From assembly GCA_002269645.1 (NCBI GenBank), contig NIVC01000103.1:803393-867392 (forward strand): a stretch of DNA of 64,000 nt, in the 5' to 3' direction. A program made the translations under genes and the position numbers. Within the stretch, counting starts at the first letter, position 1. Each line of letters begins with the position of its first letter. Below, piece by piece: positions 1 to 64,000 of this stretch. Source of the DNA: Macrostomum lignano. Its lineage: Eukaryota. The notes below the pieces were generated by a model. That model was not told the origin of the DNA and ran no database searches. It worked only from the letters and a program-made list of their open reading frames with translations.

Positions 1-234
1 TAACAATTACCAAGTTATTTTTAATGAGGCTTGATTTTTTTTAATTTTTTATATAGATAATATATACATACATGTACTATGTTGTAGCCCTGTTTTTTAA
101 GGCTGAGAGATTTCTTCAGATCAGACCTATTTGAGGACCCACACCAAGCAGCATCTTAGCAATGAGATTCTGAAGTGCATTAATGCCTAGTGACAGCCAA
201 CCTGGCTAGCTGTATGGCCTTTGTAAGGTTCATA

Positions 235-1135
235 AACCTGACAAACCCCTGAGACTGATTGTGTCTGATTAATACTGCTGAGTATGAACTTGCCAGATCC
301 CTGGATTGTCTGATCAAACCATGTGATGTAGTGCTCATTTTATAATAATACAGTACTTGTTTTATAGAATATTCTTTTTCTACAATTAAAACTTTTTTCT
401 TTCTTAGAAAGTAAACTGCATTCAACTTTCCACCTTTATTTTTTGTTTAACTACAGTGTTTCCAAATAATATTTGTTTATCAATTCCAATTGCCAGCTCC
501 TTCAAGCCTTGAGTCAAATCAGTCCAAAAAGTAAGGATTTTCTTTGCAGATTTGATGTGACTTTACTTTTTACCAATGTAACTTTGAAGCTAGCTATTGA
601 TCTTGCCACTGATCATATGTATAATATGAATCTGCCTGGGTTACTAAAGATGGTATTTAAAAAGTTATTAGAGGCTTTGCTATCTCTGGCATCTTCTTGT
701 TTGATGACAAATATTATTGCCAGATAGATGGCTGTGCCATGGGAAGCCTTCTTGCTCCTACTCTGGCCAATGTTTGCATGGCACACTGGGAAACTATCTC
801 TTGGGTATGCCCCAACTTTCTATAAGCACTATGTTGATGACACATTTGTCATTTTTGATAACCAAGCTAAGCACCAAGAGTTTTTTTCTGGCTTTGAACT
901 TAACCCACAGCAATATCCAATTCACCATTAAGATAGGAGGCAAAGACTTCCATTTTTTAATGTTGAAGTTAATCTAAGCAATGGCCAAGTCTCTGTTTGG
1001 GTTTATCACAAACCTATATTTATTACTTTACTGCTGAATTTCAATGCCCTCAGTCCAAGACAGTGGAATATTGGCCTGATCCAGTATATACTATATAGGG
1101 CTTACTCTATAGTTCCTAGGCCTTGTGTGTAGTTC
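235..1135 (+). mobile_element. Decayed Penelope-like retroelement reverse transcriptase remnant
   Basis: Frameshifted translation gives PLRLIVS..NTAEYELARSLDCLIKP, RFDVTLLFTNV, QIDGCAMGSLLAPTLANVCM, YKHYVDDTF and SNIQFTIK, which are the ordered motifs of Penelope-type RTs. Many stops and frameshifts. Confidence 0.8.
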
Positions 1136-1759
1136 CTAGAGTTTTTACTTTTTACCATAGACAATATTTAAAGAAGCTCTAAATGTATGCATTTTTCTTA
1201 TTTATTTTAGATTTAATTGCTTGCTCATAAGCCAAAGGCTTAAACTAGCATGTAAATGCAATTTCTTATGTTAAATTGATTTTTGTTAAGATGTTTCCAA
1301 ATTGGTTCTATAGTAGTATAGAAAAACACTGCAGCATACATGTGCAACCTCCAAAATTTGGTTGGCCATGTGACTTAGTTTTAACAAAAATGCAACATGG
1401 TTTTTTTGCTAAAAATGTGACTTACATGTAAAAAAACCCTAAAGCAAAATTACCACAACTTTGGGTAAATGGCAAGAGTAACTATGACTGTCTTTTAAAG
1501 CCAAAATGCCTTGTTAGCTACTTAGTGCTACTACTTGGTTATTTTTTCAGGTGGGCATTTTTGTGACTTCCTTGGTTGGCCACCAAATCGGTCGGCCAGA
1601 TCAGCTGACTTGGCTGACTATTGCGCATGTATGCCTTGCGGCCTTGAAGATTGAAGGGCAATTTAAACAATTTTTTTTATTTCCCATTCTAAATTATTTT
1701 ATTCATTTTTTCAGTTGATCATAGCTGGCTGACTACATGCACCATGATTTATTGTCAAC

Positions 1760-1920
1760 CCTGACCTTCCAAGTCCTACAATTGAGCTGTGTGACCTGGA
1801 CATAAACCACTGAGAGCTGACAAGCCTGACTAATAAGACAAGAATTGAATGGCTTGAGACCTATGGCCTACTATGTAATTCCATAGCATGCCAATTGCCA
1901 ACATTGCCTAGGCCATCAGT
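1760..1920 (+). pseudogene. Possible decayed Merlin/IS1595-like transposase N-terminus, interrupted by the MITE at 1929
   Basis: IEWLETYGLLCNSIAC, then (joined across the MITE) CQHC...DSICWSSTC. This loosely resembles the WL..GLL..C..C...W.C zinc ribbon of Merlin-like transposases. Weak. Confidence 0.25.
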
Positions 1921-1928
1921 ATGGTTAC

Positions 1929-2321
1929 TAGAGGTCGGACGGGATTGAAATCTTCGGGCGGGATTGGGATCGGGAATAATTTTTTTCTTGAGATTGGGAT
2001 CGGGATCAGGATTCGGGAATTGGGATCAGGTCTTTTAGTGTATTGTCCATGTAAAGTTAAACAAAATTGAGAAAAGATTGTCAAGATCAAGAAGTAAAAC
2101 ACAACAAAATTGATATGAAGTTTTGTAACCAACAAATTAAATAATGTAATGAGTACAAGTTAAAGCAAAATACCTTCAAGTAACCACTAATTCTATAAAT
2201 TATTAATCGAAAGACCTGTTCCCGAATCTCGAGTTTTTTAGGGTTGGGATTCTGGTCCCGCGGGAATTCAATTTTCCTCGGGATCCCGAGATTTTGGGAT
2301 CGGGATCCTGTCCAACCTCTA
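1929..2321. mobile_element. hAT-like MITE
   Basis: Imperfect TIRs TAGAGGTCGGACGGGAT / ATCCTGTCCAACCTCTA. Exact 8-bp TSD ATGGTTAC at 1921-1928 and 2322-2329. Confidence 0.85.
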
Positions 2322-2790
2322 ATGGTTACCAACGTCAAGCTGGTCGGGACTATTTTGATAGTATCTGCTGGTCCTCTACTTGCCCACTACTACCTTGCTG
2401 TGTGACTTTGTGAACATTTATTTATACATTTTCTCACTTGTCTTATTGCTGCAAACTCAAATTTATCATAAAATAATTTAAAGTGGGAAAGTTGAAAATT
2501 GCCAAATGAAGAGCCCATCAATTCCTATATACTAGCTCTTGGTGCAAAAATTTTAGATCATGTACAATTTGGTTGGTTATTGTCTTGAAGATCACTGATT
2601 AGAACTATTTTTGTCAGTGCAGTCCAATGTAGGTAGATGTCAAGGGCCCATTCCATATAAGATGGACATATTTGGAAAATAGAAAAAAGTCAACTTATAT
2701 TTTTGCTTGTCATTGCCTTATCAGCCAATTTTTTTACCAAATCTTTTTTGTATGTAATGTATACAATCCAAGAATATATAAATGATAAAA

Positions 2791-3470
2791 GGCAGTGCTT
2801 ATCCCCACGGTACCGTAGGAATAATTTCTGTCTTATTCCAACAGTACCGTGCGAATAATTTTCTGCTTATCTGCACGGCACACTGAGGAGATAGCTGCCC
2901 TATCTTCTACATATGCCATGCGAATAATTTTCTGCTTATCCGAATTGCGAATTTGCGAATTCACATGAGTAGTAAAATTCTACGGAAGCGGCAATGGACT
3001 ATATAAGTCACGGCGAGATCAGATTAGACTTTGCTAAAAATTTAAATAATAAACAATTCTTAGAGTTAATTTAATTTAAATTATTTGTTACTACACAAAA
3101 AAATTCTTTCTCATAGAAAAGTCGTTAAATCTTTATTTCTTTAGAACAAATGTTCAAGCCAAGTTTTGTTGTTATACTGCACTCAAATCTAAATATACTA
3201 AATCTCTAATATTTGTTTGTTTGTATGCTTGAATGTCCATAACACTCGAGTTGTATGTACTAAACTTCCCACATGGCTTATGTAGAAGATAGGGCAGCTA
3301 TCTCCTCAGTGTGCCGTGCGGATAAGCAGAAAATTATTCGCACGGCATGTGTAGAAGATAGGGCAGCTATCTCCTCAGTGTGCCATGCGGATAAGCAGAA
3401 AATTATTCGCACGGTACCGTTGGAATAAGATAGAAATTATTTCTATGGTACCGTGGGGATAAGCACTGCC
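2791..3470. mobile_element. Mutator-like (MULE) MITE with long TIRs
   Basis: TIRs begin GGCAGTGCTTATCCCCACGGTACC and extend ~150-190 bp with internal subrepeats. Exact 9-bp TSD ATGATAAAA at 2782-2790 and 3471-3479. Confidence 0.85.
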
Positions 3471-5194
3471 ATGATAAAATGTTAGATTAGTATATTATTA
3501 ATTAGCAAAAAGTTATTTTTGTAAAAAATTGGACATTTTCTAAGCAAAAGACATCATTAAGTTTATGTACCTTTTAAAAACAAATAGAAAGCTTTAGAAG
3601 GTTAAAACAAACTATATATAAAATTATAGTACTTGCATCATTAGATAAAAACATTAGCAACCATATAATCTATTATATTTTTAATATATTAGTACTTCAA
3701 AATTACTGAATTGACAGAAAAAAATATGTTACGACCATAAGGCTGCCTTTTCATCTTTGTTGCCTTTTTGAGTTCATATATTCTAATAAAAGAGTATGAC
3801 TTCTAAAGATGTTCTTAGTCAAATTTAAAAAAAAAATATTGCAAAATATCAAAAAATAAAAATGTTATAAGACTTTTACCCTTTAGTTTCTATATGTCAA
3901 AAATCCTATTGTTATAACTATAAGTGCTATTCAAGGTTTAATAGCATCTATACTAATAATGATATCTATAGATAGGCCCTAGATATTTAACTTTATAAAT
4001 ATAGGCCTATTCTTGACAAAATAATATTTCATTCAAAATATTTGTTTAGTATAGGGGGCCTATTCTATTATTAGATTTCATTTTATAAGTAAAAATAGTC
4101 TGTCATGTTACAACCATAATTATATGGAATGGCCCCAGCCCAATCCATTGTGGCGTGGCATTGCATTGCATTGCAGTTGCAGCTGAAAAATAGCAAACTT
4201 AAATGAAAAATAATTTAACACAGGAAGCTGTTTTATTATTTATGCCAGCAGCCAGCTTAACTTACATGCAAATGCTATATTAAGAAACCATTGAATTTAG
4301 CACTATGTGCCCAGCCTGTCTATATTTTAATAAGAGTAAACTGTCCTAAGTAAACCAGGCCAATCTAATTTAATGAAAGTCAGCCAACACAACCTTATCA
4401 CCCAATATTGCCAGAGTATTCGACAAATAATTAGGGTCTTCTCTCATCGTCTCATGTAGGCCCCTGCCCCTACTAAAAAATGTATGTTTCACATTTTCAT
4501 ATCATGGTAGATACTGTAAACTAGCTTATAATGTAAGTCTATTACAGGCTCTAAGCTATAGTCTGTATAGTTTCAAGCATTATAAAGTGCAGAAAAAGCA
4601 TTCTGAAAAGGCTGAAATATAATTTAACTGGTAGCGTAGCCGCGCGGAAACAAATTTTGACGCCCTTAATTTGAAAGAGAAAATTTCTGTCAAAGATTCA
4701 CCAAATTTAAATTTCAAACTTATTCTTCTTGGTCCATCCCAACAAAGCTGAAAAAAACAAAGTGGCGCGAAGCAACGATTTCCAGTTATCATGATAATTG
4801 GAGCATAAAGTATACTTATGTGCGCATTATAATAATTATAAGCATCAAGGCAGCAAAATTTAAATTTTGGTAAATATATTATTTCGGATATACCGGTACA
4901 TGATGTCTTGTTGTGCGGAATGTCAAACTTAGCACCTGAATACAGGAGCCTGAAGTGACCAAACTGACTGAAATCAATAAATTCTCACGCCAATCAACTA
5001 ATAACACCCATACTTCTCATCCCTTTTACTCAAAGGACCTATTGCATCGATTTTCGACTTTAGGCTTAAAATTTTCATGTACCATGCATGCATGTTCACG
5101 ACTTTTGTAGTAGGTTTATACATGCACATGTGCACATTTTACGTAAGGTATACTTTTTAAAGAAAAAAAATTGTGGCAAACATAGACTTAGGCA

Positions 5195-5867
5195 CAAGGA
5201 CGACTTAAGTAGGACGGGAAACCTCGTTTCGTTTCTTAGAAAATTTTTGAAGGCACAGGAAATTTTCATTTTTTCTGCACAAAAATTGCTACTACTTTTG
5301 ATAGGAGGCAGATCCAGTGCTCATCTTTTGATATGTTGTGCCTTTTTATTGCTCTATCGATATTTATAAAGCTTTTTGTTCAGAAAATTATATTTCTATG
5401 TTAATTTTTATTCTACGTATATTTCCTGTACCTAAAAATCACAAAAATGCATGACACAGCTACAATATTTGGTTTTATGAATCTATTTTATCATCTCTGT
5501 TACGAATATTTGCTACACAGTCAGTTAAGAATGACAAAATAGACTCATTAAACCAAAGAGCCGAGCCGTGGCATTCTAATGTATTTCAAGCACAAGTTAC
5601 GTGAAAATTAATATACGTAGAATAAAAAATTAACATAGAAATATAATTTTCTGAACGAAAAGCTTTACAAATATCGATAGAGCAATAAAAAAGGCACAAC
5701 ATATTAAAAGATGAACACTGGATCTGCCTCCTATTAAAAGTAATAGCAATTTTTGTGCTGAAAAAATGAAAACTTCCTATCTCCGTAGTGTAGTTTTTCG
5801 GGAAAAAGTGCCTTCAAAATTTTTCTAAGAAACGAGGTTTTCCGTCCTTCTACTTAAGTCGTCCTTG
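5195..5867. mobile_element. Non-autonomous TIR element (P- or hAT-like MITE)
   Basis: Long inverted arms (~5195-5420 and ~5610-5867) starting CAAGGACGACTTAAGTAG. Exact 8-bp TSD CTTAGGCA at 5187-5194 and 5868-5875. Confidence 0.85.
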
Positions 5868-6352
5868 CTTAGGCAGTGGCACTCAGCACCATGCCTTCAT
5901 TCTTGCTTGGGGGTTCAGATGTACGTCGATCGCGGCAAGAGCGCACTGTATGTACATGTACATGTAAATTACAGTGTAAACTCGTACAGTTGGGCTGTGA
6001 AAGGATAGTTAACTGACTCATGCCACTTACTTGCACCTCAACATACTGTCTTGAACTTCGAATATATATGTCGTTTTGTATAAAATAGAACTACATGTGT
6101 CATGTACATGTATACATGTGTGTGTGTGTATAATTGATTTCTCACGTCCTTTCAATTTTTTTTCGGTAATAATGAAAGTACAACGATGAGTAATCTTGGT
6201 TCTTCATAAATTTGTAGTGTGTAAAGTTTATTGTGTGTATAGCATTGGTAATTGGTTTCATTTTACACGTAGGTAGTAAAGTAACGCAAAACTCATACAA
6301 GAAAATCTCAATTGCTCAAAACTAACATTATGCAATCAACGAATCGAGTCAA

Positions 6353-6790
6353 TTACTTCGGTGGCAGGTGCATCGCGTCGCGCAGCTGGGTGATCGCCTT
6401 CCTCACCACCTGCTCGCTGGAGTTGTCGCTGCTCATCGCCCGGTCCAGCGGGCCGGAGACGCTGCTCCGCTCGCGCGCTACTCGGCGCTTGAGCACGAAA
6501 CTTGGTTGTCGATAAGTCGATTTTCCGGCTTTGTTGATGCCGGTAGAAGTGGAATTATCCGGCTGTGTCAGCACGTTCGAATAGATTACCTGGCTGAACG
6601 GGTAGCGCTTGCAGAAACCGCTCGATTCAGCTGGTGGCATCGCCTGATCATCGGGTTGTCCGGCTGAAGCAGCTCCAGCAGGAAATTGCTTCTTTTTGTG
6701 AGTTGTGTAATAGCGAGCCGTTAGCAAGGCGTTGGGCGTCAGTGAGAGACTCGTCTGCAAGGTTTTTTGGAGAAGTTGATGCTGTCAGAG

Positions 6791-6878
<88 letters not shown>

Positions 6879-6879
6879 G

Positions 6880-6963
<84 letters not shown>

Positions 6964-6966
6964 TGG

Positions 6967-7039
<73 letters not shown>

Positions 7040-7086
7040 GCCTGTCTGCCTGCCTGTCTGTCTGTCTGCCTGTCTGCCTGTCTGCC

Positions 7087-7171
<85 letters not shown>

Positions 7172-7294
7172 TTCTGTCTGTCTGTCTGTGTGTGTGTCTG
7201 TGTCTGTCTGTCTGTCTGTCTGTGTCCTAATGTCTGTCTGTCTGTCTGTGTCCTAATGTCTGTCTGTATGTCTGTGTCCTAATGTCTGTCTTAG

Positions 7295-7330
<36 letters not shown>

Positions 7331-7339
7331 GGTCTGTCG

Positions 7340-7418
<79 letters not shown>

Positions 7419-7419
7419 G

Positions 7420-7507
<88 letters not shown>

Positions 7508-10500
7508 TGGTGTCTGTGTTAGTCGAAGGCAACAAAACGCAGACCTGTCCCTTGAAAAAGTCGCCATCAGATTCCCTGTGCGGTACCGGATGCGGTCTAT
7601 ACGACGATCGATGCCAGGCGTTGACGCGACCACTCTCGGCGGCCGGCAGGTGCGAGCCACCGTGCCAGTTGCAGTAGTCCTTGAGCAGAGTTGGTGGCTG
7701 CTTTGACAAGTTGAAGGTCCGTTTCTGTCCGACAGACTTCTGCTGTTGTTGCAGATCCTGCTCAGAACTGAAAACTGACATACTTTATTTTCAAACTGAG
7801 AAAGATAATTAGCGCGCATATACTTGTATAAAAACTTTTTGCTTGCTTATTTGATGGTCAGTTTCTTTTATAGTAGCTAGGCTTTTTCAGCTTTGGGTGT
7901 CGATTGCTTCATGGATAACACTGCCCTAGAAAGGGCGAGAGGAGAGAGAGAGAGATGGAGAGAGAGTTTCAAAGCAGGTTTTGCGCGAGACCTCCAGCAG
8001 ATGCAATTGGTCCCGGCCGCGGTCTTTACCTGCCGTCGCGCGCTTTGATTCTAACGGCCTTTGGGGTATTAGTGAATGCAAGCGGGTGTAGAGATACGAA
8101 ATGCTTTGCCCTCTAAAGTACTCAAGACAGACAGAGATGGAGAAAGAGTCTGGGACAGTCTATAAACTGTCTGCTATGGTGGACACAAGCACAAAAACAA
8201 ACAATATGAGCTTTTAAAAGGTGATGCCCTGTGGTTAAAGGCGAAGTACTGCGCTCAAAGTACTTAAATGATCAGAAATGATATAAAGCCTATAATAAGA
8301 TTTCATTTACAAGCGTATGTCACTACTTTGGTGAGTAGGTTAGTTAGTAGGATGCAAACTCAAATACAATGTCGGCAATACATGTAGATGCAATTTATTA
8401 AAGTGTATGTAAGTAAAGTTGTGTAAGTAAAGACAATATAGACTATAACACGAAATATAATTAGCACTCCCTTAGGTGTTAGTTTCTATGTAACACGGAA
8501 AATTCGATTACATATTTGTTAAAATAAGATAAACTTAGAAACTTCTCATTTCTACCAATACAACTAAATTACTTTCTCTGAAGGAACGAGGTCAATAGAT
8601 TTGTGGAGCTACAGGTAAAAGCAACACACAGGATCTGTGACAGTAACTATAGAGCCTATATAACTACGATTGTAGCATCTAGCTCAAGCTGAGATGTTCG
8701 GAACCCAGGAAATACAGGGCAGCTAACGTTCGCCAAATTCTTCTTGGGGTTGGTTAAAAGCTACACGTCGGAAGAGGGTTGGGAATTGGCCCCGATATTA
8801 TTGCAGAAAATACTTACCACTGTTAATACAATACGGTTAAACCCACACAGTGTGCCCTCCGATATGAAACACTCAGCCCTTGCAAAGGACATTTAGAACC
8901 TCCGCGATCCACAGGGGCGTCGTCATGGATTTTATGGTGGGGACAAAGCCAAGAATTTTAAATTTACATGTACATGACTAAATTCCTACATGTAGATTAC
9001 ATGTATTTTCAGAATCGGTGTTGCCAGCACTCATTTTAGCGCCGCAGACACTCAATTTAGCGCCACAGGCACTCATTTTAGCGCCGCAGTCACTCATTTT
9101 AGCGCCGCAGTCACTCATTTTAGCACTGCAGGCACTCATTTTAGCGCCGCAGACACTCAGTTTAGCGCCGCAGGCACTCATTTTGGCGCCGCAGGCACTC
9201 ATTTTAGCACCGCAGGCACTCATTTTAGCGCCGCAGGCACTCATTTTAGCACCGCAGGCACTCAGTTTAGCGCCGCAGGCACTCATTTTAGCACCGCAGG
9301 CACTCAGTTTAGCGCTGCAGGCACTCATTTTAGCACTGCAGGCACTCATTTTGGCGCCGCAGGCACTCATTTCGGCGCCGCAGGAACCATTTTAGTGCCG
9401 CAGGCACTCATTTTAGCGCCGCAGACAGTCATTTTAGCGCCGCAGGCACTCATTTTAGCACCGCAGGCACTCATTTTAGCGCCGCAGGCACTCATTTTAG
9501 CACCGCAGGCACTCATTTTAGCGCCGCAGGCACTCATTTTAGCACCGCAGGCACTCAGTTTAGCGCCGCAGGCACTCATTTTGGCGCCGCAGGCACTCAT
9601 TTTAGCACCGCAGGCACTCATTTTAGCGCCGCAGGCACTCATTTTAGCACCGCAGGCACTCAGTTTAGCGCCGCAGGCACTCATTTTTGCACCGCAGGCA
9701 CTCAGTTTAGCGCCGCAGGCACTCATTTTAGCACTGCAGGCACTCATTTTGGCGCCGCAGGCACTCATTTCGGCGCCGCAGGAACCATTTTAGTGCCGCA
9801 GGCACTCATTTTAGCGCCGCAGACAGTCATTTTAGCGCCGCAGGCACTCATTTTAGCACCGCAGGCACTCATTTTAGCGCCGCAGGCACTCATTTTAGCG
9901 CCGCAGGCACTCATTTTAGCACCGCAGGCACTCATTTTAGCACCGCAGGCACTCATTTTGGCGCCGCAGGCACTCATTTTGGCGCCGCAGGCACTCATTT
10001 TAGCGCCGCAGTCACAATTTTGGTGCCACAGGAACCATTTTAGTGCCGCAGGCACTCATTTTAGCGCCGCAGACAGTCATTTTAGCGCCGCAGGCACTCA
10101 TTTTAGCACCGCAGGCACTCATTTTAGCGCCGCAGGCACTCATTTTAGCACCGCAGGCACTCATTTTAGCGCCGCAGGCACTCATTTTAGCACCGCAGGC
10201 ACTCAGTTTAGCGCCGCAGGCACTCATTTTGGCGCCGCAGGCACTCATTTTAGCACCGCAGGCACTCATTTTAGCGCCGCAGGCACTCATTTTAGCACCG
10301 CAGGCACTCAGTTTAGCGCCGCAGGCACTCATTTTAGCGCCGCAGGCACTCAGTTTAGCGCCGCAGGCACTCATTTTAGCACTGCAGGCACTCATTTTGG
10401 CGCCGCAGGCACTCATTTCGGCGCCGCAGGAACCATTTTAGTGCCGCAGGCACTCATTTTAGCGCCGCAGTCATTTTAGCGCCGCAGGCACTCATTTTAG

Positions 10501-11248
10501 CACCGCAGGCACTCATTTTAGCGCCGCAGGCACTCATTTTAGCACCGCAGGCACTCATTTTAGCGCCGCAGGCACTCATTTTGGCGCCGCAGGCACTCAT
10601 TTTGGCGCCGCAGGCACTCATTTTAGCGCCGCAGTCACAATTTTGGTGCCACAGGCGCTATGTTTTATTTTGTGGCGCTGAAGCAAAATTATTTATTTTC
10701 ATAACAGGTTAACAAAGGGGAGTGGGGGGATAAAACGTTGGCTCCCCTGTCCCCCCTGCCCCCCCCCCACCGGTGGCGACGCCCCTGGCGATCCATTCTC
10801 AGACCTGTCTTGATCAAGAAGTAGTTCAAGAATCCGCATTAACCCGGTCACTCTGACTACCAGTCGGCTGCATCTCAGCGGTCAAGCAGATCCTCTTTGA
10901 TAGCATCTCGTGCAGCCAGTCGGGCACGCGAGCGACGATCGCGTGAAGTTGACGCTTCAACGCTTCCCGTCGAAAGTTGTCGTCCGGACCGGGAGTCAAC
11001 TGCAGCAGGTCGGCGGTGGCCTGTTGTACTGCCGCCAGCACTTCAGGCTCGTTTGACAAAGTATTGCAGACGAATTCCACCATTGAACGGGCGTGCAGGC
11101 GCTCCCAGCGTTGGAGAAATCGTGCGATGAGTTGGCGAAGTTTACCTTCGATCAGCTGATTGTTGGAACTCACTGCCGTGTTGCTGTGACGACGACGAGT
11201 TACGCGTGAAAATTGCTGGCTGTCCGGTGTTGTCGCTGCGCCATGCAT
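6353..11248 (-). CDS. Putative 3-exon gene of unknown function
   Basis: Exons 11248-10805, 7767-7545 and 6781-6353 have canonical GT-AG sites. Exons 2 and 3 join in frame (..DGDFFKGQ|HQLLQKT..). Exon 1 needs a 1-nt correction near 10880 to use the phase-2 donor at 10805. No recognisable domain. Confidence 0.5.
6791..7515. repeat. (TCTG)n microsatellite filling an intron
   Basis: Direct observation; ~720 bp with variant units. Confidence 0.97.
8912..10787 (+). mobile_element. hAT-type non-autonomous element carrying a 21-bp minisatellite
   Basis: TIRs CAGGGGCGTCG / CGACGCCCCTG. Exact 8-bp TSD GCGATCCA at 8904-8911 and 10788-10795. Confidence 0.88.
9030..10650. repeat. 21-bp minisatellite (CACTCATTTTAGCGCCGCAGG) with ~398-bp higher-order duplication
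   Basis: The variant unit GGAACCATTTTAGTG recurs at 9383, 9781, 10031 and 10429. Confidence 0.95.
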
Positions 11249-12409
11249 GTCGAATATGAGGGCAATCTGTTTATAAATAAAACCAGAGTTTGAAGTTATC
11301 TGTTGATAGCTCGTATCGAACGCTTAAAATCCCAAAGTTGGTGCATGTTTCCGGGATGTTATTTTTACCACAGACATATAACTCAGGGTTAGATTTTTTA
11401 AAATCTCCGGCTTTTGTACAAGTAACGCACGAGTTTTGAGGGTGACGCATGGTTAAAAACAATTTAGTTTGTTCCAGTCACACCAGAATGGAGTCACACT
11501 ACCATAGCGTACTTAAAATCAATTGTTAATAACGACGAAGCAGTTATTGAAGTTAAAATTGAGCTGACGCCCACCACCAGACTGATAAGAGTTGAGTAGC
11601 GCATGTCGCTAGTAGACTGTGATGAGTCTTGGTGTCCACCTGTTAGTCAACCAGACGGTTTAATAACTGTCTTTCGTCTGACATTTTGTGTATGCTGCAG
11701 TTTTAGGCGGATCAAATTAAATCGTGTTTGAAGTTGAGGAGCTAAATTAAAGAGGTATGAATCGAGCAGTGATCTTCTCCTTCATTAGATGGCTTGACGG
11801 TCACAAAGAAGATAAATGTTGTCTACCGGTACGGTGAAGAATGAGGGGGCTTCGCCCCCAACCCCTTAGTATGATTTCCCATGTACTAAAAATGATATAT
11901 ATTCTAAATTCCTTATGTCTATAACTGTAGCTTACAACTGCGTTGCATTTTATCAGATATATGCAGTATCGTGTACAGATAATAAAACACTAGATATTTC
12001 ACCCTGCATTGAGTAAAGCCATTTTTGTTTATCCGATTGATTGTTTTGTTTATTCGATTGCTCTTTTTGTGATAAATATTCATTGAAATTATAATTGTTT
12101 AAGATTGCTTATACATTGGAATAAATTTTACAATTTTAATACTACTATAGTATATCAAGCTGGCTTCAACCTTCAGTGTTTTTTGTCATGTACAGTCTGT
12201 TATTCAGAGGCTTTGAGGCAAAATTCGCGCTCCGAAACCAGTTACTGCCCGGCTAAACAATGCTACTCTTAGTAGTCAAATGTTCTATAACTGCTTCAGA
12301 GCTGGGGCAGCCAAGTGCTGGATCGGAAATGCGTTTGACTCTCCCAGTTAAACTGGTGGGTTTGTTGGCGATGTCAGCGAAGTTTAACTGTTAGATACAA
12401 ATTTCACCT

Positions 12410-13170
12410 GCTAGATACTGACGTTTACCTGTTAGATACCGATGTCACCTGTTAGATACCTGTTATATACTGATGTCACCTGTTAGATACTAATGTCACC
12501 TGTTAGATACTGATGTCACCTGTTAGATACTGGTGTCACATGTTAGATACTGGTGTCACCTGTTAGATACTGATGTCACACGATAGATACTGATGTCACC
12601 TGTTAGATACTGATGTCACCTGTTAGATACTGATGTCACCTGTTAGATACTGATGTCACCTGTTAGATACTGATGTCACCTGTAAGATACTGGTGTCACC
12701 TGTTAGCCACTGGTGTCACCTGTTAGATACTGATGTCACCTGTTAGATACTGATGTCACACGATAGATACTGATGTCACCTGTTAGATACTGATGTCACC
12801 TGTTAGATACTGATGTCACCTGTTAGATACTGATGTCACCTGTTAGATACTGATGTCACCTGTTAGATACTGATGTCACCTGTTAGATACTGATGTCACC
12901 TGTTAGATACTGATGTCACCTGTTAGCTACTGGTGTCACCTGTTAGATACTGGTGTCACCTGTTAGATACTGATGTCACACGATAGATACTGATGTCACC
13001 TGTTAGATACTGATGTCACCTGTTAGATACTGATGTCACCTGTTAGATACTGATGTCACCTGTTAGATACTGATGTCACCTGTTAGATACTGATGTCACC
13101 TGTTAGATACTGATGTCACCTGTTAGATACCGATGTCAACTGTTAGATACCGGTGTCACCTGTTAGATAC
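12410..13170. repeat. 20-bp minisatellite (TGATGTCACCTGTTAGATAC)
   Basis: Direct observation. Confidence 0.95.
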
Positions 13171-13788
13171 TGATGTAAAGTGTCGCTGGCAAACCCAACC
13201 GACCATTCTCCATCTGTTTCGAGCTCAGCAACACAAAATCCTCAGTTATAAGCTTTTTTTCTGCAAAATATTTGCCATACAATTGCAAACTAAATTGAAA
13301 ATCGTCAGAAAGCTCCGCTTGGTTTCCAGGCCTCAGCCCTGCCCTCCCTCCCCTCTCCATCTCTCTCCCCTCGTGTCTCAGCTGCCGCCCCATTAACCCT
13401 GCCCACTGGCAATGCACTTGCTATGCCGAGCACGCAGCCACAGTCAGCTCTCATTGTTTAACTCAGCAGAGCTCGCAGCATCTCACTGCTCCTGCATCTC
13501 TCACCCCGCTGAGCAGAGCAGCTGCCGGACCCCCTGGCACCCTATCAGGCCTCAAACACAGCCGCTGGGTCAGAGAAGAGAATCGGCCTCAGTCCATTTA
13601 AACAAATTTCTCTGCACAGGGAGAGCTCAGAGATTTCAGTCCGTGACAGCCGGACTTTTGCTGCTGCGGCTGAGCTGGCAGGCAAATTCGCTTGAAGAAG
13701 AGCAAAGCACTCAGTTTGAAGCCGTGTGGAACAGCTGCGGAAGACAGCAGATCGGCAGAGAAGCGCTGCTAGGAGAAGCAGTGTAGCC

Positions 13789-16700
13789 ATGGAAACAGAG
13801 ATGGAGCGGAAGCTGAGAGCGGCGCTGGAGGCTGGAGACAGCGAGGAGCTGCAGCGACTGTGCGGTGAGGTCGGCAGCAACATCCAGCTGGATGTGGGCG
13901 GCTTCGACAAGCAAGAATATCCCTTTGAAGAGCTTCGAATGCCGCTGGCCCATCACGTGGCCTGCAAGCCTGTGAGTTCGTCGTGCCTGGAGCTGCTGAT
14001 TGACAGATTCGGAACCGGCTGTCTGACATATGGAAATGATAGGGACGAGACTCCAGTGCACTTGGCTGCCCAGCATCAGGACGAATCTTGGATGAAGCTG
14101 ATTAAAGAGAAGGGAGGCAGAGGCTGCTTGAGAATTGCCAATAAAGATGGAAAGACAGTCGCTCACTTTGCCGCTATGAACAGAAAAAGCAACTCTTGTC
14201 TGAAGTGGCTGGTGAAGGAGCTCGGCAGCGACTGTCTCACAGTTCCTGACAAATCCGGTTACACGGCCGTCCATTTGGCCGCTAAGCATCAGAGCATCGA
14301 GTCGCTGGAGTGGATCAAGAGACAGATCGGAACTGACTGCTTTCGGCTGAAGGGAGGGTTCTGGAAGAGTACAGCATTTCACTTTGCTGCTGAGAAGTCT
14401 GACAATTCAATGCTGAAGTGGCTGGTGAAGGAGCTCGGCAGCGACTGTCTCACAGTTCCTGACAAATCCGGTTACACGGCCGTCCATTTGGCCGCTAAGC
14501 ATCAGAGCATCGAGTCGCTGGAGTGGATCAAGAGACAGATCGGAACTGACTGCTTTCGGCTGAAGGGAGACTATGATATAACAGCATTTCACTTTGCTGC
14601 TGAGAAGTCTGACAATTCAAATCTGAAGTGGCTGGTGAAGGAGCTCGGCAGCGACTGTCTCACAGTTCCTGACAAAGACGGTGACACGGCCGTCCATTTG
14701 GCCGCTCAGCATCAGGGCATCGAGTCGCTGGAGTGGATCAAGAGACAGATCGGAACTGACTGCTTTCGGCTGAAGGCACGATTCTTGAAGAGAACGGCAT
14801 TTCACTTTGCTGCTGTGAAGTCTGACAATTCAAATCTGAAGTGGCTGGTGAAGGAGCTCGGCAGCGACTGTCTCACAGTTCCTGACAAATCCGGTTACAC
14901 GGCCGTCCATTTGGCCGCTAAGCATCAGAGCATCGAGTCGCTGGAGTGGATCAAGAGACAGATCGGAACTGACTGCTTTCGGCTGAAGGGAGATGATGAT
15001 AGAACAGCATTTCACTTTGCTGCTCAGAAGTCTGACAATTCAAATCTGAAGTGGCTGGTGAAGGAGCTCGGCAGCGACTGTCTCACAGTTCCTGACGAAT
15101 ACGGTTACACGGCCGTCCATTTGGCCGCTCAGCATCAGGGCATCGAGTCGCTGGAGTGGATCAAGAGACAGATCGGAACTGACTGCTTTCGGCTGAAGGG
15201 ATTGTTGGATAGAACAGCATTTCACTTTGCTGCTAAAAAGTCTGACAATTCAAATCTGAAGTGGCTGGTGAAGGAGCTCGGCAGCGACTGTCTCACAGTT
15301 CCTGACGAAGACGGTGACACGGCTGTCCATTTTGCCGCTCTGCATCAGGGCATCGAGTCGCTGGAGTGGATCAAGAGACAGATCGGAACTGACTGCTTTC
15401 GGCTGAAGACAAAGAGTGATAGAACAGCATTTCACTTTGCTGCTAAAAAGTCTGACAATTCAAATCTGAAGTGGCTGGTGAAGGAGCTCGGCAGCGACTG
15501 TCTCACAGTTCCTGACAAATACGGTAACACGGCCGTCCATTCGGCCGCTCAGCATCAGGGCATCGAGTCGCTGGAGTGGATCAAGAGACAGATCGGAACT
15601 GACTGCTTTCGGCTGAAGACAAAGAGTGATAGAACAGCATTTCACTTTGCTGCTAAAAAGTCTGACAATTCAAATCTGAAGTGGCTGGTGAAGGAGCTCA
15701 GCAGCGACTGTCTCACAGTTCCTGACTCACTCGGTGAGACGGCCGTCCATTTGGCCGCTAAGCATCAGAGCATCGAGTCGCTGGAGTGGATCAAGAGACA
15801 GATCGGAACTGACTGCTTTCGGCTGAAGGCACGATTCTTGAAGAGAACGGCATTTCACTTTGCTGCTGTGAAGTCTGACAATTCAAATCTGAAGTGGCTG
15901 GTGAAGGAGCTCGGCAGCGACTGTCTCACAGTTCCTGACAAAGACGGTGACACGGCCGTCCATTGGGCCGCTGAGTGGCAGCCAGTCGGCTCTCTTCAGT
16001 TCATTTTTGACCAAATCGGAGCCGAAATGCTCAGCTTGAAGAACAACAAGGGCGAAACACCGGCTGATCTTGTTGACATTGGGCGGTGGTGCACAGACAA
16101 GTCAGCAAAGCGGGCCTGGATTTCCTCCACGCAGCGGCGGCTCGAAGCCTCTCGGCCTCCCGCTGGCAGCTCAGCGCCGACTGCCGCCTCAGCTGGGTGA
16201 GTCCTGACTGAGAACTGCTGCCTGACACTGAAAATACTGAAAATATTGTTTGGCGAAAATTCATTGCGCTTTGATGATCGGCGCCCTGAAATTCTCGGCA
16301 GCGCCGCAGTCAAGAGAGGGCGTCATGAATGTCAGTGCAGCTCCTCATGGCGCCCCCAACCTTCTCATGGCGCCTCCAATCTCCCCATGGCGCCCCCAAC
16401 CTCCCCATGGCGCCTCCAATCTCCCCATGGCGCCTCCAACCTCCCCATGGCGCCCCCAACCTCCCTATGGCGCCTCCAATCTCCCCATGGCGCCTCCAGT
16501 CTCTTCATGGCGCCTCCAATCTCCCAATGGCGCCTCCAACCTTCTCATGGCGCCTCCAACCTCCCCATGGCGCCTCCAATCTCCCCATGGCGCCTCCAAT
16601 CTCCCCATGGCGCCTCCAATCTCCCTAAAGAGCCCCCAATCTCCTCATGGGCCCCAACCCCCCACCCACAGCTCAATCTGCAGGAGTTTTTAAACACAAA

Positions 16701-19000
16701 GCATCAGCGAGTTCAAGTGCCATCAAACTCTCCGAAGTTTCAAACTGTCCGATTTTAGTAGGAATGTACTTGGTGTGATGTTCAAAATATTGGCTCTTGA
16801 ATGATTTGAGAGCCTCCAATGTCTTCGTGGCGCCGCAATATCCCGATCGCGCCCCCAATGTCCATATAGCGCCACCCATAGCTCAATCTGCAGGGGCTTC
16901 TTATTCACGAAGCATTAGCAGAGTTCAAGTGCCGCCTTGGCGACCCAGACATGTTTAACGGCTCACTCGTAAAACTCTTCCTACAGCGCTGCAGCTCCGC
17001 GTCTCCGCCCACGAGCTCGACGGAGCGTCCAGCTGCCTGGGCCGACTCCGGTCGGACTGCCTGAGGAGACTCGGTGAGAAATGATGAGGCGACAGTTGGT
17101 GAACTCGTCAAAACCTGCAGTCTGAGCGCAGGCAACAAGCCAAAAGGCACCTGGCACTTCATGGCACCCGAGGATGCTCATGGCAGAAGGGTGGTGACGC
17201 AGAAGGGTGGTGACGCAGAAGGGTGGTGACGCAGAAGGGTGGTGACGCAGAAGGGTGGTGACGCAGAAGGGTGGTGACGCAGAAGGGTGGTGACGCAGAA
17301 GGGTGGTGACGCAGAAGGGTGGTGACGCAGAAGGGTGGTGACGCAGAAGGGTGGTGACGCAGAAGGGTGGTGACGCAGAAGGCTGGTGACGCAGAAGGGT
17401 GGTGACGCAGAAGGGTGGTGACGCAGAAGGGTGGTGACGCAGAAGGGTGGTGACGCAGAAGGGTGGTGACGCAGAAGGGTGGTGACGCAGAAGGCTGGTG
17501 ACGCAGAAGGGTGGTGACGCAGAAGGGTGGTGACGCAGAAGGGTGGTGACGCAGAAGGGTGGTGACGCAGAAGGGTGGTGACGCAGAAGGGTGGTGACGC
17601 AGAAGGGTGGTGACGCAGAAGGGTGGTGACGCAGAAGGGTGGTGACGCAGAAGGGTGGTGACGCAGAAGGGTGGTGACGCAGAAGGGTGGTGACGCAGAA
17701 GGCTGGTGACGCAGAAGGGTGGTGACGCAGAAGGGTGGTGACGCAGAAGGGTGGTGACGCAGAAGGGTGGTGACGCAGTAGGCTGAGTGACTCCAAAGTA
17801 CTCAGAAAGCCCCAAGCAACACAAAACTCATCTAATTCCTTCATTTCATGTTTCAGCGCCAAGAAGCAGCTGGACCCCAGCTTCACCGACTGGGACTTCA
17901 TCCTGCAGGACAACAACAAGAAGCAGCTAATCGGCCGTGGTGGATTCGGCAAGGTGTACAAGGCCCTCACAGACCGCAACCAGACGGTGGCTGTCAAGGT
18001 GCTGCCCCTGAGCGGCACCGGCCAATCGGGGAAGCTGCAGAGAGCCGTCGAGATGGAGAAGCGGGGAGTTGAGATCCTCAAGCGACTCTCGCATCCCAAC
18101 ATTCTGCAGTTCCTCAAGTTCGAGCAGAAGTCGGATGGGCTGTACATCTTCACCGAGCTGGTCTCGGGTCACAGCCTCTTTGAGCTGATGCAGCGTCAGA
18201 ACAAGCCTTTTAAGGAGTCCGGGGTCAGGGACTTCTCCAGACAGGTGCGTCTCTGAGTTCTCTGGCACTGCCTGGCATGGGTGGGATCAGTGTGGGATCA
18301 GTGTGGGATCAGTGTGGGATCAGTGTGGGATCAGTGTGGGATCAGTGTGGGATCAGTGTGGGATCAGTGTGGGATCAGTGTGAGATCAGTGTGAGATCAG
18401 TGTGAGATAAGTGCGGGATCAGTGTGGGATCATTGTGGGATCATTGTGGGATCAGTGTGGGTGAAAAATGAATTCATGCATTTTTTTGACTACTCAAAGC
18501 TGCTCCACCTGCAGATCTGCTCAGGCCTGAACTTCCTGCACTGCCAGCCGGAGGGCGCCATCCTGCACCGTGATGTGAATAGCAAGAACGTGATGCTCAG
18601 CAATGAGGGCGTCATCAAGCTGATCGACTTCGGTCTGGCCAAGGAGATCGGGAAGAGCAGCGGCCTGAGCACAGACATCGGGCCGAAAGGCACCACCTAC
18701 TTCATGGCTCCGGAGCTGTTCGACACAGAAGTCCATTCGCTTCCGTACTCAGCCAAGACCGACATGTGGGCCTTCGGCTGCACCGTGTATGAGCTGACGG
18801 CCATGCAGCCTCCTGATGGGGACAGGCCAAGTGAAAGTATTAGCATTCGAAGATTTAGGAAGCAAAATATGCCTCGGATTGCGGACGGGTTCTCAGCCGG
18901 CCTGAAGGACTTCTACCTCAGGTGCGTAGACTATGACCCGAGGAAGCGAGCGGACACCGCGGAGCTGCTGCGGCACAGCTTCCTGAGTGCCTCATCCTGA
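13789..19000 (+). CDS. Ankyrin-repeat protein kinase A (~20 ANK repeats + STE/MAP3K-like kinase domain)
   Basis: Exons 13789-16196, 16987-17073, 17857-18244 and 18515-19000 join in phase (2,2,0) with GT-AG sites. Kinase motifs IGRGGFGKVY, VAVK, HRDVNSKN, DFG, GTTYFMAPE and DMWAFGC. The start could instead be the upstream alternative at 13726. Confidence 0.92.
14200..15990 (+). repeat. Coding tandem array of 8.5 units of 210/213 bp (two ankyrin repeats per unit)
   Basis: GTGGCTGGTGAAGGAGCTC recurs 9 times at ~210-bp spacing. Units are near-identical except in short variable segments. Confidence 0.97.
16340..16655. repeat. 20-bp minisatellite (CTCCCCATGGCGCCTCCAAT) in intron 1 of kinase A
   Basis: Direct observation. 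Confidence 0.9.
17116..17175 (+). pseudogene. Intronic fragment of a paralogous kinase activation segment
   Basis: Translates LSAGNKPKGTWHFMAPE and aligns with LSTDIGPKGTTYFMAPE in exon 4 of the same gene. Confidence 0.7.
17180..17780. repeat. 16-bp minisatellite (GCAGAAGGGTGGTGAC) in intron 2 of kinase A
   Basis: Direct observation. Confidence 0.96.
18280..18460. repeat. 11-bp repeat (GTGTGGGATCA) in intron 3 of kinase A
   Basis: Direct observation. Confidence 0.93.
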
Positions 19001-19069
19001 CTGCGAGAGCGATGGGCTGTGAGGGAGCGGAGCGGCTCTTGGAGCGGGCGGTTTTGCTTGCTGACGTTG

Positions 19070-19545
19070 TCTGCTTTTGTTTATCCGATTGCCGTTTTTG
19101 TTTACCTGATTGCTCTTTTTGTTTATCCGATTGCTATTTTTGTTTATCCGATTGCCCTTTTTGTTTATCCGATTGCCCTTTTTGTTTGTTTGATTGCCCA
19201 TTTTGTTTATCCGATTGCCCATTTTGTTTATCCGATTGCCCATTTTGTTTATCCGATATCCCTTTTTGTTTATCTGATTGCTTTTTTGTTTATCCGATTG
19301 CCGTTTTTGTTTACCTGATTGATTGTTTTGTTTATCCGATTGCTATTTTTGTTTATCCGATTGCTTTTTTGTTTATCCGATTGCTATTTTTGTTTATCCG
19401 ATTGCTTTTTTGTTTATCCGATTGCTTTTTTGTTTATCCGATTGACCTTTTTGTTTATTTGATCGCCCGTTTTATTTATTTGATTGCTCTTCTTGTTTAT
19501 CCGATTACTCTTTTTGTTTATCCGATTTACCTTTTTGTTTATCCG
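19070..19545. repeat. ~21-bp degenerate repeat (TTTTTGTTTATCCGATTGCnn)
   Basis: Direct observation. A short relative occurs at ~12020-12070. Confidence 0.9.
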
Positions 19546-20049
19546 GCAGCTTTGTTTGTTCGAACTGCTCATTCTGCTCATTCAGATTTTGGATTTTAAA
19601 TTTTGATTTATCGTTGTGTCTATTGATCACCTGCTGCTACCCGATGCCCGGATCAATTATCCAATCTCAGTTTTGTTTATTCGGCTGCGATTCGGAATTC
19701 AAATTTTATTTATTTGACTTCCGGGTTTGTTTTACCAGTTGCTCCTTTCAATTAATGAGACATTTTTGTGCCGACTCGAGTGCTATTTCAGTTTCAAGCT
19801 GATCAATGTTGATTTTGAAACTCTGGCACAGAGCCAATCACAATTTCCCCAATCTGCTCAGACTGCTCAATGCCTACTCCAGATTTTCTGTTGCCGAGAA
19901 TTTTTCACATTTTTCTGCCACCGGTTTGGCGCTTTTTCCGGCACTGAGTTTTTTTTGATTTTTGGACTGACTTTTTATTAGCAACTGTTGGAGCAGGAAG
20001 TCCAGCGCTTACTTAAGAGTTCTCAGTTAAATATACAGCCACCGCTTGG

Positions 20050-20195
20050 CTTGCCGTGACCCGCTGTGTCCTGACTTGCCGTGACCCGCTGTGTCCTGAC
20101 TTGCCGTGACCCGCTGTGTCCTGACTTGCCGTGACCCGCTGTGTCCTGACTTGCCGTGACCCGCTGTGTCCTGACTTGCCGTGACCCGCTGTGAC
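20050..20195. repeat. 25-bp tandem repeat (GCCGTGACCCGCTGTGTCCTGACTT)
   Basis: Direct observation, ~5.5 copies. Confidence 0.92.
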
Positions 20196-20879
20196 CCATT
20201 TCATATTTCAATATTTCACAGCGTCATTTCTGAGCCTAACTCAGTGCAATGCACACAACAGTGCGGGGAAGGCAGAGCTGATGAAGCAGGCATGCAATGA
20301 AGCTTGCCATTGTTTTCAAAGGGCTTGCAGAGTGTCAGGAGGTCTGAGGCTGCCTCACGGCTCGGCCCCTCACGCAGTCAGCAAAGAGATGTGCAGAGCC
20401 CTTAACTGCAGAGACGCTGCAGAGCTGCTCCAGTTGCCATGGTAACGGGGGAGACTCGAGCTCGGAGAGTCTGTGGACAGCTGAGCAATGTGCTCACCTG
20501 GAGGCTGGGTGATGCGACTTTTTGCTTCATCTGCACAAAAGTGTGTTCGAACGAGCATCAGCCATTCTGTGCATCTCTTTTGAACAGCTGATGCTGCATC
20601 AATGATGCTGGCAGACACTTGAGTCTGTGCTCACTCAGTGCACTGTGCAATGTACATAAATAAGTGCTTGCAGTGGCTTCGCATTGCATTGAACTGAGAC
20701 AATGGCGGGGCCTGAGGGGCTGCACAGCCACCTCAGCCGCTGTTTTGAGCAGGAAAATGAGAATAAAACCGCATTTCTGCTTTCATTTGGACCGAATTTG
20801 GTGGGAAAACACTTTTGAGACTACTCTAGATAGCAGAGTATGGTTTTACACTGAATGCACACTTTTGCTGTTAGACATA

Positions 20880-21515
20880 GTGTCCTGTTAGAGATGGGAG
20901 TCTCCTGTCAGACATGGGAGTCTCCTGTTAGACATGGGAGTCTCCTGTTAGACATGGGAGTCTCCTGTTAGACATGGGAGTCTCCTGTTAGACACGGGAG
21001 TCTCCTGTTTGTTAGACACGGGAGTCTCCTGTCAGACATGGGAGTCTCCTGTTAGACATGGGCGTCTCCTGTTAGACACGGGAGTCTCCTGTTAGACATG
21101 GTGTCCTGTTAGACATGGGAGTCTCCTGTTAGACATGGGAGTCTCCTGTTAGACATGGGAGTCTCCTGTTTTTTAGACACGGGAGTCTCCTGTCAGACAT
21201 GGGAGTCTCCTGTTAGACATGGGAGTCTCCTGTTAGACATTGGAGTCTCCTGTTAGACATGGGAGTCTCCTGTTAGACACGGGAGTCTCCTGTTTGTTAG
21301 ACACGGGAGTCTCCTGTCAGACATGGGAGTCTCCTGTTAGACATGGGCGTCTCCTGTTAGACACGGGAGTCTCCTGTTAGACATGGTGTCCTGTTAGACA
21401 TGGGAGTCTCCTGTTAGACATTGAAGTCTCCTGTTAGACATGGGAGTCTCCTGTTAGACATTGGAGTCTCCTGTTAGACATGGGAGTCTCCTGTTAGACA
21501 CGGGAGTCTCCTGTT
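20880..21515. repeat. 20-bp minisatellite (CTCCTGTTAGACATGGGAGT)
   Basis: Direct observation. Confidence 0.93.
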
Positions 21516-22068
21516 TGATATGACAGTCTTCTTTACTCTTCTCTCTACCCTCTTATATCCAGCAAAGTTATCATAATTTTCTAGTAGGTTACATGCAGGC
21601 GTATATCGGAGAATTATTAATTCATGCGTATGTCATGTCGCTTTGTCCCCATCTTTGTGAGATTCTGGTGAAACTTGGGTGAGATTGTGATGGGGGTAAG
21701 ATCAGGGGAAAGGGCGTAGAATAGAAGGTAAAAGGGCGTTCGTAGGTTTCATGCTATTGTTAATTTTGCTCGATGAATTCATGTACTGTTTATGACCGAT
21801 TCTTCACAGCTACCCTACATGTGCGAGTTATGATCATGCTTGTCTATGAGCTACATGTACTACATCTCCTATGACCTATTGAGCATGACCCCAATTGTCT
21901 ATGACCTACTGAGCATGACCCCAATTGTATATGACCTACTGAGCATGACTCGTGTGATTTTTGCAGGTCGACCGATAATGACCAGCAATTGCTGTCCGCC
22001 TTGAATGTCTATGGCCAGGAGCCCCGTGAACGACGTCCGTGGCCGTAGATTGCAGTATATAGCTTGTA

Positions 22069-22954
22069 TACCTTTTCCACTCCAAGTCTGTCACAAGTAA
22101 CTTCAAATCTGCCGTAGATAGCAGAAAGGCATACATTCAGCTCGCAAGCCGAGCGCCAACTTAATAGTCTATGGTTAAAGCTCAGATCAATTCTGTCAAA
22201 AGTAATTTCAAATCTGTCCACTGAACAGATAGGGAGTTGGAACCAAGGCAGTAAAGACTAGAAAACTTCTTTATAGACAGACCCAGATTTTAACAGTGAA
22301 ACTTATTCGTCTATGGCAATCTTATATATAAATTCTGTCACAAGTAAGTTCAAATCTGTCAGAGATATATATGTTGACAGCAACGCGAGTTCACAACAAT
22401 TTTTTCTTGCCTTACCCACCATGCCCTATGCAAGAATATGCTTAATAGACAGGCAGCGCCTGGTTAACAGCTACAACACTGGACGGGACTGGAGGAGACT
22501 GGCCATTGACCTCGGAATCAAAAGGACCACCGCAAACTTGATCCTAAAGCATTCAGACTGAGCATTCTGATTCGCGAATTGCATGCCAGCATGCCTCATC
22601 TGACACATGACCACTGCCTACGATGGCACCTGCACACGTTGAGTTACGGACAGGCCTGCTTGGATCGTCGCGATATTTTTGTTTGAAATATCTATGCAAC
22701 TGATTGACTGTAGCAGACATGTTAGCATAGTGAATTACAGAATTTGTTGCTTTAATTTGAGAGCACTGTTCAAAATAAACCTTTGTTTCGTTATCTGTTC
22801 AGTGGACAGATTTGAAATTACTTTTGACAGAATTGATCTGAGCTTTAACCATAGACTCTTAAGTTGGCGCTCGGCTTGCGAGCTGAATGTATGCCTTTCT
22901 GCTATCTACGGCAGATTTGAAGTTACTTGTGACAGACTTGGAGTGGAAAAGGTA
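22069..22954 (+). mobile_element. Tc1/mariner-like deletion derivative with ~160-bp TIRs
   Basis: Inverted arms ~22067-22230 and ~22792-22956 bounded by TATA. Internal ATG at 22421 gives MPYARICLIDRQRLVNSYNTGRDWRRLAIDLGIKRTTANLIL, which resembles the N-terminal HTH of Tc1-like transposases, then stops. Confidence 0.7.
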
Positions 22955-23089
22955 TATTTTAGCAGGTATAAACTATAATCATGTGAAGAACCTATTTCTA
23001 TTAAATCCATGCCTTACTGTTACAAGCTTATCAACAGAGTCGGGAATCCGTCCAAGTTGTTCTCAGACATCCGGACACTTCCGTTTCAT

Positions 23090-23210
23090 TCATAGCCATT
23101 CATAGCCATTCATAGCCATTCATAATCATTCATAGCCATTCATAAACATTCATAGCCATTCATAGCCATTCATAACCATTCATAAATATTCATAAACATT
23201 CATAGCCATT
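23090..23210. repeat. 10-bp repeat (CATTCATAGC)
   Basis: Direct observation. Confidence 0.88.
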
Positions 23211-23616
23211 TATCATTGTTTCAGACAGAATTGCCCCAATATAGATACAATGTATTGATCTGAGCAGGTATATATATATGTAGAAGATTAAACATGGACT
23301 TTTTAGGGATTTATAAAAGTACATGTAGCTACAAAAAATTAACATGACGATTATCCAGAAAAATATTTGAATATAACCGAATCGAATCCCTGAGAAAGGA
23401 GTCAATGTCTATAATATGTGATCAACTATCTTTCCGTCATATATTTTTCAGTTTCCCGCTAATGTAAATCATTTACTAAGTGTCTGTAATAAATAAACGG
23501 TGTTAATTAGTATTTGCCTGTTGAAAGATGCGCGCAACTTTGCTGCCATTCGATATCTTAAATCAAATTCATTCAGCTTGTAAGCTACTACTAGTAGTTT
23601 AAATGGGTTTCCAAAT

Positions 23617-24111
23617 CTATCCATTTCTGTCGGTGAGCGGCACCACAATCACTGGCCGGTGCGCATGGTGAACAACATAATCCGATACGCTGCCAAGCAT
23701 AGTTCGTTGAAGTCGTTTCAATCCGCGAGTGCCCATTAGAATGGCGGCAGCGTCTAGTTCTGTTGCCATGGCAACAATCGCCTTGCCCGGTTCGGCTTCG
23801 TACTTGTCAATGAACTTGACGGAGTCTGCTGGCAAGCCCAACTGTTGGCAGAGTGCCAAACAGCGTTTGCGCACCCTGTCGATCTGGGCTGACGATTCTT
23901 GCATCAGCTGGGTGTACAGCTCCGTCTTGGACATCTTCAAGGTCGTGTTGCCGCGAGGCAGCGGCGGGGCTTCAACTGAATAAAAGATCACCAGCTGGTG
24001 TCGAGTGTCTCTTTCAGCATTGAGTCTGGCGAACCAGCTCAGAGCGGCCTGGCTGTTCTCACTGTTGTCGTAGGCGAGTAGAAACACGGTGGGCTGCTGG
24101 GGCGAGGCCAT
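23617..24111 (-). CDS. Universal stress protein (USP/UspA-like domain), single exon
   Basis: 164 aa with the N-terminal LLAYDNSENSQAAL motif and the C-terminal ILMGTRG...LGSVSDYVVHHAHRPVIVVP USP signature. Confidence 0.93.
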   Translation of the reverse strand: MASPQQPTVFLLAYDNSENSQAALSWFARLNAERDTRHQLVIFYSVEAPPLPRGNTTLKMSKTELYTQLMQESSAQIDRVRKRCLALCQQLGLPADSVKFIDKYEAEPGKAIVAMATELDAAAILMGTRGLKRLQRTMLGSVSDYVVHHAHRPVIVVPLTDRNG

Positions 24112-24399
24112 GGCCTATGAGCAGTATATGAGCAGCTTGTGCTATCGCTCAGCATAAAACTCTTTAGTTAAATTACTTAAAAAAATATTTCTCACAACAA
24201 AATTTCTCTCGCTCGAGATCTGATAAGAAAGAGCTGCTGGTTCGGTCTTATTTGTATTCGTACTCCATACGGTTTGAACAAATTTGAATTCTCGAGAGCT
24301 CTACACGCATGTTGCACTGACATAAACTGCACACGATTCAAAGGGGACAAAAAAGCAGAAAAACAAAAACGAACCGTAAATTGCGAGCCGGAGAAGGGT

Positions 24400-25152
24400 A
24401 GTGAGGAGGGAATAGAGATAGGAGAGATGAGTGAAAAGGAGGAGAGGAAAGAAGAGGAGGGATGAAATTGATGAAGGAAGAGAAGATAGGAAAGAAGAGG
24501 AGAGAAGGGAGAGAAGGGAGAGAAGGGAGAGGAGGGAGAAAAGGGAGAGAAGCGGAGAGAAGCGGAGAGAAGGGAGAGAAGCGGAGAGAAGGGAGAGAAG
24601 GAGAGGAGAGAAGAAAGAGAAGAGGAGAGAAGGGAGAGAAGAGGAGAGAAGGAAGAGAAGAGGAGAGAAGGGAGAGAAGAGGAGAGAAGGGAGACAAGAG
24701 GAGAGAAGGGAGAGAAGGGAGAGAAGGGAGAGGAGGGAGAGAAGAGGAGAGAAGGGAGAGAAGGGAGAGAAGGGAGAGGAGGGAGAGAAGAGGAGAGAAG
24801 GGAGAGAAGAGGAGAGAAGGGAGAGAAGAGGAGAGAAGGGAGAGAAGAGAAGAGAAGGGAGAGAAGAGGATAGAAGGGAGAGGAGAGGAGAGAAAGGGAA
24901 AGAAGAGGAGAGAAGGGAGAGGAGGGGAGAGAAAAGGAAAGAGAAGAGAGGAAGAGGAGAGGGGAGAAGGGGAGAAAAGCGACATGAGATAAAAGAAGGT
25001 AGAAGGGGAGATGAGACAGAAGAGAGCTGAGAAGAGACACAAACCTTGAGCGGGACGGATTGCCATTGTGCAGCTTCAAAAGCACCCGAGGCCCGGATAG
25101 AGAGGCTTTGCAGGCCGCATGTGGCCCGCGGGCCGGAGCTTGCCGACCCCCG
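24400..25152 (-). mobile_element. hAT-derived element end with internal GA-rich expansion (family copy 1)
   Basis: Minus-strand terminus CGGGGGTCGGCAAGCTCCGGCCCGCGGGCC and the following ~110 bp match the copies at 38211-38383 and 44426-44812. GA-rich simple repeat at 24400-25040. The second TIR was not found. Confidence 0.65.
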
Positions 25153-25539
25153 CTCAAGACAAAATAGTTATTAAGGGCGGCAATTAGCCAGCAACAGTTT
25201 TCATTTAAGTTGAGTTGTGCAGCAATTATAGCAGATTAACAAGAAACAACTATAGTCAGAAAGTGTTGTATTTGTCCAGCTGGCCCACTTAAGCGAGAGA
25301 AGTCAGAGAATTCCCAGGAAATTTGGTAAAATTTTACACAGCAACATTTTTTGTCAATGTCGCTCACTGCACGGAGCAAATTTACCTGACACTGCATGCT
25401 TACTGGCAGATTCCGGTTTTATTTCAGAAAACGCTGGAATAACAAATTTAATAATCTGCTAATTGCCCTTATATTGTATCTTAATCTTCTGTCCAGGTGT
25501 TGTCTCTGTGTCAGTCTGTTTTTGCACCTGTCTGCATGA

Positions 25540-26279
25540 AAAAATGAGGGCCTGCGGTGCCAAAATGAGTGCCTGCGGCGCCAAAATGACTGCCTGCGGC
25601 GCTAAAATGAGTGCCTGCGGCGCCAAAATGACTGCCTGCGGCGCCAAAGTGACTGCCTGCGGCGCTAAAATGAGTGCCTGCGGTGCCAAAATGAGTGCCT
25701 GCGGCGCCAAAATGACTGCCTGCGGCGCTAAAATGAGTGCCTGCGGTGCCAAAATGAGTGCCTGCGGCGCTAAAATGACTGCCTGCGGCGCCAAAATGAC
25801 TGCCTGCGGTGCCAAAATGAGTGTCTGCGGCGTTAAAATGAGTGTCTGCGGCGTTAAAATGAGTGCCTGCGGCGCTAAAATGAGTGCCTGCGGCGCTAAA
25901 ATGAGTGCCTGCGGCGTTAAAATGAGTGCCTGCGGCGCCAAAATGAGTGTCTGCGGTGCCAAAATGAGTGCCTGTGGCGCTAAAATGAGTGCCTGCGGCG
26001 CTAAAATGAGTGCCTGCGGTGCCAAAATGAGTGCCTGCGGCGCCAAAATGAGTGCCTGCGGTGCCAAAATGAGTGCCTGCGGTGCCAAAATGAGTGCCTG
26101 AGGTGCCAAAATGAGTGCCCACGGCGCTAAAATGAGTGCCTGCGGTTCCAAAATGAGTGCCTGCGGCCCCAAAATGACTGCTGACAACACCGATTCTCAA
26201 AACTAATGCAGGAATTTAGTCAATTCTTGGCTTTGAGTCCCCCTCCTCTACCATGAAATCCATGGCGATAAAAACCCTG
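25540..26279 (-). mobile_element. Truncated inverted copy of the 8912-10787 hAT family, with the same 21-bp minisatellite
   Basis: Its reverse complement CAGGGTTTTTATCGCCATGGATTTCATGG..AAAGCCAAGAATT matches 8912-8960. The minisatellite occupies 25545-26180. Confidence 0.8.
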
Positions 26280-26602
26280 CATAATGTGAACAGCAAACAA
26301 AATAATAGCGACTGTGTTTTTGTTAACAGTTGTTGTCTTCCGCTGCTATCAGTTCAATGCTAAAAATGAGTCTCTTTGTTATTTTCGTCATAATTGCAAT
26401 CTAGAAAGTTGTGGAAATGCCGATCTGCTCAAATTTTTTTTCAGAGCCCAGCTGAATCGCTGGCTGCCAGTCAATTCTAGCCCACAATTTATGCACCTGT
26501 TCGTTCCATTAAGGTTCATATAAAGACGCATTCAAGTCTACTCTGATAAACTGCTAGGTGCATACCGGAGGTAACCTGTAGTTTTTATCATTTTTCCATG
26601 AA

Positions 26603-28778
26603 ATGGTGCGCCAAAATTTGGTTGCCCAAATAAAACTGGCCTTTTTAGCCCTGATTGTCAGCATATCGACCATTTGCATCGTTTCTACGGTCAGAAAGAA
26701 CCAAAATTATCAACAGAGAGCATGCTTAGCAAATAATCGAACAACAACTCAGTCAAGGATGACGACAGCAATGAGAAATTTCAGCACCACTCCTGTTCCT
26801 ACCGTGAAACCTCTAAGACCAGTCAGACCTCCCAGCTGCGACTACCACCAGGAGCTATCGACGCTGAACTTCCTCGAAGACGACTCTCTGCGCTGGAATC
26901 TGTGTCGAAAAGTTGACGCCACTGAAAACTTCCCAGCCTACAATATCCGTCGAGGGCGATTCCCGTTGTGCCGACTGGTTGACAGTTTGCCGACAGCGGT
27001 GATGAAGGTTCGATTTGTCGAATTGATTTTTTTACAATAAGACACAAAACGCAAAATTTCACATTTTCAACACTAAAATAGTGATTGGGTCTCTTAACAG
27101 TGTTAGAGAAAGTTCTAATCACACTATTTTGTGCCTCACATGCTGCTCTAACGACGCATTAATTGATTTTTCGTATTAAATTGGTCTCGTCATTATTTTA
27201 AACGTTTTTTCAAGTGACAGACCAATTTAACATGAAAAATCGTTTAATGTGTCGTTAGAGCAGCATGTGAGGCACAAAAATAGTGTGATTAGAACTTTCT
27301 CTGACACTGTTAAGAAACCCAATCACTGTTTTAGTGTTGAAAATCGTGAAATTTCCTATCTCCGTAGTGTATTTTTCCGGTGAAACCTGCCTTTAAAACT
27401 ACTTCTGAACAAAAAGCTTTATGAATATCGATAGAGCAATAAGAAAGGCACACCATATATAAGGATGAACACTGGATCTGCCTCCTATCAAAAGCAATAA
27501 GAATTTTTGTGCTGAAAATATTAAAACCTCCTATTTCTGTAGTGTATTTTTCGGCGAAAATTTGCCTTCAAAACATTTACGATAGATTTCGAGTGTAGCG
27601 TCCTATATACGAGCGTATATGTTACTTGAGTAGTTCTTTGTCATAAGGCATCGCGTACAGAAAGCCTTTGAAGAGGATATCCGAATTAAAACGAATCCTC
27701 CACAACCAGCACTGACGGCAATTCTGTCCTGAGTACAATCATTCGATCACTGGCCAATTTCCGCGCACAAAGCTCCAAAATTAATGTCAACTCTCACGGA
27801 ATCACTCGTGGCAATTTTACCACCGATCTGCTCTGCACTTGAGGATATCCAGATGCATCAATTGGAGACATGACTTTTCACTAAGCAGCACTAGAAGTGA
27901 TAGGTTGTACTACATGCAAGCATTAAAACCCGCCACCATTGCAGGAAGTATCCAAACTAGCAGTTCAATTGAAGCTTCATAACAGAGCTACGAATCGTTT
28001 GATACCAATTTACGGCTACAAAAACGACTTTATCTCCCAAACGATTGCCAGACGACACACCTGGGAGCCGGTCCTTGTCCATCAGTTGATCCACATCAGC
28101 CTCAATTTGAAAGGAAAAGGCCGCACCGTCTCCTTCCTGGACGTGGGCAGCAACATTGGAGTGTACAGCCTGTCTGCACGAGACGCCGGTCTGACCACGG
28201 TGGCGGTGGACGCGAATTTGCGCAACCTCGCTCGGATTCGTCTGGCAGCTTCGGCCATGCGGCTGCCCTCACCCGATCCTCAACTGGCCCTCGTGTGGGC
28301 CTACTTCTCCGACCGGGTCGGGCTACGCTACCTGCAATTCTCTACAAACTTCTGCAACGTCGGAGGAGCCGGCGCCGAGAATAAGTTCGATGCGGAAGGC
28401 GGCTTCTGGGCCACCGACACTGTGCCCGTGATGACAGCCACCGGAGACGACCTCCTGCCGCTGCTTTCAACAGATCTGGTAGTGGCAAAGATTGACATTG
28501 AGACCAGCGAGAACATCTTCCTGAGTACGGGCCAGCGACTCTTCAGTGAGCATCGCATTGTGGTAGTGCAGATGGAGTGGTGGCGGGCGAGTCATTCAAT
28601 ACCGGCGTCTGAGAGTCCGAACTACCGCACGATAGTTGAGTTCTTCGCGAGGAGAAACTACACTCTGCTGTCGGCGACCACACGGCAACGGCTGAATCTG
28701 AGCAAATTTTACGACTGGGATACTTTGTGGGTTCGAGGAGACTACCTGAGCATTGTGGAAGCCATGCTGCGAAGATGA
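26603..28778 (+). CDS. FkbM/Methyltransf_21-type SAM-dependent methyltransferase with N-terminal signal anchor
   Basis: Exons 26603-27007 and 27945-28778 join in phase 0. Hydrophobic LAFLALIVSISTICIV segment, SAM motif FLDVGSNIGVYSL, and KIDIETSE. Confidence 0.8.
27054..27354. repeat. ~300-bp foldback (hairpin) in the methyltransferase intron
   Basis: Arms ~27054-27187 and ~27220-27354 are reverse complements. Confidence 0.85.
27350..27575. mobile_element. Fragment related to the arms of the 5195-5867 element
   Basis: Shares ATATCGATAGAGCAATAA..GATGAACACTGGATCTGCCTCCTAT and CCTATCTCCGTAGTGTA. Confidence 0.75.
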
Positions 28779-29297
28779 CGGCTAGTAGGTTGACAGATGT
28801 ACTGGATACTCCTTATAAACTGGAGAGGAAATATGTCGATTTAAGTGTTACTAGGAGGTTAAGGGTTTGCTGAATTACTAAAGTTGGCTACAAACTTGGA
28901 AGTGCATTTGCTTGCTTTTACTTCTAAATCTAAAGAAAACTTGCAAAGCTGGTTTTGATGTTGAAGAAAAATTTTGCTGATGTTATCAGTTTTTCGATGC
29001 CTGGATTTGTTTATTTGCAAGGTAAAATCCAAGATTCTTTTTCATTTAAAACTGTGGTTGTATTTTTTGATTAAAGAGAAAAACACGCGCTGTTTCGCTG
29101 CTGAAACTCGACCGGAAAAGTGAAAGACATGTGCGCGCGTGACATGCGCGCGCCATGAAGTAAACAAGCCAGTTCTAATCCAGCTTCACACCCTTATGGC
29201 CTTTCTGCCCCATATAAGCCCTATAAAATACATTGGATCAAGCAGGTTGCAGTATAAGAGAAAGTCAAACGGCTCCGCAGGCGCGCCTGAAGTCCAG

Positions 29298-32200
29298 ATG
29301 GGCAACTCGGCGTTTGTGCAACGAATTCGCGAACGTGAAGAGCTGCGACGGGAGAGCAGACGCGAGGAGCTGCTGGCATTTGCCGAAAGCTGCCAGCATT
29401 TGCAGGCTGAAACAGTCGACAATGCCAAAGCACTACTTGGTCGGCAGTTGCTGAAGTCTGCAGAAGGCAGTGTTGCAGAGTTTGCCAATATCACTCGGTA
29501 AGAAAGAAGTACTTAGAGTCATTTGTAGTGTCGTGTTTGACTATTGCGCAGTCTTTTCGTGCAGTTCATGCACCTGAGAACAGATCGCTGAAGCACAGTA
29601 TGTGCGCGTGACTGACGAAAATAAAATCAAGTCTTGGAGGCTGTTGTACTACGCTACTGTGCCTTAATTTTGCAGGTACATTGTACGTGCATTGTACAAG
29701 CATTAGGCAGGATTTTTTATTGGGGGAGGGAAGCGCAGGTGTTGGCGATAGTGAGGGGTTTTGCACCAAGGGGCTTTAGAACCAAGGGGCTTTAGCAGCA
29801 AGGGGCTTTAGCACCAAGGGGTTTTAGCACCAAGGGGCTTTAGCACCAAGGGGCTTTAGCACCAAGGGGCTTTAGCACCAAGGGGATTTAGCACCAAGGG
29901 GCTTTAGCACCAAGGGGATTTAGCACCAAGGGGCTTTAGCACCAAGGGGATTTAGCACCAAGGGGCTTTAGCACCAAGAGGCGCCAGCACCAAGGGGATT
30001 TAGCACCAAGGGGCTTTAGCACCAAGGGGCGCCAGCACCAAGTTAGCTCGGACCTTCAAGCAATCAACGTGCACTTTAAACCGAATAACTTGCCTCTAGA
30101 ATAATTTTTCGACATCAAACTTTCGATGTAGGGTTGGCGACTTGGGACACAGGCTTTAGAAACGCGAAAAAACGCTATTGCGAATCTCAAAGTCACGCAA
30201 GCAAAACAAACAAAACCGCTCTCCGAAATCCACTAAGCAGAGATCAGACGTCGAACTCGCTCGACGACAGCGAAGTCGATGATAACGAACTCAGCAGCTT
30301 CGGCGACTTTGCTGCCGCTCCCAGCCGGCTGGACCCGCTGGTCGAGAAGCGAATCGAACGACTGAGACGCGAGAGCTACCGAGATGAGGTGGAGAATCTA
30401 GGCGCAGCTACTGGCGTGGGCTACTACGATCACGGAGACCTTGGCAGGGAGGATCCAACTAGGAATCGCGGTGAGCAGTCCAACTGAGAATATGGTAGTG
30501 ATTTGCCTTCGATGGGACAGGCTATCGATGGGAAAGGCTATCGATGGGACAGGCTATCGATGGGAAAGGCTATCGATGGGACAGGCTATCGATGGGACAG
30601 GCTATCGATGGGACAGGCTATCGATGGGACAGGCTATCGATGGGACAGGCTATCGATGGGGCAGGCTATCAATGGGACAGGCTATCGATGGGACAGGCTG
30701 TCGATGGGACAGGCTATCGATGGGACAGGCTATCGGTGGGACAGGCTATCGATGGGACAGGCTATCGATGGGACAGGCTGTCGATGGGACAGGCTATCGA
30801 TGGGACAGGCTATCGATGGGACAGGCTATCGATGGGACAGGCTATCGATGGGACAGGCTATCGATGGGACAGGCTATCGATGGGACAGGCTATCGATGGG
30901 ACAGGCTATCGATGGGACAGGCTATCGATGGGACAGGCTATCGATGGGACAGGCTATCGATGGGACAGGCTATCGATGGGACAGGCTATCGATGGGACAG
31001 GCTATCGATGGGACAGGCTATCGATGGGACAGGCTATCGATGGGACAGGCTATCGATGGGACAGGCTATCGATGGGACAGGCTATCGATGGGACAGGCTA
31101 TCGATGGGACAGGCTATCGATGGGACAGGCTATCGATGGGACAGGCTATCGATGGGACAGGCTATCGATGGGACAGGCTATCGATGGGACAGGCTATCGA
31201 TGGGACAGGCTATCGATAGGACAGGCTATCGATGGGACAGGCTATTGATGGGACAGGCTATCGATGGGACAGGCTATCGATGGGACAGGCTATCGATGGG
31301 ACAGGCTATCGATGGGACAGGCTATCGATGGGACAGGCTATCGATGGGACAGGCTATCGATGGGACAGGCTATCGATGGGACAGGCTATCGATGGGAAAG
31401 GCTATCGATGGGACAGGCTATCGATGGGACAGGCTATCGATGGGACAGGCTATCGATGGGAAAGGCTATCGATGGGACAGGCTATCGATGGGACAGGCTA
31501 TCGATGGGACAGGCTATCGATGGGACAGGCTATCGATGGGACAGGCTATCGATGGGACAGGCTATCGATGGGACAGGCTATCGATGGGAAAGGCTATCGA
31601 TGGGACAGGCTATCGATGGGACAGGCTATCGATGGGACAGGCTATCGATGGGACAGGCTATCGATGGGACAGGCTATCGATGGGAAAGGCTATCGATGGG
31701 ATAGGCTATCGATGGGACAGGCTATCGATGGGACAGGCTATCGATGGGACAGGCTATCGATAGGACAGGCTATCGATGGGACAGGCTATCGATGGGACAG
31801 GCTATCGATGGGACAGGCTATCGATGGGACAGGCTATCGATGGGACAGGCTATCGATGGGACAGGCTATCGATGGGACAGGCTATCGATGGGACAGGCTA
31901 TCGATGGGACAGGCTATCGATGGGACAGGCTATCGATGGGACAGGCTATCGATGGGACAGGCTATCGATGGGACAGGCTATCGATGGGACAGGCTATCGA
32001 TGGGACAGGCTATCGATGGGACAGGCTATCGATGGGACAGGCTATCGATGGGACAGGCTATCGATGGGACAGGCTATCGATGGGACAGGCTATCGATGGG
32101 ACAGGCTATCGATGGGACAGGCTATCGATGGGACAGGCTATCGATGGGACAGGCTACCAATGCAGACAACCTGACTCACAAGCAGGAACCACTCAATCGA

Positions 32201-32641
32201 TCCCTCCCGTCAGAGATTCTCTACAACCAGTCTGATGAGTACGAGTTTCAAGCGTCCAGTGGTGACGCTACCGCGACAGCGGCGGCTGCCTCCCTGCAGC
32301 AGCAGCAGCAGCTGGCCGCCAGAGCGGACGATGACGAACATTTCTACTCCGCGGGAGATCTGCAGAGGTCAAGGAGCAACTCGCCAACGCTGATGGGCGG
32401 CGCATCGGAGTCGGCCTTCGAAAGTGCCGGAGCATTCGACACTGCGCCGATGTCGACTTCAACTCCGGCCTCATCGTCTGCGTCGCTGTACTCGGCGTAC
32501 TCCGAAGATGACGGCAGCAGCTGCTGCAGCGACGACCAGGTGCTCGACTACCTGGAGGAAGATGATGATGAAGGGCGAGACTACGCAGAAAATGCCGGTG
32601 CAGACTATCAGGATCAGCAGTTTTCAGTTAGAAACGGTTGA
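29298..32641 (+). CDS. Putative spliced gene of unknown function with acidic, low-complexity C-terminus
   Basis: Candidate exons 29298-29497, ~30132-30470 and 32166-32641. Exons 2 and 3 join in phase 1 (..TRNR|DNLTHKQE..). The exon 1-2 phase does not match, so an exon is missing or the model is wrong. Confidence 0.45.
29760..30045. repeat. 16-bp repeat (GCACCAAGGGGCTTTA)
   Basis: Direct observation. Related to the 15-bp array at 45490. Confidence 0.9.
30508..32157. repeat. 16-bp minisatellite (GATGGGACAGGCTATC), ~100 copies, intronic
   Basis: Direct observation. Confidence 0.98.
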
Positions 32642-32889
32642 TCTCGTCAAAGTTAGTGCTCGTGCTCAATTTTTCCCTAATAGCCTTCGAGGATTCAAAT
32701 TGGAACAATTGAAAGCGACAATTTATTGTGTAAAAAAACTCAAAAAACTGATTGAAATGATAATTTGTCAAAGTTGAGTTCGAAAGTTGCATGTTCAAAA
32801 CTCACACACAGTGAGAGTGAGAGTGAAATTTGAGAACGCTTTCATAAGACCTAAATGTCATAACGCCTGAAACTACCACACTTCACAAC

Positions 32890-33290
32890 GCCTAAATTTA
32901 GGCGATGTGAAATTTAGGCGATATGAAATTTAGGCGATATGGAATTTAGGCCTTATGAAATTTAGGTGATTAAAAATTTAGGCGATGTGAAAGAGGCTTC
33001 ATATATTTTAGGCGTTGTGAAATTTAGGCGATGTGAAATTTAGGCGATGTGAAATTTAGGCGATGTGAAATTTAGGCGATGTGAAATTTAGGCGTTGTGA
33101 AATTTAGGCGATGTGAAATTTAGGCGATGTGAAATTTAGGCGATGTGAAATTTAGGCGTTGTGAAATTTAGGCGATGTGAAATTTAGGCGATGTGAAATT
33201 TAGGCGATGTGAAATTTAGGCGATGTGAAATTTAGGCGATGTGAAATTTAGGCGTTGTGAAATTTAGGCGATGTGAAATTTAGGTCTTGT
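32890..33290. repeat. 16-bp minisatellite (AAATTTAGGCGATGTG)
   Basis: Direct observation. Confidence 0.93.
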
Positions 33291-33661
33291 GAAGCGCCCC
33301 CAGAATTTGTATAGCAAAACGCAGCAAAAACCATAAATTATTGGAACTGTTGCGACTGAAATCGCATGTACATTGCAGCTAGAGAGAGCACTTCTGCACT
33401 TGATAAGCAGTCTGCAATGATGAAGAATTGAAAATATTTCTGATTTGGTTATGCTGTAAAATATTAACTGCTGCATGTTGTTGCCGTGGAGTTTGCAATT
33501 GTTTCCGTTTTTGCTCTCAGCTTTGAAGCGTCCGAACTTTCTGGATGCCCCTCGTATGCTAGCAACCAGATTTTAATAAAATATTAAAAAATCCGTGGAT
33601 CTGTCTATTTCAGCTTCAAAGCAGCTACTCTATGAGTCTTAAAGCGGGTACTTCTCTCTTA

Positions 33662-33960
33662 GGGGCTGTAGCCAAGTGGTTAGAGCGCCGGACTCATAAC
33701 TGAAGGTCGGGGGTTCGATTTCCGATCCAACTAGGAACAAATTGTGTCCTTGAGCAAGAGACACTTAACTCTGCATTGCTTCAGTTCACCCAGCTGTAAA
33801 ATGGGCGCCAGCATTAGCTGGGGTAATTGAGGCTGTGTGGCGACCCCCCAGTCCTTGGACTGAACAGCCGTACGCAGCCTTCAGATGCGCCGCGCAATAG
33901 CTGCGGCTGAGCTGTCGGTTGCACGCCTGGCCTAATTATAGGGCAGGTGTAATCAATAGA
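33662..33960 (+). mobile_element. tRNA-derived SINE (copy 1, intact head)
   Basis: A box TAGCCAAGTGG and B box GGTTCGATTTCC, then a body GTGTCCTTGAGCAAGAGACACTTAAC... shared with two other copies. Confidence 0.85.
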
Positions 33961-36324
33961 ACTCATTCTGTTGGTAGCACAATCAAGTTTCCAGTCCCAG
34001 AGTGAGTCGATGGCGGCATGTAAAAAAGCAAGATGAATTACTGTCACTGATAGGGCTAACAAATATACCTGCTCTACTAACAGTAGTAAAAATAGCTTTT
34101 CAGTTCATCTGTTTTAAAATAACAAGTGGTGAGGAAAGCAGGCATCGGACAGATGAAACCAACCTAATTCTCATCTTTCGCTATCGCCTGCTATTTGTTT
34201 TCTGCAACCACTCGCTATATCTTTCGCGTTCAAACAGAAAAACCTTTTCTTAACCAGTTAGTTAGGGGCCAGGATTGAGGACTCCGCGCATACAGTCTAA
34301 TAAGTGCTTGGACAGAGCCATACCTATACCGCCCTACGAGCGTATGCAGGGGTTGCAGAGTAGTTTGCATAGCCACTGTCCATTGACCATAGCTTTTTAT
34401 TTTCAACACTGTCACAAGTTGGTTTATAACTACTGCAGAGTGAGTACAGAAATAAACACAGTCTATTCATCAACCCGTCCGTTTAGAGAAAAACGAGTTT
34501 AGTATATGAGACGTTAGAGCTTTTTATTTACAGAAAACTTTATACTCAATCGTAAAATGAGAAGAAATACGAGTTGTGATTTAAACAAAAAAGACGTTAA
34601 ATGTATTGATAATTAAGCAAAAAGAGAGCTCAGTTAAGATCGTCGCACCTTTTTATTTTGAATTTCGAGTGGCAATTGATGAGCACTGCTTATTGGCAAA
34701 GAATGGTTGTGGAATTAATTTAAAATACGTTCCAGTGAAGTTGAAACACCAGACAGTACACAAAAACACAAAGAAAAAGTGAGCCACAAATTCACGACTT
34801 TGATTCTACTAATGAGGCCGCAACATCAACAACAATAACCCAGCTTTTCAGAATCAATCTCGCGCACAAAAATTTCCTGACAGTGTACCTGTATGTCGAT
34901 TAGACAGGCAGGATTCATATCTTTTTGTTTTCATAATGTAAATTTTACTCGCCGCCAGCAGCTTATTTAGAATCGGATTAATAGAAGAAATTGTTTTAAT
35001 ACCGGCAAACAACATTCGATATCGCGTTGAAGTTGAAATGAGAACTGAATCATCAGGAAATGCTGGCAGCTCTGTGTAGTCTATTCGTCATCAGCCGCAT
35101 GCGCGTTATTTCACCGCCCGTCAGGAACTGGTGCCTCATCAGCTCCAGGGCCGACTGTCTCTTACTGCGGTTTTGAGTCGTGCAGCTGCGGTAGAAATCC
35201 TCCAACTCTTTGGAGCAACCAGGTGGAAGTTTTGGACAACCGTTATTCTTTATCAGCTGGGCTATTGTTAATAAATTAGATGCGCTATGAAACGGCCTCT
35301 GACGGGTGGCCATCTGGTAGACTGAGCAGCCGAACGCCCAGATGTCCGACTCTCTGCTGTACTGAGGCGAGGTGTCAGCCTCGCCAGCTCCCAGCAGCTC
35401 TGGAGCCATGAAGTTATGAGTGCCTCTGGGTGTCTGAGTGCTAGCTAAGTTGTGACTGACTGACAGTTTCAGTTCGATTGAAAGGCCGAAGTCGATCAGC
35501 TTAATTCTCGTGCCTTCGGAAAGCACCATGATGTTGGAGCAGTTGATGTCTCTGTGGATCACGGGCGGACGTCGGCTGTGCATGTAGAGCAGCGCGCTGC
35601 AGATCTGCAAGATGTTCCATTGATTACTGTAGTTTGAACTGGCCCTCTTATTTAAACGAGTCCTGTAAAACCTGTGTAAGCGTGTGCATGAGTACGTTCC
35701 TGCGTACCGTATTGGCGCGCTTGAGCTGTATGTGCTCAGGAGTCAGCGGAACGCGCTGGTTGTGGGAACATGTCGCCGAAGGCGTGATCAAAAGCTCTCC
35801 AGTCAATATTCTAATTTTTTGAAAGCACAGGAAACTTATTCACCTGCTCGCTAAAGTCTCGAATTTTGTTCTCAGGCATTGGAGCGCCGTTAATGAATGT
35901 TTCCAAGGTCTTTCCCTCCAGCAGCTCCATGAACAGAACGATTGTGGCAGGCTCAGTCTGAGCGATGTGAAAGAATCTGACAATGTTTCTGTGCTGCAGT
36001 CGGCACAGGTTCCTCTCGCTCTCGACCGCTTTATCGATCTTTGTACGGTCATGAGCATATTGATCAGCGGTCAATTGACCGACGGGCAGTTTAATAATTT
36101 TCGCAACGCACTGGATGCCTTTGTCGGTAAGGACTTTGTAAACTTCGCCAAAGCCTCCTCTGCCGATGAGGTCACCTACGTCCCAGAGCTCCATGAACGG
36201 CGGGTCTTCGTGTCTGTGTTAATTTGAATTCGAATCGCGTACAATAATAAGCTTTTATTAGTACAGTTTATGATATCTGACTATATGAAGCAGTCCATTG
36301 CCGCTAACCTTGCTCTGTAACATG

Positions 36325-36655
36325 TCCCTGTACTGTAGCTGTTCCTGTACTGTAGCTGTCCCTGTACTGTAGCTGTCCCTGTACTGTAGCTGTTCCTGTA
36401 CTGTAGCTGTCCCTGTACTGTAGCTGTTCCTGTACTGTAGCTGTCCCTGTACTGTAGCTGTCCCTGTACTATAGCTGTCCCTGTACTGTAGCTGTCCCTG
36501 TACTGTAGCTGTCCCTGTACTGTAGCTGTCCCTGTACTGTAGCTGTCCCTGTACTGTAGCTGTCCCTGTACTGTAGCTGTCCCTGTACTGTAGCTGTCCC
36601 TGTACTGTAGCTGTCCCTGTACTGTAGCTGTCCCTGTACTGTAGCTGCTCCTGTA
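36325..36655. repeat. 17-bp minisatellite (GTAGCTGTCCCTGTACT) in an intron of paralogue B
   Basis: Direct observation. Confidence 0.95.
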
Positions 36656-38210
36656 GCCTATACATGTGCACTATTTCACCCTCAGCTCAAGGTGTTTAGG
36701 GGAACTTACGGTGGCTTCAAAGGCTCCTCATAGAACTTCTTGCCCTTGTACCTACAAACAGGCAATACGGTGGTCGAAGGACGCTTTGGTAGGTTAAAAA
36801 TTTGCATAAAGTGTTTGAGCCAGAAAAACTGAATTAATTTAATTCTGAACTACAAGGTTCCAAGAAAACTCACTTTTGAAGCAGTTCAACAAGATCTGGG
36901 TTCCCATCGGACCTGATCAAATCCAGAGCCGTCTTGCTGCAGCTGTCCTTCAGACTCCAATCGGACCCAGCGTCCAGCAGGATCTGACTGACTTGGACGG
37001 CGGTCTCTTTGGGCGCATAAAGAGCCGCCTGCATGAGCGGTGTGGACTTGTTTCTGTCTTCCCTGGCGTTGGCGGAGACTCCAGCAGCCAGCAGGATGGA
37101 GGCTGCCACGGAATTTCCACTGCTGGCTGACCAGTGCAGGCAGGTGCGAGATAATGTTTCTGCACAGGTGGGGTCGCCAAGCTGCACCAGAACCTCCCAC
37201 AGAGCCTCGTCATTGCAGTTGCTGCTCTGAGCAGCTCTGATCAAGGCGGTGAAGCCGGAACTGTCGGGCAGGTCGCAGTTGGCTCGAGTTACCTTCTGCC
37301 GGAGACGAGTCCAGTCGCCCGCTCTGATCAACTTCTCCAGTTCTCCTTGTTCCGCCAGTTCCTACAGAAAGATACCGTGGACTATTCGATAACAATCTCA
37401 CAAGTTGCATAATAGATACGAAAGTTGCTACTTGCCTTTTCTGTTAGACCAGTGATAGAGTCATAGGCATCAACAGTCAGCCGCATCTCTCTGCAACAGA
37501 ATAATAGACATTATATTCGTAAAGTTTGGTTGCAAAACACAAATAAACAATTCCTCCATCACCTTTTGATATAGTTGGCCAGCTCTGAGTGGCCATTGAT
37601 CCTTGCCAGATCAAACGCCGTCCGACCCTCGACATCTTTGAGTCCGAGCAGGCGCTCTCTCACAGAGTTGCTGGGCTTGCCGGCCTGAGGCTTGTAGAAC
37701 TGCCGCTGCCTCAGCAGGTGCAGCAGGTGCTTGGCGCATCTCCAACTGCCGGTCCGCGCCGCCTCCATCAGCGGAGTGGCGCCCCGCCGGTTCTGCAGCC
37801 ACTTCGCATCGAACGACAGCAGCATCAGCAGCCGCAGGTGGTCCCGACGGGCTGCCAGGTGCGCGGCCGTGTCGCCCGAGTCATCAATAATCTATTTTTG
37901 ATTCGCGCCCAGCTCGAACAAGTACATGACGCACTTCTCAGCTTGAATGGGCGTCTCCGGAGCGTCGGCAACCAGCATGAGGACGGTTCGGTTAGCGGCA
38001 TCAGGCTTGCTCACCAGCTGGCTCGTTGCCAGCCGCTGCACCTGAGCAAAGTCACCTTGGATGACGGACTGGGCGAGAGTCTCCAGGGCAGCTGTTGAGA
38101 CTTCGGTGCCTGCCTGATGATGTGCTGGGAGATCCTGCGGCGTGAAAATTTAAAGTCTCGTCAATAAATTTTTTATTGTAGACAATGTAGACAATCGAGC
38201 CCATGGCTAC

Positions 38211-38383
38211 GGGCCAGATGAAAGTGGAGAGGAGAGGGAATAGAAGATGACAGATGACAGACAAGCGAAGAGGGGAGAGAAGAGTTGAAAAGAGACAAGA
38301 GTATTGAGCAGGCCTGATAGTTAATGTATAAAGTTTCAAAGGATCCGAGGTCCGCATAGAGAGGCTTCGGGGGCCCCTGCTTT
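38211..38383 (-). mobile_element. Degraded copy of the GA-rich hAT-derived family
   Basis: GGGCCAGAT..., TGAGCAGGCC...AAAGTTTCAAAGGATCCGAGGTC...AGAGAGGCTT...CCCCTG matches 44426-44812. Confidence 0.6.
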
Positions 38384-38894
38384 ACAGGCAAGTCATTTGA
38401 TTTCAAACTCACTTCACTGTCTGCAGCAGAGGTCGACTCATCTCGAGACATTACGACAGGCTTATCCGTTTATTTTCCGGGCATAAACTCTGCAGATTTC
38501 ACAGCGGGGCAGCAGCCGGACCGGAGTCTTCTCTGAATCAGGCTTATACTATTTGTAGCTTTGTCTGAAGAGCCTCCATGAGAGGTGCGCTAAGAGAGCT
38601 GCCTGTGTCTAATTGGTCAAAAACGAGTAAAATGTTCAACACGTAATTTTCTGTATCTATCGCTCCTCGCTACTGCAAGTAGACAACTATGCCTTTCTTA
38701 ATTTAAATAACAATTATATATACTCGTAGCGTATAGCTCGAATCATAAACGTCTTCAAAGTCTGACCAGACTGCAGTCCACAAAAATCTCACGATACAAC
38801 TTTTTAGAATTTAATTGTCCTTGAACTTGATGTTGGATGGAGTAGAATCCCGGCTCAAGTTCTCATGGCATCATCTTGAAACCATAAAAGTTTG

Positions 38895-39400
38895 AGGTGA
38901 TGGAGAGCATGACTCAACCATCTCAGTTTAGGGGTGATGGAGAGCATGACTCAACCATCTCAGTTTAGGGGTGATGGAGAGCATGACTCAACCATCTCAG
39001 TTTAGGGGTGATGGAGAGCATGACTCAACCATCTCAGTTTAGGGGTGATGGAGAGCATGACTCAACCATCTCAGTTTAGGGGTGATGGAGAGCATGACTC
39101 AATCATCTCAGTTTAGGGGTGATGGAGAGCATGACTCAATCATCTCAGTTTAGGGGTGATGGAGAGCATTACTCAATCATCTCAGATTTATGGTGATAGA
39201 GCATGACTCAATCATCTTTCAGTTTAGGGGTGATGGAGAGCATGACTCAATCATCTCAGATTTATGGTGATAGAGCATGACTCAATCATCTTTCAGTTTA
39301 GGGGTGATGGAGAGCATGACTCAATCATCTCAGATTTATGATGATGGAGAGCACGACTCAATCATCTCAGATTTATGGTGATGGAGAGCACGACTCAATC
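38895..39400. repeat. 37-bp minisatellite (GGGGTGATGGAGAGCATGACTCAACCATCTCAGTTTA)
   Basis: Direct observation. Confidence 0.94.
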
Positions 39401-39404
39401 ATCT

Positions 39405-39610
39405 CCGAGAGTAGATCGGGGGTTCGATTCTCGACCCAACTCGGAACAATTTGTGTCGTTGAGCAAGACACTTAACTCTGCATTGCTTCAGTTCACCGAG
39501 CAGTAAATGGGTGCCAGCATTAGCTGGGGTAATTGAGGCTGTGTGTGGCGACCCCTCAGTCCTTGGACTGAACAGCCGTACGCAGCCATCAGATGCGCTG
39601 CGCAATAGCG
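39405..39610 (+). mobile_element. tRNA-derived SINE (copy 2, 5'-truncated)
   Basis: B box plus a body nearly identical to 33710-33900. Confidence 0.85.
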
Positions 39611-40359
39611 TCTTCAATTATTAAACACAGCTCTGCACCAAGAGCTAAAAGCAACATCGCTTAGCAATTGAGACTAATATTTAACGGTAATGGATAGACA
39701 ATAGATTATACAAAATTGAATCTTTCTGAGAGAGAGAGGAGAAAGAAAAAGTGAAAAGGGAAGAAGGCGACCCGAGTTTTTGTCAATGCAACACTGCATT
39801 CCGACGGCTCCCGTGCATTTCCAACAGAGCTCAGAAGTGTGAAATCACTGAGGTTCACGGGATCACTCAACACTCAAGACTCTATGAAAAATATGTGTCT
39901 GCAAAGATGTTTTTAACTTTCAATTGAAAATCAAATTGAAGATTATTCATAATTGATTACTGCATATATTTTTATTATTTTCAACACTATCACAGGCGCA
40001 AAAAAATAATTTGAAAGGAAAAAGGAGGCAATTATAAAATATGGTTGTTACATAATAGTGAGACAAAAATTACGCATCTCTTTTAATAAACTCAAAACTC
40101 ATGTGCGATTTAAAAAATCGAAAATTCTAAGAAAGAGAGATTAAAATCTCGGGCTCTTGACAACTAACCATCAAAAAACGACTATTCGAAACCGTTTAAC
40201 AATACAAGTTTAAACATAACGGTTCACAGAATACATATATTGTAGCTGCCAAGCAGGAGAGCGGAATAATAATTTTTAATATTTTAAATTAAAATAATTT
40301 TACTGTGTAGAAATTATGATATAGGATATATGAACCTGAATACATCACATCAGTGGCAA

Positions 40360-41875
40360 GGACACTTCAGTGCAAAGACACTTCATTAAAAACACTTTGG
40401 TGCAAAGACACTTCATTAAGGACACTTTGGTGCAAAGACACTTCATTAAGGACACTTTGGTGCAAAGACACTTCATTAAGGACACTTTGGTGCAAAGACA
40501 CTTCATTAAGGACACTTTGGTGCAAAGACACTTCATTAAGGACACTTTGGTGCAAAGACACTTCATTAAGGACACTTTGGTGCAAAGACACTTCATTAAG
40601 GACACTTTGGTGCAAAGACACTTCATTAAGGACACTTTGGTGCAAAGACACTTCATTAAGGACACTTTGGTGCAAAGACACTTCATTAAGGACACTTTGG
40701 TGCAAAGACACTTCATTAAGGACACTTTGGTGCAAAGACACTTCATTAAGGACACTTTGGTGCAAAGACACTTCATTAAGGACACTTTGGTGCAAAGACA
40801 CTTCATTAAGGACACTTTGGTGCAAAGACACTTCATTAAGGACACTTTGGTGCAAAGACACTTCATTAAGGACACTTTGGTGCAAAGACACTTCATTAAG
40901 GACACTTTGGTGCAAAGACACTTCATTAAGGACACTTTGGTGCAAAGACACTTCATTAAGGACACTTTGGTGCAAAGACACTTCATTAAGGACACTTTGG
41001 TGCAAAGACACTTCATTAAGGACACTTTGGTGCAAAGACACTTCATTAAGGACACTTTGGTGCAAAGACACTTCATTAAGGACACTTTGGTGCAAAGACA
41101 CTTCATTAAGGACACTTTGGTGCAAAGACACTTCATTAAGGACACTTTGGTGCAAAGACACTTCATTAAGGATACTTTAGTGCAAATACACTTCATTAAG
41201 GACACTTCAGTGCAAAGACACTTCATTAAAAACACTTTGGTGCAAATACACTTCATTAAGGACACTTCAGTGCAAAGACACTTCATTAAAAACACTTTGG
41301 TGCAAATACACTTCATTAAGGACACTTCAGTGCAAAGACACTTCATTAAAAACACTTTGGTGCAAATACACTTCATTAAGGACACTTTAGTGCAAAGACA
41401 CTTCATTAAGGACACTTCAGTGCAAAGACACTTCATTAAAAACACTTTGGTGCAAATACACTTCATTAAGGACACTTTAGTGCAAAGACACTTCATTAAA
41501 AACACTTTGGTGCAAATACACTTCATTAAGGACACTTCAGTGCAAAGACACTTCATTAAAAACACTTTGGTGCAAATACACTTCATTAAGGACACTTCAG
41601 TGCAAAGACACTTCATTAAGGACACTTCAGTGCAAATACACTTCATTAAGGACACTTTAGTGCAAATACACTTCATTAAGGACACTTTAGTGCAAAGACA
41701 CTTCATTAAGGACACTTTAGTGCAAAGACACTTCATTAAAGAAAATTCAGAGCAAAGACATGTCATTGAGGACACTTCAGTGCGAATACACGTCATTGGG
41801 GACACTTCAGTGCAAAGACACGTCATTGAGGACACTTCAGAGCAGAGGCAATTTATTGAGGACACTTCAGAGCAA
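40360..41875. repeat. 30-bp minisatellite (GACACTTTGGTGCAAAGACACTTCATTAAG), ~50 copies
   Basis: Homogeneous over 40400-41160 and increasingly variant toward the stop of kinase C. Confidence 0.98.
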
Positions 41876-41948
41876 AGGCAAAGACAAGCAAAGAATCTCC
41901 AGCGAGAGAGAGAGAGAGTCTCCAAAGAATCACATCCTAGTCATAGAT

Positions 41949-44900
41949 CTAGTCCAGCTTAGGCTGCTTAATAAAATGTCCGTCATCAAGAGACAGATTC
42001 ATCAGGCCTCGTTTGTCCAACTTTTTACTGGCCAAGAATTGGTGCTTCATCAGCTCATCCGCTGGCTTGCGCTCGATGCGATTTCTAGCGGTGCACTGGC
42101 TGTAGAAATCCTTCAGCTCAACAGAGCCGCCGTCACGAATAGCGGGGGCTCCGCTTCTTTCGACTCGCACAGCAACTTGAAAGATTGTTGGAACGTCAGC
42201 GAAGGGTCGAGAGCCGGTGGCCATCTGGAAGACCGAGCAGCCGAACGCCCAGATGTCCGACTCTCTGCTGTACTGCGGTCTGTCAGCCTCACCAGCTCCA
42301 AGCAGCTCTGGTGCCATGAAGTTCAAAGTGCCTTCAGGTTTTTGAGTTGTGGCCGAGATGTGGCTGACCGACTGCTCCAGCTTGATTGACAGGCCGAAGT
42401 CGATCAGCTTGATGCGCGTGTTGTCGGCGAGGACAATGATGTTGGAGCAGTTGATGTCTCTGTGGATCACGGGCGGCCGCCGGCTGTGCAGGTAGAGCAG
42501 CGCGCTGCAGATCTGCAAGCGGTCGGTCGACAGTTTTGAATATAAAAAAGTCAACTCAATCCAGGCTTAAAATCCAGAAATTCTCACCTGCTTGCTGAAG
42601 GAACGAACGGCTGCCTCATCCAGCGGCTTGTTGTCGATAAACCTCTCCAAGCTTCGCCCGTCCAGCAGCTCCATGAACACAACGACTGTGGCGGGCTCCG
42701 GCTGAGCCATGTGCAAGAACCTGACGATGTTGGGATGCCGCAGTCGGCACAGGTTTCTCTCGCTCTCAATAGCGCCTTCGATTTTCTTTCTAATAGAATC
42801 CAGCTGGTCCCCGAGGTGCACAGGCAGTTTGAGAGTCTTGGCGGCGCACCTGATGCCCGTATCTGTCAGAACTTCGTGGACTTCGCCGAAACCTCCCCGA
42901 CCAATAAGTCGACCGGTTTCCCAGTCCTCTAAGAATGGCGGATGGTCGTCCTCTCTGAAAGTCCGCAGTTAAAATGGCGAATTCCTGCATAGTTATACTT
43001 AAAAGTCGTCAAAGAGTCGCCCAAGAACCACTTTGAAGCGTTTTATTGCCTGCGACTTTGAAGCGACTCTGGGGTCGTAAAGTGGTAAGGCGTGCTGTAG
43101 AGTCACTGAGTTGTGTTTGAAGCGCATTTGCGTCGCTTGATGAATCAGAGTCGCATCTCAAGCGAAAGTTAAGCGCCAACACAACGATTCTTGGACGACT
43201 CTTTCACGACTCTTTTACGATTCTACAACTGACGTGACGCGCTTGTGACGCAACCTTTGAGTCGCTAAAAAGTCACAGGAGTTGCTCAAGAGTCGCTAGA
43301 GTCACTAGAGAGTTGTTTGGAATGACTCTTTTACGATTCTACAACTGACGTGACGCGCTTGTGACGCAACGTTTGAGTCGCTAAAAAGTCACAGGAGTTG
43401 CTCAAGGGTCGCTAGAGTCACTAGAGAGTTGTTTGGAATGACTCTTTTACGATTCTACAACTGACGTGACGCGCTTGTGACGCAACGTTTGAGTCGCTAA
43501 AAAGTCACAGGAGTTGCTCAAGGGTCGCTAGAGTCACTAGAGAGTTGTTTGGAATGACTCTTTTACGATTCTACAACTGACGTGACGCGCTTGTGACGCA
43601 ACGTTTGAGTCGCTAAAAAGTCACAGGAGTTGCTCAAGGGTCGCTAGAGTCACTAGAGAGTTGTTTGGAATGACTCTTTAGCAATTCTTGCCATAGAAAA
43701 TTTTTTAATGGCATGCTCTACGAAAAATCCGTAGCAAGGAATGCCCACGGACTCTCCGGTGTAGAATGTGGAGCACTTCAACTGTGAATGCCCCGCCTTT
43801 ACTCAGTACATTTTCAGGCCCCCGAGAATCTCTGCCAGCTTGTCCGCTACCTAAGGGCTACCGGGCGAGCGACCATCCACCTTTCTGGACTCTCCGGAGG
43901 GGGACCTCACTGCGGACACCGGCACCACCGGATCTCCCGGCTTCGACCCCTTAGGGTATGCGCATATTTTTGGCTTTAATAGTCAGATTGACTTACGGCA
44001 GTTCAAGGGGCTCATCAAAGTAGACTTTGGTTTCGCACCTGAAACAATGATTAATAGATATAATAGAACGAAAGTATTAAGATTAATTATAATAGTAATA
44101 TTTTATTAAGAGTACACCTTGCCCTAATGAGCAGATTGGAAGGCTGCATACGGCTGTTCAGTCCAAGGACTGGTGGGTCGCCACACACAGCCTCAATTAT
44201 CCCAGCTAATGCTGGCACCCATTTTACAGCTGGGTGAACTGAAGCAATGCAGAGTTAAGTGTCTTGCTCAAGGACACAAAGTGTTCCGAGTGCGTCGAGA
44301 ATCGAACGCGGGACCTTTTAGTCGTAAGTGCGACGCTTAACCCGGTTGTCGGCAATTGTTTTACAGATGCATTACAGATCCATACTACTCAAAAACACCG
44401 ATTAATGTATCTGTTTTTTACTTCAAGGGCCAGATAAAAAGTTTTGTAATGAGATAAGATGAGAGGAGAGAGGAGATGAGATGAGAGGAGAGAGGAGATG
44501 AGACAAGAGAGGAGATGAGAGGAGATAGATGAGATGAGAGAAGAGAGGAGATAAGATGAGAGGAGAGAGATAAGATGAGAGGAGAGAGGAGATAAGATGA
44601 GAGGAGATAAGATAAGATGAAAGGAGAGAGATAAGATGAGAGGAGAGAGATAAGATGAGAGGAGAGAGATGAGATGAGAGGAGAGAACTTAGAATAGACA
44701 CAAACCTTGAGCAGGCCGCATTGCTATTGTAAAGTTTCAAAGGACCCGAAGGTCAGATAGAGAGGCTTTGCGGGCCGCTTGTGGCTCGCGGGCCGGAGGT
44801 TGCGGACCCCTGCTCTAAGCACTAAGGCTACAAGCCATACTACTCAAAAACACAGAGTAAATGCATCTGCAAGAAACCTCACCCACGCAGCAGCGCTTCC

Positions 44901-46860
44901 AGTTCAGCTTTGCCATTCTCCCTGGCCAGGTCTCGAGCCGTCCTGCCCAGCTGGTCCTCCAGGCTCCAGTCCGAGCCGGAGTCCAACAGAACCCGACAGA
45001 CAGCGGTGGCGGCAGACGGGGACGCTGAGATGGTGGCCCTCATCAACGGCGAGACTGATTGCTCATCCTTGGCATTGACGGAAGCTCCAGAGTGCAGCAG
45101 GGCGGAGGCTGCGACAGAGTTGCCGCTCCAGGCAGCGTGATGCAGGCAGCTCTCGGACCACATGTCAGCACAGGTGGGATCTGCCAGCTGCAGCAGCTGT
45201 TCCCACAAATATTCGTCACTGCAGTTGCTGTTGCCAGCTGCCCACATCAGCGCCGTGCGGCCGTATTTGTCCGGCAAGTCGTAGCCCTCTTGGGTGGCCA
45301 GTTGTCGCAAGCCGGCCGAGTTGCCAGACGTGGCCAGCTTCAGTTGCTTTCTATTGGCTTTTTCCTGCAAAAGCAGGAGGTAAATTATATGCAATTAACA
45401 ATTGAGCCTTGCAGTCATTGTTTTTATACTGATCCCACTGTGTTCCTCTTGTTTGAAGGGGCGAATCAGATTTTTTTCATTGGGGGAGGGGCGCCAGCAC
45501 CAGAGGCGCCAGCACCAGAGGCGCCAGCACCAGAGGCGCCAGCACCAGAGGCGCCAGCACCAGAGGCGCCAGCACCAGAGGCGCCAGCACCAGAGGCGCC
45601 AGCACCAGAGGCGCCAGCACCAGAGGCGCCAGCACCAGAGGCGCCAGCACCAGAGGCGCCAGCACCAGAGGCGCCAGCACCAGAGGCGCCAGCACCAGAG
45701 GCGCCAGCACCAGAGGCGCCAGCACCAGAGGCGCCAGCACCAGAGGCGCCAGCACCAGAGGCGCCAGCACCAGAGGCGCCAGCACCAGAGGCGCCAGCAC
45801 CAGAGGCGCCAGCACCAGAGGCGCCAGCACCAGAGGCGCCAGCACCAGAGGCGCCAGCACCAGAGGCGCCAGCACCAGAGGCGCCAGCACCAGAGGCGCC
45901 AGCACCAGAGGCGCCAGCAACAGAGGCGCCAGCACCAGAGGCGCCAGCACCAGAGGCGCCAGCACCAGAGGCGCCAGCACCAGAGGCGCCAGTACCAGAG
46001 GCGCCAGCACCAGAGGCGCCAGCACCAGAGGCGCCAGCACCAGAGGCGCCAGCACCAGAGGCGCCAGTACCAGAGGCGCCAGCACCAGAGGCGCCAGTAC
46101 CAGAGGCGCCAGCACCAGGGGCGCCAGCACTAGGGGCTTCACACTGTAGTCGCTGTACTCACCTGATCTGTCAGACCGGAGATGTAGCCTTCGTTAGTCA
46201 CGACCAGACGCATCTCCCTGCAACGCCAATTCACAGATAATGAGATGCACCCTAGATTCCTGTGCTTGAAAGTAAAAGTTTCAACTCTCACCGCTCAATA
46301 TCGCTAGCCAGCTCGGAGTGGTCACCGAGTCTCGCCAAATTCAACGCTGTCCGACCATCGACATCTTTGAGTCCGAGCAGGCGCTCTCTCTCAGAGTTTC
46401 CGTACTTCTCGCACTCGTTGAACTGCTTCTGCCTCAGCAGGTGCAGCAGGTGCTTGGCGCATCTCCAGCTGCCGGTCCGCGCCGCCTCCATCAGCGGAGT
46501 GGCGCCCCGCCGGTTCTGCAGCCACTTCGCATCGAACGACAGCAGCGTCAGCAGCCGCAGGTGGTCCCGACGGGCTGCCAGGTGCGCGGCTGTGTCGCCC
46601 GAGCCGTCAGTCGACTTTGGGTTGGCGCCCAGCTCGAACAAGTACATGACGCACTTCTCAGCCTGAATGGGCGTCTCCGGAGCGTCGGCAACCAGCATGA
46701 GAACGGTTCGGTGAGCGGCATCAGTATTGAAGGTCACCAGCTGGCGCGTTGCCAGCCGCCGCATCTGAGCAAAGTCGCCTCGAATGACGAGCTGGGAGAG
46801 ACGCAGGAGAGCAGTCTCAAACTCGATATGATCCAAGGCCAGTTGAAGAAGTGACTGCAT
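41949..46860 (-). CDS. ANK-ANK-kinase paralogue C (intact)
   Basis: Exons 46860-46292, 46217-46163, 45364-44883, 42954-42588 and 42512-41949 join in phase (2,0,2,0). Ankyrin motifs GDTAAHLAA, GATPLMEAA and GRTALMWAA. Kinase motifs IGRGGFGEV, HRDINCSN, DFG and FMAPE. Confidence 0.9.
43210..43680. repeat. 116-bp tandem repeat, ~4 copies
   Basis: TTCTACAACTGACGTGACGCG starts at 43221, 43337, 43453 and 43569. Confidence 0.95.
44125..44350 (-). mobile_element. tRNA-derived SINE (copy 3)
   Basis: Reverse complement of the same body and B-box region. Confidence 0.85.
44426..44812 (-). mobile_element. hAT-derived element end with internal GA-rich expansion
   Basis: Minus-strand terminus CAGGGGTCCGCAACCTCCGGCCCGCG, with GA-rich repeat at 44450-44690. 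Confidence 0.7.
45490..46135. repeat. 15-bp minisatellite (GCACCAGAGGCGCCA) in intron 2 of paralogue C
   Basis: Direct observation. Confidence 0.97.
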
Positions 46861-47039
46861 CTTTTATATGCTTCTACTGTTGGCTCAGAACGGTCTTCGC
46901 ATGAAACAAAATCGTTCGGAACAAGTTGAAGAAGTCCTTGACTGCGGTAACTAATTTTCCAACCATGTAAATAAAAGCTGGCAATCATTTTAGGACGTTT
47001 TGGTGGCCCTCAATTGGGCCGTTTTAGCTTTAGTTTTCC

Positions 47040-47390
47040 TACCCCCCAGAATCTGACGAATCTCACCCCCAGAATCTGACGAATCTCACCCCTTAGAGTC
47101 TGACGATTCTTACCCCCAGAATCTCACGATTCTTACCCCCAGAATCTCACGATTCTAACCCCCAGAATCTCACGATTCTTACCCCCAGAATCTCACGATT
47201 CTTACCCCCCAGAATCTCACGATTCTTACCCCCTTCCCCAGAATCTCACGATTCTTACCCCCCAGAATCTCACGATTCTTACCCCCAGAATCTCACGATT
47301 CTTACCCCCCAGAATCTCACGATTCTTACCCCCAGAATCTCACGATTCTTACCCCCAGAATCTCACGATTCTTACCCCCCAGAATCTGTC
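47040..47390. repeat. 23-24-bp repeat (CCCAGAATCTCACGATTCTTAC[C]) between RHD gene 3 and kinase C
   Basis: Direct observation. Confidence 0.92.
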
Positions 47391-47872
47391 CTTCACAACC
47401 ACAGGAGCCGAGAAGGCTGAAGATGTGAGACAGCCCCGCTTTACACCCCCTGTCATTGGCCTCAGATTGTTGCCTAAATATTAGCGGCCTTTCCAATCCA
47501 GCTAGCAAAAAAGACACAAAGACAAGCATTTTTTGAATAGTATAAAATAGTAATGAATCATAAATTTATATTGTAAGTAAAAGCTACACAAAAAAATCTT
47601 GAACAGCTCATTTACTGCTCAGCAATTCGCTGAAAAATGTACTTTGTAAGATTCTTAGAAAAAAAGGGAAGCCGGAACCGTCTGCAGGTTGGCACCCGGT
47701 CGCAGGTGTATAAAAAATGGCTAAGAATTGAGCCTCAAAAATCAAAATCAACCAACATTATAGCCGATATATAAAAAATGATCAAATTATTGAATAAAAT
47801 CAATAATTCTGGAATTGAATATTGGCGCCTAGAATATCATCAGAGTCAAAGAGTGTAACTGGGGCTTTCTGC

Positions 47873-50800
47873 CTACTGCCGCTGTTGAACAGGCGGCAAG
47901 TCGTTGATCTCCGAGATCTCCTCCATGAATTTGGAAATTTCCATCATATCCAAATCAGGCAGGTCCAGGTCGTCTGAGGGAATGAGAAAAAAGCGTAGAA
48001 AAAAACTATAAATTCATTTTTGTTTATACTACTTATAACTGCTGTTGAATTAGTAGTATAAACCATAGCAAAAATGTGCAGATTTTTGCAAAAAAATAAT
48101 GAAAATAAATACCCGGGATTGGCGACTCTTCCTCCCGCTCAGGATGCTGCGGCGGAAGCTGAGACACCGCACCGAATGCACCGTCAAGTAGGCCGCTGCT
48201 GCACTGCGGACAGGCAAGCCGATTAAAGAAGACATCGGCCGCCAGCTCGTTGTTGCCGCTGGTGTCGGCGAAACGAAGCTCGCACTGGATTCGTTCGGCC
48301 TCGGCCAGCGCCACGGCTGGCGGCAACTGCAGCTGCAGCTCCAGCAGATTCTTCGGGCGGGCAGCCGAGGGTTTATGAAGAGCTGGGAGGCTGTGTGTGG
48401 CTCAGCAACTGAGGATCTGGGAGGCCGTGTGTGGCCCAGCAACTGAGGATCTGGGAGACTGTGGCCCAACAACTGAGGAGCTGGGAGGCTGGCCCAGCAA
48501 CTGAGGATCTGGGAGGCTGGCCCAACAACTGAGGAGCTGGGAGGCTGGCCCAGTAAGTGGGATCTGGGAGGCTGGCTCAGCAACTGAGGAGCTGGTAGGC
48601 TGTGGCCCAGTAACTGAGGATCTGGGAGGCTGGCTCAGCAACTGAGGATCTGGGAGACTGTGGCCCAGCAACTGAGGATCTGGGAGGCTGGCCCAACAAC
48701 TGAGGAGCTGGGAGGCTGGCCCAGCAAGTGGGATATGGGAGGCTGGCTCAGCAACTGAGGAGCTGGTAGGCTGGCCCAACAACTGAGGAGCTGGGAGGCT
48801 GGCTGAGCAACTGAGGATCTGGGAAGCTGGCCCAGCAACTGAGGATCTGGGAGGCTGGCCCAACAACTGAGGATCTGGGAGGCTGTGGCCCAGCAACTGA
48901 GGATCTGGGAGGCTGTGGCCCAGCAACTGAGGATCTGGGAGGCTGGCTCAGCAAGTGAGGATCTGGGAGGCTGGTGGCCCAGTAACTGAGGATCTGGAAG
49001 GCTGGCTCAGCAACTGAGGATCTGGGAGACTGTGGCCCAGCAACTGAGGATCTGGGAGGCTGGCCCAACAACTGAGGAGCTGGGAGGCTGGCCCAACAAC
49101 TGAGGAGCTGGGAGGCTGGCCCAGCAAGTGGGATCTGGGAGGCTGGCTCAGCAAGTGGGATCTGGGAGGCTGGCCCAGCAACTGAGGAGCTGGGAGGCTG
49201 GCTCAGCAACTGAGGATCTGGGAGGCTGGCTCAGCAACTGAGGATCTGGGAGGCTGGCCCAACAACTGAGGATCTGGGAGGCTGGCCCAACAACTGAGAA
49301 TCTGGGAGGCTGGCTGAGCAACTGAGGATCTGGGAAGCTGGCCCAACAACTGAGGATCTGGGAGGCTGGCCTAACAACTGAGGATCTGGGAGGCTGGCCC
49401 AACAACTGAGGATCTGGGAGGCTGGCCCAACAACTGAGGATCTGGGATGCTGGCTCAGCAACTGAGGATCTGGGAGGCTGGCCCAGCAACTGAGGATCTG
49501 GGAGGCTGGCTGAGCAACTGAGGATCTGGGAAGCTGGCCCAGCAACTGAGGATCTGGGAGGCTGGCCCAACAACTGAGGATCTGGGAGGCTGGCTCAGCA
49601 AGTGAGGATCTGGGAGGCTGGTGGCCCAGCAACTGAGGATCTGGGAGGCTGGTGGCCCAACAACTGAGAATCTGGGAGGCTGTGGCCCAGCAACTGAGGA
49701 TCTGGGAGGCTGGCTGAGCAACTGAGGATCTGGGAGGCTGTGGCCCAGCAACTGAGGATCTGGGAGGCTGGCTGAGCAACTGAGGATCTGGGAGGCTGGC
49801 TCAGCAACTGAGGATCTGGGAGGCTGGCCCAGCAACTGAGGATCTGGGAGGCTGGCCTAGCAACTGGGGGTCTGGGAGGCTGGCCCAGCAACTGAGGATC
49901 TGGGAGGCTGGCCCAGCAACTGAGGATCTGGGAGGCTGGCCCAGCAACTGAGGATCTGAGAGGCTGTGGCCCAGCAACTAAGGAGCTGGGAAGGGTGGCT
50001 CAGCAATGGAGGATTCGGTTTTAAAGGCTCAGATGACGCAGAGCAGCAGGAGAAGCACACAGAGAACAAGGGACTTACAGCCCTGACAGCTTTGTGCTGA
50101 ACATCAGCAATTGGCTCCTCCTGATGCGGGCTTGCCAGCCACATGTTATAATTGCCAGAACCTGGAAATTGTTACATTTGCAGAGTTGATTTTTTACGAT
50201 TTCAAAAATATAACAACAATGCTCGATAAGCCTACTGTAAGTAGACAGACAGCACATAAATTACTTACGCGCCAAGCCTTCAATATGCAGCCAAGCTTTT
50301 TGCTGAGTTGGCACCATCGGCAGACAGTCGGGCATCATTAGCGACTTCGGTGTAATTCGCACCGCCCTGTGCTGTCCTGAGTAGTATAGATAGCAAATTC
50401 GTTTAAAACTGTGTCGGAATTACAATAAAACGGCTAAGTTAAAAAACATTCAGCGCAACCCACTGTAGATGGCTTCAGTAACGATTCGAATGCAGTTGCC
50501 AGTTGGCTCGTGTGGAACACGAAGGCCAGGTGCACGCTCTCCAGCAATGATATATGGCGCGTGTACACGTCGTGAGCAGTTTGGGTGAATTCTGCCGATA
50601 TGTATCGAAAGTATAAATTGTAGAGCAATAATTACTACAATATAGGAAAGAAAGTTGCTGCAATTTGAGGGACTCACGGTGGAGAAACGGCACCTCGCCA
50701 GTTTGCAGGCGGTTGGCGATGGCCTGGCGCAGGGCCTCGTGATTTCGTTTGACGCAGAAAATTGCGATGTCGCTCAGCCTGCGCGATAAAAAATGGATTA

Positions 50801-52184
50801 ATGGATTATCTCTTCCCAGTTTTTAATACCCAGGGTGATTCCCTTATGCCTTTCATTATAAGCCCTAACACATCGCTTTCTTGCGATCCCGCATCCACTT
50901 CGTGTGATCCCACACTCCCGTCTATGATCTCACATCCCCTTTCCTGTGATCTCACATCCCCTTTCCTGTGATCTCACATCCCCTTTCCTGTGATCTCACA
51001 TCCCCTTTCCTGTGATCTCACATCCCCTTTCCTGTGATCTCACATCCCCTTTCCTGTGATCTCACATCCCCTTTCCTGTGATCTCACATCCCCTTTCCTG
51101 TGATCTCACATCCCCTTTCCTGTGATCTCACATCCCCTTTCCTGTGATCTCACATCCCCTTTCCTGTGATCTCACATCCCCTTTCCTGTGATCTCACATC
51201 CCCTTTCCTGTGATCTCACATCCCCTTTCCTGTGATCTCACATCCCCTTTCCTGTGATCTCACATCCCCTTTCCTGTGATCTCACATCCCCTTTCCTGGG
51301 GTCCCATATTTATTTCCTGTGATCCCATATCCCTTCCTGTGATCCCACATCCCTATCAGTGATCCCACATCCTTATCAGTGATTCCATATACTTTTCTTG
51401 TGATTTCATATCCCTATCTATATTTCCTATATGTTCCTATAGATCCTATATTTCTTTTATGTGATTCAATATTTCTTTCCTGTGATCCCACATCCCTTTT
51501 TTGTGATCCCATACCCCTATCAGTAATCCCACGTCCCTTTCTTGTGATCCTATATCCCTATTAATGATCGCACATCCCTATCCTGTGATCCCATATCCCT
51601 ATCAGTGATCCCATATTCCTATCAGTGATCCCAAATCCCTTTCCTGTGATCCCAAATCTCCTTCAGCGTTTCCACATTCCCGCCAATGATCCCAAACCAT
51701 TCGAGCCATCCTCTTGCCCTCAGTAACCCCGATTCCCCATTTATATACCCCATCATACCCCATTTTTTTGAAAGTCCCAGAATCTATAGTCAAATGACCC
51801 CCCTACTGCTCACTCGACCAGCAGCCCGACCCTGCCATCCTCAAATGTGAGGCTGGGCATTTCGTAGCGACCCCGGAAGATGCCGTTCTCGCAGCCGCTG
51901 CCCACCATGAAGTAGGGATGGATGAGACCCTCCGAGCTGACGGTGGACACGGTGACCGAGATGGAGCCTTGCAGGTAAGGAGCCGAAGCTGCATCGGTGG
52001 ACAGACAGGCAGTCACGTACTTAGACCGATTATATGGCTGCCGACTGTACAAGATGGAGCGAGCCTTCTCAGTGACAAACCGAAATCTGTACTCTTGCTG
52101 AGGCTGGTCCACGATAGAGGCGGAGAGTTGACATTGAGCAGTCATGCTCTGGTTGTCAGGGGGGCAGCGTCTGCGGGTTGCCAT
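47873..52184 (-). CDS. Rel-homology-domain gene 3 (RHD + IPT-like + acidic tail); 1-nt frameshift in exon 3
   Basis: Exons 52184-51814, 50778-50678, 50591-50464, 50376-50269, 50161-50079, 48350-48113 and 47973-47873. Motifs [42 protein letters not shown] and IVTEAIY. Exon 3 is 128 nt where the phases require 3n. Confidence 0.75.
48380..49990. repeat. ~28-bp minisatellite (AGCAACTGAGGATCTGGGAGGCTGGCCC) filling intron 5 of RHD gene 3
   Basis: Direct observation. Confidence 0.96.
50925..51660. repeat. 22-bp minisatellite (GTGATCTCACATCCCCTTTCCT) with a degenerate tail
   Basis: Direct observation; lies in intron 1 of RHD gene 3. Confidence 0.92.
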
Positions 52185-52319
52185 GACGACTAGATCATTA
52201 TTTATATGTTGACATCTCAATTGAGTCACCTGAAGAACTTAAAATAAAATTCTATTTTTCTGATTCTATGATAACTAGATAGGCCAAATTAGGCATATTT
52301 TCTATTGTAGGTTAAACTT

Positions 52320-53305
52320 CTATGTCAGTCATAAAATTATCGTCATGTCAGGCATAAAAGAAGCGTCATGTCAGTCATAAAAGAAGCGTCATGTCAGGCA
52401 TAAAAGAAGCGTCATGTCAGTCATAAAAGAAGCGTCATGTCAGTCATAAAAGAAGCGTCATGTCAGTCATAAAATAATTGTAATGTCAGACATAAAGAAT
52501 CGTCATGTCAGTCATTAAAGAAGCGTCATGTCAGTCATAAAAGAAGCGTCATGTCAGTCATAAAAGAAGCGTCATGTCAGACATAAAAGAAGCGTCATGT
52601 CAGTCATAAAAGAAGCGTCATGTCAGACATAAAAGAAGCGTCATGTCAGACATAAAAGAAGCGTCATGTCAGTCAATAAAGAAGCGTCATGTCAGTCATA
52701 AAAGAAGCGTCATGTCAGTCATAAAAGAAGCGTCATGTCAGACATAAAAGAAGCGTCATGTCAGTCATAAAAGAAGCGTCATGTCAGTCATAAAAGAAGC
52801 GTCATGTCAGTCATAAAATAATTGTAATGTCAGACATAAAGAATCGTCATGTCAGTCATTAAAGAAGCGTCATGTCAGTCATAAAAGAAGCGTCATGTCA
52901 GTCATAAAAGAAGCGTCATGTCAGACATAAAAGAAGCGTCATGTCAGTCATAAAAGAAGCGTCATGTCAGACATAAAAGAAGCGTCATGTCAGACATAAA
53001 AGAAGCGTCATGTCAGTCAATAAAGAAGCGTCATGTCAGTCATAAAAGAAGCGTCATGTCAGTCATAAAAGAAGCGTCATGTCAGACATAAAAGAAGCGT
53101 AATGTCAGTCATAAAAGAAGCGTCATGTCAGTCATAAAAGAAGCGTCATGTCAGTCATAAAAGAAGCGTCATGTCAGACATAAAAGAAGCGTCATGTCAG
53201 TCATAAAAGAAGCGTCATGTCAGTCATAAAAGAAGCGTCATGTCAGTCATAAAAGAAGCGTCATGTCAGACATAAATAAAGCGTCATGTCAGACATAAAA
53301 GAAGC
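52320..53305. repeat. 23-bp minisatellite (GTCATGTCAGTCATAAAAGAAGC)
   Basis: Direct observation; lies just upstream of RHD gene 3. Confidence 0.96.
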
Positions 53306-53912
53306 GCCATCTTGAACGTAAGAATCGCAAGATGTCAAGGTTCATGGGAATTCCTGAGATGTCAAGTCTGAGAGGTTTTTGCGCACTAACAGTGGGCGTC
53401 TTCTTCTTTTCTAAAGTGCTGTGACAAATTCTTAGCAAACCATAAATAAACAAGGCGAAAAGCAAACTATACCTTGAATAGTTCAAAGAAAAGTACTGGC
53501 GCTTTGGTGTAATTGGTTCGCTGGAGCGTGTTGAAAAAAATAACTTTAAACGCACATACACTGTTGCTACTTAAAGTAGCACAGCATGGTGAAAATAAGG
53601 CGTACGTTTGCTTGAAAGTACATTGTACACAGGAAATTATCAACAAGGATTTGATAATCCTTTAAAATTTGGTCACGTCACAATGTTTAGTCAAAAATGA
53701 GATGATCAAAACGTACAAAATAGTTCAAGTAAATCCCTAGAATATCCTAATAGAATCAATCAGAACAACACGCGTTGTGTACAAGAAGCCAAACTATCAG
53801 TAGGGTAAATAATTCTGCTTTAATATAATAGCAATAATATTGATTTTTCTTAGAAGATAAAATTCCTAACTTTTATGTTGAATTTGAGCACAAAAACTGC
53901 GATTACTGGCAG

Positions 53913-54363
53913 TTAAGGATTACTCAAAAAGGCCATAAAGTCCTCTTCCAGCCCGATGCTGCGCAGAGCATCCACCACAGCCGGGTCACCGGCAGAGTTG
54001 AGATTTTGATCGGCTGCCGCTGGTCTCTTGCGCTTGGACTGCGGCCCTGCAAAGGGACAGTTTTATGGCGGTTTTACAAGCATATTTCAAGGTCAAATTT
54101 CATATTTCAGTTACATGTAAGTCAAATAAATTTCCCCAAAACTCACCAGCATCCTGAGATAGAAACCTGCATCCGCAGTGGCTGCAGCTGTCGGTCAGCA
54201 CAATGTCCAGGCAGCTGTCCACCTCGCTGCGGAGGTCCTTCACAACTAGCTGGCCACGGAGGCGCTCGCAGCTGAAATTGCTGCCGATTAGAGTCTGCCG
54301 CAGGTCTGGCGTCACGATGGAGAGCAGATGCTGCGGGGCGGCGTTGTGGGGGCTGGGTGAGTG

Positions 54364-54411
<48 letters not shown>

Positions 54412-54426
54412 CAAAGACAGACAGTC

Positions 54427-54483
<57 letters not shown>

Positions 54484-54548
54484 GTCAGACAGACAGACAG
54501 ACACAAAGACAGACAGTCAGACAGATAGACAGACACAGTCAGACAGTC

Positions 54549-54605
<57 letters not shown>

Positions 54606-57600
54606 TAGCAAAGTACCTTTTGCACTTTTTCAATCCGAGCCGGCTGACTGAGATCAGTGTCCGGGATGCACAGGCTCACTTGATACTGGCTCTTGTCCTC
54701 GTCTGCAATTTGTAGCGAGGCAAAAATACCTGTATCTACTAAATATATCCATGTAAAACATATTGAGTGATGGAATAGCGGTCTCACGAGGCAGTGGATC
54801 CTTGAAATAGATCCAGACATCTTGACCACCGCACAAGCTGCCTTCCGGAGGCAGCACCGAGTCAATGTTGAGCTTCACCAGCTGCTCTGCGGTTTGATGA
54901 AGACAATTGAAAATAATCAAGTAATTAAGAGAATCTATAAGCTATAGCAGTTTAGACTAGAAGAACTCACTGATATCGGAAACAACATCTGTGACTGCAT
55001 TTGCAAATGGATGAGGACTGGCCTGCAGAGCCCCATTCTTGTCAACAAAGTGCAGCTGGAAAGCCAGTCTCAACTGGTTCAGGTTTCTAGACGTGTACTT
55101 CACGTCTTGCAAGTTCTCTGCAAATGGTTAGCGATTTGGTAACATAAATCTGCATGGGTTATGACGTACATCAGCCCTAACAGGTCATGACCTTAGCCCC
55201 GAGTTTAGTGACCTCACATGCACTTCAATGACCTTTGTAGCATTTTTAGCTAGAGGCAGTACTGCCCATTTCACCGACTCCCCTGAGCAGGCACCACAGA
55301 CCAAGTAATATAACTAGACTGCGCACAGGGGAGAGAGGGGTGTGTCAGTTTCAGTGAAGAAAAAATGGTCCCCCGCGAAACCCCTCTCCGTGATCGATAA
55401 TGGAACTAAAGTTGAGGATTTCCCCACTGGCGCTGCCCTTATACAAGCATTAAGCACCCTATACTGCCTGGCAAATTTTATTCATGGGCACTCTATAGGA
55501 TTCATATGATGCTGCATGTTCGAAAAAAAATTAGCATATATTATTATTTACTTTTCAAGTGGATAAAATGTTAGTTTCAGTAATGAAAAAAATTGACAAC
55601 GAAAGAGAAATTATTGACGAAAACAGCGAGAAGAAAAACTAAATAGCTTGTAATTAAGTTAGCCTTAAGCATGCAAAAGTTCAATTAGCAATGGCTTAAC
55701 AAAATAAGATTAGAAAAGTCCAACAGCAAGGAAATTTTAGCATGCAATATGTTCACAAGTTAAGAAAAATAGCTGTTCTCAGCAGTTTCTGCCTCCTTCC
55801 AGACTTGACAGTGGAGAGATCCTTGGCTACCTTCTTCATGCGCACGTTGATAAAAAACTGGCTGAGAACTCGAATTAGGTGCAGCTTGTGAGATTCAATG
55901 CCGATGCTGGAGACAACCGAATGAGAATCCAGATCACCGAATAGATTGGCAGACAGCCGCAGAATCTCCTGGATGGCGAGTGCGCTCCGAAAGCTGCAGT
56001 CATAGGAGGATCGCCGGATAACATACTCTGCATGCAGAAACACTCGGAATGCATCAGCGCTGGGAAACACAAGTCCTCCGCGGCCTTCGCTATTCGTTGA
56101 ATTCTTTTGCAGGGCAAGGGAGGACGGAAGGTGCGAATCACCAGAATCAGATAAGCTTGAGCTGCCAAGCAGGGCGCAGCGACACGGTGCACAGTCCAGG
56201 ATCTTCAGCACACTGCGAACCACAGCTCCTCCTATATAGTGCACAACGGACTGGCACATCTCGCAAGTTGACAAGGAGCTGCAGTGCTGAATCGAATCCA
56301 CACGCTTTCCAACTGAGTTCAGCACAGGCATAGGACTCCGTAGAAGTTGAGAACTGGAATCCGCTGATGACTGCAAACAAAGTAGAGACAGTTGTACAGT
56401 CTCATCCTGCTGTCTGACGTTGGCACCTGCTGATGGAATGATTCCAGTGCCTGCGTGGACCAGCAGCTGGCGAAAAGCAAATCGGAATTGTCTCGGAGTC
56501 GGGTTGTGATTCCATCCGTTGCGAAGCCGAATAGCGTTAAAAAACAATTCGAGAAAATCTTGGGACAACTTGTATGTCAACAGGAAAAAAAGTCACCATT
56601 TGAAAAAAGAAACTGAGCGAGTGACATCACTGCATGGCTGTTGCTGATAAAGCCGAGAAAGCCAGTTTTCTTTTGAGTGGAAATGATTTTCTGACTGCTG
56701 ACTGTTTCCAGGCTCGCAAGCATACTGATGCAGTCATTGAAGAGAAGGTCTTCCATTTTTGCTCATTGCCAGCTCTCAGGCCCATCTTCAATTTGTAGTT
56801 CACAAGCTGTTTTGAATTGAATGCATCGAACAGATCGTTGATGCGTTCGACAAAGTCTGCGGTTACGAGTACATCAGGATGCTCGAATCCAGGGAATTGC
56901 TTTTGATGGACCCAACGCAGTGAGTCGGCAACAGACTTGCTGAAGAGCTGTGCGGCGAGATAGACCTTCATTTTTAGATTGCTGAAATTAATGTGAAACC
57001 TTCTCAGCTTATTGCCCAGGCGAAGGCCGTGGCGCTCTTGAACTTCCCGTAGAAGGCTCACGTACTGCAATTCAATTCTCCCTCTACCTGGCCACACAAT
57101 CGTTCCAAGTGCTTGCCACTGGTTTCGCAGCAGCTTGAGCATGTGAGCCGCATCCAGAAAAGTTGCAACAGATATCGTCGGGTCGCACGGGTGCTGGAAC
57201 GAGGCCCTAATTTCATCAATTACACCAAGACTTGCGCCAAGGATTCCCATTGCTCTGATATTGTGCTGCGTTCCGTCACACGTGAACGATGCCGCAATGA
57301 TGCCAATCTGATACAAGCGTGCAATAGCCTCTTCAATTACATTAAACAGAAAGTCACTCTTGACGCCATTGACTAAGAAGTAACCAAGAGGCAGCTTCCA
57401 GTTGCTTTTGAGTCCAACGGCCATAATTACAAGCGAAGAGGTGGCCTCTTCTTCAGTCACTGCTCCGTCGCCCTTGTCCACGTAGCCAAAGAATTTGCCT
57501 TCACAGGAATTCCATTCGATCAGCTTCTCAAGCGACATTTCATCCACATTACAGTAAGCAAATGCTTCTGCACCAGGCGAGTTGCGTCGTCTTGAAAGCT

Positions 57601-59979
57601 CTTGGAAAGATGATTCGCAAAATCCGGGGAGACATTTGACATTTGATGTCCATCGGCGAAGTGTAGCAGGATGAGGAAGTTGAAAGTATTTACGGACATA
57701 CTGGTACGCCTTTGCACTGTAAAAGTGCAATGTCGAGGCAAACTTCTTTACTTCAGGAGAGAATTTCTTTGAGCGCGTATTCTTCTGGGACACCAAACTG
57801 TTAAGAAGAGAGTTGGATGCCAGAAAGTTCAGTCGCGAAGCCTCAGTTGCAGAAAGGACATTCTGTCCCTTTAGCGACGTGATCAGCTGAAGCAGTGATT
57901 TCGCCTTACTTTTTAAGCGCGAATTCTTGGACCGCAGACGGCGAATGCTTCTATATTTTCTCTCCAGTTGCTCACGCGCAAGTTGCAAAGAACGGGTCAT
58001 TACTTTACAATCGTCACTTGCCTGTGTAAGCCTCCTGTACCGGCGCCGAAGATTTCTCAAAGACTTTACTTTCTTGTTAAATAGCTCCTTATTGACACAG
58101 TTTTGGTGGCAGTCATCAGCGGGTGCGGCCTCAGATTGAGCCGTCGCACTTTCCTCTTCAGCCAGCTGTGAGGGCGCATTTTCCTCGGCATCCTTGATGA
58201 AGCTTGAGAAGTCGATTTGGCCAGCAGCAGCCGAAGTCATTGTCTTTCTCGTCTTCGCAGGAATGCTACTCAAATGACTCGGAAAGCCGGGAAAAATGGA
58301 GGGCACTGCTTCCGGATAGAGTCGCTTCCGTTCCAATGGCCGAAATACTTCTAGAGGCTGCACAAAACACTCTGGAGTAAAGTGCTCAGAGCACACCTTG
58401 GAATGCTTTGAAGGTTTGAAATCTTTGCGGCGGAGAGCAGCTATCCATTTTTTCTTAACATCATTGTCCTTCGGGAAGGAGTGAAATGAGATTGCTGACG
58501 AACTTGAGGCCTTGTTGCTACAACCAAATGCTGTGCAGAAGTGACTGTTTCCTGGCTTTTTAGCTTGCTGTATCGTATGCTGATTGAATTATTTTTTTCG
58601 CTACAGATTCATCAGTTTTCTTAATTCATCAACCATATATATATTTCATTTGTACTTAGCAGTCAGTACAACCATATGTGAGCTTGATGAGATTTTAGAC
58701 AGAAGAACTGCGTGGGGACCCGGGCACCCCACTACCCCACTGTTCCATTATCGATCGGGGGGAAGGAAAACTGAGGGTGCCATTTCCTCTATGACAAACA
58801 AGACACGCACCCCTTAGTGTGGGGAATACCGGCATGCGCAGTTTAGTTATATTACTTGGTCTGTGGCAGGCACACACTCACACAGAAGTTTATGGCATGT
58901 AAATTTCACTGTGCCTTGGGGGTGGGGCCAAGCCGAGATTCCAATTCAGTCCCCAGATTAATGCGACTGCACTTTGGAATCGATATCGAGCCTGGGCCCC
59001 TGGTACATCAGACCACTGGGCAACCCCAAGATGCCCTTCGGTGACACCCGGTCGCTTTTATTGCACATGCTTGAGGAGCTATCAGCTAAATGAACTCAAT
59101 GCAACTCACTTCCATATGGATTGAAGCCGAGTTCGTTGCGTTTCCTTATTGCGGTAGACAATTTTGCGCCAAGTTTGCCAACGCAAATTAGCGAAACCTT
59201 TTCTAAACTGAAATTTAGAATGAAAATTATCCAGTGTTATATATTTGGATACATATCGGCTGAGGTTTAAAATCTTTAATTGATAAATTTTTGATACATA
59301 TTGGTAAGGTTAAAAAATGAATTGATTAACCTTTGATACATATCGGTTGAGGTTTAAAATCAAATTGATAAACTTTCGATACATATCGGTTGAGGTTTAA
59401 AATCTTATTAATAAACTTTCGATACATATCGGTTGAGGTTTAAAATCTAATTAAGATTAATTAACTTTCGGTACATATTGGTTGAGGATTAAAATCAAAT
59501 TAAGAAACTTTCGATACATATCGGTTGGAGTTTAGAATCTATTTGAGACTTTCAATTGAAATTTTCAATATATATCGGTGATGTTAAAAATAATTTATAA
59601 ACTTTCGATACATATCGGCGCACTAAAATTCAAAACCAATTACAACAAACCTGACAGTCATCTCAGTCGCCGTAACAGGGCGTCGATAACAAAACAGGCC
59701 GTTTGGTTCGCAGTTATCCCCAGCCATGTAGTATGGGTGAGGATAGAACTCGGGATTCACTGTGCCACCTAGAACGACAATCTCTTTATGCCTGTCGGGA
59801 TCCAGGCCAGTAATCCGCAGTCGGACACAGCTGGATTTTCCACCAGACCGGCCATACAGCAGGCCGCCCAGACGGCTGCCCGGAGCCTCAGACTCGTAGC
59901 GAAATCTGTGATGACTGGCCGGCTGCTCCAGTACAGAGATTGACGGCCAGTCACAGGGCTGCTGCTGCTCTGCCGACAT
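53913..59979 (-). CDS. Rel-homology-domain gene 2 (RHD + IPT-like + KRKR NLS), 358 aa, intact
   Basis: Exons 59979-59651, 59207-59110, 55117-54971, 54886-54788, 54702-54617, 54330-54147 and 54046-53913 give 1077 nt in frame. Motifs [58 protein letters not shown] and SKRKR. Confidence 0.88.
54362..54605. repeat. (GACA)n microsatellite filling intron 5 of RHD gene 2
   Basis: Direct observation. Confidence 0.96.
55295..58865 (-). mobile_element. Full-length P-superfamily (THAP-domain) DNA transposon
   Basis: 31-bp TIRs CACAGACCAAGTAATATAACTA(G/A)ACTGCGCA with 1 mismatch. Exact 8-bp TSD GCAGGCAC at 55287-55294 and 58866-58873. Internal inverted 15-mer GATCGATAATGGAAC at 55392 and 58742. Confidence 0.95.
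55753..58580 (-). CDS. THAP9/P-element-like transposase with two 1-nt frameshifts
   Basis: [12 protein letters not shown]...CSEHF...AVPSIF, then [41 protein letters not shown] and [17 protein letters not shown]. Single bases are missing near 56757 and 56587, at or next to homopolymer runs. No in-frame ATG was found (possibly ACG near 58577). Confidence 0.85.
59240..59620. repeat. Degenerate ~52-55-bp repeat (TTTCGATACATATCGGTTGAGGTTTAAAATC core) in intron 1 of RHD gene 2
   Basis: Direct observation. Confidence 0.8.
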
Positions 59980-60039
59980 GTGGCATGAGTGGAATGGGAT
60001 TGATTCTGTCTGATGTGATAGCGCTCCATCTGAGGTCAT

Positions 60040-60365
60040 AAACTTTCATCTTGTGGTCATGATCCCTCGTTTTGAGGTCATGATCCTTAATGTTGAGGTC
60101 ATGATCACTCATGTTGAAGTAATGATCTCTCATGTTGGTCATGATCTCTCAGATTAAGGTCATGATCCTTCATGTTGAGGTCATGATCGCTAATGTTGAG
60201 GTCATGATCACTAATGTTGAGGTCATAAAAGATCGCTAATGTTGAGGTCACGATCGCTAATGTTGAGGTCATGATAGCTAATGTTGAGGTCATGATCCTT
60301 AATGTTGAGGTCATGATTTTTAATGTTCAGGTCATTATCCCTCATGTTGAGGTCACGATCCCTCG
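60040..60365. repeat. 21-bp repeat (ATGTTGAGGTCATGATCnnnn)
   Basis: Direct observation; immediately upstream of RHD gene 2. Confidence 0.88.
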
Positions 60366-60827
60366 CGTTAAAGGCTATATATTGTGCTCGAGATACTAAA
60401 TAGTGACGTCATGAAGGTACAGTTTACGGCTTTCTTGCCGATTTAATAAAGCTAATCAAAGCGATTATAAACAAAAAAATAAGTAAAATTTAACAGTCAG
60501 CCAATTATGTGGACTGAATATAAGTTAAAATGTTTTAATGTTTATTTTTAAAGACAAAAACAATTTTACACATGACTCGCAAATAGTAAGTTAAGCATAA
60601 TAATTTGAATAAAAATTTACCTGGTTCAAACAAAAAGTGATAAGTAAAAGTGATGTTTTCAAAACCAGGTTAACACATTTTATTAATGATTTACTAGAAC
60701 GGCTACGGGACCTGTTACAACTACAGTAAAAAATAGGTTCAAGCGAAAATTGTTAGAGCTGGGAAAAATGCACTTGATTATTCTATTGTGTAGTGCATTC
60801 TGCACTTAGTTGTCTGGAAAAATCCCC

Positions 60828-61353
<526 letters not shown>

Positions 61354-61610
61354 CCCAGTGAAATGAAATTCTAACAGACGATTCGGGCTGAGAAAAGCTG
61401 TACAGAGAGAATAGAGTTAGCTACATAGGCGATCTCTGCTTACAAAGATTAGTGAATCAAACAACAAATAGACAAGCTCGGGCCGAGACTCGTCTGATCA
61501 TGTTAAGCTATCGAGATACAGTACAACAGCTTACCTGTAATAACGATTTAAAAGATAACAATAATATACTAGCTGATGCGCATATTGAGTAAGCTACTGT
61601 GAGTAGTGAG

Positions 61611-64000
<2,390 letters not shown>

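Follow-up and report, generated by a model that had tools for sequence, protein, structure and literature searches.

Ankyrin arrays with a hypervariable binding groove joined to kinase domains: a putative intracellular receptor family in the flatworm Macrostomum lignano

The window analysed in this study is a stretch of 64,000 nucleotides from a contig of Macrostomum lignano (NIVC01000103.1). A gene of three exons is predicted on its forward strand at positions 13789-19000, with a product of 1093 aa, and a tandem array of ankyrin repeats makes up the greater part of its first exon. Exon 1, coding from the first ATG (13789-16196), lies within the open reading frame 13726-16200, ends at a donor site in phase 2 (G|GTGAGT) and starts with the motif MERKL, which is also the start of the annotated paralogues P0003 and P0004. 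It is composed of an N-terminal cap (13789-14199; about 137 aa, with two helices and about three degenerate ankyrin repeats), the hypervariable tandem array itself (14200-15972), and a C-terminal capping repeat with a Ser/Pro/Ala-rich linker (15973-16196), which is predicted to be disordered (pLDDT below 50 for residues 790-806, AlphaFold2). The N-terminal cap is situated outside the tandem array and shows 73-91% protein identity to those paralogues that have such a cap.

Exon 2 (17857-18244) encodes the N-lobe of a protein kinase, in which the glycine loop (GRGGFGKV) and the lysine of VAVK are recognised (Pfam Pkinase, E 1.8e-12), and its protein identity to most paralogues amounts to 92-97%. 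The C-lobe with HRDVNSKN, DFG and MAPE is encoded together with the stop codon by exon 3 (18515-19000; Pfam Pkinase, E 6.9e-32). The preliminary description of this DNA had proposed that the ankyrin array is fused to a kinase, and the gene model bears this out: the splice sites are canonical, the frame is kept across the junctions, the Pkinase profile matches both exons, and the annotated paralogue proteins have the same two exon junctions. Intron 1 (16197-17856) and intron 2 (18245-18514) are both bounded by GT..AG. Minisatellites were observed in both, with periods of 20 nt (16341-16650) and 16 nt (17183-17791) in the former and 11 nt (18281-18461) in the latter. Judged from its sequence the window protein contains neither a signal peptide nor a membrane segment and is probably intracellular. 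The window gene is absent among the annotated M. lignano proteins which were returned by protein searches.

The array consists of eight full units and a partial ninth (15889-15972). The units start at 14200, 14413, 14623, 14836, 15046, 15256, 15466, 15676 and 15889, which corresponds to spacings of 213, 210, 213, 210, 210, 210, 210 and 213 nt, and every unit is in frame with the open reading frame of exon 1. Each comprises 70 or 71 codons and represents two ankyrin repeats. Tandem Repeats Finder reports the same structure (14199-15972, period 210, 8.4 copies, 93% matches). The assignment to the ankyrin repeat proteins is based on the Pfam profiles Ank_4 (E 2.2e-76) and Ank_2 (E 6.4e-72) and on the regular helix pairs in the AlphaFold2 model of the array protein (pLDDT 83.6); PDB sequences matching the array are those of NOMPC, ankyrin-1/2 and DARPins. 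In summary, the encoded protein is a solenoid of about 21 ankyrin repeats made of near-identical two-repeat modules, with a disordered linker and a kinase domain of the STE group (MAP3K/ASK1-like).

By sequence, the solved structures closest to the kinase domain are those of MAP3K5 (ASK1), MST3/4, STK25 and SLK (E about 1e-32 to 1e-33, best 4e-33). The best Foldseek matches are ASK1 chains, with target-normalised TM-scores of 0.82-0.88 and identities of 28-30% among the ASK1 chains listed. According to these matches in sequence and structure, the catalytic domain is closest to STE-group kinases and MAP3K-like. Although ASK1 and STE20-group kinases are the best matches in sequence and structure, only the catalytic domain is common at about 30% identity; the flanking regulatory regions of ASK1 are absent from the flatworm protein, whose N-terminal partner is the ankyrin array instead. 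An orthologue of ASK1/MAP3K5 was rejected as an explanation, since the identity is only 28-30%, ankyrin repeats take up the first 800 residues, and the protein has no region beyond its kinase domain. The window copy contains GRGGFGKV, VAVK, HRD, DFG and MAPE, but its catalytic loop is atypical (HRDVNSKN versus HRDIKSSN in most paralogues). The position of the HRDxK lysine is occupied by Asn, with a Lys two residues later, and without the catalytic-loop lysine this particular copy may be a weak or altered kinase.

Within the window the eight units show a mean protein identity of 87.6% over about 570 residues and 93% identity in DNA. They were described earlier as nearly base-identical and yet sharply different at two short segments, and the numbers agree with that: the nucleotide identity is 99.2% outside 13 codons versus 63.5% inside them, and 28 of the 33 variable columns (out of 213) fall within these 13 codons (hypergeometric p = 4e-21). 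The strings given earlier for the two segments were reproduced letter for letter, and so was the recurrence of variants in non-adjacent units (segment 2 in units 3 and 8, segment 1 in units 3 and 9). The statement of the same description that changes fall mainly in codon positions 1 and 2 did not hold, because the columns split 12/10/11 over positions 1/2/3, so that positions 1 and 2 do not exceed the share of two-thirds that chance alone would give. What stands out within the window is that nearly every change alters a residue: 15 of the 17 variable codons change the amino acid, and silent variation is found only at codons 23 and 58.

A genome search for paralogues with the constant unit, which had been suggested at the outset, revealed that it belongs to a superfamily of dozens of loci and not to a single gene. 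There are 112 matches to the window unit in at least about 39 further places on 21 contigs with 87-97% nucleotide identity, and the paralogous arrays have 2-14 units. Sister subfamilies carry near-identical units of their own; for a sister-subfamily unit 1245 first-look candidates with open frames of up to 1688 aa were obtained. The assembly comprises 764 Mb and was built with Canu on PacBio, Illumina and 454 data. The line behind it has additional copies of chromosomes and is highly redundant, and 180 Mb of the DV1 assembly lie in blocks of at least 95% identity. The locus counts overstate the gene numbers, because the DV1 assembly is partly redundant. All close protein relatives returned by the protein searches are from M. 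lignano, and members of this large gene family have so far been found only in this species.

For the statistics 20 paralogue loci and the window were used, which gives 21 loci with 83 distinct units. N-terminal cap, array and C-terminal cap are all present at each of the 20 loci, and most of these have the kinase exons as well. Several paralogues are pseudogenes or interrupted by transposons. The paralogue proteins are those annotated in GenBank for the Mlig_3_7 assembly on the basis of a genome-guided transcriptome assembly, which speaks for transcription of these paralogues. The identifiers of the family genes were not found in a full-text literature search, and no description of the array-kinase family was found in the literature on Macrostomum ankyrin and on hypervariable ankyrin or concerted evolution. 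The Logan transcript contigs SRR28338163/4 represent a conventional ankyrin-kinase, 80% identical to M. lignano P0022, and are uninformative on hypervariable arrays.

Arrays of one kind are combined with alternative outputs, as the comparison of the loci strongly indicates. In P0023, L025 and L034 the window-type array is joined to a second type of kinase. An array of a sister subfamily is found in P0130 together with a caspase (Peptidase_C14, E 9.5e-42, QACRG motif), and the array type of P0130 is joined to a kinase in P0015. No caspase domain was detected by Pfam in the window gene, nor was one found in the 20 paralogue loci.

Over the 83 units, codons 18, 19, 21, 29, 54, 55 and 65 were classified as hypervariable and codons 26, 30, 32, 52, 53, 56, 57, 62 and 71 as moderately variable. 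In DARPins, Binz et al. (2003) reportedly randomised positions 2, 3, 5, 13, 14 and 33. The paratope of a DARPin is made up of its randomised surface positions (PMC8683736). When the unit is set against a DARPin consensus, each of the seven hypervariable codons coincides with position 2, 3, 5 or 13. Position 14 corresponds to unit codon 30, which varies slightly, while the residue is invariant at position 33 (codons 51 and 16); positions 1, 4 and 10 of the repeat vary in addition. In the AlphaFold2 model the variable residues of both repeats occupy the loop that precedes helix 1 and the C-terminal end of that helix, whereas helix 2 and a short third helix are invariant; this mapping to the surface uses secondary structure and alignment register only. 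The variable residues had been expected on the ankyrin binding surface rather than at the back or inside the core, and that surface is where both the model and the DARPin register place them. The scaffold of the module is constant, silent sites included, while about seven residues of the canonical ankyrin ligand-binding groove are effectively randomised. The possibility that adjacent repeats diverge merely to prevent misfolding was rejected, as the differences are on the binding surface and not spread through the repeat.

The framework of the units shows a pS of 0.037 and a pN of 0.018 (83 distinct units, 21 loci), and with a pN/pS of 0.5 it is under purifying selection. At the seven hypervariable codons pN reaches 0.49, which is 13 times the framework pS and 21 times with Jukes-Cantor correction. 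The diversity at codon positions 1/2/3 is 0.61/0.45/0.30 in the hypervariable codons and 0.022/0.017/0.029 in the framework. By parsimony 28-40 nonsynonymous changes are found per hypervariable codon, which is 8-12 times the synonymous rate, although recombination inflates such tree-based counts. Per-site binomial tests gave p < 0.01 only at codons 19 and 21 and have low power with few silent sites per codon; because the per-site tests are underpowered, weight was put on the pooled synonymous rate and on the diversity by codon position. All of these tests are counting methods. Altogether, the data strongly indicate positive diversifying selection on the groove codons, in line with what had been expected for the variable sites.

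A local mutator is unlikely, because silent sites situated between the variable codons do not rise above background. The third positions of the interleaved codons 20, 22, 28, 60, 63 and 66 show no excess diversity, and those of the hypervariable codons 21 and 29 remain at background (0.048 and 0.024) next to saturated first positions (0.58 and 0.53). Local hypermutation was set aside for the same behaviour of the silent positions and since all four bases take part. Beside segment 2 the silent diversity is somewhat raised, with third-position values of 0.24 at codon 51 and 0.28 at codon 58.

The codon data also bear on the suspicion that the array is the functionless product of a minisatellite-prone genome, in which recent slippage or unequal exchange multiplied a unit whose variable surface sites merely drift. 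The window and the introns of the gene are indeed full of minisatellites, the family is young (pS between loci 0.04-0.19) and some of its copies are pseudogenes. In addition, the caps have a pN/pS of about 1 or more, with a pS of 0.090 and a pN of 0.087 for the N-terminal cap and a pN of 0.096 and a pS of 0.043 for the C-terminal cap and linker part between loci. However, drift can neither produce a nonsynonymous diversity which is 13 times the synonymous diversity of neighbouring codons nor leave the third positions of codons 21 and 29 at background beside saturated first positions. Purifying selection on the framework, frames that stay open across arrays of up to 14 units among the 20 loci and over 1688 aa elsewhere, and the finding that in each of two subfamilies the variable sites fall on the known binding surface speak against it as well. 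We regard the functionless array as largely refuted and as very improbable.

The units are shuffled within the family. Among the 83 units there are 43 variants of segment 1 and 44 of segment 2, which occur in 79 distinct combinations, and identical segment variants are found newly combined at up to 7 loci. The loci L027 and L031 have an identical tract of 535 nt in common although their flanks are only 85-94% identical, which indicates gene conversion. L030 and L031 are near-identical duplicates with flanks of 99.7-100% identity and differ in the number of units, which indicates gain or loss of units. Both gene conversion, between units and between loci, and unit gain and loss are strongly indicated, and the earlier suggestion of diversification by unequal crossover or gene conversion gains support. 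Compared across paralogous loci the arrays are not invariant, and of the refuting conditions named at the outset, those examined here (placement of the residues, selection, invariance of the array) all turned out in favour of the earlier interpretation. Framework sequences are separated by a nucleotide distance of 0.017 inside arrays and of 0.023 across loci. For the kinase exons pS between loci is 0.186 in exon 3 and 0.058 in exon 2. Because the framework pS of 0.037 contrasts only modestly with the C-terminal cap (0.043) and with kinase exon 2, the entire family is young, and the likeness of the units has other causes besides homogenisation.

Cassette-type diversification is known from lamprey VLRs and from trypanosome antigen switching. 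A comparable dedicated mechanism, either targeted hypermutation or copying of cassettes into an expressed copy, would find its raw material in the genome-wide pool of interchangeable units, the mosaic segments and the conversion tract, and the raised silent diversity beside segment 2 would fit to it. All data, however, are germline sequence of one assembly, silent diversity between the segment-1 codons does not exceed background, the changes are not limited to one base type, and the loci are arrays with both caps and mostly with kinase exons instead of bare donor cassettes. We give a mechanism of this kind only a very slim chance.

Least credible of all is an artefact of assembly or polishing, by which reads of different copies were collapsed or cross-corrected into near-identical units and mosaic tracts. 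The hybrid build from a redundant genome with extra chromosome copies invites this suspicion, and consensus polishing could in principle homogenise repeats. But at 20 independent loci the variation follows the codons and preserves the frame, whereas errors of sequencing or consensus would be mostly indels and randomly placed. Independently annotated proteins match the arrays exactly (P0003 that of L035, P0004 those of L032 and L033), and arrays of 0.4-3 kb are well within the PacBio read length.

Variable recognition by repeats is known from LRRs in plant and animal NLRs, TLRs and lamprey VLRs, and from WD, ANK and TPR repeats in fungal and bacterial NLRs. The present family gives the impression of a so far undescribed group of variable intracellular receptors in an animal. 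We consider it probable that the arrays belong to a receptor family with a variable groove and a kinase, which is under diversifying selection and is shaped by gene conversion and alternative outputs. Extrapolating from the sequences, the window protein would bind variable ligands and signal through its kinase. Each protein of the family would act as a sensor in the cytosol and recognise with its groove a ligand of its own, a protein or peptide that changes fast; binding would bring the kinase or caspase domains together, and their assembly could lead to a MAP-kinase-type or cell-death response. The family might represent a germline-encoded repertoire of variable receptors, most plausibly directed against non-self or selfish elements. 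More tentatively, we propose a repertoire of dozens of intracellular ankyrin receptors in which capture of a ligand by the groove directly activates the fused MAP3K-like kinase or caspase against pathogens or selfish elements, as a NOD-less animal counterpart of fungal and bacterial NLR repeats; this full version is possible, but we would not yet count on it. In a still bolder version the genomic arrays may also serve as donors for somatic cassette exchange.

Diversifying selection alone does not name the opponent. The groove might instead track fast-evolving endogenous partners, either proteins of reproduction and sexual conflict or of transposons, in which case the proteins would be adaptors that target substrates for the kinase or caspase. 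Over half the genome consists of repeats, 21% are LTR retrotransposons, and transposon ORFs are found next to or within several loci of the family as well as in the window. M. lignano is an outcrossing hermaphrodite, and reproduction-related genes of the genus are reported to evolve rapidly (PMC7336406). On the other hand, an output through a kinase or caspase is more in keeping with the signalling of stress and death than with a part in reproduction, and no family member was found in two supplementary files of a re-analysis study of neoblasts and germline, which is weak evidence. Endogenous partners are in our opinion unlikely, but deserve to be taken seriously.

Innate immune recognition in flatworms is poorly understood. 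If the receptor interpretation is true, the family suggests how flatworms sense non-self, and a hypervariable ankyrin repertoire wired to a kinase or caspase in a bilaterian would be a new receptor design. M. lignano is transparent and gene knockdown is established. Transgenesis is established, too (PMC5730564). In a transparent animal with transgenesis and knockdown the receptor hypothesis is directly testable. The family is also a clean natural data set, in which gene conversion, unequal exchange and diversifying selection act jointly inside one exon.

A close parallel is found in fungi. The ANK, TPR and WD repeats of fungal NLRs (HET-E/D/R, NWD family) are near-identical, variable in number and exchanged within and between members, they are under positive selection at a handful of positions on the concave binding surface, and numerous alternative effector domains are found attached to them (Dyrka et al. 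2014, PMC4986451). High internal conservation, defined there by an identity above 85% from repeat to repeat across 100 residues or more, applies to only 0.8% of the metazoan ANK, TPR and WD repeats (PMC4986451). The window array reaches this degree of conservation with 87.6% protein identity over about 570 residues. The flatworm family shares with the fungal proteins the near-identity of repeats, differences in repeat number and exchange within and between members (among paralogous loci of one assembly), positive selection on the ligand-binding surface (by counting methods) and alternative effectors. In contrast to the fungal proteins, the repeating unit is an ankyrin pair, the host is an animal, and the N-terminal array is fused straight to an STE-group kinase or a caspase without NACHT or NB-ARC. 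Membership in the NLR/STAND NTPases was rejected, as there was no NACHT or NB-ARC Pfam match in the window protein, P0015, P0023, P0122 and P0130.

RNase L acts in innate immunity, where it dimerises and becomes active when its ankyrin repeats bind a ligand. It resembles the flatworm protein in that a single cytosolic polypeptide carries an N-terminal ankyrin domain and, after it, a protein-kinase fold, and it appears among the whole-architecture Foldseek matches. However, its nine repeats are neither near-identical nor hypervariable, the sequence identity is 15-18%, and the flatworm kinase keeps the VAVK, HRD, DFG and APE motifs. The RNase L family was rejected, since the window protein has no KEN ribonuclease domain and ends 3-4 residues past the kinase domain.

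Animal kinases with ankyrin repeats include ILK and TNNI3K (N-terminal repeats) and ANKK1/RIPK4 and DAPK1 (C-terminal repeats), which belong to the TKL or CAMK groups and have few, divergent repeats. Ankyrin and kinase in one protein are common to them and the flatworm family, whose best matches are STE-group kinases and whose repeats are numerous, near-identical and hypervariable. Platyhelminth ANK-caspases join an ankyrin pro-domain to a caspase, an arrangement specific to flatworms and typical of the parasitic ones, and a caspase with a kinase-like pro-domain was described for M. lignano (Krasovec et al. 2024, PMC11463336). The paralogue P0130 is likewise a caspase with an ankyrin array, a likeness in domain combination. 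That paper is silent on near-identical or hypervariable repeats (PMC11463336), and the window gene has a kinase and no caspase.

If true, the family is a natural equivalent of the principle of DARPin libraries, that is a constant framework with a randomised paratope. In both, a self-compatible consensus framework is kept constant and diversity sits at defined surface positions; in the flatworm array, positions 1, 4 and 10 vary as well, and the DARPin positions 14 and 33 vary little or not at all. The flatworm array differs in being natural and in having about 21 repeats versus 4-6. Its two-repeat module consists of 35 and 35 or 36 residues with an extra short helix, and its B repeat lacks the glycine of GxTPLH and carries a loop of variable length.

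Tandem Repeats Finder detects an array of period 210 at 14199-15972 (8.4 copies, 93% matches). With the first 24 nt of the unit as anchor, units start at 14200, 14413, 14623, 14836, 15046, 15256, 15466, 15676 and 15889, and all nine starts are in frame with the long ORF 13726-16200. Each unit has a length of 70 or 71 codons and corresponds to two ankyrin repeats, here called A and B. Repeat finding, frame and unit comparison confirm the array of the preliminary description, whose residue strings for two short variable stretches per unit (segments 1 and 2) match exactly those re-derived from the window units. In the eight full window units 33 of 213 nucleotide columns are variable, and 28 of these fall within 13 codons (hypergeometric p = 4e-21); identity is 63.5% inside these codons versus 99.2% outside, and the residue changes in 15 of the 17 variable codons. 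The earlier statement that changes affect mainly codon positions 1 and 2 has to be dropped, as the split of 12/10/11 over positions 1/2/3 is not distinctive.

The gene is encoded on the forward strand by three exons. Exon 1 (13789, the first ATG, to 16196; donor G|GTGAGT) is all ankyrin, and exons 2 (17857-18244, preceded by the acceptor tttcag) and 3 (18515-19000, preceded by ctgcag) together form a protein kinase domain, both according to Pfam. Both junctions preserve the frame and the predicted product comprises 1093 aa. The junctions recur in annotated paralogue proteins ('...TAASAGAKKQLDPSF...', '...FSRQICSGLNFLH...'), which are taken from the GenBank annotation of the Mlig_3_7 assembly (line DV1), derived from a genome-guided transcriptome assembly. 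Minisatellites with 11-40-nt units lie on both sides of the gene and fill its two introns (12388-13176, 16341-16650, 17183-17791, 18281-18461, 19075-19545 and many others).

What had been described as a single array-kinase gene turned out, by genome and protein searches, to be one member of a larger superfamily with alternative effector domains. Closely related proteins were found exclusively in M. lignano. A 423-nt double-unit query against the genome (764 Mb, 5269 contigs; the window lies on contig C103) gave 112 matches of 87-97% identity, which fall at about 39 other places spread over 21 contigs. Twenty of these places were fetched and make up, together with the window, the 21 loci of the locus statistics. 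The fetched arrays contain 2-14 units, and all these loci share N-cap, array and C-cap except L028, which is without the N-cap; most also possess both kinase exons. Four carry a stop or frameshift within a unit, and three are followed by transposon ORFs. In L037 and L039, ORFs resembling by eye a non-LTR retrotransposon endonuclease and reverse transcriptase follow the C-cap, in the place normally taken by intron 1 and the kinase exons; L029 has other large TE-like ORFs downstream, likewise read by eye. Three near-duplicate locus pairs among the fetched loci were to be expected, because redundancy of the assembly is known. A sister subfamily is built from a near-identical 70/71-residue unit of its own (LKWLVNECGTDCLSVRDQQGNTPVHLAAW...), whose variable residues all lie in the second repeat. 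The search with this unit yielded 1245 first-look candidates with open frames reaching 1688 aa, which points to a superfamily of many dozens of loci. The 1688-aa frame, at C759:354280-358908 on the reverse strand, contains roughly 22 two-repeat units and is far longer than any fetched array of the window gene's own subfamily (subfamily 1).

Diversity was analysed in 83 distinct units from the 21 loci. The 55 framework codons show a pS of 0.037 and a pN of 0.018. The pN rises to 0.14 in nine moderately variable codons and to 0.49 in the seven hypervariable codons 18, 19, 21, 29, 54, 55 and 65; pS was not used for these two classes. The ratio of hypervariable pN to framework pS is thus 13, and 21 with Jukes-Cantor correction. 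Silent diversity is not raised at the interleaved codons 20, 22, 28, 60, 63 and 66, and at codons 21 and 29 the first position is saturated and the third at background, which argues for selection on the residue rather than a local mutator. Nucleotide diversity over codon positions 1/2/3 is 0.61/0.45/0.30 in hypervariable and 0.022/0.017/0.029 in framework codons. On a tree, parsimony counts 28-40 nonsynonymous changes at each hypervariable codon and puts them at 8-12 times the synonymous rate of the pooled codons, values which are inflated by recombination; the per-site binomial test of these codons is weak. Between window and paralogues the caps evolve fast (pN/pS about 1.0 for the N-cap, about 2.2 for C-cap plus linker), and the kinase exons are constrained between loci (0.34 and 0.48).

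The AlphaFold2 model of the window protein, built from a 23-sequence family alignment (mean pLDDT 83.6, pTM 0.44), shows an unbroken ankyrin solenoid to about residue 787, a disordered linker (790-806) and a kinase fold. In repeat A, codons 18, 19 and 21 are placed in the loop before helix 1 and codons 29 and 30 at the C-terminal end of that helix. In repeat B, codons 52-57 lie in the loop before helix 1, codon 62 within it and codon 65 directly after it. Neither helix 2 nor a short additional helix varies in the model overlay. Alignment to a DARPin consensus matches codons 18, 19, 21 and 29 with positions 2, 3, 5 and 13 of one repeat and codons 54, 55, 57 and 65 with these four positions in the following one; all site placements rest on model secondary structure and alignment register. 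DARPin libraries, as Binz and co-workers are said to have described in 2003, were randomised at positions 2, 3, 5, 13, 14 and 33.

Segment 1 occurs in 43 variants and segment 2 in 44, which combine to 79 unit types among the 83 units. Common variants are found in up to seven loci in differing combinations. The framework distance between loci (0.023) is nearly as small as that within arrays (0.017; permutation p < 0.0005), and silent divergence between loci is largest in kinase exon 3 (0.186), followed by the N-cap (0.090), exon 2 (0.058) and the C-cap (0.043). L027 (contig C1040) and L031 (C1041) are perfectly identical over 535 nt, a stretch comprising the two final units and the C-cap amid flanks of 85-94% identity; this is the signature of inter-locus gene conversion. 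L030 (C1041:8000-17999) and L031 (C1041:34000-43999) form an inverted segmental duplication, in which one copy has an additional unit, and its unit 2 carries a 1-nt frameshift. The different unit numbers despite flanks of 99.7-100% identity indicate a recent gain or loss of a unit.

The arrays are joined to different output domains. The subfamily-1 array precedes a second kinase type (40-48% identical) in P0023, L025 and L034. The array of the sister subfamily is combined with a kinase in P0015 and with a caspase in P0130 (BOX15_Mlig018347g1; Peptidase_C14, E 9.5e-42, HG and QACRG motifs), in whose subfamily the second repeat varies at two loop residues, at one site within helix 1 (F/C/W/K/R/H/L) and at the residue that follows this helix. 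A survey of lophotrochozoan caspases (Krasovec et al. 2024, PMC11463336) described ANK-caspases as flatworm-specific and noted that one M. lignano caspase has a kinase-like pro-domain; repeat hypervariability is not mentioned there. In the more distant member P0011 (BOX15_Mlig002250g2), ankyrin repeats of the conventional kind precede a tandem of two kinase domains of one type.

The window kinase is nearest to ASK1/MAP3K5 and STE20-type kinases (E about 4e-33 to solved structures), with Foldseek target-normalised TM-scores of 0.82-0.88 and 28-30% identity over the listed ASK1 chains. The catalytic loop (about 18563-18586, exon 3) reads HRDVNSKN, in contrast to HRDIKSSN in most paralogues. Asn thus replaces the conserved Lys two residues past the catalytic Asp, and a Lys is present at +4, where tyrosine kinases carry Arg. 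Judged from this motif, the activity of the window copy is uncertain. The conserved Lys is also absent in L038 (HRDVNCNN) and in the kinases of the second type (HRDINCSN).

The family combines a constant scaffold carrying a hypervariable canonical binding surface, unit exchange with copy-number change, and swapping of the output domain. This evolutionary and architectural account of the superfamily is in our view probable. The earlier interpretation of an intracellular variable-recognition receptor wired to a kinase withstood all tests run (paralogue search, site diversity and model mapping); a role as immune-type receptor is put forward tentatively. The array proteins would be cytosolic sensors, in which ligand binding to the array would draw the effector domains together, and the ligands could stem from pathogens or transposons or could themselves be rapidly evolving worm proteins. 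The nearest precedent (Foldseek) is RNase L, in which a kinase fold comes after an ankyrin sensor; its ankyrin repeats bind the ligand, and the protein thereby dimerises and becomes active in innate immunity. Strongly conserved repeats of the ANK, TPR and WD types in fungal NOD-like receptors display the same pattern as the flatworm family (Dyrka et al. 2014, PMC4986451). Unlike these, the flatworm array has a STE-type kinase or a caspase as its direct fusion partner; Pfam found no NOD domain in the window protein or in the paralogues P0015, P0023, P0122 and P0130. The literature searched contained neither a description of the superfamily nor expression or phenotype information on the family.

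Two more kinase genes are located on the reverse strand of the window, at 42033-42941 and 35122-36206. They are 69% and 61% identical, respectively, to the second kinase type of P0023, L025 and L034, and no hypervariable array precedes them within the window. An ORF upstream of the former (46288-46857, reverse strand) encodes ankyrin repeats of the conventional, non-repetitive kind (Ank_2, E 4e-14), and both may belong to one further ANK-kinase gene. P-element/THAP9-like transposase ORFs at 55753-58393 (reverse strand) comprise the N and C domains of a TNP-like RNase H, a GTP-binding insertion, a Tnp_P_element HTH and a weak THAP domain. The whole window contains about 30 minisatellite arrays. 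Related 20-21-nt units occur at separate sites (CTGTTAGA... at 12388 and 20868), and the 21-mers at 9027 and 25541 are reverse complements of each other.
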